This document shows, in pieces, positions 1 to 64,000 of a DNA stretch of 64,000 nucleotides; position 1 is the stretch's first letter; every line of letters begins with the position of its first letter. The position numbers and the translations under genes were made by a program. The notes below the pieces were generated by a model. That model was given only the letters and a program-made list of their open reading frames with translations, did no database searches and was not told the DNA's origin. This DNA comes from a virus. Location of the stretch: positions 1 through 64,000 of the IMG/VR virus record IMGVR_UViG_3300046361_000034, one strand, 5' to 3'.

Positions 1-248
1 AAAGTATTAAAATCAGCATCAGGAATTTCATAATGAAAATGATTTAAGGCTTCAAGTATATTAATTCCTTTATATTCTAAAAATTTAATGTAATAAGGTA
101 CTCCTATTTCTATTCTAGTTTGTTCTAATTGAATAACTTTAAATTTATCTCCTTCAAAAATGGTTTCTATAAATTTTCTACATTCAATAAAAGTTTCTTT
201 ATTTTGAGCTAAAGCTATTACTAGATGATTTGGGTTATAAGTACTCAT
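1..248 (-). CDS. hypothetical protein, partial (runs off left edge)
   Basis: ATG at 248-246 overlaps the helicase stop (TAATG); open frame MSTYNPNHLVIALAQNKETFIECRKF... continues to the window edge. Confidence 0.75.
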   Translation of the reverse strand, partial: MSTYNPNHLVIALAQNKETFIECRKFIETIFEGDKFKVIQLEQTRIEIGVPYYIKFLEYKGINILEALNHFHYEIPDADFNT

Positions 249-1600
249 TACATATATAATAAATTAAGTTCACTTGTTCTAGATATAGCAACATATATAA
301 GTTGTCTACGTTCTTGAGGTGTTTTATTTTTTAATATATCAGTTAATGTAATACCTACATTTTTATATGTACTACCTTGACATTTATGAACTGTAATAGC
401 ATAACCATAATCAATATCTTTATCACATTTTTGGTCAATTGCTGAACCAAATACAATAGTTTCAAGTAAAATAATTTGATTCTTAAAATCATAATATTGT
501 TTCCATTGTCTGAATTGTTTAGCTTTAGTATGACGAGCATGCATTTCAATTCTAAAATCTTCATAACTATCTTGATGTAATATAAACATAGGTGTTTTAC
601 CATCTTTAACTTCTACTACATAACCTTTATAAGTATTATGCATTATACGTTTTTCAAGTAAATCACATTTTGTTACAATATAATCAACAGAATTTTTAAC
701 AATAGGTACATAAAATGGTGGGGCATCTATATCTTTTCCAATAGATTTATACCCCATAAGTATTTCTCCTACTGCAATAGCTTCTTCTGATTTAATAACA
801 TTTTTTCTAATATATTTGTTAATAGATGTTACAGCTATATTTGTCCATGCAAGGGTTTTAATAATATCAGGATTTTGTTGGTATTCACTATCATAATATT
901 TTTCTAATAAACTATTATAATATGTGTCTTTATCTAAAAGTTTAAATCCTTCATTACCATTTAAATCAGTATTAATGGTTTTAAGGTATTCTAAACAAGT
1001 ATCTGTTTTATCTCTAACATCATTTCTAGCAAGTTCAATAAGTTTTTGATTTGGATTAGAATTAGATTGCCTTACAATTTCTGTAAGATGTACAATATTT
1101 TTATGTTTAAATGTAGTACTTAATACTTCTCCTACAGGTGGTAATTGATATTCATCACCAGTATAAATAATTTTAGTTTTATGATTAAATGCAGTATCTT
1201 CTAACAATTCTGCAAGTTTTTTATTTATCATAGATGCTTCATCTATAATAACTAATTTATAAGCACCTATTCTTTGTTCTCCTTGAACTTCAAATATAGG
1301 TTTATTTGGATTAAAATCTTCTAAAGCAATATTAGGTTTTAATCCTAGTAGTGCCTGTAAAGTTTCTCCATTTTGTCCAGTCATTTTACTTATAACTTCT
1401 TTGGCTTTATGTGTAGGAGCAGATACAGCTAATTTTACATTATACTTTACTTCTTGTATAATAGTATTCATTATTGTAGTTTTACCTGTACCAGCAAAGC
1501 CTGAAAGAGTATAAATATAATCTTCTTTTTCTGTAGGTTTACTATTTATAAACTCAATAAGTTTATCTTTAGCAATATTTTGTTCATCAGTTAATATCAT
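248..1600 (-). CDS. Dda/RecD-like superfamily 1B DNA helicase
   Basis: Walker A GFAGTGKT, APTHKA, Walker B IIDEASM, GDEYQLPPV, LTEIVRQ, YAITVHKCQGSTY, YVAISR. Confidence 0.93.
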   Translation of the reverse strand: MILTDEQNIAKDKLIEFINSKPTEKEDYIYTLSGFAGTGKTTIMNTIIQEVKYNVKLAVSAPTHKAKEVISKMTGQNGETLQALLGLKPNIALEDFNPNKPIFEVQGEQRIGAYKLVIIDEASMINKKLAELLEDTAFNHKTKIIYTGDEYQLPPVGEVLSTTFKHKNIVHLTEIVRQSNSNPNQKLIELARNDVRDKTDTCLEYLKTINTDLNGNEGFKLLDKDTYYNSLLEKYYDSEYQQNPDIIKTLAWTNIAVTSINKYIRKNVIKSEEAIAVGEILMGYKSIGKDIDAPPFYVPIVKNSVDYIVTKCDLLEKRIMHNTYKGYVVEVKDGKTPMFILHQDSYEDFRIEMHARHTKAKQFRQWKQYYDFKNQIILLETIVFGSAIDQKCDKDIDYGYAITVHKCQGSTYKNVGITLTDILKNKTPQERRQLIYVAISRTSELNLLYM

Positions 1601-2061
1601 TTACTCTCTATGGTTTTTATTATTAAATAGTTACCTTTATAGAATTTAGTATGGTTTATCCAATATAATTTATCGGTATCAGTTCTTGCTATATATTTAT
1701 GTTCAATAAGTTCATTAATAGTAGCATATAAAGCTTTATGTTTTTTATAATTAATTAAAACAGCAAAGACTTTAAGGTCTAAATGAAAAGTAAGATTATT
1801 ATATTCAAGTCTATCTTGAGTAATATAATAGAGTAAAGATTTTGCTAAGTTAGATAAATTATAATAAGCAGTAATATTAGTTTTACGTTCTACAACTTGC
1901 TTAATAAATTCTTCTGACTTAATAATAATCTTTTTTGTAATATAATAATCTTCTTTTTCATTATATTCTAATGGTATTAATTTTGTCTTATAACCTAATT
2001 CTTTTTTATCAAAGAAAGGACTAGAATTTAATAGATACTGTTTATTTCGTTTTTCAACCAC
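1597..2061 (-). CDS. RepL-like winged-helix replication/maintenance protein
   Basis: C-terminal INELIEHKYIART...YWINHTKFYKG resembles the RepL-type wHTH ending; adjacent to the helicase; GTG start uncertain. Confidence 0.6.
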   Translation of the reverse strand: MVEKRNKQYLLNSSPFFDKKELGYKTKLIPLEYNEKEDYYITKKIIIKSEEFIKQVVERKTNITAYYNLSNLAKSLLYYITQDRLEYNNLTFHLDLKVFAVLINYKKHKALYATINELIEHKYIARTDTDKLYWINHTKFYKGNYLIIKTIESK

Positions 2062-2699
2062 ATTTGTAATTTATCATCTGTTCTTATTAAATGTAAAAAA
2101 CAATCTCTGGTAGCACCAACATCACCTAAAGCATCATGAGCTTTATATTCTTCAGTAAGTTCTTTACCTGTACAATGTCTAAATAATTCATCAAGTCTAG
2201 GCCACTTAAATGCTCCACCAAATTTAGGATTAGGAAGCTTAAGTAAATCAGTAGTATATTTCATAGTACATAATGATTTTGTTCCTATTTTAATATTAGG
2301 TTTAATCCCTAATCTAAGAAGTTCAGATACCATAACATTTCTATCAAATTGATAATTATGACAAACAATAACATGACTAATAGATAAAAGTCCTTGAAAT
2401 ATCATAGCAACAGTAAACATTTCATCACCATTATCTAAACAATCTTGTAATGATATACCATGAACTTTAAAAGCTTCCTCAGCTAATTGAATAGGAAGAT
2501 TATTTCTAGTTGGTTTAACTAAAGCATTAAGAGAATAAATAAATTTAGGTCTAGCATTAAAATCATCTGTATCAATTTCAAATAATTCTGCACCTAATTG
2601 CATTAAATGTGGGTAATTATTTAAATCTTCTTCAGCATTTTTAAAATGTTTAGCTTTATCAGAAGTTTCTGTATCGAATATTAATATCAGTTGTTTCAT
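2028..2699 (-). CDS. DEDDh (DnaQ-like) 3'-5' exonuclease
   Basis: ExoI FDTET, ExoII HNYQFD, ExoIII HDALGD. Confidence 0.92.
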   Translation of the reverse strand: MKQLILIFDTETSDKAKHFKNAEEDLNNYPHLMQLGAELFEIDTDDFNARPKFIYSLNALVKPTRNNLPIQLAEEAFKVHGISLQDCLDNGDEMFTVAMIFQGLLSISHVIVCHNYQFDRNVMVSELLRLGIKPNIKIGTKSLCTMKYTTDLLKLPNPKFGGAFKWPRLDELFRHCTGKELTEEYKAHDALGDVGATRDCFLHLIRTDDKLQMWLKNEINSIY

Positions 2700-2860
2700 G
2701 GTTTCTCTTTTCTTTCGGTTAGATATACAGTTTGAAATATACCTTTAGTATTTACAGCTGTTGAAAGAACTTTAACAAAATGAGTTTTTAAATGTTCATT
2801 AAGAGCTTGTTCAGATTCTGTTGCTGTCTTAGATTCTATAATTTTAAATTGACCTGTCAT
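2696..2860 (-). CDS. small hypothetical protein (54 aa), not in the ORF track
   Basis: MTGQFKIIESKTATESEQALNEHLKTHFVKVLSTAVNTKGIFQTVYLTERKEKP*; TGA overlaps the exonuclease ATG (ATGA); fills the gap exactly. Confidence 0.75.
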   Translation of the reverse strand: MTGQFKIIESKTATESEQALNEHLKTHFVKVLSTAVNTKGIFQTVYLTERKEKP

Positions 2861-2862
2861 AA

Positions 2863-3123
2863 TTAATTATCTTTAGAAATTAGTTTAGGTGGATTTAACT
2901 GCTCTTTCAAATAAGCAATAGCTTTTTCAACATTATCAAATACTTCATCTTTTGGATAAGCTTTTATAATGAGTTTATCTTCTTGAAAAGTTTCAAATTG
3001 TACAGCTATTTCTCTATTGTCATTACTTACAACATTTCCTACAGCAATTGTAGCAGATTGTGTAATATTATGTCCATATAATTCTAGATTAGATATTACA
3101 TAAACTTTAGTTCCATTATTCAT
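2863..3123 (-). CDS. hypothetical protein
   Basis: 86-aa ORF tightly packed in the operon. Confidence 0.7.
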   Translation of the reverse strand: MNNGTKVYVISNLELYGHNITQSATIAVGNVVSNDNREIAVQFETFQEDKLIIKAYPKDEVFDNVEKAIAYLKEQLNPPKLISKDN

Positions 3124-3319
3124 CTTTAAGGAGTTTAAATATTTTTCTTGATTTTATTCTTAATTGTTCTGTTAATATATCAAGATATTCAAAATTAATA
3201 GAAGTTCTAGTAATAAATTCTATCTGATTTTTAAGATAACCTTTAGACATATCTTTAATAAAATGTTCTTTGCCTAAATGATCTATATAGATATTAAGTG
3301 ATTGCTGTTCTTCATTCAT
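3116..3319 (-). CDS. hypothetical protein
   Basis: 67-aa ORF overlapping its neighbour by 8 nt. Confidence 0.7.
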   Translation of the reverse strand: MNEEQQSLNIYIDHLGKEHFIKDMSKGYLKNQIEFITRTSINFEYLDILTEQLRIKSRKIFKLLKDE

Positions 3320-3335
3320 TGTTTGGTTTAGATTA

Positions 3336-3611
3336 TTAATTATTGTTTAAATAAAATACTAAAAGAGTTTGAGTAGTATCATTAAGTGCAGTATTATCTA
3401 CAAATACTACTTCTCTTTCTGTTTCTTCGTGATTATATTTAGGTTTACACATCATAATTTGATTAGTAAAAGTATTATAACCAAGTATAGACCAAAAACC
3501 TATATTAGTATTATTTAAATAACCTTTATTATGATTATTCAGTATATCTTCATTAGATTTAATAAGTCTTATAGTAGTAAAATTAAAAACTTCAGTTTTA
3601 AAACTGCACAT
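3336..3611 (-). CDS. hypothetical protein
   Basis: 91-aa ORF in the operon. Confidence 0.6.
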   Translation of the reverse strand: MCSFKTEVFNFTTIRLIKSNEDILNNHNKGYLNNTNIGFWSILGYNTFTNQIMMCKPKYNHEETEREVVFVDNTALNDTTQTLLVFYLNNN

Positions 3612-3909
3612 AATAATGAATAGTTTTATCTTGTATTAATAACTTTACTTGCTTACTACAATTTATTTCATTAAGTGTACCAGATAATTTTAAATCAGTT
3701 ATTTTTTGATTATCAGATGAAATTAATTCATAAGTTTTAGTATCTATTTTAGTAACAACTCCTGATAATATTTTAGAATTTGCTATTACATCTTTAGCTT
3801 TATTAACCTTACCTACAATAACATCATTATCTATAAATCTATTACTAGATTTACATTGAATACCTTCATGTAATAAATACCCTATAATAATAGTATTAAC
3901 TTTAGACAT
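3598..3909 (-). CDS. hypothetical protein
   Basis: 103-aa ORF overlapping the GroES-like stop. Confidence 0.7.
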   Translation of the reverse strand: MSKVNTIIIGYLLHEGIQCKSSNRFIDNDVIVGKVNKAKDVIANSKILSGVVTKIDTKTYELISSDNQKITDLKLSGTLNEINCSKQVKLLIQDKTIHYYVQF

Positions 3910-4315
3910 TTACATTTACTTGGGTATTATCAGGAAGTAATTCAGCTAATATATAATCTGCATTAGTAAGAAGTACTACATTAGTACCTTCAATTGGTAA
4001 GTCAAATTTATCTACACCATGAGCAGCAAATATAACAGTTTTACCTATAAGAGATACTTCAGCTTGTAGTGTATTTGGGTCAATATCAGTATCTTTGCCT
4101 TTAGAGAGAATAGTAGAGAGTCTTTCTTTAACAACATTATCTAATTTACCTTGTGCAATAATTACACCAGTTCTCATTACTTGATTACGTTTTTCTTCTT
4201 CTATTTCAGCAGTAGCACGTTGAATACCACCAGCAGTAGTTTCTTTTACCTCAACAGGATGTGCATCAATTAGGATTTTGTTCTCTATAAGAACGATGTG
4301 TTTTAAGTTTAACAT
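3902..4315 (-). CDS. groES: GroES/Cpn10-like co-chaperonin (probable start MLNLKH at 4315)
   Basis: ENKILI...ETTAGGI mobile loop, GVIIAQG, IGKTVIF, VVLL...DYILA match the Cpn10 pattern; about 30-aa insertion in the roof region. Confidence 0.8.
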   Translation of the reverse strand: MLNLKHIVLIENKILIDAHPVEVKETTAGGIQRATAEIEEEKRNQVMRTGVIIAQGKLDNVVKERLSTILSKGKDTDIDPNTLQAEVSLIGKTVIFAAHGVDKFDLPIEGTNVVLLTNADYILAELLPDNTQVNVNV

Positions 4316-4389
4316 TTGAATATGATTTAAGATTAATAATAAGTTAAATAATTTCTTCAACATTTCTTTTATAGGCAAATAGTCGCTCT

Positions 4390-4433
4390 AGTACTATAAA
4401 ACGTGGTACACGAGTACCATAAAACATAGTACT
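4390..4433. promoter_or_regulatory. interrupted inverted repeat / hairpin upstream of the GroES-like gene
   Basis: AGTACTAT(4390-4397)/ATAGTACT(4426-4433) outer stem, TGGTAC/GTACCA inner stem with 4-nt loop, symmetric 6-nt internal loop. Confidence 0.6.
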
Positions 4434-4606
4434 GATTTAAGAAAAAAGTGAGTGTTTATAGGGGTTAACAAAGGTTGCTTCTATATAATAATAGTAAGCC
4501 ATTCGGATTGATTTTCCTAGTGATTTGATATATTAATTTTGGCTTATTATAAAGCCCTCTATTACATAATAATTTATATAGTAATATCAGAATATAACTT
4601 TTAAAA

Positions 4607-4678
4607 ATAATTGCAATACGGTTAACGCATAGGCTCACACAAAGGCGTATGACTATACATTTAACCGTATGCAACTAT
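4607..4678 (-). ncRNA. long (~30 bp) imperfect RNA hairpin, candidate RNase III site or sRNA
   Basis: Minus strand TTGCATACGGTTAA-ATGTATAG-TCATAC-GCCTTT-GTGTGA-GC-CTATGCGT-TAACCGTATTGCAA; the mismatches become G-U pairs only on the minus strand. Confidence 0.6.
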
Positions 4679-4688
4679 AACCAAACAA

Positions 4689-5187
4689 CTAACAACAATC
4701 AATCACAAATTGTATGTTAAATGCTCTAGTATAATCAATACTAATAGCATTATAAGTTCTTTTAGCACCATTATATACAACGTGGTCTATAATGGTCAAG
4801 CTGGTAACTCCTTACACGCCAACAAGTATCTCAATGAGTATCTCTATGTTCAGCTTCTAATACCATATCAGCTGTTGTGTAGATAAGTTTATATGTACTC
4901 CCAATTTTAGTATGTAACTTAATGTTAAACTAAAGCACAACTTCACTATATCTTTCTTTTCTATATCATCATATAGTAGGTTTCAAGGTTTAACCTAGAT
5001 TTTGCTAATGATTTAGCGTATGAATTTGCATGAATGTTAACAATAGAGAAGATAGTATTCCATATTGTTTATATGCAGTTGTAAGATTATCAACTGTTCG
5101 GTTAATAAGTTCTTGTTTTTGTGGGTTAGTAGATGCTACTAATCTTCCTTTAGAAATTCTTCTACGTTGTTTGGTTGGGTTTGTCAT
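4689..5187 (-). pseudogene. decayed or frameshifted ORF (or locally erroneous assembly)
   Basis: The 5005-5187 ORF continues as protein-like fragments in shifting frames (NTIFSIVNIHANSYAKSLAKSRLNLETYY; KLHTKIGSTYKLIYTTADMVLEAEH; GVTSLTIIDHVVYNGAKRTYNAISIDYTRAF) broken by stops. Confidence 0.4.
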
Positions 5188-5206
5188 TATGATTAATATT
5201 AATTAG

Positions 5207-5956
5207 TTATAAGTATTTGTTTATAAGTTCTAAATATAGTTCATTAAAATCTTTATTATTTCTTTCAGATAATGTACCAGCAATACCACATTTTAATCCA
5301 AAAGATAGTATTTCTTCTCTAGTAAAACTATTTTTTAATTTCTTAATTGTAATAGTGTTGTCTTTAGGATTTACTTTTAATATTTCTTTATATGTAGGGT
5401 AACAACAAGGTAAAAAATGTAAAGCAGTAACTCCTGGCTTATGACATATACAAGTACACTGTCCTTCTATAAGATTTTCATATTCAACTAATACATCAGT
5501 AATAACTTCACCTTTATTATAAGATTCAATATATTTTTCAATGAATTGTTGTGATGGTTGAGGTAAATATTCAATAGTATGAAAAGCTCTTTTAGTACTA
5601 TCAGAATAATGTGTAGGATTTAATACTAATGAAGTATCTGTTGTAGCTATGATTTTTTTCCAATTAGCAATATTTACAATATCCTCTCCTTTACTAAATA
5701 CATTATTTTTATGTATATTCATATACCAAGCATAAAAATTAACTTCTTTTATTTCATCGTCTGAAATAATATATAAATAATAATAATTGAAATTACCACT
5801 ACAAATAAATTCTAAAAAATATAATATATTTTCATCATATTTTTCAGAATCTGAATTTTTAGCTCTACCAAAATGAAAACTTTTATTACATAAAGCAATT
5901 TTTGTTTTATTGTCTGTTGGTAACATTACCACTTTTATTCTTTTAAACTGTTCCAT
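5207..5956 (-). CDS. conserved-looking Bacteroidota phage hypothetical protein with a Cys/His insert
   Basis: 249 aa; KVVMLPT, KKIIATTD, LPQPSQQFIEKY, LKVNPKDNTITIK blocks; CTCICH...HFLPCC segment. Confidence 0.75.
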   Translation of the reverse strand: MEQFKRIKVVMLPTDNKTKIALCNKSFHFGRAKNSDSEKYDENILYFLEFICSGNFNYYYLYIISDDEIKEVNFYAWYMNIHKNNVFSKGEDIVNIANWKKIIATTDTSLVLNPTHYSDSTKRAFHTIEYLPQPSQQFIEKYIESYNKGEVITDVLVEYENLIEGQCTCICHKPGVTALHFLPCCYPTYKEILKVNPKDNTITIKKLKNSFTREEILSFGLKCGIAGTLSERNNKDFNELYLELINKYL

Positions 5957-6006
5957 AACATTTGTTTTTAAGATTATTAATTTGTTTATTTATTTCTATG
6001 GTTTTT

Positions 6007-6158
6007 ACACTAATAGCTTTCAGAGTTAGTCCTCTGTGCTTACATTAGTGTCATCAAATCTACTTATATCTCATCTTTATAATCTTACGATTAAAGGTTC
6101 AATCAGCAATAAGTACTTGACCAGGAGTACGCATATAAGTTGCTGCCTTTGAAACAGC
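6007..6158 (-). ncRNA. candidate multi-helix structured RNA
   Basis: Helices 6007-6014/6044-6051, 6021-6025/6032-6036, 6062-6069/6133-6140, 6113-6117/6126-6130, 6081-6084/6089-6092 (GUAA GNRA loop on the minus strand), crossing helix 6104-6109/6140-6145. Confidence 0.5.
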
Positions 6159-6167
6159 TGGAAATGC

Positions 6168-6428
6168 TTAATCTTTTAGTTCATCTTGAACTACTTGTCT
6201 TATTACAACATCAGGAGTAATATTTCCTTTAATTTGTTGTATAATTTCATTTGAACTAAAGGTACATAAACCTAATAATTCTATAGGATTAAAACCTTCA
6301 TTAATACGTTGTATTGTACTAGTTTTATCATCATAGCTTGTTACTTTGATAACATATCTTTGTACTTTAATTTCTTTACGTTCAATAGGTTTAGTAACTT
6401 CTTTACTGGATTTTTTATTTGTTGTCAT
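6168..6428 (-). CDS. hypothetical protein
   Basis: 86-aa ORF with typical codon usage. Confidence 0.75.
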   Translation of the reverse strand: MTTNKKSSKEVTKPIERKEIKVQRYVIKVTSYDDKTSTIQRINEGFNPIELLGLCTFSSNEIIQQIKGNITPDVVIRQVVQDELKD

Positions 6429-6430
6429 AT

Positions 6431-6727
6431 TTAGTGTCTTGTATCTGCTATAATTTTAGCAATATTAAATCCATTTTGTCTTTGTCCTCTGTGATTAACA
6501 GCATTTACACTAAATCTATAACGATATAGTTTTCTAACGCCACGATGTTTACCTACTAGAGTAATTGTTCTTTCTATATCTCCTAATGTTAAATTAGTAG
6601 TTACAGGGGGTTTTTGTCCACCACGATTAGGATTTTTAATAGCACCATTTTTGTTTAAGATGTAACCATTAATAGTATATCTTTGATAATCAGTTGTACG
6701 TTTTTTTTGTAATTTACGATTTGACAT
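6431..6727 (-). CDS. basic hypothetical protein (possible nucleic-acid binding)
   Basis: 98 aa, Arg/Lys-rich. Confidence 0.7.
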   Translation of the reverse strand: MSNRKLQKKRTTDYQRYTINGYILNKNGAIKNPNRGGQKPPVTTNLTLGDIERTITLVGKHRGVRKLYRYRFSVNAVNHRGQRQNGFNIAKIIADTRH

Positions 6728-6743
6728 TGTTTGTTAATTTAAG

Positions 6744-7085
6744 TTAATGTGTTAAATAATAGAAATAAGACCATGTTAAGCATAAGATTATATGATATAA
6801 TTTGATGAACCAATCTTGTTGATAAAATGGTATATTCCCATCGTTATCAAATTGATTAGCTAAACTAATAGTTTTATCCTTAGTTTCATCATAATCTCCT
6901 TCATCATTTATTCCGGAATCTCTATCCTGATTAATAATAAAAATTTGTTGTTTATGATTTTCTGCTTCTAAAAATCCTAGAAATCCATAATGTTCATTAA
7001 GCGCATATTTAAATGTACCTCCTGTAAGTAATAAAGCAATAAATAGTATAATACTATCTAAGGAATTTAGTATGAATTGCATCAT
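6744..7085 (-). CDS. membrane protein (2 predicted TM segments)
   Basis: Hydrophobic N- and C-terminal segments flanking an acidic loop. Confidence 0.7.
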   Translation of the reverse strand: MMQFILNSLDSIILFIALLLTGGTFKYALNEHYGFLGFLEAENHKQQIFIINQDRDSGINDEGDYDETKDKTISLANQFDNDGNIPFYQQDWFIKLYHIILCLTWSYFYYLTH

Positions 7086-7095
7086 AATTTAAAAT

Positions 7096-7500
7096 TTAAG
7101 TTGTTTCTAGTTGAGTATCTCGTAATTTTTCCATATCATTAAAGATTTGTAATGCTCTAGGAAACTCATGTGTAAGTTCTCTTATACCTTTCCAATATCT
7201 ATACTTAGCTACAATAACATTACCTATTTCAACTTCCTCTCTAAATGTATTAATTATAAAAGGGTTATTAGATGATGTATCTAAAGATTGTTTAGTAATA
7301 GCAAGGTATTTGTTGTAGATGTTATTGTTTACAAGTAGCTCTTCTATTTCTTGTTTAGTAATAGAGTGTGTAATAGTTGTTACTAAATCTATCATAACTA
7401 ATTCATTAGTTTGTTCTAGATTATTAGTAATTTTAAACTGATTATCATTAAGTATATTAATGACAGCTAAAGTGCTAAAGTTATATGATGTGTTATACAT
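7096..7500 (-). CDS. hypothetical protein
   Basis: 134-aa ORF. Confidence 0.7.
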   Translation of the reverse strand: MYNTSYNFSTLAVINILNDNQFKITNNLEQTNELVMIDLVTTITHSITKQEIEELLVNNNIYNKYLAITKQSLDTSSNNPFIINTFREEVEIGNVIVAKYRYWKGIRELTHEFPRALQIFNDMEKLRDTQLETT

Positions 7501-7508
7501 AGGATTAA

Positions 7509-7826
7509 TTATTGAGTTGTTACAAAGCCAAATTCTTTAAGTTTATCAGAAAATCTATTAGTATCTTTACCATAAGTAAATGCTAAATCTTCTAATAACT
7601 GTTGTCTTAATGCAGGAGTAATAAGAATTCTAGTAGGAGGAGTTAATTCTAGATTAATAGAATGTATTGCATCCCAGTCACTATCAAAATTTCTATCACG
7701 GTATATACCACAATCTACTTCTTTTCCTGCACTAATCCCTTTAGTAATATGTAATATAGGTATATTAGATTTGATTACTAAAAGGGAATAATTAATTTTT
7801 GTTGTTTTATCTTCAATTATTTGCAT
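7509..7826 (-). CDS. hypothetical protein
   Basis: 105-aa ORF. Confidence 0.7.
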   Translation of the reverse strand: MQIIEDKTTKINYSLLVIKSNIPILHITKGISAGKEVDCGIYRDRNFDSDWDAIHSINLELTPPTRILITPALRQQLLEDLAFTYGKDTNRFSDKLKEFGFVTTQ

Positions 7827-7836
7827 GATTAGTTAT

Positions 7837-7932
7837 TTAAGATTTTGTTGCATCAATGAATAAGAAAATCATAACCATTATTAAGAATATGATTAATAGT
7901 TTATATGCTAAGGGCATTTTTAGTTTGTCCAT
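7837..7932 (-). CDS. 31-aa single-TM microprotein, not in the ORF track
   Basis: MDKLKMPLAYKLLIIFLIMVMIFLFIDATKS*; A-rich leader; ends 10 nt before the next ATG. Confidence 0.55.
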   Translation of the reverse strand: MDKLKMPLAYKLLIIFLIMVMIFLFIDATKS

Positions 7933-8022
7933 AATTAGTTTTAGTTGTTTATTTGGTATATATTGCTTTATTTTAATGTCAAGCGATATAAGCCAATGAG
8001 TTAATATGAATGGTTCAATGAG

Positions 8023-8310
8023 TTAACCGAATATGATAGTATGTTTATTAAACTTTAATTCTATTATTTTACCAGTTTCTCTAGCATTATAACATTGTTT
8101 AATAACTTCTTGCATATCTTGTGCAGATATAGCATCATCAACCATAAGAACTAGCATATGAGAATTTAATCCAAATATAAGTTCAGTTTTTAATGTTTTA
8201 TCTGGATTAAGAAGTACAAGTCTATCAGATGATATACCAAAATATTGATTATTAGGTATAGGTTGACCAAATGGATTTGGATTTACTTGGTGTGATGCGG
8301 ATAATTGCAT
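8023..8310 (-). CDS. hypothetical protein
   Basis: 95-aa ORF directly downstream of the C-free tract. Confidence 0.7.
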   Translation of the reverse strand: MQLSASHQVNPNPFGQPIPNNQYFGISSDRLVLLNPDKTLKTELIFGLNSHMLVLMVDDAISAQDMQEVIKQCYNARETGKIIELKFNKHTIIFG

Positions 8311-8382
8311 AGTATGATTGAGTTAAGTTATTGGTTGAGGTACAGTAATAACACGTTGTGTAACGAAGTTAATATTGTAAGC

Positions 8383-8558
8383 TGTTGGAAATGATTTGGA
8401 TATGGAAAGAGTGTTGATTGATTAAGGGAAGGATTATAGGTATGATTAGGATTAGGAGGATTAGAATGATTAGGATATTAAAGATGAGGAGGATTAGGAT
8501 AAGGATGATTAGGAGATTGATGGGTAGGTAGGAGGAGGAAGATGTATAGATAATATAG
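8383..8558 (+). repeat. 176-nt tract with no C on the plus strand; degenerate GATTAGGA repeats
   Basis: No C between 8383 and 8558; GATTAGGA at 8444, 8450, 8468, 8492, 8507. Confidence 0.9.
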
Positions 8559-8676
8559 CATGAGTAGGTTCATGTTAATCATACTTAATCCAACCCTGCT
8601 TCTGTCAGTTTACACCTCTGCATCTCCCTAGATTACAGTCAGTCATAACTCCAGTCCCATCAACTCCATTATCATC

Positions 8677-9258
8677 TTACTTTTTATCAATAAGTCCCTC
8701 AATTTCATTATTAATCTGTACTTTCTTTACTCTCTTACGTCGTTCTTCAGATGTAACAATCTTACCACCAGTATTATCTACGGCATCACAATCCGTAACC
8801 TTATCAACATCAGTTGATTTACCAATAGGTTCAAATGCTAAAGGGTATTTATCCTTTAATTCTTCTTCAGATTTAACACCAGTAGGCTTAATAAACGACT
8901 CAGCCCAATCTTTTACAGATGTATCATCTTTAACATCATCCATTGTAACTTCTCTAGTCTTAACTTTAAGTTTATTCATAACTTCTCTAATCATCTTTAA
9001 AGTTTCTTCTACAGATTTTTCTTCCTTATCGGCTTTATATTTCTTATAGATTATATCTATATTAATATAAAGTAAGAATATAAAGAATATAAGTTGAGCT
9101 ACATTAGAATATATTGTAGCAGCTTTGAGTTTATATAACTCAATGGTGGTTACATCAATTGTAAGTGTTTCAGATATATCATATATGCATAATATGATTA
9201 ATAGTGAGTTTACTATTGTAATTAGTATCATAAATACTATAAAGTTTGTTAATTTCAT
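8677..9258 (-). CDS. membrane protein, 2 TM segments plus charged C-terminal tail (probable start MKLTNF at 9258)
   Basis: Two long hydrophobic segments; the upstream extension in the ORF track overlaps hairpins and is unlikely to be coding. Confidence 0.7.
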   Translation of the reverse strand: MKLTNFIVFMILITIVNSLLIILCIYDISETLTIDVTTIELYKLKAATIYSNVAQLIFFIFLLYINIDIIYKKYKADKEEKSVEETLKMIREVMNKLKVKTREVTMDDVKDDTSVKDWAESFIKPTGVKSEEELKDKYPLAFEPIGKSTDVDKVTDCDAVDNTGGKIVTSEERRKRVKKVQINNEIEGLIDKK

Positions 9259-9305
9259 GGTTGTTATTATTAAGTGATTTGTTATTAGTTTTAAATGTGA
9301 GTCTA

Positions 9306-9390
9306 TTAAGACAACGGTCTTAAGTGGTGGCTGTACTGCCAATAGTAGTAACATATGCACCTACGTTATGCAGGTGCAATATGTCTACTA
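9306..9390 (-). promoter_or_regulatory. three tandem hairpins in the 3' UTR of the first leftward gene
   Basis: TAGTAG-ACATAT-GCACCT/AGGTGC-ATATGT-CTACTA (9343-9390), TGGC/GCCA (9328-9341), TTAAGAC/GTCTTAA (9306-9323). Confidence 0.6.
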
Positions 9391-9400
9391 ACTTAATCAA

Positions 9401-10021
9401 TTACTTTTTACTTGTTGCAGTTGCAGGTGCAAATGCCTCAGAAGCCTCAGGTGTTGGAAGAGCTTTAGGATCTTCATCAAGAGGGACTTCACGAACTTGT
9501 GCAACAGGTGCTCCTAATGAAACACCAAATGCTGATGCAAATGCGTTAGCAATTTTACTTGCAACGTTATCCATAAGTTCATCATTTTGTGTTAATGGAA
9601 TAGTTAAGAAGCCCTCAACCCAAACACCGTCTTTAGTTGCTTTAAGAGAACCACCCTCTTTAACTTTACCAAAAGCCTCGTGAGAAGGGTCAACAAGTGC
9701 AGGATGATTACCTGTAACAATATATTCATCTCCAGCTTTAACTGCTTTGATATCTCCAACAAGAGTTTTACCATTACAATACATTAAAGCTTTAATGAAT
9801 TTCTCTTTAGTACCTTGCGATACACCCTCAACTCCTCTACTAAACTCTTTAGCATCGATGTCTAATGCTCTACCAGAATTCTGTAAATCAGTAATTGCTT
9901 GTCTAGGATTACGTACAATACTGTCGTGTCCTGCCACATCAAATACTACAATTGGTTTGTCGATGTTAAAAATTGTTCTAACACCTACGATTTGCAATGT
10001 TGTTTTCATAATGAAATACAT
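9401..10021 (-). CDS. hypothetical protein, first gene of the leftward unit
   Basis: 206 aa (alternative start MKTT at 10009); Ala/Pro/Glu-rich flexible C-terminal tail; higher GC than neighbours. Confidence 0.8.
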   Translation of the reverse strand: MYFIMKTTLQIVGVRTIFNIDKPIVVFDVAGHDSIVRNPRQAITDLQNSGRALDIDAKEFSRGVEGVSQGTKEKFIKALMYCNGKTLVGDIKAVKAGDEYIVTGNHPALVDPSHEAFGKVKEGGSLKATKDGVWVEGFLTIPLTQNDELMDNVASKIANAFASAFGVSLGAPVAQVREVPLDEDPKALPTPEASEAFAPATATSKK

Positions 10022-10269
10022 TTAATTTAATAATACAAAGTTCATACTGTATAGGTCGTGATACAGCTACACGTTAATTATAATGTGGTCAATGACTAAA
10101 ATGAAGTTGAAGTCTATGACTAATGTTAACTTTAAAACTATATTTATCAATATGAGCATTATGCTCTTGACTATTATATGGTATAAACATAGGGGGAAGT
10201 TTCAATCCCGCAAAACTTGGTGGGGGTTCATGTAGGGTGGGTTCATGTGTGCGTACTTCATATATAAAG

Positions 10270-10499
10270 TACCCTATACCTCAACATCCTTATCAATTCC
10301 CTCTCATCTATTTCCCTTACCAATAATCACCATCTTCTTCATCATCATCATCTAATCCACAATCTTCATAATCTCCAATATCTCCCTCATAATCTCAATC
10401 CCCATAATCCTCTCCATTTCCAAAATCTCTAATATCATTCCATTACCTAATCTCAAATCCTCACTCAAATCCACCATTTCCATCATCAAAACTCTCCTC
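10270..10499 (+). repeat. 230-nt tract with no G on the plus strand; recurring AATC motif
   Basis: No G between 10270 and 10499; about ten AATC cores (reverse complement of the GATT core of the 8383-8558 tract). Confidence 0.9.
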
Positions 10500-10522
10500 G
10501 CATATAAGTTTACATAAAGCTA

Positions 10523-10611
10523 TATCAGTTCTACTACCATTATCGTACCTAACATCATTATTATATATAATATACCTATCAGTATATTTATTAATATTAT
10601 ATCAGTATATT
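10523..10611 (+). repeat. direct repeats TATCAGT(ATATT) in an AT-rich region, iteron-like
   Basis: TATCAGTATATT at 10577-10588 and 10600-10611; TATCAGT at 10523-10529. Confidence 0.55.
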
Positions 10612-10689
10612 CTTACATAAATGCGTGGGTGTGGTAGAGGTTAAAATTAAATATATAATAATATATAATGTAGTAAATACAATGTATGA

Positions 10690-10809
10690 TTGCCTTTAGG
10701 AGAAACTCTTGGTGTTACTTATGTAAATTATTATATAATATATATAGTAATTCAGAATATTATGCTATATTTGTACACCGACTACACCAATAACCACTCC
10801 TAAAGGCAA
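10690..10809. repeat. nested inverted repeats flanking the putative late promoter
   Basis: TTGCCTTTAGGAG(10690-10702)/CTCCTAAAGGCAA(10797-10809), perfect 13 bp; TTGGTGT(10709-10715)/ACACCAA(10784-10790). Confidence 0.8.
10766..10773 (+). promoter_or_regulatory. Bacteroidota sigma70 -7 element, candidate late promoter
   Basis: TATATTTG matches TAnnTTTG, 74 nt upstream of the first plus-strand ATG; no clear -33 TTTG. Confidence 0.5.
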
Positions 10810-10846
10810 ATATCCACAAAAACATCAACTTAAATCTACTGATAAT

Positions 10847-11305
10847 ATGCGACATCAAACTCTTATACAAACTACTACAACTATTAATAAAATATTAGTA
10901 CTTATGACTAATCAAGCCTATGCTAATAATCATAAACTTACTTATAAGGTAATTTGGCTTAAAGGAGATCAAGTTATTGCTGATGTAGATAATAAGGCAA
11001 CTAAGAATTATTATAAATTTAGATTTTATCTTATTGATAAGACTAATAGTCCTACTGGTAAAGAAGTTGATTTACTTATTAATTATTATCCTATTAAACA
11101 AGGTATTCAATCTTTAGAACATCTTGAAGAAGCTGCATATAATGAATTTTTGTTTAATGGTGTAATATCTTTAGCAAATATTAGTTATGCTTTACATCTA
11201 AAATCTTTAGAAAAAGAAGCTGTAAAAGCCGAAGATATTAAAATAGATGAAAAGATTGAGCAACTTAAAAAATCTGTTGAAACTCCTAAACTATATGTAC
11301 CATAA
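10847..11305 (+). CDS. hypothetical protein, first gene of the virion operon
   Basis: 152-aa ORF (alternative start MTNQ); stop overlaps the next ATG. Confidence 0.75.
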   Translation: MRHQTLIQTTTTINKILVLMTNQAYANNHKLTYKVIWLKGDQVIADVDNKATKNYYKFRFYLIDKTNSPTGKEVDLLINYYPIKQGIQSLEHLEEAAYNEFLFNGVISLANISYALHLKSLEKEAVKAEDIKIDEKIEQLKKSVETPKLYVP

Positions 11306-11742
11306 TGATATTAGATAATACCTTAACAAAAATTATTAATATTGTCATACAAGAAGTTAAAGATAAGTATGATGTAGAATATTCTGTTGAGCAAATCTTT
11401 AATATTGTAAATACTCAAATGGAAGCTACTAAACTTGGATTTGTTAAAGGTATTACTGTACATTGGTCAAGATTTGGTAAATTTGTTTATAGTAAAAGAT
11501 ATGATAGAAAAATGGAAACTATTAGATATTCTAGAGAACTTGAACAGCAAGAACAATCTTTAGAATTATCTGCTCAAGATAGAGAACAACTGTTAAAAGA
11601 ATATATTGTAACAAAAGCTAAAGAGAAAGATAAGTTTCATAAAGAATCTAATAAATGGTATTTTCCTCATACAGATTTAAAAACTGTTATGGCAACTGAT
11701 GATAAAAATAAAATACAAGTAAAGTTTAAATTATTAAATTAA
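11305..11742 (+). CDS. HU/IHF-like DNA-binding protein
   Basis: SVEQIFNIVNTQMEATKLGFVKGITVHWSRFGKF resembles the HU helix-2 / V-x-x-x-x-FGxF signature. Confidence 0.6.
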   Translation: MILDNTLTKIINIVIQEVKDKYDVEYSVEQIFNIVNTQMEATKLGFVKGITVHWSRFGKFVYSKRYDRKMETIRYSRELEQQEQSLELSAQDREQLLKEYIVTKAKEKDKFHKESNKWYFPHTDLKTVMATDDKNKIQVKFKLLN

Positions 11743-11748
11743 TTATCT

Positions 11749-12417
11749 ATGGGACTTATTAATACATTATTTTATCTTGAGGCTAATGGTGATTTTGTTG
11801 TAAATAAACCAGAAGCTAAAAAAATTAAAGAGTATGCTATACTATTTAAAAGGGATAAGGAACTTGATGGTTCTAATAGTAGATTAGCTTGTAATGAGAT
11901 GTATATGATATATCTTATACATGATGTTAGAAGTGCTTATTATAATTTAGACTATAATACTAAATTTGAAAAAGCTAAAGAAGATGTTAAGATTCATGAA
12001 CGATGGAAACCTGATGTTGCTTGGTTAGCTGCTTGTGAAAAATATAAAGAAGATTTTCAACTTACTGCTGCTGGTAAAGCTTTCATAACTGCTGAACGTG
12101 CTTACTATTCTATGACTACTGATGTTGCTGAAATGCAGGAAGAAATTATAGAACATAAAGTACTATTAAGTAAGGTACTTAAAAAGGTTAAAAGTTTAGG
12201 TACAAGAAGTGATGATATTACTACTGTAACATTAATTAATGAATCTACTGCACTTATGAGAGAAATTACTAATGTACAGAAAGAAATGTATAATATTATT
12301 AAAACTTTTGAGCAATTAGGAAAAACTGTTAAAGAACTTGCAACTAAGTTTGTTGAAGAAGGTGGTAATCTTAAAATTCCAGTAGGAGGTGGAACTCTTG
12401 GTAATCGAGAGGAATAA
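11749..12417 (+). CDS. conserved crAss-like helical protein, candidate terminase small subunit
   Basis: WKPD...AACEKYKE, coiled coil, C-terminal GGG; located upstream of TerL; TerS role is inference. Confidence 0.45.
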   Translation: MGLINTLFYLEANGDFVVNKPEAKKIKEYAILFKRDKELDGSNSRLACNEMYMIYLIHDVRSAYYNLDYNTKFEKAKEDVKIHERWKPDVAWLAACEKYKEDFQLTAAGKAFITAERAYYSMTTDVAEMQEEIIEHKVLLSKVLKKVKSLGTRSDDITTVTLINESTALMREITNVQKEMYNIIKTFEQLGKTVKELATKFVEEGGNLKIPVGGGTLGNREE

Positions 12418-12422
12418 TAAAT

Positions 12423-12707
12423 ATGTTAGTACTATTACCTATAGAAAATATACATCCTTTAACTAATAATAGTTTAGGAAAAAAAGCTGCTTTAGTTAAC
12501 CTATCTGATGCAGGAATATTAAGTATTGATGAAGATACTGAAACAGGTTATGCTACTATTAGATATCATAGTAATGCTGTTGTAAAAACATTTATGTCTT
12601 TTATACAATTGCTTGATATATTAGTACAACAAGGTAGGGTAGAAGTATCTGGTTATGCTATTACTGCTGTACACTCAAAAAATGTTAAATCTTATTTTAA
12701 ATTATAA
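12423..12707 (+). CDS. hypothetical protein
   Basis: 94-aa ORF in the operon. Confidence 0.7.
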   Translation: MLVLLPIENIHPLTNNSLGKKAALVNLSDAGILSIDEDTETGYATIRYHSNAVVKTFMSFIQLLDILVQQGRVEVSGYAITAVHSKNVKSYFKL

Positions 12708-12709
12708 TT

Positions 12710-13672
12710 ATGGCTGTACAAGAAATTGATATATTATTTGATGAAGCTCAGCATAAGTATTATGATAGAGATAATAATGTATATACTTCGGTAACTACTC
12801 TTATAGGTAAATATACAGACACATTTGATGGAGAGTATTGGTCTATGTACACTGCTCTTAAAAATCATGGTTATAGAGTTAAACAATCTGATAGTCCTGC
12901 TAAACAAAGATTTATTCTTGTATCTGGACATAAAAATAAATTATCTGATTTATATAAGGATAGTTTATTTAAAGCTTGGGCTGAAGAAGTTGTTGCTGTA
13001 TGGAAAGGTATTAATCTTGAAGCGTGTCTAAGAGGTAATATGACACATAACTTATTAGAAAATAGTATTAATATTAGTAAAGGTGATAATAATGGTAGTA
13101 CTAATAATTATATTAAACCTAATATTGGTAAAAGAACTATTCAAACTATTCACGACTTAGATAAAACTGAATTAAAAACTACCCACCCTATTGTATATAA
13201 TAGATTAGGTGGCTATATTGAAAGAGGTTTTTCTGTATTTGCTGAAAAAAGAGTTTATCTTTCTGACTTTAGTATTGCAGGTATGATTGATGTACCCCTT
13301 ATTAAAGATAAATATTTTGCTATATTAGATTGGAAAACTAATAAAGATGTTATGCATGAAACTACTGGTTATTATAAAAAAATATTAGTAGGTGGTAAAT
13401 GGATTAAATCTGATAAATGGATAGAAACTGATGATAGACTTAAGTATCCATTAGATATGCTTCCTTCATCTAAATTTCATATTTATGCTTTACAGTTATC
13501 TTTATATGCTTATATACTTGAACAATGGGGATATATTTTACTTAATAATGGTTTAGAAATATTACATTTTCCTTTAGGATTAGAACCTAAACTTATTAAA
13601 GTTCCTTATCTTAAACAAGAAGTAGAAATTATGTTACACCATCATAAACAAAATATACTAATAGCATCATGA
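12710..13672 (+). CDS. PD-(D/E)xK (RecB/Cas4-like) nuclease
   Basis: FDEAQHKY, SVTT, RGNMTH, AEKRV...IAGMID, ILDWKT, YALQLSLY. Confidence 0.85.
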   Translation: MAVQEIDILFDEAQHKYYDRDNNVYTSVTTLIGKYTDTFDGEYWSMYTALKNHGYRVKQSDSPAKQRFILVSGHKNKLSDLYKDSLFKAWAEEVVAVWKGINLEACLRGNMTHNLLENSINISKGDNNGSTNNYIKPNIGKRTIQTIHDLDKTELKTTHPIVYNRLGGYIERGFSVFAEKRVYLSDFSIAGMIDVPLIKDKYFAILDWKTNKDVMHETTGYYKKILVGGKWIKSDKWIETDDRLKYPLDMLPSSKFHIYALQLSLYAYILEQWGYILLNNGLEILHFPLGLEPKLIKVPYLKQEVEIMLHHHKQNILIAS

Positions 13673-14136
13673 GAAGAGCCTTATTTATAACATTAGATAA
13701 TACTTTAATATCTACTAGAAGTGGACAAAAGTATGCTTTACATAGTGAAGATTGGAAACTTAATCTTCAAGTTGTTGAAGCTATAAGAGAATTTACAGAT
13801 AAAAGTTACCTTATATTTATTATTACAAATCAAGTTCAAATAGAACAAGGTCTTGTTAATGAAAAAACATTTAATAGAAAATTAGATTTAATTACTTCTA
13901 CTTTAGAAAAAGATTTAAAATTAAAGAAAGGGAGTATTACTTGTGAATATTGTACAAATTCTTCTGAGTTTAAATATCTTCCTAATCCTGGAATGATATA
14001 TCAACTTGCATTAGAGTTTGAGTTAAGTGTTAAAGAGTCTTATTTTATTGGTAATTCTGAATTTGATAAAACATTAATGAGATACTCTGGTATTGGTACT
14101 TATATTAATGCATCTGAATTAACTTATTCTGTTTAA
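13669..14136 (+). CDS. HAD-IIIA (polynucleotide 3'-phosphatase-like) protein, catalytically degenerate
   Basis: FITLDNTLISTRSG...EDWK, ITNQ, LPNPGM, SYFIGN; motif I Asp, motif III Lys and motif IV Asp are replaced. Confidence 0.8.
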   Translation: MRRALFITLDNTLISTRSGQKYALHSEDWKLNLQVVEAIREFTDKSYLIFIITNQVQIEQGLVNEKTFNRKLDLITSTLEKDLKLKKGSITCEYCTNSSEFKYLPNPGMIYQLALEFELSVKESYFIGNSEFDKTLMRYSGIGTYINASELTYSV

Positions 14137-14138
14137 TT

Positions 14139-16406
14139 ATGAGAAGTATTAATTCAAAAGCATTTGAACAAGTAGCATCATTAGGAGATTCTATACATAA
14201 TCTAAAACGTTGTCCTATTAGTGGAATATACACAACACCTTATGTTGAGAAGCCATTAGATACATATACTGAAGAATCTTTAGGATTGACTATGTTTGGT
14301 GCAGATGATATTGCATTTTGTAACACTAACGAATTTACTTCTACAGGCAAAGAGTTTATTAAGTCAGGAAAATACACTAAAGCTCATCCTGTATATGATC
14401 GTGCAGAATATAATGCTTTTTGGGATGAAGAAGAAAGACGTTGTCGTGATGGTTATACTGTGCCAGGAAAACTTATAAAAGTTGATGGAGAATATAAACT
14501 TCAAGACATACATATTACTGGAGAACATTATGGGTATCTTAACTTTGCAGAAATTAAACGTTCTAAAGGGTTTGAAAAATCTAATGGTGTTCTCCTTTCT
14601 GCTAGTGGGGAACCTATAAATAAAGTTAATCAAAGTACTTCTGCAAAAGATTTTTATCTTCCTGATTTTTGGGATGGAGATTATTATTTTTTTAAAGCTA
14701 TTGAATTATGTAGACATATAGGTAAACATCTTGTAGTGGGTAAAGCTAGACGTAAAGGGTACTCTTATAAGAATGGTTGGCTTGTTGCAAATAAAGCTAA
14801 TTTATATAGACGTAGTAATTCAGTTGTAGGTGCTTATGATGCTGCATCATTATTTGATGATGGTACTATGGTTAAAGTAATGAATTATCTTGACTTTATT
14901 AATAAGAATACTGATTGGAAAAAGCGTAGACTTCATAATACTCTTGAACATATACAAGTAGGTTATCGTCTTAAAGGTGAAGCTGAGATATATGGGTATA
15001 ATAGTCAAATACATACAGCTGTACTTAAAGGTAATCCTGGAGGTATGCGTGGTAAAGATGCTGATTTACTTTTACTTGAGGAAGCAGGGAAATGTCCTAA
15101 TATGTCTGAGATTCTTGATGCTACATTAAAAACTCTTACTGATGGTATTCATACTACTGGATTATTTATTACATTTGGTACAGGTGGTGGTGATGATAAT
15201 CAATGGCAAGGATTTGAAGATTTATTTTATGAAGCCTATACTAGAAATTTTGTTATGTTTGAAAATATATGGGATGATGATATGCAAGGAACTGGATGTG
15301 GTTATTTTCATCCTAGTTTTATGAATAAACCTGGACTTATTGATGTTCATGGAAATAGTGATATTGTTAAGACTCTTGCTTTTGATGATTTAGATTTTGC
15401 TAAGATTAAACATGATCCTAAGAAAACTAATGCACTTGAGATGGAAGAACCTAGAAAACCTTCTCAAGCATTTAGTCGTGCATCTAATAGTATTTTTCCT
15501 GCTAAAGATGTTGATGAGCAATTAAGACGTGTTCTTAGAGACCCTACATTACAAGGTATAGGTAGAGAGGGTATATTTATACAAGGAGTAAAAGGAGTTA
15601 AATTTATAGATAGAACATCTGCAGAAGATCTTCAAAAAGATTTAATTCCTCCTGCTGTAAATATGTATCCTTCTAAACCATCAGATGATTTACGAGGTTG
15701 TTGGATATTATATGATATGCCTTTTAGAGATGAAACTGGTAATATTCCTGATGGATTATATACTAGTTGGAATGATCCTTATGGTATATCTAAAGAAAAA
15801 GAATATTATAGTGTAAAAGATTCTCTTGGTTGTACTATGATATATGAAAATGGAAATAATTTTACTCCTACTAAAGGGGAAAGATTAGTAGCAATGTTTG
15901 TAGGTAGACGTGAAGATACTGAAGAATATGATGACCAAATGTTTCTTGGTATACAATATTTTAATGCTAAATTATTATATGAAAATGATAGAGGTGATGT
16001 ATATAGTAATGCAAAGAAAAGGGGGTTGTTAGAGCTATTAAAAGATGAACCCGAATTCCAATATCAAAAGTCCCTACAAAAGGGCGGTGGTGGGCGTAAA
16101 AAGGGTATCTCCATAGCGGGAAACCTCAACCGAAAACTCAACGGTGTGGTATATTTAAAAAATCATTTAATACAAGAGCGTGGAACTGATACTAACGGTA
16201 ATAAATTACTAAATTTGCATTATATTTATGATGCTGGTTATTTAAGAGAATTACTTAAATATGATGGTAAACGTAATACTGATAGAGTATCTTGTGCTAT
16301 TGTTGGTATGTTTGATATACGTGAAACTTTAAATAAAGGTATTGTTCCTGAGAAAGCTAGAACAAATAATGTTAATGATAATTACTTTAACGATTTATAT
16401 AATTAA
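14139..16406 (+). CDS. terL: terminase large subunit
   Basis: KARRKGYS (Walker A), LLLEEAG (Walker B), FGTGG, nuclease DPY, YENDRG, NTDRVS; immediately before the portal. Confidence 0.93.
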   Translation: MRSINSKAFEQVASLGDSIHNLKRCPISGIYTTPYVEKPLDTYTEESLGLTMFGADDIAFCNTNEFTSTGKEFIKSGKYTKAHPVYDRAEYNAFWDEEERRCRDGYTVPGKLIKVDGEYKLQDIHITGEHYGYLNFAEIKRSKGFEKSNGVLLSASGEPINKVNQSTSAKDFYLPDFWDGDYYFFKAIELCRHIGKHLVVGKARRKGYSYKNGWLVANKANLYRRSNSVVGAYDAASLFDDGTMVKVMNYLDFINKNTDWKKRRLHNTLEHIQVGYRLKGEAEIYGYNSQIHTAVLKGNPGGMRGKDADLLLLEEAGKCPNMSEILDATLKTLTDGIHTTGLFITFGTGGGDDNQWQGFEDLFYEAYTRNFVMFENIWDDDMQGTGCGYFHPSFMNKPGLIDVHGNSDIVKTLAFDDLDFAKIKHDPKKTNALEMEEPRKPSQAFSRASNSIFPAKDVDEQLRRVLRDPTLQGIGREGIFIQGVKGVKFIDRTSAEDLQKDLIPPAVNMYPSKPSDDLRGCWILYDMPFRDETGNIPDGLYTSWNDPYGISKEKEYYSVKDSLGCTMIYENGNNFTPTKGERLVAMFVGRREDTEEYDDQMFLGIQYFNAKLLYENDRGDVYSNAKKRGLLELLKDEPEFQYQKSLQKGGGGRKKGISIAGNLNRKLNGVVYLKNHLIQERGTDTNGNKLLNLHYIYDAGYLRELLKYDGKRNTDRVSCAIVGMFDIRETLNKGIVPEKARTNNVNDNYFNDLYN

Positions 16407-16408
16407 CT

Positions 16409-18724
16409 ATGGTACTTCCCCCTCAAAAATTATCACGAGCTGAAAAGCTTATTAGACATGAACTTAAAGGTAAGAACAACATTGAAGAAACTGTTGATTT
16501 TTACATAGGTAGTTGTAATTGGAATAAACAGACACAAGAGATACTTGATTTATATAAAGCTGTTGAAGGAAATCTTGTACATGATTATAAAACAATTCAA
16601 AATCCATATAATGCTACAAAAAATGGAGATACTCCATTAAAATATAATGCTACTCTACAAAATCATAATATACTTAAAGGTATTGTTAATTTACTAATGG
16701 GAGAGTTTGGTAGACGAGTACATGAATATAATGTCACTACTGTTAATAGTTCAGATACTTTTGCTTATAAAGATGGTTTAAATATTGTTATTAAAAACTA
16801 TTATGCACAACACGTTGCAAATGAATTAGATAAATTAGGAGTAAAATTAGGACAACAAGTTAAAGAACTTGAACCTTTAGAATCTTATGTTGAAAAATTT
16901 AAACAAACATTTGAAGAAACTAGAATTATATCTGGACAAGAGATTTTAGATTATATAGTATTTGCTTGTGATTTACCTAGTAAATATTTAGACCTTTATT
17001 ATGATTGGGTAATTACTGGTAGATTTTTTACATTTAAAACTGTAAATCATGATAATGTATATTTTGAAGTTGTACCTGTTCATGAAATGTTTGTTCCTCA
17101 AGAAAAACATAGTAGATTTGTTGAAGATTATACATATCATGTTCGTAGACAAATTATGCCTATGTTTAAGGTAGTTGATTTCTTTAGAGGTAGATTACCT
17201 GATGATATTATAGATGATTTAGAAAAACAACTTACTACTGGTCTTGTTCAAAACTTTGCTAATGTATCTCTTACAGGTAGACAAGGACTTATTATATTAC
17301 CAACTGAATATACAAGTGACAGTTCTTTTAAAACCATTAACTCTATTAATAATGGTGTTGAAGTTTTTCACGTTGTTTATGATACTTGGAGAAAATATGG
17401 AGTACTTAAATATAATGATCCTCTTATAGGAGAAACTGAAATGGAAGTTGGTGAGGATCATACTTTAGATAAAAGTAATGGAGATATATCTATTAAATGG
17501 GCTTGGGAAAAAGAGAAATATCAGGCTTTTAAAGTTCTTGATTATTATCTTGATGCTGGTCCACTTCCTGCTAATCGTGCTGACCTTGACCAAGAGGGAT
17601 TACAAAAATCTCCTTATAATGGTACAATAGAAAGAAGTATAAATGGAGATATTCAATCTATTATTAAAGAAGGTTTACCTTATCAAAAATCTATTAATGT
17701 TTTACATTATCAAGTACAAAAACTTGTTAATAAAAATAAAGATAAATTAATTGTTATGCCTTATGGATTAATTCCTACTAAACAAGGTATAGATGCTTCT
17801 AAACAAATGTATCATGCTGATGCTACTGGTATTCTTTGGATTGATGAAACTGCTCCTAATGCACAACTTGCTGCACAAACGATTAAAACTCTAGATATGT
17901 CTTTAGGTAATTATATTGCTGGAGCTGTTGAACTTATTAAATACATTAAATCAGAATATTGGGAAGCAATTGGTATGAACCCACAACGTTATGCTAATGT
18001 AGGAGATAATGCAGGTAAAGGTGTAACAGAACAAGCTATTATTCAAAGTGCAATTATAACTTATGAATTGACTAGACAATTTGATAAAGTTATTGAAAAA
18101 GATTATCAAGGATTATTAGATATATCTAAATTAGCATATATTAATGGTAAAAAAGCTAAATATGTTAGAGGTGATGCAAGTGTTGCTTTTTTAAATATGA
18201 ATATAGATGCTGCTAATTATCATTCAGAAAATTCTTATAATATATTTGTACAAGATGCTTCTATAATGACTGAAGCTATTAAAAACATTAGAGCACAAGC
18301 TACTAATCTTGTACAAAATGGCGGAGATACTTCTGTATTAGGTCATTTATTTTCTACTAATAACGTAACTAAACTTACTAAGATATTAGAAAAACTAGAA
18401 GATAATAAAAGAGCTTATGATGAACAACTTCAAAAATCTCAACAAGATTCTAATGAAAGAGTACAACAATCTGTTGCAAATGTTGCAGAGAAAGATAGAG
18501 AAGTTAGATACTATGAGATTGATAAATCTTATGAAGCTACTATTGAATCTGCAACTATTCGTTCACAAAAAGATGATGGACATAATCAACCTCGACCTGC
18601 TAATGATGTAGAAGTTTCTTTAGCAAATCATAAAATTAATAATGATAATCAAGAAGTAGCATTAAAAGAAAAAACTTTAGCATTAAAAGAAAAAGATTTA
18701 CATATTAAAAATAATAATAAATAA
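16409..18724 (+). CDS. portal protein
   Basis: 771 aa after TerL; N-terminal LPPQKL, LLMGEF, GMNPQRY, C-terminal coiled-coil barrel; crAss synteny. Confidence 0.85.
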   Translation: MVLPPQKLSRAEKLIRHELKGKNNIEETVDFYIGSCNWNKQTQEILDLYKAVEGNLVHDYKTIQNPYNATKNGDTPLKYNATLQNHNILKGIVNLLMGEFGRRVHEYNVTTVNSSDTFAYKDGLNIVIKNYYAQHVANELDKLGVKLGQQVKELEPLESYVEKFKQTFEETRIISGQEILDYIVFACDLPSKYLDLYYDWVITGRFFTFKTVNHDNVYFEVVPVHEMFVPQEKHSRFVEDYTYHVRRQIMPMFKVVDFFRGRLPDDIIDDLEKQLTTGLVQNFANVSLTGRQGLIILPTEYTSDSSFKTINSINNGVEVFHVVYDTWRKYGVLKYNDPLIGETEMEVGEDHTLDKSNGDISIKWAWEKEKYQAFKVLDYYLDAGPLPANRADLDQEGLQKSPYNGTIERSINGDIQSIIKEGLPYQKSINVLHYQVQKLVNKNKDKLIVMPYGLIPTKQGIDASKQMYHADATGILWIDETAPNAQLAAQTIKTLDMSLGNYIAGAVELIKYIKSEYWEAIGMNPQRYANVGDNAGKGVTEQAIIQSAIITYELTRQFDKVIEKDYQGLLDISKLAYINGKKAKYVRGDASVAFLNMNIDAANYHSENSYNIFVQDASIMTEAIKNIRAQATNLVQNGGDTSVLGHLFSTNNVTKLTKILEKLEDNKRAYDEQLQKSQQDSNERVQQSVANVAEKDREVRYYEIDKSYEATIESATIRSQKDDGHNQPRPANDVEVSLANHKINNDNQEVALKEKTLALKEKDLHIKNNNK

Positions 18725-18748
18725 TTTAATTAACTTAATAAATAAACT

Positions 18749-20089
18749 ATGGTAACAAACGATGGCGGTACTCCAGGTGGAGAACCAAGTAAATCAGATG
18801 TAAGTTTAGGAGCATTATATAATCCAATTCCAGGACAAGCTCCTCCTGTTACACCTCCAGCAACTCTTCCAGTTGTTGATCCTGCTACACCTCCAGTAGT
18901 TGATCCTCCTACTACTACACAACCTATTGTAGTAGACCCTCCTGCTGTTCCTGCACAAGAGACTTTTGAAGATATTATAAAATTATTTAATTCTGATACT
19001 ATATCAGCAGAAGATAAACTAGATAAAGACCTTCTATTATCTAGTTTTAAAGCAACTAAATTAGATGATAAAGGTAATTTACTAAATGATGCTAATGAAG
19101 TAGTTTTAAATGCTACTAAAGTTAAAGCATTTTTAGATAATAATACTTTACCTTTAGATGATAAAGGTAATGTAATTAATGATAAGGGAGAAATTATTAA
19201 AACTAAAGAACAAGTTTTAAAAGAAAACTCTGTTGTAGATTACGTACGAAATGCTATTGAAACAAATACTGGTCTTACATTACCTGCTGATTTAGAATTA
19301 CCAGATGATGAAACAGGTATTGTTACAATAGTTACTGAATTACTTAAAAGTCAACGACAAACACTTATTCCTAATTTTTTAGATGCTAATCCCGAACTTA
19401 AAGGATTTGCTGAGCATTTAATGTTAGGAGGTACTGCTGAAAATTATTCTAGTTCTAATATAGATTATAAGGCTATTAAGCTAAAAGATTTAGATGATAC
19501 ATCTAAGTTAGGTCTAGTTAGAAAATCTTTTGAAATTCAAGGTAGTCCAAATAGTGAAATGTTACTTGACTTAATCAAAACTGGTGGTGATGATAAAATA
19601 AATCAAGCTACTGCTGATGCTATTAAATTTCTTGATGCTAAACAATCCGAAAATAATTCCTTACGTTCTCAACAAGTCGCACAAGCACAAAAAGTAGAGG
19701 AACAACGTGCTGAAATATATTGGGGTAAAGTTCAAGATATAGTTACAAAATCTGGTAAAGTTGGTAATATTGTTATTCCTGTTGTAGATAGAGAAAAATT
19801 CTTTGATTACTTATCTCATCCTATTGATGAGGAATATAATACTGCTGACTATATCAATTCTACTAAAGATTCTGTTGAGTTTAATCTATTAGTTTCATAC
19901 TTACGCTATAAAGGCGGTGATGTAGGAAAATTAGCTGCATTAGTTGCTCAACAACAACACGTTGAAAATTTACGTTCTCGATTTGATACTCTTAGAGGTC
20001 TTACAAATGGTAACGGTGTACCGCAAACAAGTAATACTAAAGCTAATTCTAAAGGTACTAATTTATCTTTAGAGAATTTAATGGGTTAA
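18749..20089 (+). CDS. capsid scaffolding/assembly protein
   Basis: Acidic, Pro-rich N-terminus (VVDP x3), duplicated LDDKGN..ND motif; lies between portal and MCP. Confidence 0.65.
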   Translation: MVTNDGGTPGGEPSKSDVSLGALYNPIPGQAPPVTPPATLPVVDPATPPVVDPPTTTQPIVVDPPAVPAQETFEDIIKLFNSDTISAEDKLDKDLLLSSFKATKLDDKGNLLNDANEVVLNATKVKAFLDNNTLPLDDKGNVINDKGEIIKTKEQVLKENSVVDYVRNAIETNTGLTLPADLELPDDETGIVTIVTELLKSQRQTLIPNFLDANPELKGFAEHLMLGGTAENYSSSNIDYKAIKLKDLDDTSKLGLVRKSFEIQGSPNSEMLLDLIKTGGDDKINQATADAIKFLDAKQSENNSLRSQQVAQAQKVEEQRAEIYWGKVQDIVTKSGKVGNIVIPVVDREKFFDYLSHPIDEEYNTADYINSTKDSVEFNLLVSYLRYKGGDVGKLAALVAQQQHVENLRSRFDTLRGLTNGNGVPQTSNTKANSKGTNLSLENLMG

Positions 20090-20137
20090 AATCAACTAAT
20101 ATTAATTTAATTACTAATCAATTTAATCTTAAACATT

Positions 20138-21649
20138 ATGGTAGGTACACCTAACAGCTCTTTTGCACTTCAAAATGGTAATTATGCTAGAATAGTGCAA
20201 CATGAATCTTTTGGAGATGAAGGATATACTAATAATCTTTCTCTTGCTAAAGCTCGTATGACTAATCCTGATAGTCTTAATCCAGTAATTACTCATTTAA
20301 TGGGTAATGAATCTAAAAAGTTTCCTTTACTTTATCTTACTGAAGGACAAGTTGGAGGAAATAAGTTTGTTGAAATACAAGATGTTGAGTATGATTGGCC
20401 TGTATTTGGTAGACTTCGTCGTACTGATGCTGTTGCAGGACATGATTATGCTCCTACAGATAAACCAGGATATGGTGGTCAAGACGTTTATGTTATCTTT
20501 AAAACTCGTTGGTTAAAATATCAACATAATATTGTATCTCCTAATGGTGTATGGGCACGTATTGTATCACAACCTGAAAAAGTATCTACTGGTTTTAAAT
20601 ATAAACTTGACCTTATTAGACAAAATAATGTTACATCTGTACCATTATCTGAATTAAAAACAGGAACTCTTTGGGCAATGTCTGCTGGAGCTAACGTTTC
20701 TGAATCTTATTCTACTGGTAATGAAAGTAATAAACAATTTCCTGGAAAACTTAAAAACCAAATTGGTATTTTAAGAAAATCTTATGAAATTGGTGGTAAT
20801 GTTTCTAATAGAATGACTACATTTCATTTCTCTGTTAATGGTAAAGAAGAGAATTATTATTTACCATTTGAAGAATGGCAACATGAGATGACATTCAAGC
20901 AAGATTGTGAGGAGTCTTTATGGGAATCTAAATATAATAGAGATGCTCAAGGAAATATTATGAATATTGATCCAGATACTCAACTTCCTATTCCTTATGG
21001 TGCTGGTGTTAAAGATCAAATTCCTAATAGAGATTCTTATGGTGTTCTTACACTAAAGAAACTTAAAATGGTAATTAGTGAAGTTATGTATGGTGCTACT
21101 GATTCTGATAAAATGAATGTAGTTTTATTTACAGGACTTGGTGGTAAAGAAGAATTTTCTAATGCTATTATGAATGAGGCTAGTGGATGGTCTTTATTTC
21201 AAGGTGCTTTAAATAATACTATTACTGGTTCTCCAATGGGATTAGTATTTGGTAATGCATTTACACAATATCGTCATATTGATGGTCATATGGTAACTGT
21301 ATCTCATTTACCTTATCTTGATTTTGGTGGTACTGCACAAAATGCCCCTACTCACCCTATTAGTGGTAAACCAATGACTTCTTATGAAATGCACTTTGTT
21401 GATATGTCTGTATATGATGGTGTAAATAACCTTCAATTAGTAACTCAAAAAGGTCGTTCTCTTATTAGAGGTATTGAACAAGGTATGACTTTGTTAAAAG
21501 GTCTTAACTATGGTGATTATTCTGGTAACACTATGGATATTAAATTGTCTACTTCTCAAGATAAAACAAGTATTCATTACATGAAAACTCTTGGTGTAGC
21601 TATTCGTAGAAATACACATTGTTTCTCTTTATATTGTACTGCTAGTTAA
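20138..21649 (+). CDS. major capsid protein
   Basis: 503 aa; FPLLYLTEG, EYDWPV, NQIGILRKS, GAGVKDQI, LFTGLGG; followed by a strong terminator; crAss synteny. Confidence 0.88.
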   Translation: MVGTPNSSFALQNGNYARIVQHESFGDEGYTNNLSLAKARMTNPDSLNPVITHLMGNESKKFPLLYLTEGQVGGNKFVEIQDVEYDWPVFGRLRRTDAVAGHDYAPTDKPGYGGQDVYVIFKTRWLKYQHNIVSPNGVWARIVSQPEKVSTGFKYKLDLIRQNNVTSVPLSELKTGTLWAMSAGANVSESYSTGNESNKQFPGKLKNQIGILRKSYEIGGNVSNRMTTFHFSVNGKEENYYLPFEEWQHEMTFKQDCEESLWESKYNRDAQGNIMNIDPDTQLPIPYGAGVKDQIPNRDSYGVLTLKKLKMVISEVMYGATDSDKMNVVLFTGLGGKEEFSNAIMNEASGWSLFQGALNNTITGSPMGLVFGNAFTQYRHIDGHMVTVSHLPYLDFGGTAQNAPTHPISGKPMTSYEMHFVDMSVYDGVNNLQLVTQKGRSLIRGIEQGMTLLKGLNYGDYSGNTMDIKLSTSQDKTSIHYMKTLGVAIRRNTHCFSLYCTAS

Positions 21650-21666
21650 TATAAAGAAACTTATTT

Positions 21667-21701
21667 AGAAAGACTACTTATTATAAGTAGTCTTTCTTTT
21701 T
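21667..21701 (+). terminator. intrinsic terminator after MCP
   Basis: AGAAAGACTACTTA-TTA-TAAGTAGTCTTTCT, 14-bp perfect stem followed by a T-run. Confidence 0.85.
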
Positions 21702-21748
21702 ATTCTAACTGAAAAATTAATTATTCTTAATAAATATATTTATATAAT

Positions 21749-22873
21749 ATGGACACACTTAAAGATAATAGTACTCCTGATATTACAGGTACAACTAACG
21801 CTACTCCTATTCCTTCAACTCCACCAACATCTGATACTACTCTCATTGCTTCTACCCCATCTACAACTCCTGATGAATCTAAACATCAATGTTCCGTAGT
21901 TTGTTCTATTCGTCGTAAACCTAATAATACTGCATTACCTGGACAAGACCCTGCTGAAAGGACTTATAAAGTAGGAGCATCTTTAGATTTAAAAACTAGA
22001 GCTAATCTTAAAGGAGTAACTGGGGATTTAGAAATGTTATTTATGCCTTCTTTAATTGGTATTAGTGATAATGACCCTTTGTTTAGAAGAAATGTAGATG
22101 ATTATTGGGCAAGTATTAGTAGACCTGTTCCACATGATGAAGTCTTTCTTAAAGACCATGAAAAAGGAATTGCTATTAATATTAAACTTACTGTTTTAGG
22201 TAAAGCAAGAAAAGAACGACTTGATTCTATTATAGGTATTGAAGATAAAGTTGCAAAAGTAAATGAATTAATTCAATTAGGTATAACTAAATCTACTAGA
22301 GAAAATCCTGTAGTATATGTTAAAGTTGATGATGAAAGTGTTTCGGATTACTTACTTTTAAATTACTGTTTAAGATATTCTAAAGTAGCTAATAAATTTG
22401 AAGATATTGATAAATCTCCTAAAATAGACTTTTATATCTTCGAGAAAGCTGCATCTGTTAAAGCTCAACTTAATAAAATTGAACTTAGAAATACAGCTGT
22501 TGCACTTATGCAAGACTTGGCTACTAATAGTAGAAGAATTGATGCAGTATTACTTATGTTCAGTCTTAATCCTAAAGACTTTGATACTGATACTGATAAA
22601 TTACTTAAAATTGATGAACTTGCTTTCTCTGAGCCTGTTGAAAATATGGTTAACTTTGTTAACTATGCTAAAGATGAACAATGGGAAGATAAGTATTTAG
22701 TTTATCAAGCAGTAAGATTAAATAAAGTTAGAAATGCTCCTAATACAACTTCATATTATTTTAATGATGACTTATTAGGATTAACTCTTTCTGATGCAGT
22801 TAACTTCTTAAACAATGAAGAAAAAGGTAAAAAATATAAAGAAACTTTATTAAGAGAAATACAACTTAAATAA
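21749..22873 (+). CDS. conserved crAss-like protein following MCP
   Basis: 374 aa; T/P/S-rich disordered N-terminus; MPSLIG...YW, DYLLLNYCL..SKVA motifs. Confidence 0.65.
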   Translation: MDTLKDNSTPDITGTTNATPIPSTPPTSDTTLIASTPSTTPDESKHQCSVVCSIRRKPNNTALPGQDPAERTYKVGASLDLKTRANLKGVTGDLEMLFMPSLIGISDNDPLFRRNVDDYWASISRPVPHDEVFLKDHEKGIAINIKLTVLGKARKERLDSIIGIEDKVAKVNELIQLGITKSTRENPVVYVKVDDESVSDYLLLNYCLRYSKVANKFEDIDKSPKIDFYIFEKAASVKAQLNKIELRNTAVALMQDLATNSRRIDAVLLMFSLNPKDFDTDTDKLLKIDELAFSEPVENMVNFVNYAKDEQWEDKYLVYQAVRLNKVRNAPNTTSYYFNDDLLGLTLSDAVNFLNNEEKGKKYKETLLREIQLK

Positions 22874-23910
22874 TGACTACACAAGAGTTACATATTGCAA
22901 TAGATATATTATTACAAAAGTCTAGTAGTAATTGGAATAAAAACTTCCTACCTCAAGAACTAGATTTTTTTCTTAATAGAGAAATTACTAAATTTATTAA
23001 AACTAGATTTAATCCTCGTTCTAATACTAAACAACTTGGTTCTTTTGATACTATAAAAAGAGTTCAAGACACTAATGTACTATACAATACTGTATCTCTA
23101 CCAATTTTAAGTCTTAATCAAAAGGAAGTTTATATCAAACTTCCTTTTGATTTTTTAGATTATATTAGTAGTGAAATAGATCTTATTCCTAATTGTAATC
23201 CTTCTTTAGTTCCTGACTCTCAAATAAGTTATAATTATAAAACTGTAACAATTCCTAATTTTATTAGTGCTAGTACATTAATTATTAGTACTGTTATAAA
23301 TGGTCTTACTACTGTTCTTTTTGATTTAACTTCTTTACCTAATGAGTATTTTCCTCAAGATAGTATACAAGACTACCGAAAAGAATTTATATATAGTAAT
23401 GCTATTATAGGAGAGATTACAAGAAAGCTTCCAAAAGATTTAGAATTTAGATATAATAAATTAACTAAGAAGTTAGAGTTTAGAAGTACTAAATTATTCC
23501 TAATTAATGTTATTAGAAATGGTGTAGTTATTACCACTACTGATACTATTGAAGTAGATTTATATAAATTAATTACTACAACTTTAACATCTCCTGTTAG
23601 AATAGTTGATGAAGAATTTAAAAGTGATATTAATAATTCTTATTTATCTAAAAGTAAAGATGAAAATGTTGTAGCTTATCTTCGTGATGATGGTATCATT
23701 TTTCCGAAAGTTAAAAATGTGGTAATGAAAACCGTAAATTTAACATATAAAGTGAAACCATTAAAAATAGATTTACTTTTAGGATATAATTCTGAATTAC
23801 CTGATACTGTATTAGAAGAAATTGTAGGAAATGTAGCTGAATCTATTAAAGCTGTAATTGCTTCTGATACTTATGAGAAATTTAAACAAGATAATTTATT
23901 AACTGAATAA
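22873..23910 (+). CDS. tail ring (head-tail adaptor) protein
   Basis: MTTQELH...FLPQELDFFLN, LPFDFL, YKVKP...SELPD..LEEIV pattern of crAss ring proteins. Confidence 0.7.
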   Translation: MTTQELHIAIDILLQKSSSNWNKNFLPQELDFFLNREITKFIKTRFNPRSNTKQLGSFDTIKRVQDTNVLYNTVSLPILSLNQKEVYIKLPFDFLDYISSEIDLIPNCNPSLVPDSQISYNYKTVTIPNFISASTLIISTVINGLTTVLFDLTSLPNEYFPQDSIQDYRKEFIYSNAIIGEITRKLPKDLEFRYNKLTKKLEFRSTKLFLINVIRNGVVITTTDTIEVDLYKLITTTLTSPVRIVDEEFKSDINNSYLSKSKDENVVAYLRDDGIIFPKVKNVVMKTVNLTYKVKPLKIDLLLGYNSELPDTVLEEIVGNVAESIKAVIASDTYEKFKQDNLLTE

Positions 23911-23920
23911 TTTAAATAAT

Positions 23921-24907
23921 ATGGAAAATTTACTAGTAGTAAAACAAATTGGTGCTATTGCAACTATTGCATCTATTGCCGAATTAGATGACATGATTGT
24001 TGGTGATTTAATTGCTGTTGGGGATGGAAGAGAAATTATTGGAGTAGGTTCTGCTGCTGCTGATTTAACCTCTCTTAAAGAAATTAAATTTATTACTAAA
24101 CTTGCTGATGGTAAGTTTAGAGTTTCTGCTCCTATTAATCGTTTTAATATTACTTCTTATAGTGAGCAATTATATTCTGCACCACAGAATAAGGTTGTTC
24201 GTATTGGTGGTATTACTGCATTATTGACTCTTAATATTCCTTCTACAGGCGAAGGTAATATTACAGTAAGAAATCTTAGTTATGATCATACTATTGCTAC
24301 ACAACGTATTAATGCATCTGTAACAAAAAATGCTAATGAAACTCCAGAAGCTTATGTAGATAGAGTAATAGCACAATTAAATACAGCTATGACTAATACT
24401 GGAAATGTATTTGCTACTGCTGCTAAAGTAATTGATGGTACTAATACTTTCTTAGGTATTACTTTTACTTGTGCAAATGAGCACGTAGATTTAGCTTTAT
24501 CTTTAGATGGAATATTTGCTGGTGTTGTTCCAGTAACAACTACTGAAGCTAAATGTGGATTAGGTAAAGGAACTGATATTCTTGCTATGGAAAAAGACTA
24601 TACTAAAAATCTTGGAAATAGTGGTTATGTAGAATTACCTGATTTATGGTATTCTGCTCCTAATCAAGTTGATAGTGCATTAAACTTTAATGTTATTACT
24701 CTTGGGTGGGATGGAATTGCGTCTACGGCTACTACTAATCGTCAAGTAGCTAGAAATACTATGACTTTTGCTGCTCCTACTGCAAGTACATTTGCAACTA
24801 TTACTGCATTTTTTCAATTAATTCTTGGAAATACATATGCAATGGTAGGAGGGGCTGAACCTGGTGATGAGCCTGATACTAATGCCATAGATAATGCTGT
24901 ATCTTAA
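23921..24907 (+). CDS. abundant structural protein, probable auxiliary capsid protein
   Basis: 328 aa, Ala/Thr/Gly-rich beta composition; own terminator; synteny with crAss auxiliary capsid gene. Confidence 0.55.
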   Translation: MENLLVVKQIGAIATIASIAELDDMIVGDLIAVGDGREIIGVGSAAADLTSLKEIKFITKLADGKFRVSAPINRFNITSYSEQLYSAPQNKVVRIGGITALLTLNIPSTGEGNITVRNLSYDHTIATQRINASVTKNANETPEAYVDRVIAQLNTAMTNTGNVFATAAKVIDGTNTFLGITFTCANEHVDLALSLDGIFAGVVPVTTTEAKCGLGKGTDILAMEKDYTKNLGNSGYVELPDLWYSAPNQVDSALNFNVITLGWDGIASTATTNRQVARNTMTFAAPTASTFATITAFFQLILGNTYAMVGGAEPGDEPDTNAIDNAVS

Positions 24908-24928
24908 AGTCTTTTTACTTATGATTTT

Positions 24929-24968
24929 AAACCTACTAATACTAACTAAGTGTTAGTAGGTTTTTTAT
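24929..24968 (+). terminator. intrinsic terminator
   Basis: AAACCTACTAATACT-AACTA-AGTGTTAGTAGGTTT followed by a T-run. Confidence 0.8.
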
Positions 24969-24986
24969 TTAACACCTAATGTACTT

Positions 24987-26114
24987 ATGATAACAATTCA
25001 AAATAATATATTCCTATTAAAAAGATTTAAAGATGATTTTGTTCTTTATAATAGAACTATTAATCTAACTACTTATACTTTATCTTCTATAGATTGTACT
25101 GGTATTGCTAAAACAATAGTAACTGCTACTTTAGTAGGAATTAATGATGTAGATTATATTACTAAAGGTAATATAGTTTTACCTATTCTTACTGATGGAA
25201 ATTATAGAGTATTTATGGGTGGCGTTAATGTATATTTTTCCTCTTGGAAAAATTATAGAACTAGACTTATTCCTTTAATAGAGAAAACTTTATGTTCAAA
25301 ATGTAATGATTGTGGTAATTGTAATGATTCTGATGAAAATTGTATTAGTAAAGAAGCTAAAGTTTGTTTAAGAAATCAAAGTCTTTTTAATTATATTCAA
25401 GTATATAATAATTTAATTAAACCTTTTACTTTTAATGCTCCTACTAAATTTAATACTTTTTTAGATAATTTTAATTCAGAAGCTATTTATAATAACATTT
25501 GTTTTATTAAAGAAGAATTATGTAAACAATTATTAGAAACTGATATTGATGGAAAAACTCACACAAATCAAGATTTATTTAATTATTTTATATCTATATA
25601 CTATTTAGGTTTATATTTATATGATAAGAGTTTTATTCCTACTTCAATTTTTACAAATGATGAAGTAATTGAAGAACTAGAATATCTTAAAACTATTTAT
25701 AAATACGATACTATTAAAAAATGTATTCTTAATTTAGGAATAAATGTTGATTCTCTTATAGAAATAATTACTTCTACTGAAAATTTAGAAGTTTATTATT
25801 GGCAAGATAATAATATTGAAAATACTATAACAGAAATATATCCTTTAATTACTCAAGCTTACTTAAATGGTAAAAGTGTTAAACCATTTAATGAGTTTAA
25901 TCAAGGTGTTTCTATTGTATTATCTAATATTGGTAGAATAGCTTTTGTAATAAAAGCTACACCATTAACTAATTTCATAATTGAGGACTCTTTAGGTAAT
26001 AATATAACTCATGAATTTGATGTAGACTATGTTACCTTATTATCTGCTGCTGTATTTGTAACTAAAGAATATCATTCTTATGGAACTGTAAACTTTAAAT
26101 TTAAAATCTTATAA
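24987..26114 (+). CDS. tail hub/fibre-attachment-like protein with Cys cluster
   Basis: LCSKCNDCGNCNDSDENC...C; precedes the spike/fibre genes. Confidence 0.5.
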   Translation: MITIQNNIFLLKRFKDDFVLYNRTINLTTYTLSSIDCTGIAKTIVTATLVGINDVDYITKGNIVLPILTDGNYRVFMGGVNVYFSSWKNYRTRLIPLIEKTLCSKCNDCGNCNDSDENCISKEAKVCLRNQSLFNYIQVYNNLIKPFTFNAPTKFNTFLDNFNSEAIYNNICFIKEELCKQLLETDIDGKTHTNQDLFNYFISIYYLGLYLYDKSFIPTSIFTNDEVIEELEYLKTIYKYDTIKKCILNLGINVDSLIEIITSTENLEVYYWQDNNIENTITEIYPLITQAYLNGKSVKPFNEFNQGVSIVLSNIGRIAFVIKATPLTNFIIEDSLGNNITHEFDVDYVTLLSAAVFVTKEYHSYGTVNFKFKIL

Positions 26115-26116
26115 CA

Positions 26117-28015
26117 ATGGAGAATAGAATAAATGGTTTTAGTGTAACTACTCAATTGCCTTTAGACGATAAAGTGGAAGTAAAAAATATTGCACAGATT
26201 TCTACATTAGGTCTTAATAATAATAAAGCTTTTACTTATTATAGAAATATGGTAATACGTTGTTTAGAAGAAGGAGTATCTTATAGATGGCAAGAAATTC
26301 TTAATAGTGAGCAAGGACTACTTGCTTCTGATTATACTTATCCTGTTGGAAGTATTTGTATGGGTATAGATTATTCTAACAAAGTATATAATTTTGTATT
26401 AGTTCCTCCTATATTAAATATTGTATCTAATAGTTTAATTAGTACTATCGTTGGTGATACTCAAACATTAGAATTACCACAAACATCTTCTGTACCTAGT
26501 ATATATATTAATAATAGTTACTTTCCTACTTATGATGATTGGTTGAAAGCAAATAAACTTGCTAATAATAATATTCCTATTATTGCTTTTGATTATGTAG
26601 GAGAAGGTACTTTAGCTAAACCCTTTACTAATACAATTAGATTTGTTTTAAACTCTCCTTTAACTTTACCAACTATTACTTCTGATAGTGCTATGCAAAA
26701 TGGTATAGCTTATTTTATAGGTTCTGGTACTAGATTACTACCACAAAGAAGTGGACAAAAAATTCAAATACTTTCTAGTATATTTGGTTATACTTATGCT
26801 GGAGATTTTAGTGTTAGTGATTTAGATTTAGAAATAGGAGGTTATATAATTTCTACTACTATTGGTAAATTAATTGATATGGATAACCCTGCTCATTTTA
26901 GTAATAGTAATGTAGGGTATATTGCTGCAAAACTTACTATGTTAAAAGATAGTTTATTAGAAATACAAGGAAGTGGTTTTTGGAATAGTGGTAATTCTGT
27001 TAATTCAAGTACTTATATATCTGGTAAAACTCTTTATCTTTTTGGAGAAGGTGAAATTACTAGTTTACAAACTGATATTAATAAATATCTTATTAATAGT
27101 GGTACTACTTTTTTAAATAATCAAAATGCAGGATTTTTAACTTTTGAAATTACTTGTAGATTAACAGCACCTCAACAAGGTATAGTAAAAAATGAAGGAA
27201 AATCTAAAATAGAGTTTAGAGAAAACGCTTCTATAGGAAGTGGTACATTAACTTCTCCTATTAATCCTTTATTAGAGGCTATTAAAATTACTGGAGGTTG
27301 GGTTAGAGTATTTAATTGTTTAATTTCTGTACAATCTTTTGTAGATGTATTAAATCCTGATAGAGAAAGAGCAATAACATTAGATGCAGCTACTATAGAT
27401 TTAATAGATGGTCCTTTATTTATTGCAAGAAATTGTGAATTTAGGGGTCATGCTAAAAGATTTTTTGATAGAAAAGGTATTGCTGGTCGTCTTGATATAA
27501 GTAATTGTAATACCGTTTATTTTAGTACTGATTTATTAATAAATGGAGGAGGATTAATAACTTCTACTGGAAATTCTAATATATGGGGAATTAATAGTAA
27601 TACTGAGGGAAGTGTAGTATTTAATTCTAATGTATTTGAGGGTTCAGAAATTGATACTGTTAAAATAGACTTAACATTAGGAGGGTATAGAAGTGCTTAT
27701 AATATTATTGGTAGAGATATTATAGAATCTTTAAGAATCTTTCCTGATAAACAGGCTGCTATTATTGCAGGTTTACCTATAGGTGCTGCTTTTATAGTTA
27801 GAAGAGATATTACTAGTAATATTACTTTTGCCTCTTATCCTATAGGTACTGCATTTAGAATTGCTACTCAGTCTAGTCCTATTAGAGATTTTAGTTCTGT
27901 AGGCGCACCTGATAATAATGTTAATACTCTTTTTATTAAGTCTGCAGTAAATTTAGCTGCTTGGAATCCTGCAGATGGTGCTGTTCTTCATTACGAATAT
28001 CGAGATACTATTTAA
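26117..28015 (+). CDS. tail spike/fibre protein with probable beta-helix
   Basis: N-terminal GFSV...PLDDK head, GEGTLAKPFTNTI motif, then Asn/Gly/Ile-rich repeats; no signal peptide. Confidence 0.65.
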   Translation: MENRINGFSVTTQLPLDDKVEVKNIAQISTLGLNNNKAFTYYRNMVIRCLEEGVSYRWQEILNSEQGLLASDYTYPVGSICMGIDYSNKVYNFVLVPPILNIVSNSLISTIVGDTQTLELPQTSSVPSIYINNSYFPTYDDWLKANKLANNNIPIIAFDYVGEGTLAKPFTNTIRFVLNSPLTLPTITSDSAMQNGIAYFIGSGTRLLPQRSGQKIQILSSIFGYTYAGDFSVSDLDLEIGGYIISTTIGKLIDMDNPAHFSNSNVGYIAAKLTMLKDSLLEIQGSGFWNSGNSVNSSTYISGKTLYLFGEGEITSLQTDINKYLINSGTTFLNNQNAGFLTFEITCRLTAPQQGIVKNEGKSKIEFRENASIGSGTLTSPINPLLEAIKITGGWVRVFNCLISVQSFVDVLNPDRERAITLDAATIDLIDGPLFIARNCEFRGHAKRFFDRKGIAGRLDISNCNTVYFSTDLLINGGGLITSTGNSNIWGINSNTEGSVVFNSNVFEGSEIDTVKIDLTLGGYRSAYNIIGRDIIESLRIFPDKQAAIIAGLPIGAAFIVRRDITSNITFASYPIGTAFRIATQSSPIRDFSSVGAPDNNVNTLFIKSAVNLAAWNPADGAVLHYEYRDTI

Positions 28016-28038
28016 TTTTTAATCTTTAATTTAAAATT

Positions 28039-29277
28039 ATGAAAAATATATTTAAAATCTTATTGTTGCTTTTTATAGCAACTGCTTCTGCACAAAATCC
28101 TATTAAATTTGACCAAAAATTACAATTTACTAATGTACCTACTTTTAATCCTTTAACCACTACTAAACCTGTAACAAGTTTAAGACAGTTATATATAGAT
28201 GTACTTGGTAATGTTATTAATTTACCTTATGGTAGTGGAGGTGGTACATCTACAGTACCTACTATTGCACAAGTTTTAATTTCTGGGAATGTTAGTAATC
28301 TTGGTCAATATATACAACTTAGACCTACTAATAATTTATCGTTTTCTCGTTTAGGAGGGGACTATATTTCAGTAGAAGGAAATGGTGATATACAAGGTGT
28401 TTATATATCTAAAACAGGAATAGATTTTAGAGGTACTCAATCTTTTGCTTCTACAATAAAATGTACAAATATAACACAAAGTTCTTTTTTAGAATTACCT
28501 AATACTACTGGTACTCATTCTTTACCTATTTCAGTTAATAATGTTTTTGCAGATATTAATGGTAATATTACAATTGCTGCTAGTGGTGGTACTGTTACTA
28601 GTGTTAGTGGTACAACTAATGTAATTACTGTAGCTACTGGCACAACTACTCCTGTTATTGATATATCTTCAACATATACAACTACTAGAGATGCTTATGC
28701 GGATACTAAAGTAGCAAATGACTTATCTTCTTCTACTACTGTTGCCCCTAGTAAAAGTGCTGTAAATATTGGATTAGGATTAAAAGCTGATATAAGTGGA
28801 AATCTTTCACAATTTTCTACTACTACATCAAGTGAATTAATAGGAGTATTATCTGATGAAACTGGTACTGGTACTGCCGTATTTAGTACCTCTCCTACTT
28901 TATCTAATCCTATTGTAGGTACACAAACTGTTAATGATAATTCTACTAAAGCCGCTAGTACCGCTTATGTGGACACTACTTATGCTCCTGTTACAGGACT
29001 TACATTCAATGGTACTAATATATCTTTAGATAAAATAGGAGGAAGATCTTATCTAGCTTATACACAAACTGGTACAATAACTTTTGCTGTATCAGGTACA
29101 CCAACTATATTAGGATTTGCTGTTTTGACTATTACAGCTAATGGTAGCCCAATAAACCCAGTAGGTGCATGGAAAAACATAGGTAATGATACTATTGTAA
29201 CTACAAATGGAACAGTTAATAGATTTATATTTACGCAAGTTGATGGAGAAATTTGGTATTCAGTAAAAGTTAATTAA
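28039..29277 (+). CDS. tail-fibre-like protein with N-terminal Sec signal peptide
   Basis: MKNIFKILLLLFIATASA|Q; fibre motifs GGTVTSVSG..GTTTPVI, LSDETGTG..VFSTSPTL, DNSTKAASTAYV. Confidence 0.7.
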   Translation: MKNIFKILLLLFIATASAQNPIKFDQKLQFTNVPTFNPLTTTKPVTSLRQLYIDVLGNVINLPYGSGGGTSTVPTIAQVLISGNVSNLGQYIQLRPTNNLSFSRLGGDYISVEGNGDIQGVYISKTGIDFRGTQSFASTIKCTNITQSSFLELPNTTGTHSLPISVNNVFADINGNITIAASGGTVTSVSGTTNVITVATGTTTPVIDISSTYTTTRDAYADTKVANDLSSSTTVAPSKSAVNIGLGLKADISGNLSQFSTTTSSELIGVLSDETGTGTAVFSTSPTLSNPIVGTQTVNDNSTKAASTAYVDTTYAPVTGLTFNGTNISLDKIGGRSYLAYTQTGTITFAVSGTPTILGFAVLTITANGSPINPVGAWKNIGNDTIVTTNGTVNRFIFTQVDGEIWYSVKVN

Positions 29278-29278
29278 T

Positions 29279-31141
29279 ATGAAACATATATATAAAATAT
29301 TATTATTATTTTCTATTATTAGTTATAGTCAAAAAGCTATAACTATTTCTAGTATGATGAATGGTTTTAATCCTAGTACACTATCTCCTACATTATTTAT
29401 TAATCCTTATAAAGATGCTTTTGTATCTACGGTTGATAACAATGGAACTCGACAAAGAGGGAATATCATAAATAGTGCAACTGCAACAACGGGACAAGCA
29501 CTAGCAACCGCTGGTACTTTAGGAAGTAAACCCATATATAATGGAGAAGGATGGTTTTTTGGTGATGGAGCTGAAATGATTACAGGTACTTCAGCAGATT
29601 ATAATTTTATACATACTGGTAGTGATTTTGATATTTGGGCTACTGTATTTATATGTCCTACAGCTACCTCTACATATAATAGAGTAATTCTTTGTAATAA
29701 TGGATTTTCTAATACTGATAAAGGAATTCTGTTTAGAGCATCTAATAGTGGTACTAATCGACTTGAATTTAGGGTAGGAAATGGTACAGCAGCTTTTATT
29801 AGTTTAAATGGCGCTAATAACTTAACTGTTAATACTACTAATATAATTAGAGTTACTCGTTCTGGTTCTACTGCAACTATGTTTGTTAATGGTACACAAG
29901 TTGCTACACAAACTATTTCTTTAAGTCCTGGTGTAGGTAATGCTATCGGTGTAATGAATGTTTGTCAAAGTTTGGCTGCATCTGCTAATTTTTATTTAAA
30001 AGATATAGTAGTATTTAATAGGACTTTAACAACATCAGAAGCAATATCTATGAATAGTAGACGATTTCAGTCCATTACTCCTAGTCCTATTAATGTGTAT
30101 TTATTTGCTGGAGATTCTAATGCTGCTGGTAGAGGAGTTAATGCATCTATTGCTGGTGATTTAATAGGTAATATATCAGGAACATTTGCAGAATTATTTC
30201 CTAGTTATAATTATACTTCTTGGGCAGGTAAATTACTATTAGGCACAAATCAAACTATACCTACTGAAAATCCTTCTACACAACATGGTGCTGAAATGAG
30301 ATTTGGTAAATCAATGGGGGCAGTACAAGATAATTTTATTATAAAATATGGAGTAGGTTCTAATACGGTATTTCAACGAAATGATGGAGGGTTTGCTGAT
30401 TTTAATACTAGTACAGCTATTTCGTCATATAATAGATTTACAACTGCTGTAATTCCTCAAGCACTATATGATCTAGTTCATAGTTATAGAAGAATTCCTG
30501 TATTTAGAGGATTTATTTGGATAGAGGGTGCTAATGATGCTTTATTTGGTTCACAAAGTGCTACTTGGGTTAGAGTTGGTACAACTGCTACTATAACATC
30601 AACTAATCATGGTTTAGTTACTCAATGTAAACCTGGATTTTATAGTTCATCTGATACTACTCCTATCCCTTCAGGAGATTATCAAATAACTAAAATTGAT
30701 AATAATACCTTTACAATAACTGTTGTTAATTCCGGAGCAACTTCTGGCACTATATCTTGGACTGGTGGATATAATTATAAACAAAATACTTATAATCTTA
30801 TAAATAATACAATTGATTATATTCAAAATACAACTAAAAATCAATTAACAAATGGAAATGGTTATACTGTAAATAAATTAAGATTATTTTTTCCACAAAC
30901 AACACAAGGTATAGGAGCAGGTTTAAATGCGGATTCGTTTAATCAAGTTGTTGCTAGTCAAGTAGCGATGGGTACTGATTATTTAACTGATAATCCTAGT
31001 AGAAGTTCTAATGTTGTTGGTAGTACATCACAAAGTACAACTGGTTTTCCTATGCAAGATGGTGTACATTATGCTACTGCTGGTTATGATACTTTAGGAG
31101 GAAATATTGCTACTTATTTTATACCTTTTGTTAATGAATAA
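29279..31141 (+). CDS. signal-peptide protein: LamG-like lectin domain plus SGNH (sialate O-acetylesterase-like) domain
   Basis: MKHIYKILLLFSIISYS|Q; LamG features (VTRSGSTATMFVNG, IVVFNRTLT); GDSNA, GAEMRFG, WIEGAND, DGVH. Confidence 0.78.
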   Translation: MKHIYKILLLFSIISYSQKAITISSMMNGFNPSTLSPTLFINPYKDAFVSTVDNNGTRQRGNIINSATATTGQALATAGTLGSKPIYNGEGWFFGDGAEMITGTSADYNFIHTGSDFDIWATVFICPTATSTYNRVILCNNGFSNTDKGILFRASNSGTNRLEFRVGNGTAAFISLNGANNLTVNTTNIIRVTRSGSTATMFVNGTQVATQTISLSPGVGNAIGVMNVCQSLAASANFYLKDIVVFNRTLTTSEAISMNSRRFQSITPSPINVYLFAGDSNAAGRGVNASIAGDLIGNISGTFAELFPSYNYTSWAGKLLLGTNQTIPTENPSTQHGAEMRFGKSMGAVQDNFIIKYGVGSNTVFQRNDGGFADFNTSTAISSYNRFTTAVIPQALYDLVHSYRRIPVFRGFIWIEGANDALFGSQSATWVRVGTTATITSTNHGLVTQCKPGFYSSSDTTPIPSGDYQITKIDNNTFTITVVNSGATSGTISWTGGYNYKQNTYNLINNTIDYIQNTTKNQLTNGNGYTVNKLRLFFPQTTQGIGAGLNADSFNQVVASQVAMGTDYLTDNPSRSSNVVGSTSQSTTGFPMQDGVHYATAGYDTLGGNIATYFIPFVNE

Positions 31142-31165
31142 TATTATTAATCTAAATTAAATTTT

Positions 31166-31627
31166 ATGAAAAATTTATTCGTATTTATTTTGTTTTTATG
31201 TACTTTGATTAGTACAGCTCAATTACAAGGAACTATTACTAGAATTAAAGATGGTGATACTTATGTATTAACTGATAGTATTAAACATGGTACTACTATT
31301 AGACTAGCAGGAGTTGATTGTCCTGAGAAAAAACAAGAATATGGTGATAGTGCTGCAATTTTTAGTACTAGAGCTATACTTAATAAAGAAGTTTTAGTAT
31401 ATATAGATAGAATTGATATGTATGGTAGAACAGTTGGTTTTATAATTTATGGTAAAAATAAAAGTCTTTCAAGAGAATTACTTAAACAAGGTTTAGCATG
31501 GCATTATAAAAAATATAATAAATCTAGTTATTTAGCTTCATTAGAAAGAACTGCTAAAAAAAATAAAAAAGGATTATGGAAATCTTCTAATCCTATAAAT
31601 CCTGAAGTATTTAGAACTAAAAAATAA
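31166..31627 (+). CDS. thermonuclease (SNase family) with signal peptide
   Basis: MKNLFVFILFLCTLISTA|Q; DGDT, IRLAGVDCPE, DMYGRTVG, LLKQGLAW, KKGLW. Confidence 0.92.
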   Translation: MKNLFVFILFLCTLISTAQLQGTITRIKDGDTYVLTDSIKHGTTIRLAGVDCPEKKQEYGDSAAIFSTRAILNKEVLVYIDRIDMYGRTVGFIIYGKNKSLSRELLKQGLAWHYKKYNKSSYLASLERTAKKNKKGLWKSSNPINPEVFRTKK

Positions 31628-31660
31628 CATTATTAATTAGTAACTTTAAATTTTATATAT

Positions 31661-31867
31661 ATGAAAAATGTTTTTAAAAATTGGAAAACTACTTCTGCTG
31701 GTCTTTTATTAATCTTAGGTAGTGGTTATTCTCTTGTTCATTCTGTTATGACAGGAACACTTACACAGGAAACTTTTACTTTACAAATAGGAGGAATTCT
31801 TGGAGGACTTGGTTTAATTGCTGGAGCAGATGCTACTACTCCACCTACTACTCCACCTACTACTTAA
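31661..31867 (+). CDS. holin-like small membrane protein
   Basis: 68 aa, KNWKTT then 2 TM segments; C-terminal TTPPTTPPTT from a 12-nt tandem repeat. Confidence 0.6.
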   Translation: MKNVFKNWKTTSAGLLLILGSGYSLVHSVMTGTLTQETFTLQIGGILGGLGLIAGADATTPPTTPPTT

Positions 31868-31886
31868 AATTGATTAATTATTAATT

Positions 31887-31915
31887 TAAAGGGTAACTGT
31901 AATAGTTACCCTTTA
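31887..31915 (+). terminator. intrinsic terminator-like hairpin
   Basis: TAAAGGGTAACTGT-A-ATAGTTACCCTTTA. Confidence 0.7.
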
Positions 31916-31930
31916 TTAACTTATCTCCCT

Positions 31931-32269
31931 ATGGATTATATTGCTACACTTATACCATTAATAACTGCTATAGTAGGATTTTTAATGGCACGTTTATTTA
32001 AAAAAGATGATAAATCTGATGAAGAAACACAACAGACTTTAAAAGAAGTTAAAGATTTACTTGATACTGTAAATTTAAATCTTAATACTATTAAAATTAA
32101 TTTAGAACATACTGTTCATGATACTAGAGAATTACAAAGAGAGAGTAAAACTAGTATTACTAAGGTAAATAATATTGAAAAAGAAGTAGCAATCCTTACT
32201 ACTATTAATAATAGCAGTGTTAAAAGATTGGATTTACTTCAAGATATAGTAACTAAAAGTTTAAAATAA
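31931..32269 (+). CDS. single-TM coiled-coil protein (holin/antiholin-like)
   Basis: N-terminal TM, coiled coil, directly upstream of the endolysin. Confidence 0.55.
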   Translation: MDYIATLIPLITAIVGFLMARLFKKDDKSDEETQQTLKEVKDLLDTVNLNLNTIKINLEHTVHDTRELQRESKTSITKVNNIEKEVAILTTINNSSVKRLDLLQDIVTKSLK

Positions 32270-32287
32270 TAATTAAAAAATAAAGTT

Positions 32288-32782
32288 ATGACTCCAGAAG
32301 AATTTGTAAAAACATATCTTCCTTTTGCTAAAACAGTTGAGAAGAAAACAGGATTTAGTTATCTTATACCATTAACACAAGGTGCACAAGAAAGTGGTTG
32401 GGGTAAAAAAGCAGTAGGAAATAATTTCTTTGGTATTAAAGATACTGACGGAATAAATGACAATGAACAATTAATAATTACTACTGAATTTTCTAAAAAT
32501 GGAAATTTAAAATTTCCAATTATATTAAGTAAAGTTTTTAGTGGTAAATTATTCAAATACACTATTAAAGATTACTTTAGAAAATATGATTCTGCTGAAA
32601 TTGCTTTTACAGATCATATTAATTTCTTTTTAAAAAATCCTAGATATAAAGAAGCAATAAAATATAAACAAGATCCTGATAGATTTTTTATAGAAATTGC
32701 TAAAGCTGGTTATGCAACTGACCCTAATTATGCTACTAATCTAATTGCTGTTAAGAAATCTGTATTAAGACGAATTAAATAA
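32288..32782 (+). CDS. endolysin, GH73 glucosaminidase (FlgJ-like)
   Basis: AQESGWG, NNFFGIK, TTE, FRKYDS, GYATDPNY. Confidence 0.92.
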   Translation: MTPEEFVKTYLPFAKTVEKKTGFSYLIPLTQGAQESGWGKKAVGNNFFGIKDTDGINDNEQLIITTEFSKNGNLKFPIILSKVFSGKLFKYTIKDYFRKYDSAEIAFTDHINFFLKNPRYKEAIKYKQDPDRFFIEIAKAGYATDPNYATNLIAVKKSVLRRIK

Positions 32783-32789
32783 TAAAATT

Positions 32790-33539
32790 ATGATAAACAC
32801 TAATATAAAAAGAGTTATTCAAGTAATAGTAATACTTGTTATTCTAATTTTCTTTTTTCATGCTTGTAAAAATACTATTAAACCAGCAATTATTAATGGT
32901 TTAGGAGGATATACAGATACTGAGTATAAAATACATACTGATACTTTAAAATCTACATTTGATTCTATATACTTTAAGTATGATAGTTTACAAACTGTTA
33001 TATATAGATTAGGTAAACAAAAAGTAATTACTGATTTTAAAACTCAAATAGTATATAAGGATAGAAAAGACACTAACACTAAAGTTTCTTCTAAAGGCAA
33101 TACATCTGCTTTATCCACTTTTTTGACTTCAACCGACACCATTTATGCTAGTGTTTTCGAGCAAGTCAACGCATTTTCAGATACCTTAAACGAGGGAACA
33201 GTAACAAGTTATGTTAACCCTAGCGACTGTAAAATTATCGCTCAAACCTTGTGTTATAAGCCAAAAAACCCTATACTTGTAAGAGAAACCAAAAATGTAA
33301 TTACTACTAAAGAAACTACATTAACAAATAAACCTAGAGGACTTATAGGATTTGGTGGAGCAATTGATAGTAATAAAAATTTAGGTATTTCTGGTGCATA
33401 TATGTTTCCTAATAAGTTACAAATTCAAGGAAGTTATTTATGGAATACAGAAACAAAAAATCCTGTTACTAAAGCTTATCAAAATGAAGCTTTATTTAAA
33501 GATAAAGTTGTAGCAATATCAATCATTAAATTCTTTTAA
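32790..33539 (+). CDS. membrane-anchored lysis accessory protein, candidate spanin
   Basis: N-terminal TM ending in HAC; C-terminal amphipathic beta strands ending in Phe; follows the endolysin. Confidence 0.5.
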   Translation: MINTNIKRVIQVIVILVILIFFFHACKNTIKPAIINGLGGYTDTEYKIHTDTLKSTFDSIYFKYDSLQTVIYRLGKQKVITDFKTQIVYKDRKDTNTKVSSKGNTSALSTFLTSTDTIYASVFEQVNAFSDTLNEGTVTSYVNPSDCKIIAQTLCYKPKNPILVRETKNVITTKETTLTNKPRGLIGFGGAIDSNKNLGISGAYMFPNKLQIQGSYLWNTETKNPVTKAYQNEALFKDKVVAISIIKFF

Positions 33540-33540
33540 A

Positions 33541-34263
33541 ATGACTACATTAAATCAAATAGCTGAAAATATTGCATATAAATTAGGAGATCAATTTAAT
33601 CTTACTTTACGAGAAAGTATTAAAGATACTGTAATAATTTATAGAGCTAAATTTATTCGTGATGATTTAGATAAAAACTTTTTATCTGAATCACATTTTT
33701 CACAAGTGGGGACTATACAATTTGAAGTAGTTAATTTACTTGAAGAATTTAATGCTGACTTCAGTAATATTTCAGCTATTTGTGCAAATGTAACTAAACA
33801 AGATAAATATAAAATTCTTAGAAGTAAACAATTAATTCCTACTTCTGTAAGAACTAAAGTATCTAGTAGAAACCCTTTTCTATTTCTAGGTAAAGTAGAT
33901 GGTAGTAAAAACTTTACATTTACTACATTAGATAAATATTATTATTATCAACATATTCCTTATCAAGAAAATAATATATTTTATATATATTTAAACAATA
34001 GAATATATATTATTAATAATTTAAACCTTTGTGATATTAATGAATCTTTAAATATTAGTAATGTAATGATTAAAGGAATATTTGAAAATCCTAGAGAACT
34101 TTATAATGCTTGTGTTAATAATGATACTTATATGGATGATATGCCTTTTCCTATTGGATTAGATATGTTAATGAGTATTACAAATAATATACTTAAAGGA
34201 GAATATCCTATTAAAGTAAAAGATGGTGAACAAGTAAATATACATCCTGATGATAACGAATAA
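33541..34263 (+). CDS. tail ring protein
   Basis: MTTLNQIA, YRAKFIR, IFENPRE...FPI pattern; crAss synteny before the IHF-like/tube/muzzle genes. Confidence 0.65.
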   Translation: MTTLNQIAENIAYKLGDQFNLTLRESIKDTVIIYRAKFIRDDLDKNFLSESHFSQVGTIQFEVVNLLEEFNADFSNISAICANVTKQDKYKILRSKQLIPTSVRTKVSSRNPFLFLGKVDGSKNFTFTTLDKYYYYQHIPYQENNIFYIYLNNRIYIINNLNLCDINESLNISNVMIKGIFENPRELYNACVNNDTYMDDMPFPIGLDMLMSITNNILKGEYPIKVKDGEQVNIHPDDNE

Positions 34264-35017
34264 TACAATGTATGAATTACATGAAGTTAAATTTAATATT
34301 GAGTTAGATATTATTAATAAAGAACTTAAACTTCTTGAAAGAAATAAAAAAAAGTTATTAAGTTATTTTAAACTAATTAGTTTACCTGATAATGTAAATT
34401 TTGAAAATATTGAGTTAGGTAAAGAAAAAGTAATTGATAATCCTACAAGTTCTTATGAAATATTTTATAATGCTAAACTTAAAGATTATAATTCCTCTTG
34501 TATTATTTATAATAATAAAATAGAAGTTAAAAATTTAATATTACAACATAAAATTAAACCTGTAATATTTAATTATATACTTAATAGATTTAATGAATTA
34601 CTTAGTGAAGAAATTATTTATTATAAGTATAAATTTAAAGATTTATTTCTTGGGGGTTTATTACTTATATCTAATAAAAGTCCTAGACCTAGTATTAATT
34701 GGAAAATTAGTTTAGATAATAAAAAGAAACTTATTGAAGAAGGTAAAATACCTTATCTTAAAAATGATGCTGAAGTAGCTAAACAAAATAATCAAGAATA
34801 TAATGGTATTAAATGGCTACATGAGTTTACTGGTTTTAGTTTATTTTTTCAATGGGAGTTAGAGAATAAACAATTTATAAGACTTCCTAATATTAAAAAC
34901 TTTACATTTGAGCCATATAGAGGTTCTAATAGTCCTGTAAGTAAATTGACTGAATATAAAAATACTCTTACAGAAGCACAACTTACTAACTTTAATACAG
35001 AACATTATGCTACTTAA
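34250..35017 (+). CDS. crAss-type IHF-like tail-module protein
   Basis: LGGL...INWKIS...FQW...FTFEPYR; position between ring genes. Confidence 0.55.
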   Translation: MITNNTMYELHEVKFNIELDIINKELKLLERNKKKLLSYFKLISLPDNVNFENIELGKEKVIDNPTSSYEIFYNAKLKDYNSSCIIYNNKIEVKNLILQHKIKPVIFNYILNRFNELLSEEIIYYKYKFKDLFLGGLLLISNKSPRPSINWKISLDNKKKLIEEGKIPYLKNDAEVAKQNNQEYNGIKWLHEFTGFSLFFQWELENKQFIRLPNIKNFTFEPYRGSNSPVSKLTEYKNTLTEAQLTNFNTEHYAT

Positions 35018-35684
35018 TCTAATATCCATTAAAGTTGTTATAGGTAGATTTCTTAAAGAGTATAATATAGATGATACTAATTATGTAGATGATCTTCCTC
35101 AATGGACTCGTGATGCTATTGAAATTATAGGTATTCCTAATTATTTTATTCCTAAACATACTATTAAAAAAATTGAAAGTAATAGATGTTCGTTACCTTG
35201 TGATATTGAGAACCTTTATGGTATCTGGGTAACTAATTCTACTGATAGAGCACAAACTATTACAGAGTTAGGTAAACTTGAAATTAGAAATAACCCATTA
35301 ATTGGTGCAGGAATAAAAAGAGAAACTCCTGAAAGATTTATGTATGGTAATATAAGTGGTAATTTTCTAAATACAAGTTTTTCAAGTGGTTATGTTTATA
35401 TTGCTTATAAAGGTTTACCAACAGATTGTGATGGTTATCCTATGGTTCCTAAAGATACTAAATTAAATAATGCTTTACAATATTATTTTATATGGCGTAT
35501 GGCATTATCAGGATATACTCATCCTGTAATATCTCCTAAAGATGCTTTAGCATTGTGGGAAAAAAATTATCCTGCTGCTGCTAACTCAGTTAATTGGATG
35601 GATATATCAGAATTACAAGAGTTTACTAATATGTGGACTAATCCAATATTAGGAGATTTACATACTAATAATTATATAGTATAA
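35007..35684 (+). CDS. tail tubular/ring protein
   Basis: ISIKVVI, DAIEIIG, LPCD, AYKGLPTDCDGYPMVP, ALQYY. Confidence 0.7.
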   Translation: MLLNLISIKVVIGRFLKEYNIDDTNYVDDLPQWTRDAIEIIGIPNYFIPKHTIKKIESNRCSLPCDIENLYGIWVTNSTDRAQTITELGKLEIRNNPLIGAGIKRETPERFMYGNISGNFLNTSFSSGYVYIAYKGLPTDCDGYPMVPKDTKLNNALQYYFIWRMALSGYTHPVISPKDALALWEKNYPAAANSVNWMDISELQEFTNMWTNPILGDLHTNNYIV

Positions 35685-35687
35685 GTT

Positions 35688-38600
35688 ATGGAAGAATTTA
35701 ATGGAATGCATAGAAATAATATTAAAAGTAAAATTCCCACAGGTATGTGGGAATTTGCTCGTAATATACTTATGACAAAAGGTTGGAAATCTATAATGGA
35801 TGAAGATGGGTTTGATCTTAAAGTAACTATTCCTGGACAAATTATTGGAAGAATTGATACAAATGAAGAAGTTATATGTTTTAGTGTTGATGGTATATAT
35901 TCGTGTATTGGTATTTATACAGAAATATCAGGAATTGGTCAATATATTCCTAAAATAAGAAGTCTTTATTTAGGTTTTAAAGTTGATAGACCAATTGAAG
36001 GAGTATTTTTTTATAATTTTAAAAAAGAATTAATTGTTGCTTTTTGTGATGGTGTTTTTGCTGATAGTAATGTACCACGTTTAATTAATCTTACTAATTT
36101 TCCTGTACCTTTAACAGGATTAGAATTAACTAATCCTACTGATGTAGTAAAATTAAATCTATTTTTAGATGCTTTAGATGCTGATATAGATGTAAAATAT
36201 ATAAATAATGGTACATTAGAAGCTGATGTTATTTATATAAGTTATAGTTATGTAAGTAATGATTCTTTAACATCTACTGTATTTTTTCCTATTCATGTAG
36301 CTACTTATCCTACTTATAATTTTAGAGAATTAAATAAACGAAATATAGAAGTATTTTTAACTAATTTAGATGCAAGGTATTCTAAACTTAGATTAGGTTT
36401 ATTAGTTGTAAAAGATTCTGGATTATTTGGATATCAAAGTGAAGTACTTACTTATTCAGGTACAAGTTATAATACCATTATATCTTCTTTAACAAATTAT
36501 ACTACTATAGCTACAGATGAATTAGTTGTTCCTAAGGCTATTTATAGTAGAGTAGAAACTATGACTTTTAATAATAGTGAATTACTTATTGGTCATCTTG
36601 TAGGTACAGAAGCATTTAAATTTCAAAAATATGCAAATCAATTAGAATTAGAATTAACTTATGATATTAAAAAAGCTAGTGATTTTACTACACCTATGTT
36701 ATGTCCTGATGAAGTATATTCTATAACAATATGTCCTCAATTTCTTAATGGCACTTATGGAGAAGAGTATCATATTCCTGGTGTAAAACCTTATGGAGAT
36801 AATTTAAATGTATTATCTTCTACAGATATTGATAATCTTGGTCTAAATAGTTTAAATCCTGAAGTGTTTAAAAAATTTAGAATATTTAATACTGGAGGAT
36901 TTGTTAATAATACTATACCTATTAGTATTCCTTACAATCCTGCGGAATTTCTTCTTAGATGGGGTTATTGGGAAAACCAAGAAACTTATCCAAATGACAA
37001 TGAGTATAATAGTGGAGTAGATTATGATGGTTCTACTATAGTTGGTGGAGAAGATTTAAGAAGTACTAATATTAGATATCATCGTGTTCCTGGTCTTAAT
37101 GCCCTAGTAACAAAATTTCCTTGTATTTTAGGATATGATAATAAGAATGAAGAAAATCCTTTTGGTGATCCCTTAAGTAAATTTAGAGGACTTATTCCTG
37201 CATTTGGAATAAATGTTACTAATTTTAATACTGTTGTTCCTCCTGCTATATTAAATCAAATTCAAGGATATAAATTATCAATAGTTAAAAGAAAAGCAGG
37301 AGATTATTTAGTTGAAGATATTAATTTTATAAAACAAGCTTTAGCATACAATGCTAGTGGAGTAACAAATATTGATACTGGTGTATCTACTGTATTTGAA
37401 TCCACTATGTATACTAAAATGCCTTCACTTGCTCCTAGTACTCCCCCTTATAATTTATATGCTTGTCAATTTGGTTTTAGTAAAGTAAGAAGTAATACTT
37501 TATTTTCTTATACTCCTAAAATAACTCCTAGAATAATTAAAGCTAATTATGCACTTAGAGATGCTTATGGTCCTGTATCAGGTGTAGTTAGTGCTGAAAA
37601 TCTAGACTATACAAAAGAAGCGACTAGAGGAACTGTTGGAGGAGTATCTGAAGTATCTGCTACAGCTATTCCTAGTTTTTACTTAGTTCCTGATGCTCAA
37701 AGATTTGCTGTGGTTAATGATATTAAATATGTTCCTGAGAATAATCAAGCTGCATTTACTTTATATACTGAAACAGGTATTAATTTATTTTGTCATAATA
37801 CTCTTGAGCCATTAATAGGGACACATAAATATCAAAATAATAGATGGAATCCTTTAGGAATAGTTGGTTTTTATGATGGGACAGATGATAGTGGAATACC
37901 TGGAAACGTATCTATAGATGCTTACGATAGTACTTTAAAAAAATATGATTCTATTAATATATCTGGATTTAAAGTTTTTAGTATAGGACTTAACACTACA
38001 CTTTTAAATTTACCTATTAATGTATATGCTGGGTTTAATCCTAAAGATTTTATTGTTTTAGGTAAAAAAACTATAAATAATCCTAATCCTTTTATAAATT
38101 GTGGAGATATATTTACTAATAATTTATATAATGTTGTTACTACTGTAATAATAGGTTTTCAAGTAGGAAATTATAATTTTGCTAGAGTTAAATTTTTTAA
38201 ATTAGGTATTAAAGGAGGATTTAGTGTTTGTGCTAATTCTGAAATATATTTAGATAAAGGACAAAAGCAATTAGCCAATACTTATGAGTATCTTGATTCC
38301 CCACCTAATGATATTGATTTATTGAATACTTTTGATTATAAGTTAGAAGTTTTTAATAAAGAAACATTAAGAAGTTTAAATGATATTTTTGTTGGGGTAA
38401 GTTTTAGTATAACTAATATATTTGTAAGTTATTTCCCTTATCGAATACATCGTAGCTTAGTAGTAGCTGATGAAAATTTAACTACTACTGGTATTAGAAC
38501 TTTTCTTGCTAATAGTTATAAAGAGATGCTTAATGATAGAGGAGCTATTACTGCATTAAGAGGAACAAATAAAATATTATTTATTCAGCAAAAGTATTCT

Positions 38601-39761
38601 CTATTTCTTGCAAGTATAAAAGACAAATTAACTCATGATAATACTGAAACTTATTTAGGAGTAGGAGATTTATTTGATAGACAACCTGATGAGATATTTT
38701 ATAATAGTAATAAAGGTTATATTGGTTGTACTAGTAAATTTGCTTCTATAGTATTTAAAGGAGGTTATGTTGTAGGAGATCAAGTTAAAGGTAAAATATT
38801 TATTATATCAGAAGGAGGTAGTGAAATTTCTGAAGAAGATATGAGTATATGGTTTACAGAAAATTGGTCAACAGCTGAATTAGGTATTTATACTCTTGAT
38901 AGATTTGGAAATCAACAAAATGTTGATAACCCTTTTACTCAAATTGGTCATATTATAGGCTATGATGAAAAATATCATAGATTATTATTTACTAAAAAGG
39001 CTTATATTATTGATATAGATGCAGTAGAAAATAGTGCTCCTGAAACAGGAGCAATAGGAGTATTTATGGATGGAGTACGAGATGCAAATACTTTAGAACT
39101 TATACCTTTTACAAATACTGATTATTATAAAGAAATATCTAAAACTATATCATATGATTTAGATAAGAAAAAATGGATATGTGAGCATGATTATTTTCCA
39201 TCTACTTATTTTAATACAAATAAAAATCTCTATAATGCAGTAAATACTAATTCAGATGCTTTGTTATATCAACAAAATAGTTTAACTACCAAAAGATTAT
39301 TTCATTTTGGAATTAAAGCTAAAAGTTATATAGATTTAATCTTTAATAATCGTATAGATATTTCTAAACTATATCAAAATGTTACTTGGAATACAATAGT
39401 TACAGATAAAAATGGAGAAAATTATTATTTTAAAACTATTGATGCTTTAATGCTTTATACAGATTTTCAATGTACTGGAGAATTAAGTATACCGAGTAAT
39501 ACAATTAAGATAAGTAGAAATAATGAAGGTAATTGGGATTTTAATGGTTTTAGAGATTTTGTAGTTAATTCTAATTTGCCTATAGTGAATAACGTTGGTA
39601 GTATTAATGTAAGTAATATTAATATTAATAAAAGTTGGTTTGATAAATCAAATTTTATTCATACCTTTATAGTGGTTCGTATGATTATTAATAATGATAC
39701 TAATAATACTACTTATATTAATGTAGTGAATGTTAAGAGTAGAAATAGTGATAGAACTTAA
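35688..39761 (+). CDS. muzzle / tail stabilization protein
   Basis: 1357 aa, beta-rich; GMHRN..., FARNI, GAITAL, GVGDLF, TISYD...WICEHDYFP; crAss synteny. Confidence 0.75.
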   Translation: MEEFNGMHRNNIKSKIPTGMWEFARNILMTKGWKSIMDEDGFDLKVTIPGQIIGRIDTNEEVICFSVDGIYSCIGIYTEISGIGQYIPKIRSLYLGFKVDRPIEGVFFYNFKKELIVAFCDGVFADSNVPRLINLTNFPVPLTGLELTNPTDVVKLNLFLDALDADIDVKYINNGTLEADVIYISYSYVSNDSLTSTVFFPIHVATYPTYNFRELNKRNIEVFLTNLDARYSKLRLGLLVVKDSGLFGYQSEVLTYSGTSYNTIISSLTNYTTIATDELVVPKAIYSRVETMTFNNSELLIGHLVGTEAFKFQKYANQLELELTYDIKKASDFTTPMLCPDEVYSITICPQFLNGTYGEEYHIPGVKPYGDNLNVLSSTDIDNLGLNSLNPEVFKKFRIFNTGGFVNNTIPISIPYNPAEFLLRWGYWENQETYPNDNEYNSGVDYDGSTIVGGEDLRSTNIRYHRVPGLNALVTKFPCILGYDNKNEENPFGDPLSKFRGLIPAFGINVTNFNTVVPPAILNQIQGYKLSIVKRKAGDYLVEDINFIKQALAYNASGVTNIDTGVSTVFESTMYTKMPSLAPSTPPYNLYACQFGFSKVRSNTLFSYTPKITPRIIKANYALRDAYGPVSGVVSAENLDYTKEATRGTVGGVSEVSATAIPSFYLVPDAQRFAVVNDIKYVPENNQAAFTLYTETGINLFCHNTLEPLIGTHKYQNNRWNPLGIVGFYDGTDDSGIPGNVSIDAYDSTLKKYDSINISGFKVFSIGLNTTLLNLPINVYAGFNPKDFIVLGKKTINNPNPFINCGDIFTNNLYNVVTTVIIGFQVGNYNFARVKFFKLGIKGGFSVCANSEIYLDKGQKQLANTYEYLDSPPNDIDLLNTFDYKLEVFNKETLRSLNDIFVGVSFSITNIFVSYFPYRIHRSLVVADENLTTTGIRTFLANSYKEMLNDRGAITALRGTNKILFIQQKYSLFLASIKDKLTHDNTETYLGVGDLFDRQPDEIFYNSNKGYIGCTSKFASIVFKGGYVVGDQVKGKIFIISEGGSEISEEDMSIWFTENWSTAELGIYTLDRFGNQQNVDNPFTQIGHIIGYDEKYHRLLFTKKAYIIDIDAVENSAPETGAIGVFMDGVRDANTLELIPFTNTDYYKEISKTISYDLDKKKWICEHDYFPSTYFNTNKNLYNAVNTNSDALLYQQNSLTTKRLFHFGIKAKSYIDLIFNNRIDISKLYQNVTWNTIVTDKNGENYYFKTIDALMLYTDFQCTGELSIPSNTIKISRNNEGNWDFNGFRDFVVNSNLPIVNNVGSINVSNININKSWFDKSNFIHTFIVVRMIINNDTNNTTYINVVNVKSRNSDRT

Positions 39762-39772
39762 AATTATAGATT

Positions 39773-42097
39773 ATGATACAACCTAAGAAATCTAAACAAA
39801 TTAATGTTCCTAATAAAGAACATCCTAGATATAAAGCCTATGTAGATAGTCTATATCTTTATAATAGAAGTAGATATAATAATACTTTAGCTAAAGATGA
39901 AAATCTTAAATCTATTAATAAATATAATGAACTAAAAAAAATATATGAACCTGAATTAGCAGAAAATGTATTTAAAAGTAAAGCAGATGATTTTACTCCT
40001 ACTACTCCTAATGGTTCTAAAATAAAACCAATAAGTAATATTACTTATACAAGTAAAACAAAAAATTCTTTAATTCCTAAAAGTTTTGCAGGTACTTATA
40101 ATAAAGTAAGTGGTAATGAAGGAGTTATTACTTTTAACTTTAAAGCTCCTGAAGAAAAAGTTAATTTAAAATCTAATAGTCCTACTAAACTAATACAAAA
40201 TAAAAAACTAATAGGTATTAGTAAAGATAAAATTAATACTAATAAATCTGAAAATATAAATAATTTTAGTAAGAGTAATGATAAAGTAGAATTTATACAA
40301 AATAATTTAAAACCTCAAGACGTAATAAAAATAAAAAATCCTACTATTAATCCAACAATAATTAGTCCTATAATAAAACCACCAAATAGTTATAAAATTC
40401 ATGAAGAGCATGGCAATGGTAACACTACAGATTATGAGGTCAATGATTTAAATAATATTAATACAGATGTTAATAGAACTAGAACAATCACACCTAAGTT
40501 TGATTTAGGTGGTAAACTAAATACTATGAAAACAATTAAAAGATTACCTAAAACTAAAAACTATTATTTTGATGGTGGAGGAGCATTATCAGGAATAGCT
40601 GGTGTGGCAAGTACTGCTGGTCCTTGGGGTGCTGCAGTAGGTGCTGGTCTAGGATTAATACAATCAACAATGGCTGGACAAGATGTTGCTGATGCTAGAC
40701 AAGAGCAAGTAGCTAGAATAATGGCAAATCAAGCTGTTGAGGATGCTGCATATTTAAAAACATATAATACTAAAGGTACTAATGATGTTAATTATTATGC
40801 TGGTGGAGGAAACTTAAGACAAGGTTTTCCTAAAGGCAAATATGCAACAATAGGTGGAGATTTAGAATCTTTAAGTTCTAATGCTGAAGTTGCAGAAGGT
40901 AATACTCATGGAGAAAATAAAATTGATGGTCAATACGGAATTACTTTACATGATGCTCAAGGTAATCCTAAAGCAGAAATAGAAGATGATGAAGTTATTG
41001 TAGATAACGAAAAAGTATTTAGTGATAGACTTAAATATAATTCTAAAAATACATTTGCTCAAATGGCTAAAAAGATTGCTACTAAAGCAGGTAAACTAGA
41101 AGAAAAATTAGAAGGTATTAAAGATACAAAAGATCGTAATGGTTTAGAAAGAAATCTTGCAGGAATGAAAATGGCACATGAAGTATTGTTTAATAAACAA
41201 GAAGAAGTTAAACAATCAGAAGGTCATAAAGAATTAAAAATGTTAGCTGCTGGTGGATATATTCCTAAAATGGGATATGGTGATTTAATTGATCCTCCTA
41301 CATATAGACCTAATTATAAAAGACGAGTAGGTAATGCAATGTTAGATGAATTATCTGGACCAGGTAGTTTAATTAAGGGTATGGGTAAAATTAAAGATGG
41401 TTTACCTAATCCTCCTTCTGCATTTTCTGAAATGGCTCCTAGTCTTATTGATAATGCTGCTGGTTTAATTATGGCTAATAACTCTCCTAAAGTTCCTAAA
41501 CCTATTCTAAATAGATATATTCCTATGAAAACTTCCGTAGATGCTACCCCTCAATTAGCTGCTATTGCTAATACAACTAAGACCAATAGAGATGATATAT
41601 TAGGAAATACATCTAATAGTTCTATTGCTAGAGCAAATATTGCTTCATCTAATTTAAGAGGTAATGAGCAGAAAATGGGAGTATTAGGTCAAAAAGAAAA
41701 TATAGAAACTCAATTAAAAAATCAAGATACAGAAGCTAGAATGAAAAATGCTTCAGAAAATAATAAGTTATCTGATGAATATAATAAAGCTAATTATGAA
41801 AGAAGTACCTCTATTAATAGAGATATAATGAAGAATATTAGTAATATGTCTGCTGATTTTGCTGATTATAAAGAGAAAAAAGATTTAACTAAATTTTATG
41901 ATGCTGATAATATGGCTGATTTACTTGATGACCCTACTGGAGAAAAATTAAAAGCTGCTCAAGCTAATCCTTATTTTAATAAATCACCTGAAATGATGGC
42001 TGCATTAAAAAAAGAATATGCTAGACGTAATCTTCCTGCAAAAAGAAAATTTAATTATAATGGTTCTAACAGTTTTGTACCTTCAACAATTAATTAA
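39773..42097 (+). CDS. internal virion cargo/ejection protein
   Basis: Gly/Ala TM-like GPWGAAVGAGLGL; GNTHGE...AEIEDDEV...VFSDRL; repeated hydrophobic-x-x-GG motifs; coiled coils. Confidence 0.7.
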   Translation: MIQPKKSKQINVPNKEHPRYKAYVDSLYLYNRSRYNNTLAKDENLKSINKYNELKKIYEPELAENVFKSKADDFTPTTPNGSKIKPISNITYTSKTKNSLIPKSFAGTYNKVSGNEGVITFNFKAPEEKVNLKSNSPTKLIQNKKLIGISKDKINTNKSENINNFSKSNDKVEFIQNNLKPQDVIKIKNPTINPTIISPIIKPPNSYKIHEEHGNGNTTDYEVNDLNNINTDVNRTRTITPKFDLGGKLNTMKTIKRLPKTKNYYFDGGGALSGIAGVASTAGPWGAAVGAGLGLIQSTMAGQDVADARQEQVARIMANQAVEDAAYLKTYNTKGTNDVNYYAGGGNLRQGFPKGKYATIGGDLESLSSNAEVAEGNTHGENKIDGQYGITLHDAQGNPKAEIEDDEVIVDNEKVFSDRLKYNSKNTFAQMAKKIATKAGKLEEKLEGIKDTKDRNGLERNLAGMKMAHEVLFNKQEEVKQSEGHKELKMLAAGGYIPKMGYGDLIDPPTYRPNYKRRVGNAMLDELSGPGSLIKGMGKIKDGLPNPPSAFSEMAPSLIDNAAGLIMANNSPKVPKPILNRYIPMKTSVDATPQLAAIANTTKTNRDDILGNTSNSSIARANIASSNLRGNEQKMGVLGQKENIETQLKNQDTEARMKNASENNKLSDEYNKANYERSTSINRDIMKNISNMSADFADYKEKKDLTKFYDADNMADLLDDPTGEKLKAAQANPYFNKSPEMMAALKKEYARRNLPAKRKFNYNGSNSFVPSTIN

Positions 42098-42103
42098 AAT
42101 ATT

Positions 42104-45100
42104 ATGGGAAATTATGGAGATATAGGAGAATTTGTATATAATGAACAACGTTCTAGATTTGTTGCTCCTCCTAATGCTAAATTTCAAGCATTAGGTAAAA
42201 AACGAGAAGCTGATTATGTTCAAACTAAAAATGATGTTAATGCTTTGCAAACAATGATGAGAGCATTACCTAAAGATACTGATCCTGAATTATATAATGA
42301 AATATTAGCTAAACAAAATCAAGTATTATCTGGAGTAAATGCTGATAATTATGCAGATAAAGTTTTAGATATAGATCAATATTCTTACGATTTTGTAAAT
42401 AAAGATGGTGCATCTGAATTAATGCAGAAACAAAAACAAATTGGTGATGCTTATAAAGTTTATGATGATGCTTATGAAAAGGGTGAAATAGAAGATCCTG
42501 CTAAAGCTGAGTGGCATAAGCAACGTATAATGGCAGAAGCTAAAGCTAATCCTTTAAAGCGTGATGTTAATGGATTTATATCTAAACCTAATATTAAGCC
42601 TCATGCTTTTGTACCTTATGTTAATGGTCAAGAATTAGTTGATAAAACATTAAAAGGATGGGAAGCAGATGGAAGTGTTGTTTTAGATCCTAAAACTGGC
42701 AAATATAAAGTAAGTGATGAGGTTAGAGGTTACTTAGGTATAACAGATAGAGAAAGTATATCAGAAGCTGAGTTACTTCAAGCTGGTATTAAAACTTTAC
42801 AAAATGATGGTAAATACCAAAGTTATTTAAAAGAAGATGCTCAGTTTAAAACTAGAAATATTGAGCCTAATGCTGAAAATGTAAATGCTATATTAAGTGT
42901 TAATGTTAAAAAAGGATTATTTGGTACAGATAAACCTACTAATGAACAAATTCAAGAATCTATTAATAATGGTAGTTTAAATCCAGTATATGCTATTCAA
43001 GAGGCTTTTAAGAATGAAGAAATGATTAGTAAATCTGTTGTTCCTGCTGCTAAATATGGTTACACTAAAGATAAACTTACTTTATATAAAGATGAGTTAT
43101 TATTAGGTGCATTAAAAGCACAACAAGAAACTTATAAAGCACAAGCTAAACAACAAGCTGAATCTAATGTAGTTGTTACAGTAGAGCCTTTTACTTCTCA
43201 ACAAATTATTAATCCTACAAATATTAAAGCACTTGAAACTAATAAACAAAATTTAATAGAGCAACGTAAAAATCTTCAAATTACATTAAGAGCTAATCAA
43301 CAAGCATATAATAAAGGTAATTCTAATATTACTTTAGAAAAATTAGAAGATAATAATAAACAAGTAACTTTATTAGATAGACAGATTGAAGAACATGAAC
43401 AACAACAGAAATCTTTATCTAAAGCTTTACCTGACAGTGCTAAAAAATTAGGTATTAATTTAATTGATGGAAAAGATAGTGTTTATGATAAAAGTTATAA
43501 ACCTAGTTATGATATTGTTAAAAAGAAGAATCTTGAGACTTTAAAATCAATGGATTTTGAGGTAGATTTAACTGCTGACATAAAAACTGATAAAAATGGA
43601 GTAAAATATATAGATGATCCTGAATATACTTCTGGAAAAAGAATTGTTTATGACCCCTCTGTAAAAACTAATCCTGCATATTCTTCTACTGATACTGGTT
43701 TACAAAGAGTAGGAGATAAGTATATTTTAAAAGTTAAAGGTTCTAGTGGTACAATACCTACATTAATGACCTCTTATTTTTTAAAAAATGATGGAACTTT
43801 GAAAAATAATGTTACATTAAATAATCAAGATGATAAATCTAGATTATATAAAGTTCCTGATAGAGAAGAATTTGGTAAAATGGCTTTACAAGGTTATATT
43901 GATGATGAAACAAGTAGTAGTTTTGATGTTCCTTACACATATGAGAATACAGGTAAAAATTATAAACTTATGCATACTTCTGCTTTTCTTGATGATATTC
44001 AAAAAGTAAAAGATAGTCAAGGTACAATAGGTTTACCTCTTGTTCAAAGTCTTTCAGATATTATGGTTACTGGTGCAACAGTTAAAGATGCTGAGATGTC
44101 TTATGTTAACTTTGAAAAATCTAAAAATAAATCTTTTAGAGATACACCAAGTCAATATAGTATAGAAACAGTAGATGGTGTTACACCATTAGGAGATTAT
44201 CTTAAAGATAAATTTGGTATACCTGCTATAGATGGAAGATACATTGATTGGAAGGCTAGTGATATTAAAACGTTAATACAGACTTCTAGAGAATATGGTC
44301 AAAAAAATGGTATTAATATTGTTTTAACTCCTTACGGTAAAACATTTTTAGATAAGGAAACTGGTGCTGATGAAACTTATGCTAGAGAAAGACAAATTAA
44401 ATTAGTAGGTGTCAATACAATTAAAGATACTAGAGAAGAACAAAATGCACTTAAAAATATACTATTTAAATCATATGCTGGTCAAGCAGGAGATGGTTCT
44501 GACCATGCTACCGATATGAAGAAACAAATGGGTATTATTTATGCTAATAATTCTCCTGAGGGACAAGATTTAAATAGTAAGAATTTATATACTATGAGTG
44601 CTGGAGATGTTAAGCATTGGGATGTTAGAGGAACAGATTATCAAATTACTACTACTTCTAGAGATGCACAACAATCTGATATAATGAATGTAGATTTTCA
44701 TTTAGCTACTGTACAAAATGGACAACAAGTTACTTTAGCTAAATCTGAAAGTACAGGAATTACATCATGGGTTCCTACTAAAGATTTAGATGCAAATAAA
44801 GATATGGCAAGAGTAATATTTGAAAGTCCTGAAGATATTAAAGCTGTTGTTGGTGCTAAGTTACTAGATGAAGATTTTAAAGTTAATAAAGCAACAGTTA
44901 CTAGAAATGCTTTTGCTGAGTACTTACAAGTTAACACTGGTTATAAGTCTACTAATAGTGGTTCAGTAATTGAAACATATCAATCTATTCTTACTAGAAA
45001 TAAATCTTATTATGATGCTGAAAATACAATTAGTATATTAAATAATAAAGGAGAAAAGAAAACATTTGTTTCTAGAGTACCACAAGAAGATTTAGTTGAT

Positions 45101-45427
45101 TTAAGACAAACTGCTCCTGGAAATATCGATACAAATGTTCAATATCCTTATGTAAATAAAGATGTAGCACCAAATGTTAATAAGTTTATAGAAGATACTA
45201 ATGCTAAGGTTACTGGTGGTTTTAGAGGAAACTCTACCCATAATTTAGCTAAAGCAGGTGAGAATAGTTTACATAAATATGGTTATAGTTTAGATTTTGG
45301 TTATACTGATGAATTGTTTACAAATGTTAATAATCCTGAATTTTTAAAAGAACATGGTATTGTTAAATTTGAAAAGCATGAAAATCCGTTACATTTACAT
45401 ATAGAATTTGCACCTAATAATCCTTAA
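42104..45427 (+). CDS. internal virion/ejection protein with C-terminal M15-like peptidoglycan peptidase
   Basis: 1107 aa; C-terminal VTGGFR...NSLHKYGYSLD...HLHIEF (H-x6-D plus HxH zinc ligands). Confidence 0.75.
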   Translation: MGNYGDIGEFVYNEQRSRFVAPPNAKFQALGKKREADYVQTKNDVNALQTMMRALPKDTDPELYNEILAKQNQVLSGVNADNYADKVLDIDQYSYDFVNKDGASELMQKQKQIGDAYKVYDDAYEKGEIEDPAKAEWHKQRIMAEAKANPLKRDVNGFISKPNIKPHAFVPYVNGQELVDKTLKGWEADGSVVLDPKTGKYKVSDEVRGYLGITDRESISEAELLQAGIKTLQNDGKYQSYLKEDAQFKTRNIEPNAENVNAILSVNVKKGLFGTDKPTNEQIQESINNGSLNPVYAIQEAFKNEEMISKSVVPAAKYGYTKDKLTLYKDELLLGALKAQQETYKAQAKQQAESNVVVTVEPFTSQQIINPTNIKALETNKQNLIEQRKNLQITLRANQQAYNKGNSNITLEKLEDNNKQVTLLDRQIEEHEQQQKSLSKALPDSAKKLGINLIDGKDSVYDKSYKPSYDIVKKKNLETLKSMDFEVDLTADIKTDKNGVKYIDDPEYTSGKRIVYDPSVKTNPAYSSTDTGLQRVGDKYILKVKGSSGTIPTLMTSYFLKNDGTLKNNVTLNNQDDKSRLYKVPDREEFGKMALQGYIDDETSSSFDVPYTYENTGKNYKLMHTSAFLDDIQKVKDSQGTIGLPLVQSLSDIMVTGATVKDAEMSYVNFEKSKNKSFRDTPSQYSIETVDGVTPLGDYLKDKFGIPAIDGRYIDWKASDIKTLIQTSREYGQKNGINIVLTPYGKTFLDKETGADETYARERQIKLVGVNTIKDTREEQNALKNILFKSYAGQAGDGSDHATDMKKQMGIIYANNSPEGQDLNSKNLYTMSAGDVKHWDVRGTDYQITTTSRDAQQSDIMNVDFHLATVQNGQQVTLAKSESTGITSWVPTKDLDANKDMARVIFESPEDIKAVVGAKLLDEDFKVNKATVTRNAFAEYLQVNTGYKSTNSGSVIETYQSILTRNKSYYDAENTISILNNKGEKKTFVSRVPQEDLVDLRQTAPGNIDTNVQYPYVNKDVAPNVNKFIEDTNAKVTGGFRGNSTHNLAKAGENSLHKYGYSLDFGYTDELFTNVNNPEFLKEHGIVKFEKHENPLHLHIEFAPNNP

Positions 45428-45436
45428 ATAATAAAT

Positions 45437-48400
45437 ATGGCATTAAATCCTAACTTTAGAAAAACTGTATCTAGTAAAGATATAGTTTTACCTCCAGATG
45501 CATCATCTGAAAATCCTCAACAAACTGTTGGGGATTTAGGCGTTCAAATTGGTTCACCTGTTTCAAGTACTTCTCATCCCTTAGAGGACTTAGGAAGTTT
45601 AGTACAAGGATATGTAGAAACTGGTAAAGAAAAATTACTTAATCTTAACTTAGATGAGTATGCTCCTTATTTTGGTAATAATATCGGAGCCTTTGGTAGC
45701 AAAGAAGACCTTGATAAAAGTAGAGCTTTTAGACAAGGAAGTGGGGAACAATTTCTTAATGCTGCTGGTAGAGTAGCTATTAACGTTGTTCCTGAAATGG
45801 TATCACAGCTAGCTAATGCTGCTGACTTTGAAGATTACTTTAATTCAGACCAAGAAGTTGGTAACTGGGTTAGTAATGCTATTAATAAATTTGAAGTAGG
45901 AGTAGATAAAGCTTTACCTATATACAGAGAAAATCCTGATAAACCTTTAGATATAGGTGATAATGCTTGGTGGTTTGAAAATGGTAGTAGTTTAGTTAAA
46001 TCTGCTGCTGCATTTGTTGGTGCAGGTTATCTTACTGGTGCTGCTGCAGGCTCACTATTTACTAAAGGCGGAGAAGCTCTTAAATGGCTTAGTACAATGG
46101 GTAAAGAAAGTCAGTTAGCAGATACAGGTAAACAAATTGCTAATGCTGGTGCAACTCTTGCTAATGCAATGATGTTAAATCAGGCTGAAGGTGTTGGTAT
46201 AGCAACCGATCAATTTCAAAAGAGTTATACTAGGGCATCTAATGACCTTAAAGCATCTGAAGAAGGTAAATCTTTAAGTGATGAAGAAATAGATAATCAA
46301 GCTAGAAAGATTGCTGCACAAGAAGCTACATCTGCACTTAACTTTAATAAGATTAATATTCTGTTAAATTTAACTTCTGCTAATATGTTTATGAAAACTT
46401 CTTTAGGTACTAGAAGTTTATTAAATGCTCCTAGTCTTAAACATGGGTTAATAGAACTCGGTAGAGAAGGTGCTCAAGAATATGGAGAAGAAGTTATTAA
46501 TGATATTTCTCAAAATCAAGCTACTGATAAAGATTATAGTTTTCAGAAAGCTATGGAGTACTCAATGACCGCACAAGGTATCGAAAGCGGGTTACTAGGC
46601 TTCATTGGAGGTGTCGGACAGACCGCCTTAACCAAAGCTGGAAAGTACCTACCTATATATAGCAATCGTGCCTACAATCAAGCGTATGCAAGTCATTATC
46701 AAAGTATGAAAAACACAGACTTGACTGATATTGAAAAAGATGCTAAAGCTAAAGAACTTGCATTAAGAGATGTAGGTACTAATAAATCTAGAGTTTCTGA
46801 TAAGTTTAATGAATCTAGTAGATATACTCAACAACAAAATGCTCTTAACAGGTGGCAGAATTTAGAAAATTCTGATAAAATTGGAGATATATCTAATGCT
46901 TTTTCTACTACTGATGAAATACTAGCTTTACATAAACAAATTGCTGATGCTCATGCTTCAGGAGATGTTGCTAAAGCTAAATCTTTAGAAGAAAGAACAT
47001 TTGGTTTACAAGCTAAACAAGCATTTCAAACTGGAACTACTGATGCATTTGAAAAAACATATAAATCTTTTGCTGCTTTAACACATGAAGAAGCTGAAAA
47101 GAAAGATATATATACAGAAGGAGATGAAAATACACCTAATTATTATAAAACTAGAGCTAATGAAGCAGTTAAAGATATTCAATCTCTAGAAACTATTTAT
47201 AATAATAGTCAAGCATATTTAAATAGTAATGATGTTTATGATATGGAAGAACATAAACATTATACTAATAAAGCTATTAAGTTAAATTTAGAAAATGTAA
47301 CTAAAGAATTTAATAATGCTTTAGAATTATATAAAAATAGACCTGAAACTTTACCTAGTAAAACTAATAGTTTTGTAGATTTAAATAGTCCATCTGGTTA
47401 TGATTTAAATAAAACTCAACCTAATTTTAAAAAGACTCCTAGCTATAGAAAGATTAAAGCTATGCTAGAAGCTGATAAAATTTATAGAGATAATATAGGA
47501 AATATACAAGAAGTTATAGATTTAACAACTTCTAGTAGTTACCAAGAAAAATTAAAAAATGCTATTAATAATAGTAGAAAAGCAGTAGTTAAAGAAAATA
47601 AGTTAAAACAAGTATTTAAGAAAAGATCTGAAAAGAAAAAAGAAATTAATACTTTAGTTAACACCTTAGCTAAACAAGCAAAAACAGAAGTAAATACTAA
47701 TAGTGTAGTAGAAGATGTTAATACTATTAATGATGTTATAGAACCTGGAAAAACTTTGCCTGTAGAGAATATTGAAGAAGAATCTGTTGTTACTCCTAAA
47801 CAAGATGAGGTTAAAAAGTCTTTTCCTAGTAAACCTGTATTTGTTAATGTTCCTTCATTTAATGATGCTACTATAAATAACAAATTTATAGAACTTAAAG
47901 GTATAGCTGAGAATCCTGATATATATTTAGAAGATAGTATTGATTATTTAGAAAAATCTATTGATGCTGTTAGAGTAGCAAAAGACTCTAACGCAATCCC
48001 TTCTCTAGAGGCAAACAATGTAGAGATTGGTTTAAATAGTCTTACAGAAGCTCTTAATGATTTAAAAGCACAAAAAGCACAAGAAGTTGTTAAGGCAGAT
48101 GTACTTAAAAGTATAGGGCGTCAATTATTAAATTCTATTAATGGAGAAGAAGATATTGATACAAATAATACCGATTCCCCTTCTAAGCAATTTGATAAAG
48201 CAAAACAACAAAGAGAAATTAATTTATTAATGGATTATCTTAATGTATTAGATAATACAGGAGTAGATATTACAGATTTCAAACAAGTTGTTAATTCATT
48301 TGAAAACAGTACTTCTAAAGCAGAAGTTATAAAAGCTTTTACTAAACTTAAAGGTCTTTTTATGGCTTATACTGGTCAAGAAGTTGAGGGTAGTTATGCT

Positions 48401-51400
48401 GAAATAATGTATGATTCTGTTGAGAAACAAAAATTATCTGATAGGTATAAAGGTATCAATAAGTATAATGTTATTGGTGATTTTTATACTGCTCCTAAAG
48501 ATGATATCTCTACAGATGCTTTAAATTCTATTGCTGATTTAGCTAAGTTAAATGGTTTAGATGTAAATGGTTCTGGTGTATCTACACAAATTTATAATGA
48601 TACTGCTGCTAATTTATTGGCATACTTATCTAAAAAATATAAAACTACATTTACTAGTAAAAAATCTGATAGTGGTCATAGATATATTGAGGTAACAAAA
48701 TCAGATTTAAATAATTTACTTAATGAGGCATTAAACCAAAGAGTATTAGATCCTGACTTTTTATCTGTTGGTAAAGAAATTACTTTTGTTCCTTTAGATT
48801 CAGTTACTTTAGAAAATGGTGATTTGTTATATGCTAAAGATGTGGATGTAAATGAAAAACCTATTGGTATTGCAGTAGATGGAGAATTAATTGATGGTTT
48901 ATATTTACACGATACTGGTTGGATAAATATAAATAATATAGATAATACTTCTGCAAATATTGTTAATGACCAAAATACTCTTAGAAATTTAAGAGCACAT
49001 ATATTAAATAGTAAAATACCTGTTACTACAGTTGTACAAGAAAGAAGTGCTGGTGTACCTATTTTAGATGAAAGTGGTGAATTAAGTACTGTATTAGAAA
49101 ATACACCTGATGTTGAAATAGGAATTATAAAAGAAGGTTCTGTATTTACTGGTAGAGAATCTATTGTACAAACAGTTAATATTTCTAGAATAGATGAAGG
49201 TAAAGGAGTTATTATTATTCCTTTTAATAATGAAAAATTAGCATTATCGGTAAAAAGAGCTAAATTAGATACTGGTGTAATTGATTCAATTATTACTGCT
49301 ACAGAATTGTATTTAAATGGTACTAAAACTGAGTTAACAGATGAATTAGATAAAACTTATCAAATTAATATATTAACTTCTAGAGGATTAGAACAGTATA
49401 TTAATCAATTTATTGGTTATTCGTCTTTAGATATTAAAGATAAACAATCTTTTTCTGATAAATTAATCAATATTGCTGATAATATTTCTTTAATACAATT
49501 TAATAATGGTAGGTTATATTATGGACAAGGACAAGAAATAGGAGTAAATGATATTTATCCTAGTAAAAATAATGGAGAAGAAAGACAAAAAGATTTAAAA
49601 CATTTTAGACAACATTTGAAAAAAATGTATCATCATATAAATTTAGATTTATTAGGTACAGATACTGGAATTAAACTTATGCAAAATAATAAAGTATTAA
49701 TACCTTATAATACTTATAATGAGTATGCTAAATCTGTTATGTTATCTCCTTATCTTTCTATGAAATTAGATAATGGTAAAACTATTTATACTTTACAAAG
49801 TAGAATTAAGTTTGATTTAGAAAAAGCATTTAGTAGTAATAATAAAGCTAAAAATGTTATTAAATCTTTATCAGAGCCTTTAGATAATACAAATGTAGAA
49901 AATACTGTTCAGCCTTTATCAGAACCTAAAAGTAATGATATAAGTTTACCTAATGGTAAAACTTTTAGTTTTAATGATGTAACAGAAGATACTTTAAGTC
50001 CTGCTAAAGAAAATAATAATTTACCAAATGTATTACTACCTATAGGAACATCAGGTAGTGGTAAATCTACATTTATAAAATCTTTACCACAAGAAAATTT
50101 AGTAATTATAGAACCTGATGCTATGAGAGTAGAATTTACAGGAGATATAAATAATAAAACTAAAGATAAAGAAATATATGAAGAAGCTACTAAAAGAGCT
50201 ATCATTGCTATTAAACAAGGCAAACAAGTAGTATTTGATACTACTAATTTAACTAAAGATAAAAGACTTCCTTTTATTGAAGCTATTAAAAAAGAAATAC
50301 CTAATGCTAATATTCAATATAAGTTAATGGAATTAAATCCAGAACTTGCTAAACAAAGAATAAAAGCGCAAATTGAAAAAGGAGAAAATAGAGCTAATGT
50401 TTCAGATGAAACAATAAATAGACATGCGCAAGCTTATCAACAAATGTTAGAAGATATTAAAGAAGAACCTTTAACAGAATTTAATGATAGTCCTAATTTA
50501 ATTGGAAATGAAAATTATGATGATTTAATTAATTCATCTTCTTTAATTCCAGGATTATCTGTTACTACTCAAACATCATTAGTTAGAAGTATTGTAAATG
50601 ATATTTATAACGAAGCTTCTGATAGTGCTGAACCTGTTAAACTTAATAAACAACTTAAATTAGCAGTTGAAAGTCTAGAAATGATTAGAGATAAAGCTGT
50701 TGAAATTAATCATTCTAAAGCTGGTGAAATTAATAAAGTTGTAGAAGCTGTTAAAGCTAATGTTAAAAAATTAACTAAGGCTGTTAATCTTGAGTACAAG
50801 AAAAGAAACAGTGTTGTAGGAGTTATTAATTTAGATAACTATAATGAATTATCTATAGATGAAGAACAAAGTATTAAAGATGGTGGTAACGATAAATTAC
50901 AACTAACTGAATATACTATTGACCCTAAAACTACTTTAACAGGTAGAGCTAAACAAATGTTAGAAGGTATTACTGATAAGAAAGTAACTATTACTGAAGA
51001 TGGTAAAGAATTTACTACTAAAACTACTTTATTAAATTTAAATATATTTATTCCTTTTGATATTGTTTATAATAACTTAATTAGTATATTAGGTAAATCT
51101 AATACTAATGCTAATATGGTTCAAGTAGATTCTAAATTGATTGAAAAACATGGTAAACATCCTGATTATGTAGTTCATGCTTTAGAAGAACTTTCTAAAC
51201 ATATTGAAACTAAACCATATTTAATTGATGTTATGGAGAAACTTAAAACTGCAGAACCTGATGTTCAAAACTCATTTATATCTGCATTGAATAAAGTTTC
51301 TACTAATCATATATATGTTCATGCATTATATGATAAACCTAATAACAAATATAGTTTAAGAATTAACAAAGCTGCTAGTAAAAATATTACAAATCTTGTA

Positions 51401-54400
51401 CTATCTGAATGGCAAAATAATCTTAATTATAGTAAATTACTTAGTTTAGACAATGATAGAATTATTTATAATTTTAGAGCCATAGATGCATTTAATAAAC
51501 AATTTAAAGAAATTGCTGATAAAAATGTCAATCCTAATTATAAAGAACTTAGTGATTTATTAAAATTAGTAGGAATAGAAATTCCTATTCAACTTTATAA
51601 TACTTGGAATAAATATGGAATTAAAGTAAAAGGAACTAATCAAACATTATTAGATTCTTTTAAATTTTCTACTGGTATATTTAAGAATATAGGTAAAAGA
51701 CTTAATTCTTATAATACTAATAATGCAGAATGGTTAAATCTATCTGAAAATAATTTATATGACGATAGTTCTTTTACAAGTTTAGCAAATTTAGTATCAT
51801 ATTATAGAGTAGACTTATTTAATGACTCTTTTAAAAATGCTAATGGTGATACTATTTTTGGTTATACAAATGATAGATATGCTATTACTAGAGCATTAAA
51901 ATTAAAAACAGATGTTAAATTATTATCTGATTTAAAGTCTGATGTATTTGCTCAAGATTCAGTTTGGTTAAACCAATTACTTAAAAAAGGAGATACTATA
52001 GCTATTAATGAAGAAAGTACTTTCTATAAATACTTTCAATATGGTACAGCTGAAAGCCTTAAAACTAAAAATGCTCTATTAGGTAAAACTATTGATACTC
52101 TTAAACCTGCTGAGTTAGCTAAATTTCATTTTAGTTTGTTTCAAAATGGTGGACTTAAAATAGGTAAAGATTCAGATCCTACTCCTATTATGCAAGTTAT
52201 TTATCCTACTATGGAAGAAAAAGCTAATGCTTTTATATTTCAAGTTCCTGGAGAATATTATAAACTTACTGCAGAAGGTAAAATGCATCCATCAGATAAA
52301 CAAAAACTTGTTGAAATTTTGATATATCCTGAAATTCAAAGAATATTAAAACATCAAGCTGATCCTAATGCTGTACAAATTGATGGGTATAAAGAAGGTG
52401 CTGGAAAATTTTTATTATTTCCTAAACTAAATGATGATGCTAGATTATTTGATAAAACAGGTCAATTATTAGATGAAGTTCTTTTACCTGAATTTAATGG
52501 TATAGATTTTCAAAATATACTACAAGAGCATTTATATAATCATTTAATGCAAATATTTAAAGATACTAGAGAAAATTGGAAAAAATTTGGTATTATTACT
52601 ACTGATAAAAATAGTAAACAAGATCAGTTTCAATATATAGATGCTAGTTATAAAGCTGCTTTTGCTGTACAAGGTATTAATACTACTCTTTTAAATTATG
52701 TAATTAATACTACTGTTGCTAATATGAATATACAACAGCTATTTATAGGAGATCCTGCTTTATATTATAAAGGAAGTTCTGATGCTATGACTACTGGTCA
52801 ACTTACAGCAGATAATCAAGGTAAACGCTTATCAGCTGATAATGCAGGTGCTATTCAATTATTATTCCCACAAGGAAGTACATTTAATACTTTAGTTATT
52901 AAAGATAATTATGTATCTAGTAAAAGAGCTGATTATATTGAAAAATTATATAAAGGTTTTCCTGATATTTATGGACAATATAAAAAAGGAACATTAATGT
53001 CAAATGGTAAACAATCTAAAGGTATAAACTCTACTGATGCTCAAGGTTATCATACTTTAGAAGAACATCTTGATATTATGCATTCATTAGGTACACTTAG
53101 TTTAAAAGATAAAACTAAAATTTTAGATACTTATAATAAAACTGGCAAAATTAATAAAAGTGATAAAGCATTAGTTTTACAACCTTTTAAACCTAGATAT
53201 GTAAATAACTTTAACAGATTTGGTGTTAATGCTAGGCTTTATTTTAAGTACTCTACTCTACCATTAATTAAACAATTTACTCAAGGTACTGATTTAGATG
53301 TATTAAGAGAACATATGGAGAAAAACAAAATACAACTTGTATTACATGAATCTGCTGTAAAAGTTGGAGGATCTGCTAATATTATTGATGTTTATGACTC
53401 TAAAGGTAATATTGTTATACCTGTTAAATGGAAAAGTAGTTTAATTACTAATATTCCTAGAGAAGGATTAGGTATACAACAAGATGTACCATACAATTCT
53501 AAACAAAAAACTGTTAATGATGGTACTCAACAAGCTAAAGAGTTGTTTACAAATATTATGGATATTGATGGATTTATTGATCCTGAAACTGGTAAAGCCG
53601 TAACTGGTAGAGAGTTATCTAAAACCTATTTAGTTAAATACAAAAAATCATTTTTATCTAAATATAATAAATTAATTCAAGAATTAGATTTTGATACTAA
53701 AACACATACTATAGGAAATTATGATAAATTATATAAACTTTTAGAAGATGAGGGTTATAATAGAAATTATAGTTCAAATGATATTCAAGGCTTAGAAACA
53801 GTTAAGATAGGTAATAAATCTGTTAAATTTACTGTACCATTATGGTTAAATACTGCTGATAGTAAAATCGTAGCATTACTAAATTCTATTGTAGATAATA
53901 AAGTTAGAAAAAGAAGTTTTAGAGGTAAGTCTTTTGTACTAGCTTCTGAAAGCGGTACTCAACTTAAAACTATTAAAGATGTTAATTTATCTGAAGTAGT
54001 AAAAGTAGGAGATTGGGATGGTACATTAAAAGGTGCTTGGGAAGATAATGAAAATAAAGGACAAATGTCTTATGCTGAAGTACTTGTTCCTTTTAAATTT
54101 TGGGATAATAAAGGAGAACTTCTTAAGTTAGATGAATTTATGAATGATGGAGTAATAGATTTAACTAGATTACCTGAAGAATTATTAGAAATATTTGGTT
54201 ATCGTATTCCTACATCTGGTTTAAATCTTATATCTAATATTAAAATAGTAGGATTTTTACCTGCTAGTTATGGCGATATAGTCATTGCTCCTGCTGATTT
54301 TATTGTACAAATGGGTTCTGACTTTGATGTTGATAAATTATATACTCATATGTATAATACTCATTATAATGATGTTACTAAATCTTTACATATTGTTAAT

Positions 54401-57400
54401 AAAGATATTAGTAGTCAACATAATAACATTACTCAAAGTATTAAAGTAATGGAAGATAGAGTTAAAGAACTTTCTAGGAATGGAGTAGCATCTGCTAAGG
54501 ATAATAATTTAATAGTTGCTTTACAACAACAAATAAATTTATTAAAAGAAAGTGATTTAATGCAATTAAAAGATATTGATGAACAAGTTATACAAAATGA
54601 TTTATTAGATATTCATAAAGCTGTTTTAAATAACCCTAATGTAGAAGTTCAAAAAGCTAGAACTAATCCATTAAGTTTTGGAGAATTACCTGCATTAGCT
54701 AAAGAAATTTATAAAGAATCTAATAGATTTTTTACACCTTTAGCTAATACTTATCAACAAAATAAATATTTAAGTGCTAGAGCAAGTAAAACTGCTGTAG
54801 GTGTATTTTCACTTGATACTGTTTTTAATAGTGTACTACAATATATAGAAAAACCTATGTATTTTACTAAAGTTGTTAAAGAGGGTGAAAATATGGTAAC
54901 AAAAGATATTAGATATACTATTGGTGGTTATACAACTAATGCTTTAAATAATCCTAAAAGATTAGATGGTAAATGGAAATCTGATAGTTTTATTGCTTTT
55001 ATGGCTACTGCTCTTGATAATGGTAAAGAACAATTATTAGGTAAATTAAATATTAATAGTGATACATTTGATTTTATTAGAGCAGCAAATCAATTAGGAC
55101 TACCTGAGAATTTAGTTATCTTAATGATTAATCAACCTGCTATTAAAGCATATCAATTATCTAAACAATTTTTTGAGGATGTTGAAATTAAGCCTTTTAA
55201 TGAAGATATTGAAAATATATTATCTACAACATCTATAGAAAATTTATTAAAAACTGTTAAAGGTGATGATATAACTTCTGATAGACAACAAGCCTATTTA
55301 AGCTTCTTCAAAGAACTATCTTCTAAAGGCAGACAATTAAAAATACTACAATCTGCTATCAATTCTGATAGTAGTGGTATAGGTAAAAATATATTTTATA
55401 GTATTAAAAAAGCTGAACAAATATTAAATTTACCTAAATCTACAGAAATTTCTAATGTAGATAATTTAATTGGTAATTATATATATCTAAATGAAAGTCC
55501 TGCTTATAATAAATTATCTGTTGAAGAGCAAGAGGGGTATATTAATACTAAAAAAGAAGATGGTTATATTTTATATAATAATGTATTAATTCAACCTACA
55601 TCTTTAGGAGGTATGGCTGGAGTTTATGCTACAATGTTAAATAATCAATTATGGAGTAAATTATATCCTTACACTGATAAGAATTATTATAGTATAATTA
55701 CTAGTATTATCCCTGCTGATTCTGATAATAGTACTATTCAAGGTAGTGCAGATGCTTTACAAAATTCTGTAACTAATTATAAGTCTTTTTTAATTTCTAA
55801 TACATTTAATTTGTTTACATCTAAATATACAAGTATAACTGAAGCAAGAAAAGATTTGTTATTTGATAGAGAAAATCATTTAAGTCTAGGTAGTTTTATT
55901 AGTCAAATTAAAAATACTAAAGCTTATTCTAATGCAATGTTAGATAGATTACAAATTGGTAGAAGTAATCAAATTGTTGATATTACTGGAAGTATTCCTA
56001 CTGTTATTACATATCAAAATGCAGGAAGTGTTGAAATGGATGAAGAAGTTATTATTAATAGTTTTATTGATATGATTGTAAATCCTCAAGACTTAGGACA
56101 ATTTAATGGTGAAAGTATTAATACTAAACAATTAGCAGATTTGTTAATTACTCATCAAATGATTAATGGTGGTATTCAAAAATCAAATCAATTTATTAAA
56201 TATATACCATTTAAGTACTTACAAAAAAGAGGATTTTATAAAGCTGTAGAATCTACTAATGTTGTTACAAATGTAGATACTGTTAATCAAATTCGTAATA
56301 CGTATTATACTCAATATTTACAACATAATCCAGAAGAATTTTATAATGAATTTTATGATATAGAGTCCCCTAAATTTGTAAATGACTATAAAAATATTGT
56401 TAATGGTAAATTAGTAGGAGTAGATCCTCAATTATCTGAAAAAACTAATTTTGTTATTACTAATAAAGCTAATTCTGAAATTTATAGAATTTTTAAACAT
56501 GATGATATGTCAGGAGATTTTATAGAGATAGATAACTTAGGATGGAAGGGTAACAATGAGTATGACATTAATGCAACTTTTGCTGCTAGAAGTTCTATTT
56601 ATATAAATCAAGTAGATAACTATTCTAATTTTGATAAATTAAATGGTATAGATACTAGTAATTTTGAAGAAATCAATGATGATGTTATTGAAAATGCTGA
56701 AGAGCATCTTCCTAATCCTACAGAAACGTCAAATTTTTTACGTTTGGATAGAGATACAAAGTCAGATAATTCTCCTGCTATTTATAATGAAAATAAGTAT
56801 GATTTGGTTAAAAAGTATTATTTAGATGATAATAATTTATCTATTGAAGATAAGTATAGATTGATATTAAAAGAAGTTGAGGCTAATAGTACTAATCCTA
56901 TTGTACAATATTTTAGTAAAAAATTGGTTGATATTATTCCCTATCTTGCAGAAACACCATTGTATGTAAATACTAAACTTCCTGTTCAAGGTAGAGCTAC
57001 TACAACTAAGTTATTAGGAGAACCTGTCAGAATTGAAATTAATCCTAATCTTATTAGTAGTGATGAAGAAATGGCAGAAGTTTTGATGGAGGAAATGATA
57101 CATGGTTTACTTAAAACTGAAATAAGTAAAGGTAGTTCTGAATTTGTAAAAAGTCTTAATAGTATTAAGAATGAAGTAAGAAGTATATTAATAGAAAAGT
57201 ATGGTAAAGAAGCTTTTGATACTGTAGATAAAAAGATTGTTGGAAAATTGCCTTTAAAAGAAGGTGTGGAGCGAAACCTTATCTATAATGTATATAATCT
57301 TGATGAATTTGTTGCTGCTGCTATTAAAGATAAAACATTTCAAGCTTTTCTTAATAGTACTGAAAGTTTAGATTCTACTAAATCTATATTTTCTAGATTT

Positions 57401-60400
57401 GTTGATTACATTAAAAATCTTTTAGTTAAGTTAGGTGTAGTACCTGATAAAAACTTAAGTGCTGTTTTACATGAAATTATCAATGTTGTAGAATCTCCTA
57501 ATTTTCAAGTAGGTAGAGAATTGGTTACTCCTAAATATGTTAGAACTGTTGGTTATCTTAATAATAAGTTTAACTTAACAAACAACACTAACGAATTACG
57601 TTCTAAAGGTAATGCTGAAGAAATAGCAGATTTTATTAATAGAAATATAGTTAATGTAGAGGCTGTTGTTAAAGATAATTTTGTAATACTTACTTCTAAA
57701 AAATTATATGAAGTAAATGAGGATAACTCTTTTGGTACAGAAGATATACAAGATGAGGGATTTGGTTCTAATCTTGTTAATTACTATCAATCTTTAACTC
57801 TTAGAGTAGCCAAATTAAAAGCTAATATTAAAAAAGCTGTTGAATTAAAAGATTTTGTTAGGGTAGCTGATTTAACAGAAAGATATAATGTAGAAAAAGA
57901 TAAATTAGTTGGTGTTAAAAAAATTACAGCTGCTGTAGATTTAGCTGATAAGGGTGAAGAAGATTTACAAATGATAGAAACTATTTTAAATCGTAAGATG
58001 ACTTCTGAAGATATTGTATATGCTAGAGGAGTACTTAACTTTTGGAAAGATGCTAAACGTTTAGTATTTAATGAAAGATTAAATAGTTCTAAGCCTTTAA
58101 CTAGAATTTATGGTGCTATTGAGGGTAGTGCAGAAGCTCTATCAGATAAGTTATTTAAAATTGAGAAAACTTATATGGAAGAGTACATTAAAAAATATAC
58201 TGACCAAGATATTAATCTCGATCAACAGTTTAAAGATTATAAAGATATTAATATTATTCAAGCAAATGTTAGAGATATCTCATCTTATGATAATATTTTA
58301 TTATCTTCTATTTGGTCATCTGTAAAACATGCTAATATAGCTGCTACTAATGAAGGTAATGAGAAGTTAGAAAGTATAAACAATCAATTAACTAAAGTAG
58401 TTCCTGTATTAAAGTCTTTAGGAAATGCTGAATTATTTGAGGTGTTTAGACAGAAAAATTCTAATGGTAAGTTAACTGGTCATATTATTAATCCTTATAC
58501 TGATATATTTTATAAAGATAGAGCAAAAGTTCTTAAAAAATTAAATAAAGACAATACTCAAACTAATTTTATTAAATATCTTAATTGGATTAATCAATCT
58601 GCTTTTGATGTAGATTTAGAGTCTATTTTTCCTACTACTGGTGAAACAGATGCTACAACAATAGTTAGAGAAGAATTAAAACAAAAGTTAGGAGCAGGTG
58701 TTTATAGTTTTTGGTTTAAAAATCAAAAGAATAAAATAGATTCTTATAATGACCATAAGTTTGGACAAACTCAATCATTATTAGCTAAGTATAAATTAGC
58801 ATCTGAACAAGATATTCTTAATAGTGATGAGGCTAATAGAGAATATAAATTTTGGATAGAAAAAAATAGCCCATACAGATTAGCTAAATATGCTTTCCAA
58901 GATAATATTAAATTATCTTCTGAATTTGGTTATACCTCACAAAAATATTATGAAGTTATTCCTAAGGATTCTGAGTACTTAGATAGTAATTATGATACTA
59001 TTTCTAATAATCCTGAATTGTTAGAGTTTTATAATACTATAACAGATTTGTTTAAAGATTTAAAGAAATATGTACCTGAAAGTCAACAAAAAACTTTAGC
59101 TTATGGTGGTGTTCCTTCTCTTGAGAAATCTATTGTAGAATTATATACTGAACATGGTATGCAATTAGGAGTATTACCTATTCAAGATATATGGACTAAA
59201 TCAATGCAAAGTAGTTTTGGTGATAATACCTCAACTATTATTGACCCTGTTACTAATAGACCTATAAATGAAATGCGTATTCCTATTATTAAAGATAACT
59301 ATAAAGAAGTTCAAAAATATATTAAACAAAAATCTGCTGAGTATTTAATAGAAAATAATAAAGCACCTAGTGCTGACATTATTAAAGGATTTGAAGAAGA
59401 TATTATTAATGAAATATCAGAAGGTAAATCATTTGATTTAGGTAAAATTGCTAAAGTTTATACTGCATTAGTATTAGCCCATAAACATAAATCTAAAATA
59501 GAAGATAGTGTTAAAATTGCAAATACTGTTTTAAACAAATATGAGGAAACTAGATTAAGACCTGATGGTACTCCAGAAACAGATGCCATGACTGGTGCTA
59601 TTCAAAGAAAAGGAGCTGATCAATCATTTGGTAATATTAAATCTGCTTATGAGTCTTACATAAATAATGTATTTTATGGGGATATTCATGAAGAAGAAGG
59701 TAAAGGTAAAAAATCTTTAACTAAATCTGAAAAATTAGAAAAAGCTAAATTATTAGGTTTACTTAATCAATTAGAAGTTCAACATGATAATAAACTTATA
59801 GAGGATGAATTATATAAAAGTACTAAAGATAACTTAACTGAACAACTTGGTAATCTTGGTAAAACATTTATATATTCTAAAGCTGGAGATAATGTTCTTA
59901 AATATGTACAATTAAAGTTAATGGGTTGGAATGTATTAGGCGGTATTAGTAATATGGGTTTTGGTTGGCTCTCGAATCAAATAGAAGCCGCAGGTGGACA
60001 GTTTTTTAATAAAGCTGATTTAGCCTATGCCTACAAATTATCGTTGCACTCAATCACTAAAAATGCGTCATTTAATAAACTAGAAACTGATACTGCTAGA
60101 AAGATACGAGAAGGTATGGATAAATGGGACATATTAAAAGATGCATCACATGAGCTTTATACCTCTAGCACTCCTAGTAGTTTTGATAGTAAATTAAAGT
60201 TTCTTAAACCCTTTAATGTAAATCAACGTACAGAATATTTGAATCAAGCACCATTATTTATTGCATTATCTCGTAATACTATGGTAGATACAACTAAAGG
60301 AAAAATTTCTTTATGGGATGGTTTTGATAAAGATTGGAATTGGAATGAAGCTGAATATGGTGCAGAACCTACAGAAGTTATTAATAAAATGAGAATTAAA

Positions 60401-61141
60401 TTAGATGTACTTATTAAAAGAACTCATGGTAATTATGATAACTTATCCCCTTTAAAAGTTAAACGTACTTTTACTGGTAGAGCTGCTAGTCAATTTAGAA
60501 CTTGGTTATATGAGTCTATTGCTACTCGTATAGAAGATGAAAGATTTGATGCTAATTTAGGAGAAACTGTCAAAGGTAGATATAGAAGTGTAGGAAGTTT
60601 AGCTAATATAACAGATAAAAATAATGCTGGAAATATTGCTTTTACTTTACTTAAAGGTTTCTTACAACAATTTAGTTTTGGAACTTTACCTATAAATGGT
60701 AACTTTGAAGAACTAATTGATGGGGAGAAATTTAAAGAAATTGATGCGGTAAATATGAGAAAAGTTTGTATGGAAATTGCATTAGCATTAGATTTGTATT
60801 TATTCTTACTATTAGTATCTGCATTTGCTGGAGATGATGATGAAGCTTATACTAATATATTATTAAATCAAGGTGCTAGACTTAAAACAGATTTATTATT
60901 GTATGTAAATCCTATTGAAGCTAGAAATATTGTTAAAGATATTATTCCTGCTATGAGTATTGTTAAAGATACAGGAGATTGGATGAATAGTGTTGGAAGG
61001 TTTGCTATAGGAGAAGATGAAATAGAAAGTGGAGTTCATGATGGAGATAGTAGAGTACTTAGTAATACTATTAAAATGTTACCATTTGGTAGTAAAGCAT
61101 ATAGTATTTATAATTCAGGTTCACAACAATATTCTAAATAA
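45437..61141 (+). CDS. giant virion RNA polymerase polyprotein (5234 aa) with inserted P-loop kinase and zincin-like domains
   Basis: YRIPTSG and GSDFDVDKLY (DFDVD 54320-54334) as in crAss-like vRNAPs; GTSGSGKS 50045-50068; EEMIH 57089-57103; hydrophobic segments near both ends. Confidence 0.9.
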   Translation: MALNPNFRKTVSSKDIVLPPDASSENPQQTVGDLGVQIGSPVSSTSHPLEDLGSLVQGYVETGKEKLLNLNLDEYAPYFGNNIGAFGSKEDLDKSRAFRQGSGEQFLNAAGRVAINVVPEMVSQLANAADFEDYFNSDQEVGNWVSNAINKFEVGVDKALPIYRENPDKPLDIGDNAWWFENGSSLVKSAAAFVGAGYLTGAAAGSLFTKGGEALKWLSTMGKESQLADTGKQIANAGATLANAMMLNQAEGVGIATDQFQKSYTRASNDLKASEEGKSLSDEEIDNQARKIAAQEATSALNFNKINILLNLTSANMFMKTSLGTRSLLNAPSLKHGLIELGREGAQEYGEEVINDISQNQATDKDYSFQKAMEYSMTAQGIESGLLGFIGGVGQTALTKAGKYLPIYSNRAYNQAYASHYQSMKNTDLTDIEKDAKAKELALRDVGTNKSRVSDKFNESSRYTQQQNALNRWQNLENSDKIGDISNAFSTTDEILALHKQIADAHASGDVAKAKSLEERTFGLQAKQAFQTGTTDAFEKTYKSFAALTHEEAEKKDIYTEGDENTPNYYKTRANEAVKDIQSLETIYNNSQAYLNSNDVYDMEEHKHYTNKAIKLNLENVTKEFNNALELYKNRPETLPSKTNSFVDLNSPSGYDLNKTQPNFKKTPSYRKIKAMLEADKIYRDNIGNIQEVIDLTTSSSYQEKLKNAINNSRKAVVKENKLKQVFKKRSEKKKEINTLVNTLAKQAKTEVNTNSVVEDVNTINDVIEPGKTLPVENIEEESVVTPKQDEVKKSFPSKPVFVNVPSFNDATINNKFIELKGIAENPDIYLEDSIDYLEKSIDAVRVAKDSNAIPSLEANNVEIGLNSLTEALNDLKAQKAQEVVKADVLKSIGRQLLNSINGEEDIDTNNTDSPSKQFDKAKQQREINLLMDYLNVLDNTGVDITDFKQVVNSFENSTSKAEVIKAFTKLKGLFMAYTGQEVEGSYAEIMYDSVEKQKLSDRYKGINKYNVIGDFYTAPKDDISTDALNSIADLAKLNGLDVNGSGVSTQIYNDTAANLLAYLSKKYKTTFTSKKSDSGHRYIEVTKSDLNNLLNEALNQRVLDPDFLSVGKEITFVPLDSVTLENGDLLYAKDVDVNEKPIGIAVDGELIDGLYLHDTGWININNIDNTSANIVNDQNTLRNLRAHILNSKIPVTTVVQERSAGVPILDESGELSTVLENTPDVEIGIIKEGSVFTGRESIVQTVNISRIDEGKGVIIIPFNNEKLALSVKRAKLDTGVIDSIITATELYLNGTKTELTDELDKTYQINILTSRGLEQYINQFIGYSSLDIKDKQSFSDKLINIADNISLIQFNNGRLYYGQGQEIGVNDIYPSKNNGEERQKDLKHFRQHLKKMYHHINLDLLGTDTGIKLMQNNKVLIPYNTYNEYAKSVMLSPYLSMKLDNGKTIYTLQSRIKFDLEKAFSSNNKAKNVIKSLSEPLDNTNVENTVQPLSEPKSNDISLPNGKTFSFNDVTEDTLSPAKENNNLPNVLLPIGTSGSGKSTFIKSLPQENLVIIEPDAMRVEFTGDINNKTKDKEIYEEATKRAIIAIKQGKQVVFDTTNLTKDKRLPFIEAIKKEIPNANIQYKLMELNPELAKQRIKAQIEKGENRANVSDETINRHAQAYQQMLEDIKEEPLTEFNDSPNLIGNENYDDLINSSSLIPGLSVTTQTSLVRSIVNDIYNEASDSAEPVKLNKQLKLAVESLEMIRDKAVEINHSKAGEINKVVEAVKANVKKLTKAVNLEYKKRNSVVGVINLDNYNELSIDEEQSIKDGGNDKLQLTEYTIDPKTTLTGRAKQMLEGITDKKVTITEDGKEFTTKTTLLNLNIFIPFDIVYNNLISILGKSNTNANMVQVDSKLIEKHGKHPDYVVHALEELSKHIETKPYLIDVMEKLKTAEPDVQNSFISALNKVSTNHIYVHALYDKPNNKYSLRINKAASKNITNLVLSEWQNNLNYSKLLSLDNDRIIYNFRAIDAFNKQFKEIADKNVNPNYKELSDLLKLVGIEIPIQLYNTWNKYGIKVKGTNQTLLDSFKFSTGIFKNIGKRLNSYNTNNAEWLNLSENNLYDDSSFTSLANLVSYYRVDLFNDSFKNANGDTIFGYTNDRYAITRALKLKTDVKLLSDLKSDVFAQDSVWLNQLLKKGDTIAINEESTFYKYFQYGTAESLKTKNALLGKTIDTLKPAELAKFHFSLFQNGGLKIGKDSDPTPIMQVIYPTMEEKANAFIFQVPGEYYKLTAEGKMHPSDKQKLVEILIYPEIQRILKHQADPNAVQIDGYKEGAGKFLLFPKLNDDARLFDKTGQLLDEVLLPEFNGIDFQNILQEHLYNHLMQIFKDTRENWKKFGIITTDKNSKQDQFQYIDASYKAAFAVQGINTTLLNYVINTTVANMNIQQLFIGDPALYYKGSSDAMTTGQLTADNQGKRLSADNAGAIQLLFPQGSTFNTLVIKDNYVSSKRADYIEKLYKGFPDIYGQYKKGTLMSNGKQSKGINSTDAQGYHTLEEHLDIMHSLGTLSLKDKTKILDTYNKTGKINKSDKALVLQPFKPRYVNNFNRFGVNARLYFKYSTLPLIKQFTQGTDLDVLREHMEKNKIQLVLHESAVKVGGSANIIDVYDSKGNIVIPVKWKSSLITNIPREGLGIQQDVPYNSKQKTVNDGTQQAKELFTNIMDIDGFIDPETGKAVTGRELSKTYLVKYKKSFLSKYNKLIQELDFDTKTHTIGNYDKLYKLLEDEGYNRNYSSNDIQGLETVKIGNKSVKFTVPLWLNTADSKIVALLNSIVDNKVRKRSFRGKSFVLASESGTQLKTIKDVNLSEVVKVGDWDGTLKGAWEDNENKGQMSYAEVLVPFKFWDNKGELLKLDEFMNDGVIDLTRLPEELLEIFGYRIPTSGLNLISNIKIVGFLPASYGDIVIAPADFIVQMGSDFDVDKLYTHMYNTHYNDVTKSLHIVNKDISSQHNNITQSIKVMEDRVKELSRNGVASAKDNNLIVALQQQINLLKESDLMQLKDIDEQVIQNDLLDIHKAVLNNPNVEVQKARTNPLSFGELPALAKEIYKESNRFFTPLANTYQQNKYLSARASKTAVGVFSLDTVFNSVLQYIEKPMYFTKVVKEGENMVTKDIRYTIGGYTTNALNNPKRLDGKWKSDSFIAFMATALDNGKEQLLGKLNINSDTFDFIRAANQLGLPENLVILMINQPAIKAYQLSKQFFEDVEIKPFNEDIENILSTTSIENLLKTVKGDDITSDRQQAYLSFFKELSSKGRQLKILQSAINSDSSGIGKNIFYSIKKAEQILNLPKSTEISNVDNLIGNYIYLNESPAYNKLSVEEQEGYINTKKEDGYILYNNVLIQPTSLGGMAGVYATMLNNQLWSKLYPYTDKNYYSIITSIIPADSDNSTIQGSADALQNSVTNYKSFLISNTFNLFTSKYTSITEARKDLLFDRENHLSLGSFISQIKNTKAYSNAMLDRLQIGRSNQIVDITGSIPTVITYQNAGSVEMDEEVIINSFIDMIVNPQDLGQFNGESINTKQLADLLITHQMINGGIQKSNQFIKYIPFKYLQKRGFYKAVESTNVVTNVDTVNQIRNTYYTQYLQHNPEEFYNEFYDIESPKFVNDYKNIVNGKLVGVDPQLSEKTNFVITNKANSEIYRIFKHDDMSGDFIEIDNLGWKGNNEYDINATFAARSSIYINQVDNYSNFDKLNGIDTSNFEEINDDVIENAEEHLPNPTETSNFLRLDRDTKSDNSPAIYNENKYDLVKKYYLDDNNLSIEDKYRLILKEVEANSTNPIVQYFSKKLVDIIPYLAETPLYVNTKLPVQGRATTTKLLGEPVRIEINPNLISSDEEMAEVLMEEMIHGLLKTEISKGSSEFVKSLNSIKNEVRSILIEKYGKEAFDTVDKKIVGKLPLKEGVERNLIYNVYNLDEFVAAAIKDKTFQAFLNSTESLDSTKSIFSRFVDYIKNLLVKLGVVPDKNLSAVLHEIINVVESPNFQVGRELVTPKYVRTVGYLNNKFNLTNNTNELRSKGNAEEIADFINRNIVNVEAVVKDNFVILTSKKLYEVNEDNSFGTEDIQDEGFGSNLVNYYQSLTLRVAKLKANIKKAVELKDFVRVADLTERYNVEKDKLVGVKKITAAVDLADKGEEDLQMIETILNRKMTSEDIVYARGVLNFWKDAKRLVFNERLNSSKPLTRIYGAIEGSAEALSDKLFKIEKTYMEEYIKKYTDQDINLDQQFKDYKDINIIQANVRDISSYDNILLSSIWSSVKHANIAATNEGNEKLESINNQLTKVVPVLKSLGNAELFEVFRQKNSNGKLTGHIINPYTDIFYKDRAKVLKKLNKDNTQTNFIKYLNWINQSAFDVDLESIFPTTGETDATTIVREELKQKLGAGVYSFWFKNQKNKIDSYNDHKFGQTQSLLAKYKLASEQDILNSDEANREYKFWIEKNSPYRLAKYAFQDNIKLSSEFGYTSQKYYEVIPKDSEYLDSNYDTISNNPELLEFYNTITDLFKDLKKYVPESQQKTLAYGGVPSLEKSIVELYTEHGMQLGVLPIQDIWTKSMQSSFGDNTSTIIDPVTNRPINEMRIPIIKDNYKEVQKYIKQKSAEYLIENNKAPSADIIKGFEEDIINEISEGKSFDLGKIAKVYTALVLAHKHKSKIEDSVKIANTVLNKYEETRLRPDGTPETDAMTGAIQRKGADQSFGNIKSAYESYINNVFYGDIHEEEGKGKKSLTKSEKLEKAKLLGLLNQLEVQHDNKLIEDELYKSTKDNLTEQLGNLGKTFIYSKAGDNVLKYVQLKLMGWNVLGGISNMGFGWLSNQIEAAGGQFFNKADLAYAYKLSLHSITKNASFNKLETDTARKIREGMDKWDILKDASHELYTSSTPSSFDSKLKFLKPFNVNQRTEYLNQAPLFIALSRNTMVDTTKGKISLWDGFDKDWNWNEAEYGAEPTEVINKMRIKLDVLIKRTHGNYDNLSPLKVKRTFTGRAASQFRTWLYESIATRIEDERFDANLGETVKGRYRSVGSLANITDKNNAGNIAFTLLKGFLQQFSFGTLPINGNFEELIDGEKFKEIDAVNMRKVCMEIALALDLYLFLLLVSAFAGDDDEAYTNILLNQGARLKTDLLLYVNPIEARNIVKDIIPAMSIVKDTGDWMNSVGRFAIGEDEIESGVHDGDSRVLSNTIKMLPFGSKAYSIYNSGSQQYSK

Positions 61142-61193
61142 GTTTCATTATCTAGTTCACTAGAAACGTTAAATTTTTTATTAGGATTAAAAT

Positions 61194-61228
61194 TAAAAGG
61201 GATAACAGTATATGTTATCCCTTTTTAT
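61194..61228. terminator. bidirectional intrinsic terminator between convergent units
   Basis: AAAAGGGATAACA-GTATA-TGTTATCCCTTTTT with A-run and T-run flanks. Confidence 0.88.
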
Positions 61229-61708
61229 TTATTTCTGTTTAAGAGAATTAGTAATAGTTTCTAATTTATTACTAAGTTGAGTAATACTAAGATTTTTTAA
61301 TTTCTTTAAATCATCGACTAATACATAAACATCTTTATGATAAAGATAAATTAATTTTCCATCTTTAATAACTCTTTTATCTGTTCCATTTGGTCCTTTA
61401 CTTCTAAGTCTACATCTAGCAATAATACTTCCAGACATTTTAACCTCAAATGATTTTTTAATATCATTATCAACTAGTGCAACAGGAGTTTCAGAATGAA
61501 GTTGTAAAAAGAAATTAACAATTTTTCGATAATCATTAAGAGTTTTTTCCTTAGTATTTGTATCATCGGCATAATACTTTTCACGTTTATCTAGACGATT
61601 AGTTAAAGTATTACATAGATTAAAATATTTTATATATTTTCCATAAGATATAAATGCAATAACAGCAAATAAAAAACAAAGTACACATAATATCAATATA
61701 TTACTCAT
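61229..61708 (-). CDS. N-terminally membrane-anchored hypothetical protein
   Basis: 159 aa, N-terminal TM then coiled coil. Confidence 0.7.
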   Translation of the reverse strand: MSNILILCVLCFLFAVIAFISYGKYIKYFNLCNTLTNRLDKREKYYADDTNTKEKTLNDYRKIVNFFLQLHSETPVALVDNDIKKSFEVKMSGSIIARCRLRSKGPNGTDKRVIKDGKLIYLYHKDVYVLVDDLKKLKNLSITQLSNKLETITNSLKQK

Positions 61709-61710
61709 AA

Positions 61711-62265
61711 TTAAGATTTTTTAATATTATTAATATTGGTTATTAGAGTAGATAAATTAGGTAATTTATTAGAAGTTGCACTAGCGTTTTGTAAACTTCC
61801 TAATATATCTGATAGCATAATAAAATCATCACCTTTAGTATCTATTAAAAATTTAATTTTATCATTTATTACTTCTTGTTTTGAATAATTATATACATTA
61901 TAATTTCCATTTGTGGCAGTAAGTCTTAAAGCAGGACAAGTTATACTTTCAGTATCAACAACTCTTAATCTATTAAACCACTCTTTATCTAATAGGTGTA
62001 ATAAGTAAATAGCATAAAAGAATTTCCTATGTAAATCATTATAACTTGTTTCTTGATTTTGAATCATAGTTACTAATTTCTTTTCACTAGTTTCATAGCA
62101 TAAATTAATAAGATCTCTTTCTTTTTGAAAAGCATCTTTATCTTTAGATAAATCTTCTTCAAGTTCTTTAATTTTAATAGTTTTAATACTTCCAATAATA
62201 AATTGAATTACTACACATATTGCAAGTATTACAGCAATAGCAACGATAATGGCATGATTAATCAT
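61711..62265 (-). CDS. N-terminally membrane-anchored coiled-coil protein
   Basis: 184 aa, N-terminal TM then coiled coil. Confidence 0.7.
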   Translation of the reverse strand: MINHAIIVAIAVILAICVVIQFIIGSIKTIKIKELEEDLSKDKDAFQKERDLINLCYETSEKKLVTMIQNQETSYNDLHRKFFYAIYLLHLLDKEWFNRLRVVDTESITCPALRLTATNGNYNVYNYSKQEVINDKIKFLIDTKGDDFIMLSDILGSLQNASATSNKLPNLSTLITNINNIKKS

Positions 62266-62267
62266 AA

Positions 62268-62822
62268 TTAATTAGTTTTAAGTTTATAAATATAGTTATT
62301 AAAATTAGTATGTGTATCAATAGTAGGAACAAATCTCCAATAATCCTCTACTCGTATAAAGTAATTGTTATGATTATAAGTTGTACCATTAGATAAATTA
62401 GTTTTAACTTCTAATTGAAGTTTATCAGTAGTTATAATAGGTAAAGAATAATAATAATCTTTAACTTCCTCTAACTGTTCAGTAATACCAGTTTTATAAG
62501 TATTAGTAAATTGAATCATAAGTAAAAAGATTAATAAAGCTAATTGTTCTTTATTACTCTCTCCATATAAAAATAGTTTAAATAATTCTTTAACCTCATG
62601 TATATTAACTTGAGTTTGCTTTTCTTTAGGAATTACATCTAATACTCGTTTCTGAATATCTTGTATAATAAAATCAGGATAAAGAGGTAAACTTTGTAAA
62701 AGAATATTTACAATATCTGCTACTTCAAGTACGTGAAATCTATCATATATTGTATCGCCTTCTTGTGTTCGTGCTCTTTCTAATGCAGAAAATATTATAG
62801 CTTGTAATTTTTCATATTCCAT
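62268..62822 (-). CDS. hypothetical protein
   Basis: 184-aa ORF; ATG overlaps the upstream stop. Confidence 0.7.
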   Translation of the reverse strand: MEYEKLQAIIFSALERARTQEGDTIYDRFHVLEVADIVNILLQSLPLYPDFIIQDIQKRVLDVIPKEKQTQVNIHEVKELFKLFLYGESNKEQLALLIFLLMIQFTNTYKTGITEQLEEVKDYYYSLPIITTDKLQLEVKTNLSNGTTYNHNNYFIRVEDYWRFVPTIDTHTNFNNYIYKLKTN

Positions 62823-63847
62823 TATAGAGATATTATTTCTTTAAATATAAGTTCACGAGTTGTAGTATCCATAAGATTATTTTTAAATTTACTGTCAGCA
62901 GTTCTATACTCTTTAGTGTTTTGTAGATAACCAGTAATACCATTAAATAATCCCCAACCTGTACCAATAAGTCCTTCTTGTCCTACACCTATATTATAAT
63001 AAGTCCAAGCAGCCTCAAGAATATTTTTACCTTTAGTTGAAAGATTACCATATTTATCATCTGGTACTTTTAATACTTTTTGCATAATAGTTTTGGCTTC
63101 ATCATCTGTAACAGGTACTCTAGCAATATGAGAAAATGCTTCTTGATATGCAAGAGTTTGTTGGTCAACAATACCTAGTACTTTTTTAGATTGTTCTAGT
63201 TTATCATTGGCAGAAGATGTGTGACGTATTACTACTCTATTACTTTTTGCCTGTAGAGCCATACTTAGTGTGTTGTTGCATACAACCCTAATTGGTGTAA
63301 ACATTACAACAATACTACTACTACCATCATGTGACATAGTAAGTAATAAGTATTTATCAATTTGGTCATTATTAATAACCATTTCGGCTTTTAGTTTACA
63401 AGTAATAAATATAGTTTCACCGTTACCTAATGCACCTACTGTTTCATATTCAGCATATCTTTCTCCTACTATACTATCAATAAATTCAAATGCTTCGTGG
63501 TTTTGAATTACATGATACTTACTACCAACTATTCCTAAAGGCAAACCATTGTCAGTTCTCACAGTAGCAAACTTATCCTCAAACAACTCAATTCCTCTAT
63601 ATGTAGGTTTATTATCAATAAACTCTCTTGATATATGAGTCCGTTGTTTAGCTTCTTCAAAATCAAAAGTTTTAGTTCCTTGTACATATAAAGGCTGTTT
63701 ATCAACAATAAAATTTAATCCCCCAAGTTCAATAGCCTCTTTAGAAGTCATAGCTTCAACTACTGTACCTAATCCATGCCAAGCAGGTTCTTTACGGGTT
63801 ACAAATGATGCTATTCCGTTACGTCTAATGTTTAAAGTATGTGCCAT
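62822..63847 (-). CDS. DUF932/DUF945-family phage/plasmid protein
   Basis: PAWHGLG, YHVIQN, ETVGAL, SHDGSSS, TPIRVVCNNTL, RHT, WGLFNGIT. Confidence 0.88.
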   Translation of the reverse strand: MAHTLNIRRNGIASFVTRKEPAWHGLGTVVEAMTSKEAIELGGLNFIVDKQPLYVQGTKTFDFEEAKQRTHISREFIDNKPTYRGIELFEDKFATVRTDNGLPLGIVGSKYHVIQNHEAFEFIDSIVGERYAEYETVGALGNGETIFITCKLKAEMVINNDQIDKYLLLTMSHDGSSSIVVMFTPIRVVCNNTLSMALQAKSNRVVIRHTSSANDKLEQSKKVLGIVDQQTLAYQEAFSHIARVPVTDDEAKTIMQKVLKVPDDKYGNLSTKGKNILEAAWTYYNIGVGQEGLIGTGWGLFNGITGYLQNTKEYRTADSKFKNNLMDTTTRELIFKEIISL

Positions 63848-63851
63848 ATAG

Positions 63852-64000
63852 TTAATTTAATTTGATTACTTTATATTCTCCTTTAGGAAAAAAATCTTTT
63901 CTTTCGTTAAATTCTTCTTCTGTATACTGATTATGGAAATCATAATTATCTTTCATATTTTTAGACATAAATCTATTAATAAAAGCTTCTTTAGCTTGAC
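63852..64000 (-). CDS. hypothetical protein, partial (3' end)
   Basis: Open frame ...QAKEAFINRFMSKNMKDNYDFHNQYTEEEFNERKDFFPKGEYKVIKLN* ending 4 nt before the DUF932 ATG. Confidence 0.7.
   Translation of the reverse strand, partial: QAKEAFINRFMSKNMKDNYDFHNQYTEEEFNERKDFFPKGEYKVIKLN

Follow-up and report, generated by a model that had tools for sequence, protein, structure and literature searches.

The locus examined here raises the question of what an apparently intact polynucleotide kinase is doing in the middle of a giant phage protein that is itself predicted to be a virion RNA polymerase (RNAP), and at what point in infection such an enzyme would act. The crAss-like phages rank with the most abundant of all known phages, and the polymerase proteins that they inject are huge, fast-evolving and mostly unannotated; the kinase cassette is a small part of such a protein that is enzymatically legible. 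The window is a stretch of 64,000 nucleotides from the IMG/VR virus record IMGVR_UViG_3300046361_000034, and the polyprotein that carries the cassette is referred to as P0001.

A polymerase polyprotein and its inserted segment

P0001 is, as judged from its sequence relationships, a fused crAss-like virion RNAP polyprotein, and its modules and motifs are collected in Table 1. It has both a DxDxD motif and homology to a characterised RNAP, with blastp aligning q2108-3342 to positions s509-1746 of the phi14:2 RNAP, gp077, the start of which thus falls near q1600. The protein also matches PHROG 16227 'virion structural protein' (E=3e-50), and a tblastn search with residues 2401-3400 matched 143 phage records, among them FpV4 (6e-69) and a phi14:2 structural protein (6e-24, 93% of the query). 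Near DFDVD there is weak blastn similarity to genes annotated as crAssphage RNAP; a phmmer search of the PDB with the RNAP core gave no match. The crAss-like virion RNAPs of phi14:2 (gp66, which is GenBank gp077) and PhicrAss001 (gp47, gp49, gp50) have a homologous core with DxDxD and are flanked by two more large virion proteins, whereas in P0001 all of these are fused into one ORF.

Table 1. Modules, inserted segment and active-site motifs of P0001 in the window
Feature	Residues	Position	Strand	Basis or remark
Polyprotein ORF P0001	5234 aa	45437..61141	+	Frame open throughout
N-terminal module	1-1522	45437..50002	+	Orthologue alignments; ends with conserved LPNGKTFSFNDVTxxxLSP motif
CTTTATCAGARCCT, two copies (LSEP ... 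LSEP)		49866-49879, 49914-49927	+	In upstream variable linker
Inserted segment (kinase cassette plus short linkers)	1523-1684	50003..50488	+	Missing in 12 nearest orthologues
Conserved cassette core, LLPIGTSGSGKS ... QMLEDI	1533-1674 (142 aa)	50033..50458	+	
P-loop GTSGSGKST	G1537-T1545	50045..50071	+	Aligned to CthPnk GSSGSGKST
D-A-M-R (in EPDAMR)	D1561, R1564	50117..50128	+	Aligned to CthPnk Asp38, Arg41
D-T-T-N (in VVFDTTN)	D1601, T1603, N1604	50237..50248	+	Aligned to CthPnk DATN
Lid (AKQR..ENRANV)	R1641 to R1652	50357..50392	+	Counterparts of CthPnk Arg116, Arg123
RNAP module	1685 to ~3750	50489..56700, end approximate	+	blastp to gp077; orthologue breaks
RNAP catalytic motif DFDVD	2962-2966	54320..54334	+	Pattern search
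C-terminal module	~3765-5234	56730..61138	+	blastp, hydropathy scan

The N-terminal module aligns end to end with the orthologues P0208-P0219, the alignments extending to q1518-1556 in 10 of the 12 and only to q1468-1474 in P0218 and P0219; it matched no Pfam or PHROG family and gave no blastp match to phi14:2 gp078. The end of the RNAP module is marked by interruptions of the orthologue alignments at q3712-3767. By blastp, the C-terminal module matches phi14:2 gp076 (q4745-5221) and a 1596-aa protein of FpV4, and a hydropathy scan finds a single hydrophobic helix in it (residues 5109-5132). Beyond the P-loop kinase, Pfam gives no domain in P0001, a 3'-end-healing domain included. Autoprocessing by a zincin was considered and rejected, as HExxH is absent from P0001, which has EEMIH where P0052 has HEAIH.

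Sequence comparison indicates that the kinase is a clean in-frame modular insertion, because all 12 of the nearest full-length orthologues (40-54% identical) are without it at exactly this spot. None of them has a Walker A motif, and their alignments to P0001 jump q1523-1684 while their own numbering continues. The initial annotation had described a modular insertion upstream of the RNAP core, bounded by EDTLSP and FNDSP linkers, and this description stands: the inserted segment precedes DFDVD (residue 2962), and the two linkers (residues 1517-1522 and 1682-1686) border the kinase domain and coincide with the points at which the orthologue alignments break off (q1522) and restart (~q1685). At the DNA level, 16 other phage loci resemble the query 49400-51100 only within 50020-50488. 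A quick tree of the orthologues (SH-aLRT support, midpoint root) nests P0001 among kinase-free relatives, with 84% support for the fork that places it. The insertion point is a short variable linker between the N-terminal and RNAP modules; as there is no gp078 match for the N-terminal module, its assignment to a gp078|gp077-type junction is an extrapolation from the gp077 alignment, with a precision of about 100 residues.

Other possible traces of the insertion event were considered. The LSEP duplication reported earlier is real (CTTTATCAGARCCT, two copies against none expected in 100 shuffles), but its reading as a sign of insertion falls away, since some 40 residues separate the pair from the junction, which is downstream of it; the pair is 5' of the conserved LPNG..FSF motif and outside the insertion boundary, and is uninformative on the insertion. 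Motifs ending in SP are found on both flanks of the cassette (TEDTLSP/TEFNDSP in P0001, DDLSP/NLLSP in P0052 and DEDLSP/VDLSP in P0003). As a target-site duplication this repeat is suggestive only, the flanking DNA agreeing at just 17/23 nt (74%) in a 1.1-kb stretch that has 11 repeat families of similar quality, this one included. A compositional anomaly was likewise rejected (GC 0.262 in the cassette vs 0.240 and 0.249 in its flanks).

Family, predicted fold and active site of the kinase

Profile searches, the predicted fold and the catalytic residues agree in indicating that residues 1523-1684 form an intact Pnk-type P-loop kinase, and the motifs quoted in the initial annotation are found at the sites given there. 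Pfam AAA_33 matches P0001 with E=9.8e-18 (65.3 bits vs a cut-off of 27, model positions 2-141 of 143), the only match to this family when the whole genome was searched in six frames; PHROG 505 'polynucleotide kinase' matches the cassette with E=1.2e-12. The best NCBIfam match is the kinase part of bacterial Pnkp (E=1.7e-9); full-length Pnkp is not indicated, the TIGR04075 score being 36.5 bits vs a cut-off of 750 over model positions 12-148 of 851. A profile built from 31 relatives and compared with the PDB matched CthPnk, the kinase domain of Clostridium thermocellum Pnkp (PDB 4gp6, 4jst, 4mde), at 5.5e-21 over 150/157 profile positions, followed by Pnkp1 (2.8e-17), PSTK (3.9e-11) and T4 Pnk (PDB 1ly1, 1ltq; 3.7e-10). 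The AF2 model of the kinase (pLDDT 79.5) gave CthPnk chains at Foldseek PDB ranks 1-6 (TM 0.69-0.71, rmsd 2.6-2.8; best TM 0.71, to 4gp6) and Pnkp1 at rank 7, and T4 Pnk matched it with a TMt of 0.74. Mammalian PNKP is also among the profile and fold matches, and PSTK, a kinase for a tRNA-bound amino acid, is the third-best structural relative. The nearest ESM Atlas clusters consist of AAA_33 proteins of 146-173 aa, mostly viral.

The roles assigned to residues of the cassette are transferred from work on CthPnk, in which Lys21, Ser22, Asp38 and Arg41 are individually essential and Arg120 and Arg123 are called redundant (PMC3902929). Identical counterparts are present for the four essential residues and for Thr80, Arg116 and Arg123; the counterpart of Arg120 is not an arginine. 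On this alignment the active site of the P0001 kinase is complete. LLPIGTSGSGKST begins at residue 1533, with the P-loop from G1537, where K1543 and S1544 are the counterparts of Lys21 and Ser22; in alignment A1, which holds 31 sequences, the three glycines and the lysine of the loop are invariant and both serines are conserved in at least 90%. Invariance extends to D1561 and R1564 (A1 columns D42 and R45), of which the former is the predicted general base and the latter would orient the base and anchor the first phosphodiester. It also extends to D1601 and T1603 (columns D82 and T84), which pair with CthPnk D78 and Thr80, the latter a first phosphodiester anchor, N1604 (N85) being conserved in at least 90%. 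The lid arginines, which in this kinase type sit above the base and phosphates of the NTP, are invariant (R1641, column R122) or at least 90% conserved (R1652, R133).

In fold and size the cassette is the same as CthPnk, and it has the P-loop, Asp-x-x-Arg, D-x-T-N and the lid arginines at identical positions, but the settings differ: CthPnk forms the N-terminus of an enzyme that combines kinase, phosphatase and ligase and acts together with Hen1, whereas the cassette stands alone in a virion polyprotein for which no phosphatase or ligase was found. T4 Pnk, made from an early gene as a fusion with a 3'-phosphatase and partnered by the phage RNA ligase 1, is of the same kinase family and likewise phage-encoded. 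Unlike T4 Pnk, the cassette resides in a virion protein without a phosphatase, in a genome without a detected ligase. The Asp general base and the Arg/Thr acceptor contacts of T4 Pnk are as in CthPnk (PMC3902929).

Spread and conservation of the cassette

At least 77 further giant proteins contain the 142-aa cassette, with a median identity of 77% vs 25% for the polymerase core, and it spans 141-143 aa in 57 of the 77. Phages with TerL proteins just 24-56% identical have cassettes of 85-89% identity, so that the cassette is better conserved between phages than the terminase, and its site varies, being upstream or downstream of the polymerase catalytic motif and seldom beside it. The cultured model phages are without it: an AAA_33 domain is absent from the characterised crAss-like virion RNAPs that were checked, unlike P0001, FpV4 having none and phi14:2 just a 12.5-bit P-loop match elsewhere, and no crAss-like phage name occurs among the 40 GenBank phage records listed as kinase matches. 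Pairs of orthologues with and without the kinase, cleanly distinct in this respect, offer a natural experiment on domain gain by giant phage proteins.

The cassette itself is interrupted in 8 of the 77 relatives, by 134-924 aa. Inteins were rejected, as the interruptions have no Cys/Ser starts and no HN ends, and they are nested domains; of three that were checked, one gave a weak NADAR match (E=0.0084, below the cut-off) and two gave none.

At the DNA level the cassette shares 80-90% identity with 11 other loci, and the similarity ends sharply at its borders. Recent transfer was considered on this ground and is weakened by a control for codon use: where the amino acid is identical, the same codon is used at 0.68-0.82 of cassette positions vs 0.66-0.67 expected from the codon bias of the ORF (GC3 6-9%), the fraction in the flanks being 0.33-0.70. 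Of the nine pairs, four show an excess with p<0.01 and three with p between 0.04 and 0.07, and two show none. Synonymous sites of the cassette are therefore near a composition-limited plateau, at which the NG86 dS is unreliable, and the case for horizontal movement of the cassette rests on the contrast with TerL and on its variable position. The cassette is under strong purifying selection, with dN/dS of 0.12-0.20 in 11 pairs, and one copy among 16 loci is broken (relative L017).

Delivery, function and rival explanations

The RNAP core of P0001 is homologous to phi14:2 gp077, a protein annotated from virion MS/MS. Three RNAP-associated proteins of PhicrAss001 were detected in virions, of which about six copies each could fit (PMC10172136), and the phi14:2 preprint mentions fused polyproteins. 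By analogy with the virion proteomics of these two phages, the kinase would be packaged with the RNAP and ejected into the host; spliced into a protein that is likely to be packed in the virion, it probably enters before phage genes are read. We consider a virion-delivered 5'-OH polynucleotide kinase acting at entry to be the best reading of the locus, and give it an even chance of being right; the polynucleotide substrate and a counter-defence role are what we infer from the evidence above.

Under this best reading, the polyprotein would be cargo that is packed in the capsid and ejected ahead of the DNA, so that a small number of kinase molecules would be in the cytoplasm ahead of all phage gene expression. 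NTP and Mg would be bound there by K1543 and S1544, D1561 would serve as the general base towards the 5'-OH, the first phosphodiester would be held by R1564 and T1603, and R1641 and R1652 would form the lid. Phosphate would thereby be moved from NTP to 5'-OH ends, most likely of RNA and possibly of DNA. Ends of this kind are produced by metal-independent host RNases, and once phosphorylated they would become ligatable by a host 5'-phosphate-dependent ligase or have their fate altered in some other way. T4 Alt is the classic example of counter-defence before expression, and to our knowledge few such activities are known at that stage.

The initial annotation had pictured T4-like healing of damage done by anticodon nucleases, and for this the evidence falls short. 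The other half of such a pathway was not found in the ~96%-complete genome, which gave no match to RNA ligase PF09414, RtcB, a metallophosphatase or PolyA_pol (the CCA-adding type) and contains no tRNA gene that could be found; the RtcB search matched in its control, the Bacteroides thetaiotaomicron genome, and the search for Rnl1 (PF09511) was without a working control. Neither P0001 nor the genome thus offered the pairing of 3'-phosphatase and RNA ligase that defines heal-and-seal systems, and on these absences a T4-like pathway is not supported.

Stand-alone phage AAA_33 kinases (~150-170 aa), which are 32-54% identical to the cassette domain-wide and share its invariant residues, are free genes that often stand alongside an RNA ligase, whereas the crAss-type cassette forms part of giant proteins and is without that partner. 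An RNA ligase family was found in 9 of the 15 phage records with such distant relatives, compared with PF09414 in one of 20 other cassette-bearing records (none of the six that are at least 90% complete; Fisher p=0.0006 for 1/20 vs 9/15), so the cassette appears uncoupled from sealing enzymes. In favour of a link to RNA, the closest phage relatives that have an annotation are polynucleotide kinases of Bacillus phages, and 15 of the 40 rows listed have an RNA or tRNA ligase feature beneath the match. Absence of a phage ligase makes T4-style repair unlikely and points instead to host-assisted repair or to 5'-phosphorylation that is independent of ligation.

A fuller version of the best reading, which we put forward tentatively and hold to be rather unlikely in all its parts, is that the cassette is a plug-in that moves horizontally between distantly related crAss-like phages, inserts mainly in the linkers on both sides of the polymerase module and accepts further domains within its own loops. 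It would have changed so little because it acts, ligase-free, at the start of infection on a conserved host target. It may counteract the 5'-OH ends that HEPN-type RNases (Cas13b, type III CRISPR, anticodon nucleases) leave, host enzymes doing the sealing, or block re-ligation by RtcB. If this were true, the cassette would be the first RNA-end-modifying enzyme demonstrated to arrive ready-made in a virion.

The rival explanations differ in what the kinase would phosphorylate and to what end. RtcB requires a 5'-OH, and 5'-kinase-mediated RNA decay is established, so phosphorylation without any ligase might stop host RtcB from re-joining cleaved host RNA and/or mark that RNA for 5'-monophosphate-dependent decay, locking in damage or speeding nucleotide recycling rather than repairing. 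The scarcity of RNA ligases among cassette-bearing records, the genome itself included, and the RtcB match in B. thetaiotaomicron fit such a role, but no RNase domain was recognised in P0001 by Pfam or PHROG, and we regard it as unlikely. Somewhat less probable still is a role on DNA, in which 5'-OH ends or nicks of the entering phage genome would be phosphorylated for sealing or circularisation by host DNA ligase. The kinase would come in with the DNA and need no RNA ligase, mammalian PNKP is among the matches of the cassette, and CthPnk, the nearest solved relative, binds and phosphorylates DNA oligonucleotides, on which it acts in crystals (PMC3902929). Against this, a 3'-phosphatase partner was found neither in the polyprotein nor in the genome, the broader kinase family associates with RNA ligases, and the kinase is missing from most close orthologues and from every cultured relative that was tested, so genome entry is generally independent of it.

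That the cassette is a kinase of zeta-toxin type or another small-molecule kinase we judge improbable. By acting on UDP-GlcNAc, nucleotides or a defence signalling molecule, such an enzyme would impair the wall or silence a signal during entry, a role that has been proposed for the zeta-like kinases of polyvalent proteins. Pfam Zeta_toxin (PF06414) does match above its cut-off (E=3.8e-7, 30.2 bits vs 22.3), there is a weak PADLOC match to NsnB (E=7.8e-5), NADAR, NUDIX and ART domains are partners in other giant proteins, and zeta-toxin-like kinases fused to MuF occur in phages (Iyer et al. 2017, PMC5512222). The Zeta_toxin score is nevertheless 35 bits under that of AAA_33, no zeta toxin or PezT chain was matched at E<=0.01 in the 31-relative profile search of the PDB, and PezT comes only at rank 38 by fold (TM 0.58/0.43); the cassette is ~50 residues shorter than the zeta profile, and its DxxR and DxTN acceptor-site residues are those of Pnk, one for one. 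Least probable, in our estimate, is a passenger, a promiscuous domain spread by recombination and tolerated in linkers, of little benefit or clipped before packaging. Its absence from the nearest orthologues, phi14:2 and FpV4, its variable position and the broken L017 copy would suit a passenger, but the low dN/dS, the invariant catalytic residues, the high identity maintained between phages with divergent TerL and the rarity of broken copies would not.

The kinase is a variation on known Pnk and polyvalent protein types. We found no description of a kinase of Pnk type within a virion protein of a crAss-like phage in the literature on crAss-like virion RNAP, Crassvirales, cargo or polyvalent proteins (PMC7886860, the phi14:2 preprint, PMC5512222 and PMC10172136), of which Fig. 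3 of PMC7886860, the supplements and the architecture lists of PMC5512222 may show one. Polyvalent proteins are likewise giant, multi-domain, co-delivered with DNA and equipped with conflict-related enzymes (Iyer et al. 2017, PMC5512222); the main text of that paper, as distinct from its online architecture lists, has Ser/Thr-type and zeta-toxin-like kinases and no occurrence of 'polynucleotide kinase', 'PNK' or 'crAss'. P0001 conforms to this type in combining kinase and RNAP in one ORF, and the giant proteins of its relatives add further conflict-related domains, namely ART-PolyVal, NADAR, AlkB-like, helicase, NUDIX and PolyA_pol+HD. A PolyA_pol domain, of the CCA-adding type, accompanies the kinase in 2 of the 77 giant proteins and adds to the link with RNA.

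A Pnk-type kinase domain in the virion polyprotein

The kinase motifs that the initial annotation had quoted from P0001, the 5234-aa crAss-like virion RNA polymerase (RNAP) polyprotein, are all present, and the domain that carries them matches Pfam AAA_33 (E=9.8e-18, 65.3 bits against a cut-off of 27) over model positions 2-141 of 143, with no second AAA_33 match in a six-frame scan of the genome. As a single sequence, the kinase matched the PDB entries for the kinase domain of Clostridium thermocellum Pnkp (CthPnk, E=1e-5) and for Capnocytophaga Pnkp1 (8e-5). A 31-row alignment, A1, combines the P0001 kinase with eight cassettes taken from further phage loci and with 22 small stand-alone relatives. 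In it the three P-loop glycines and the P-loop lysine, the Asp and Arg of D-x-x-R, the Asp and Thr of D-x-T-N and one lid arginine are invariant, and conservation is at least 90% at the second lid arginine, both P-loop serines and the Asn. Searched against the PDB, the A1 profile matched CthPnk at 5.5e-21 (profile positions 5-154 of 157), with further matches to Pnkp1 (2.8e-17), PSTK (3.9e-11), T4 Pnk (3.7e-10) and mammalian PNKP (1.3e-6), and none of the 29 PDB matches at E<=0.01 was a zeta or PezT chain.

An AlphaFold2 model of the kinase (mean pLDDT 79.5, pTM 0.71) gave the same family in a Foldseek search of the PDB, where ranks 1-6 are all CthPnk chains (TM 0.69-0.71, rmsd 2.6-2.8, 150-153 columns), followed by Pnkp1, mammalian PNKP, PSTK and T4 Pnk, with PezT at rank 38. 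In NCBIfam the top match is to the kinase portion of bacterial Pnkp (1.7e-9, far under the full-length cut-off). CthPnk is described as requiring Lys21, Ser22, Asp38 (the general base) and Arg41, with Thr80 contacting the first phosphodiester, Arg116 stacking on the NTP base and Arg120 and Arg123 acting redundantly on the gamma phosphate (PMC3902929). In the profile alignment the first four correspond to K1543, S1544, D1561 and R1564 of P0001, and Thr80, Arg116 and Arg123 to T1603, R1641 and R1652, whereas Arg120 is the sole listed catalytic residue without an arginine counterpart. On its active-site match, family and fold, the domain is thus predicted to be a complete Pnk-type kinase, by all of the sequence and fold criteria tested.

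Features of the polyprotein and its surroundings (nucleotide positions in the window, residues of P0001)
Feature	Nucleotides	Residues	Strand	Basis or remark
Polyprotein ORF	45437..61141		+	open for 5234 codons
Inserted segment	50003-50488	1523-1684
Kinase cassette		1533-1674		142 aa
P-loop GTSGSGKST	50045-50071	1537-1545	+	sequence
EPDAMR		D1561, R1564	+	sequence
VVFDTTN		D1601, T1603, N1604	+	sequence
Lid AKQR...ENRANV		R1641, R1652	+	sequence
DFDVD catalytic motif of RNAP		2962	+	motif match
Second hypervariable linker	~56575-56735	~3713-3766		alignments break
EEMIH	57083-57115	3883-3893		HEAIH in P0052
Hydrophobic segment	60761-60832	5109-5132		KVCMEIALALDLYLFLLLVSAFAG
Downstream ORF	61711-62265		-	184 aa
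Downstream ORF	62268-62822		-	184 aa

Insertion into a linker of the polymerase polyprotein

The source record of 83,005 bp, whose first 64 kb make up the window, is judged to be about 96% complete, and genes for TerL, portal and major head protein lie upstream of the polyprotein. Residues 2530-3075 of P0001 match PHROG 16227, a 'virion structural protein' (E=3e-50), and residues 2401-3400 have tblastn matches in 143 phage records, 35 of them with at least 80% query cover. The best are to Flavobacterium phage FpV4 and related phages (26% identity, 6e-69), with others to Cellulophaga phage phi14:2 (6e-24, 93% query cover), Bacteroides phages and crAssphage records; judging solely from the nearest cultured relatives, the host phylum would be Bacteroidota. 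The matched phi14:2 gene is gp077 (GenBank numbering), which adjoins gp078 and gp076, all three annotated as structural proteins from MS/MS. By blastp, gp077 residues 509-1746 align to P0001 2108-3342 and gp076 residues 878-1404 to P0001 4745-5221. Together with the three-gene layout this indicates that what phi14:2 encodes as separate genes (gp078, gp077 and gp076) is in P0001 a single fused ORF, and the phi14:2 preprint mentions fused forms of such virion proteins. The N-terminal part of P0001 has no blastp match to gp078, neither Pfam nor PHROG has a match to its first 1500 residues, and the RNAP core has no phmmer match in the PDB.

When residues 1000-1500 of P0001 were searched against proteins of 2878-9160 aa, 12 orthologues were returned, 42-54% identical over this region, of which 11 are 5040-5337 aa long and one 3850 aa. 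Pairwise blastp shows them to be collinear with P0001 over nearly the full length (37-52% identity). None has a precomputed Pfam match or a G-x-x-G-x-G-K-[ST] motif. In 10 of the 12 the alignment ends at P0001 residues 1518-1556 and restarts at 1679-1696 with the orthologue numbering continuous (in P0210, for example, residues 43-1522 align to 76-1564 and 1685-5234 to 1563-5073), and the other two, P0218 and P0219, carry different, unrelated extra sequence just upstream of the kinase site. The motifs LPNGK(S/T)FSF(D/N)DVTxxDFSP and SSLIKG(I/L)S lie about 10-25 variable residues apart in a multiple alignment of the orthologues; in P0001 they are parted by variable residues plus the kinase. The modular insertion proposed initially is therefore borne out, the kinase being absent from all 12 closest orthologues and skipped by the alignments of 10. 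The short LSEP duplication cited in its favour is real (a 14-nt repeat, with two matches against none expected in 100 shuffles) but unrelated to the insertion, lying about 40 residues upstream of the junction.

A quick maximum-likelihood tree was built from 15 rows of the C-terminal module, with SH-aLRT support and a midpoint root. It nests P0001 among the 12 kinase-less orthologues, although the fork that places it has only 84% support; the outgroup is formed by P0003 and P0052, more distant orthologues with a kinase in the same linker. The simplest reading would be a single gain of the kinase in the P0001 lineage.

Two orthologues, P0216 without an insert and P0218 with an unrelated 212-aa insert (at the equivalent of ~nt 49900-50000) just upstream of the linker that holds the kinase in P0001, are otherwise nearly identical, so domains are still being gained or lost at this linker; the 212-aa difference arose recently, by gain or by loss, at the hot spot that also took up the kinase. 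The 3850-aa orthologue, P0214, is labelled 'uncharacterized protein [Procambarus clarkii]' by its source and is most likely phage DNA within a crayfish genome assembly, which hints at an aquatic setting.

Distribution and conservation of the cassette

A search with P0001 residues 1490-1720 found 77 other giant proteins, 38-91% identical over the kinase only. Measured from (I/L)LPIG.SGSGKS to ..ML.DI, the cassette is 141-143 aa long in 57 of them and is broken by 134-924 extra residues in eight, the regexes having left one or both ends unresolved in the remaining 12. Median identity to P0001 is 77% for the kinase versus 25% for the blastp alignment across the DFDVD region, which could be detected in 48 of these proteins. 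Kinase and D(F/Y)DxD motif could both be located in 47: the kinase precedes the motif by 1381-2600 residues in 24 (the P0001 offset is -1429), follows it by 724-2052 in 19, and falls within -432 to +85 in four, including P0077 at 28 residues after. By their distance from the motif, the two main zones would fit the linkers that flank the RNAP module.

Beyond these proteins, an exhaustive phmmer search over 1.84 billion representatives returned 2002 proteins at E<=1e-3, of which 325 also pass E<=1e-10 and 103 pass E<=1e-30, from fragments up to 5234 aa. The cassette was found at 16 loci in IMG/VR. In 185,579 species-representative prokaryote genomes it had a single match, L073:8001-8450 (85% identical), on a 30.8-kb contig; the MAG to which this contig is assigned is labelled Spirochaetaceae, and the contig is probably a phage sequence binned with it. 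The 40 GenBank phage matches listed for the kinase (identity <=38%) come from phages of Bacillus (36), Agrobacterium (2), Rhodothermus (1) and Sinorhizobium (1), with no crAss-like group among them, and direct scans of phi14:2 and FpV4 gave no AAA_33 above cut-off.

Within 49400-51100, only 50020-50488 aligns to the 16 loci by blastn (75-89% identity). Compared with P0001, 11 intact cassettes have nucleotide identity of 0.80-0.90, amino acid identity of 0.80-0.89 and NG86 dN/dS of 0.12-0.20. With GC3 at 0.089 for the ORF (45437-61138) and 0.056 for the cassette, codon bias is so extreme that chance alone gives identical amino acids the same codon in two cases out of three, which makes standard dS unreliable in this genome. 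Against an expected same-codon fraction of 0.66-0.67, the cassette has 0.68-0.82 and the flanks 0.33-0.70, an excess for the cassette at p<0.01 in four of nine pairs, p 0.04-0.07 in three and none in two. Codon sharing is thus near the bias expectation and synonymous sites are close to saturation; the true dN/dS is if anything lower. A recent transfer, once read from the DNA identity, is weakened by this control (GC3 6-9%). TerL makes the stronger case. In five genomes whose cassettes are 85-89% identical, TerL identity to this phage is 56, 29, 28-39, 24 and 24%, leaving the cassette 30-60 points more conserved than the terminase. Because it outconserves TerL and sits at different places in its host proteins, the best explanation would be that the module moves between phages and is held under strong purifying selection. 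A target duplication is hinted at by the flanking ..SP motifs, the DNA evidence being weak (17/23 nt).

The eight split cassettes (proteins P0044-P0046, P0049-P0051, P0054 and P0056; loci L014:10358-10786, L015:10358-10768 and L016:10349-10759) hold their extra domain in either of two loops: one follows the helix that ends in AIKQGK, the other is in the lid, between KAQIE and NRANV. They lack intein-like ends, and of the inserts tested one gave a weak NADAR match (E=0.0084, below cut-off) and two no match; domain-within-domain nesting looks like a general growth mode of these giant proteins. At one of the 16 IMG/VR loci, L017:10001-10423, the cassette is broken by a ~35-nt deletion, with nine stops in the original frame; the copy is decaying, or the assembly is wrong there.

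Partner genes and possible function

The search for an RNA ligase elsewhere in the genome, suggested initially, came back empty for PF09414 and RtcB, as it did for Metallophos, PolyA_pol and tRNA genes; an Rnl1 family search was uninformative, its control giving no match anywhere. By family scans of the records, PF09414 occurs in one of 20 other phage records with a crAss-type cassette (none of the six at least 90% complete) versus nine of 15 records with distant, 25-40% identical kinase relatives (eight of the nine over cut-off; Fisher p=0.0006, the distant set including some larger genomes and both sets including fragments). In the Bacillus-phage relatives the kinase match overlaps or adjoins an RNA or tRNA ligase feature, as seen in 15 of the 40 rows listed. 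The wider kinase family is thus tied to RNA ligation, a tie that, judging from these gene contents, has been lost by the cassette inside crAss-like cargo proteins. The 77 kinase-bearing giant proteins themselves carry, by precomputed Pfam checked for two proteins, ART-PolyVal (7), DUF7831 (6), SF1 helicase modules (5), NADAR (3), AlkB-like (2), PolyA_pol (2, one with HD), cpYpsA (2) and NUDIX (1) domains, the same domain-stringing pattern as the polyvalent proteins described by Iyer et al. (PMC5512222).

These comparisons demonstrate a kinase with a predicted intact Pnk-type active site, under purifying selection, inserted in a linker of a virion RNAP polyprotein. By analogy with its relatives the polyprotein would be packaged and ejected: three RNAP-associated proteins were detected in virions of PhicrAss001, whose authors estimate room for about six copies of each and propose partial unfolding on ejection followed by refolding in the cytoplasm, a route that a compact 160-residue alpha/beta kinase between flexible linkers would suit. 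The kinase would then, as its family suggests, move a phosphoryl group from NTP to a 5'-OH polynucleotide end. We give this explanation as a whole, as worded, an even chance. That the substrate is RNA ends made by metal-independent host RNases, with sealing by the host, is our best guess but a more tentative one, falling somewhat short of that. Less likely rivals are a use of 5'-phosphorylation independent of ligation, by blocking RtcB or promoting decay; phosphorylation of DNA ends; a small-molecule substrate; and a passenger domain.

There are precedents for Pnk enzymes, for polyvalent proteins and for crAss-like virion RNAPs; what would be new is a Pnk-type kinase inside a crAss-like virion protein, a combination of known kinds. 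The available text of the literature on crAss-like virion, polyvalent and cargo proteins does not mention one, and supplements or figures may show one.

Several further features of the polyprotein were observed. At the second linker, roughly the equivalent of the phi14:2 gp077|gp076 boundary, alignments to P0003, P0052, P0211, P0215 and P0218 break, these proteins having ~70-240 extra residues; in eight of the 47 relatives with both landmarks located, the kinase follows DxDxD at a distance of 800-999 residues, close to the offset of this linker in P0001 (~+750 to +800), judged by distance alone. The zincin-like HExxH of P0052 is EEAIH in P0003, and HExxH is absent from the whole of P0001, so that a zincin, if it processes these polyproteins, looks inactive here. 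The two adjacent ORFs just downstream, of exactly equal length, have no significant similarity to each other (blastp, best E=0.89). The sole strongly hydrophobic 24-residue segment of P0001 lies near its C-terminus and is a possible membrane-inserting helix.
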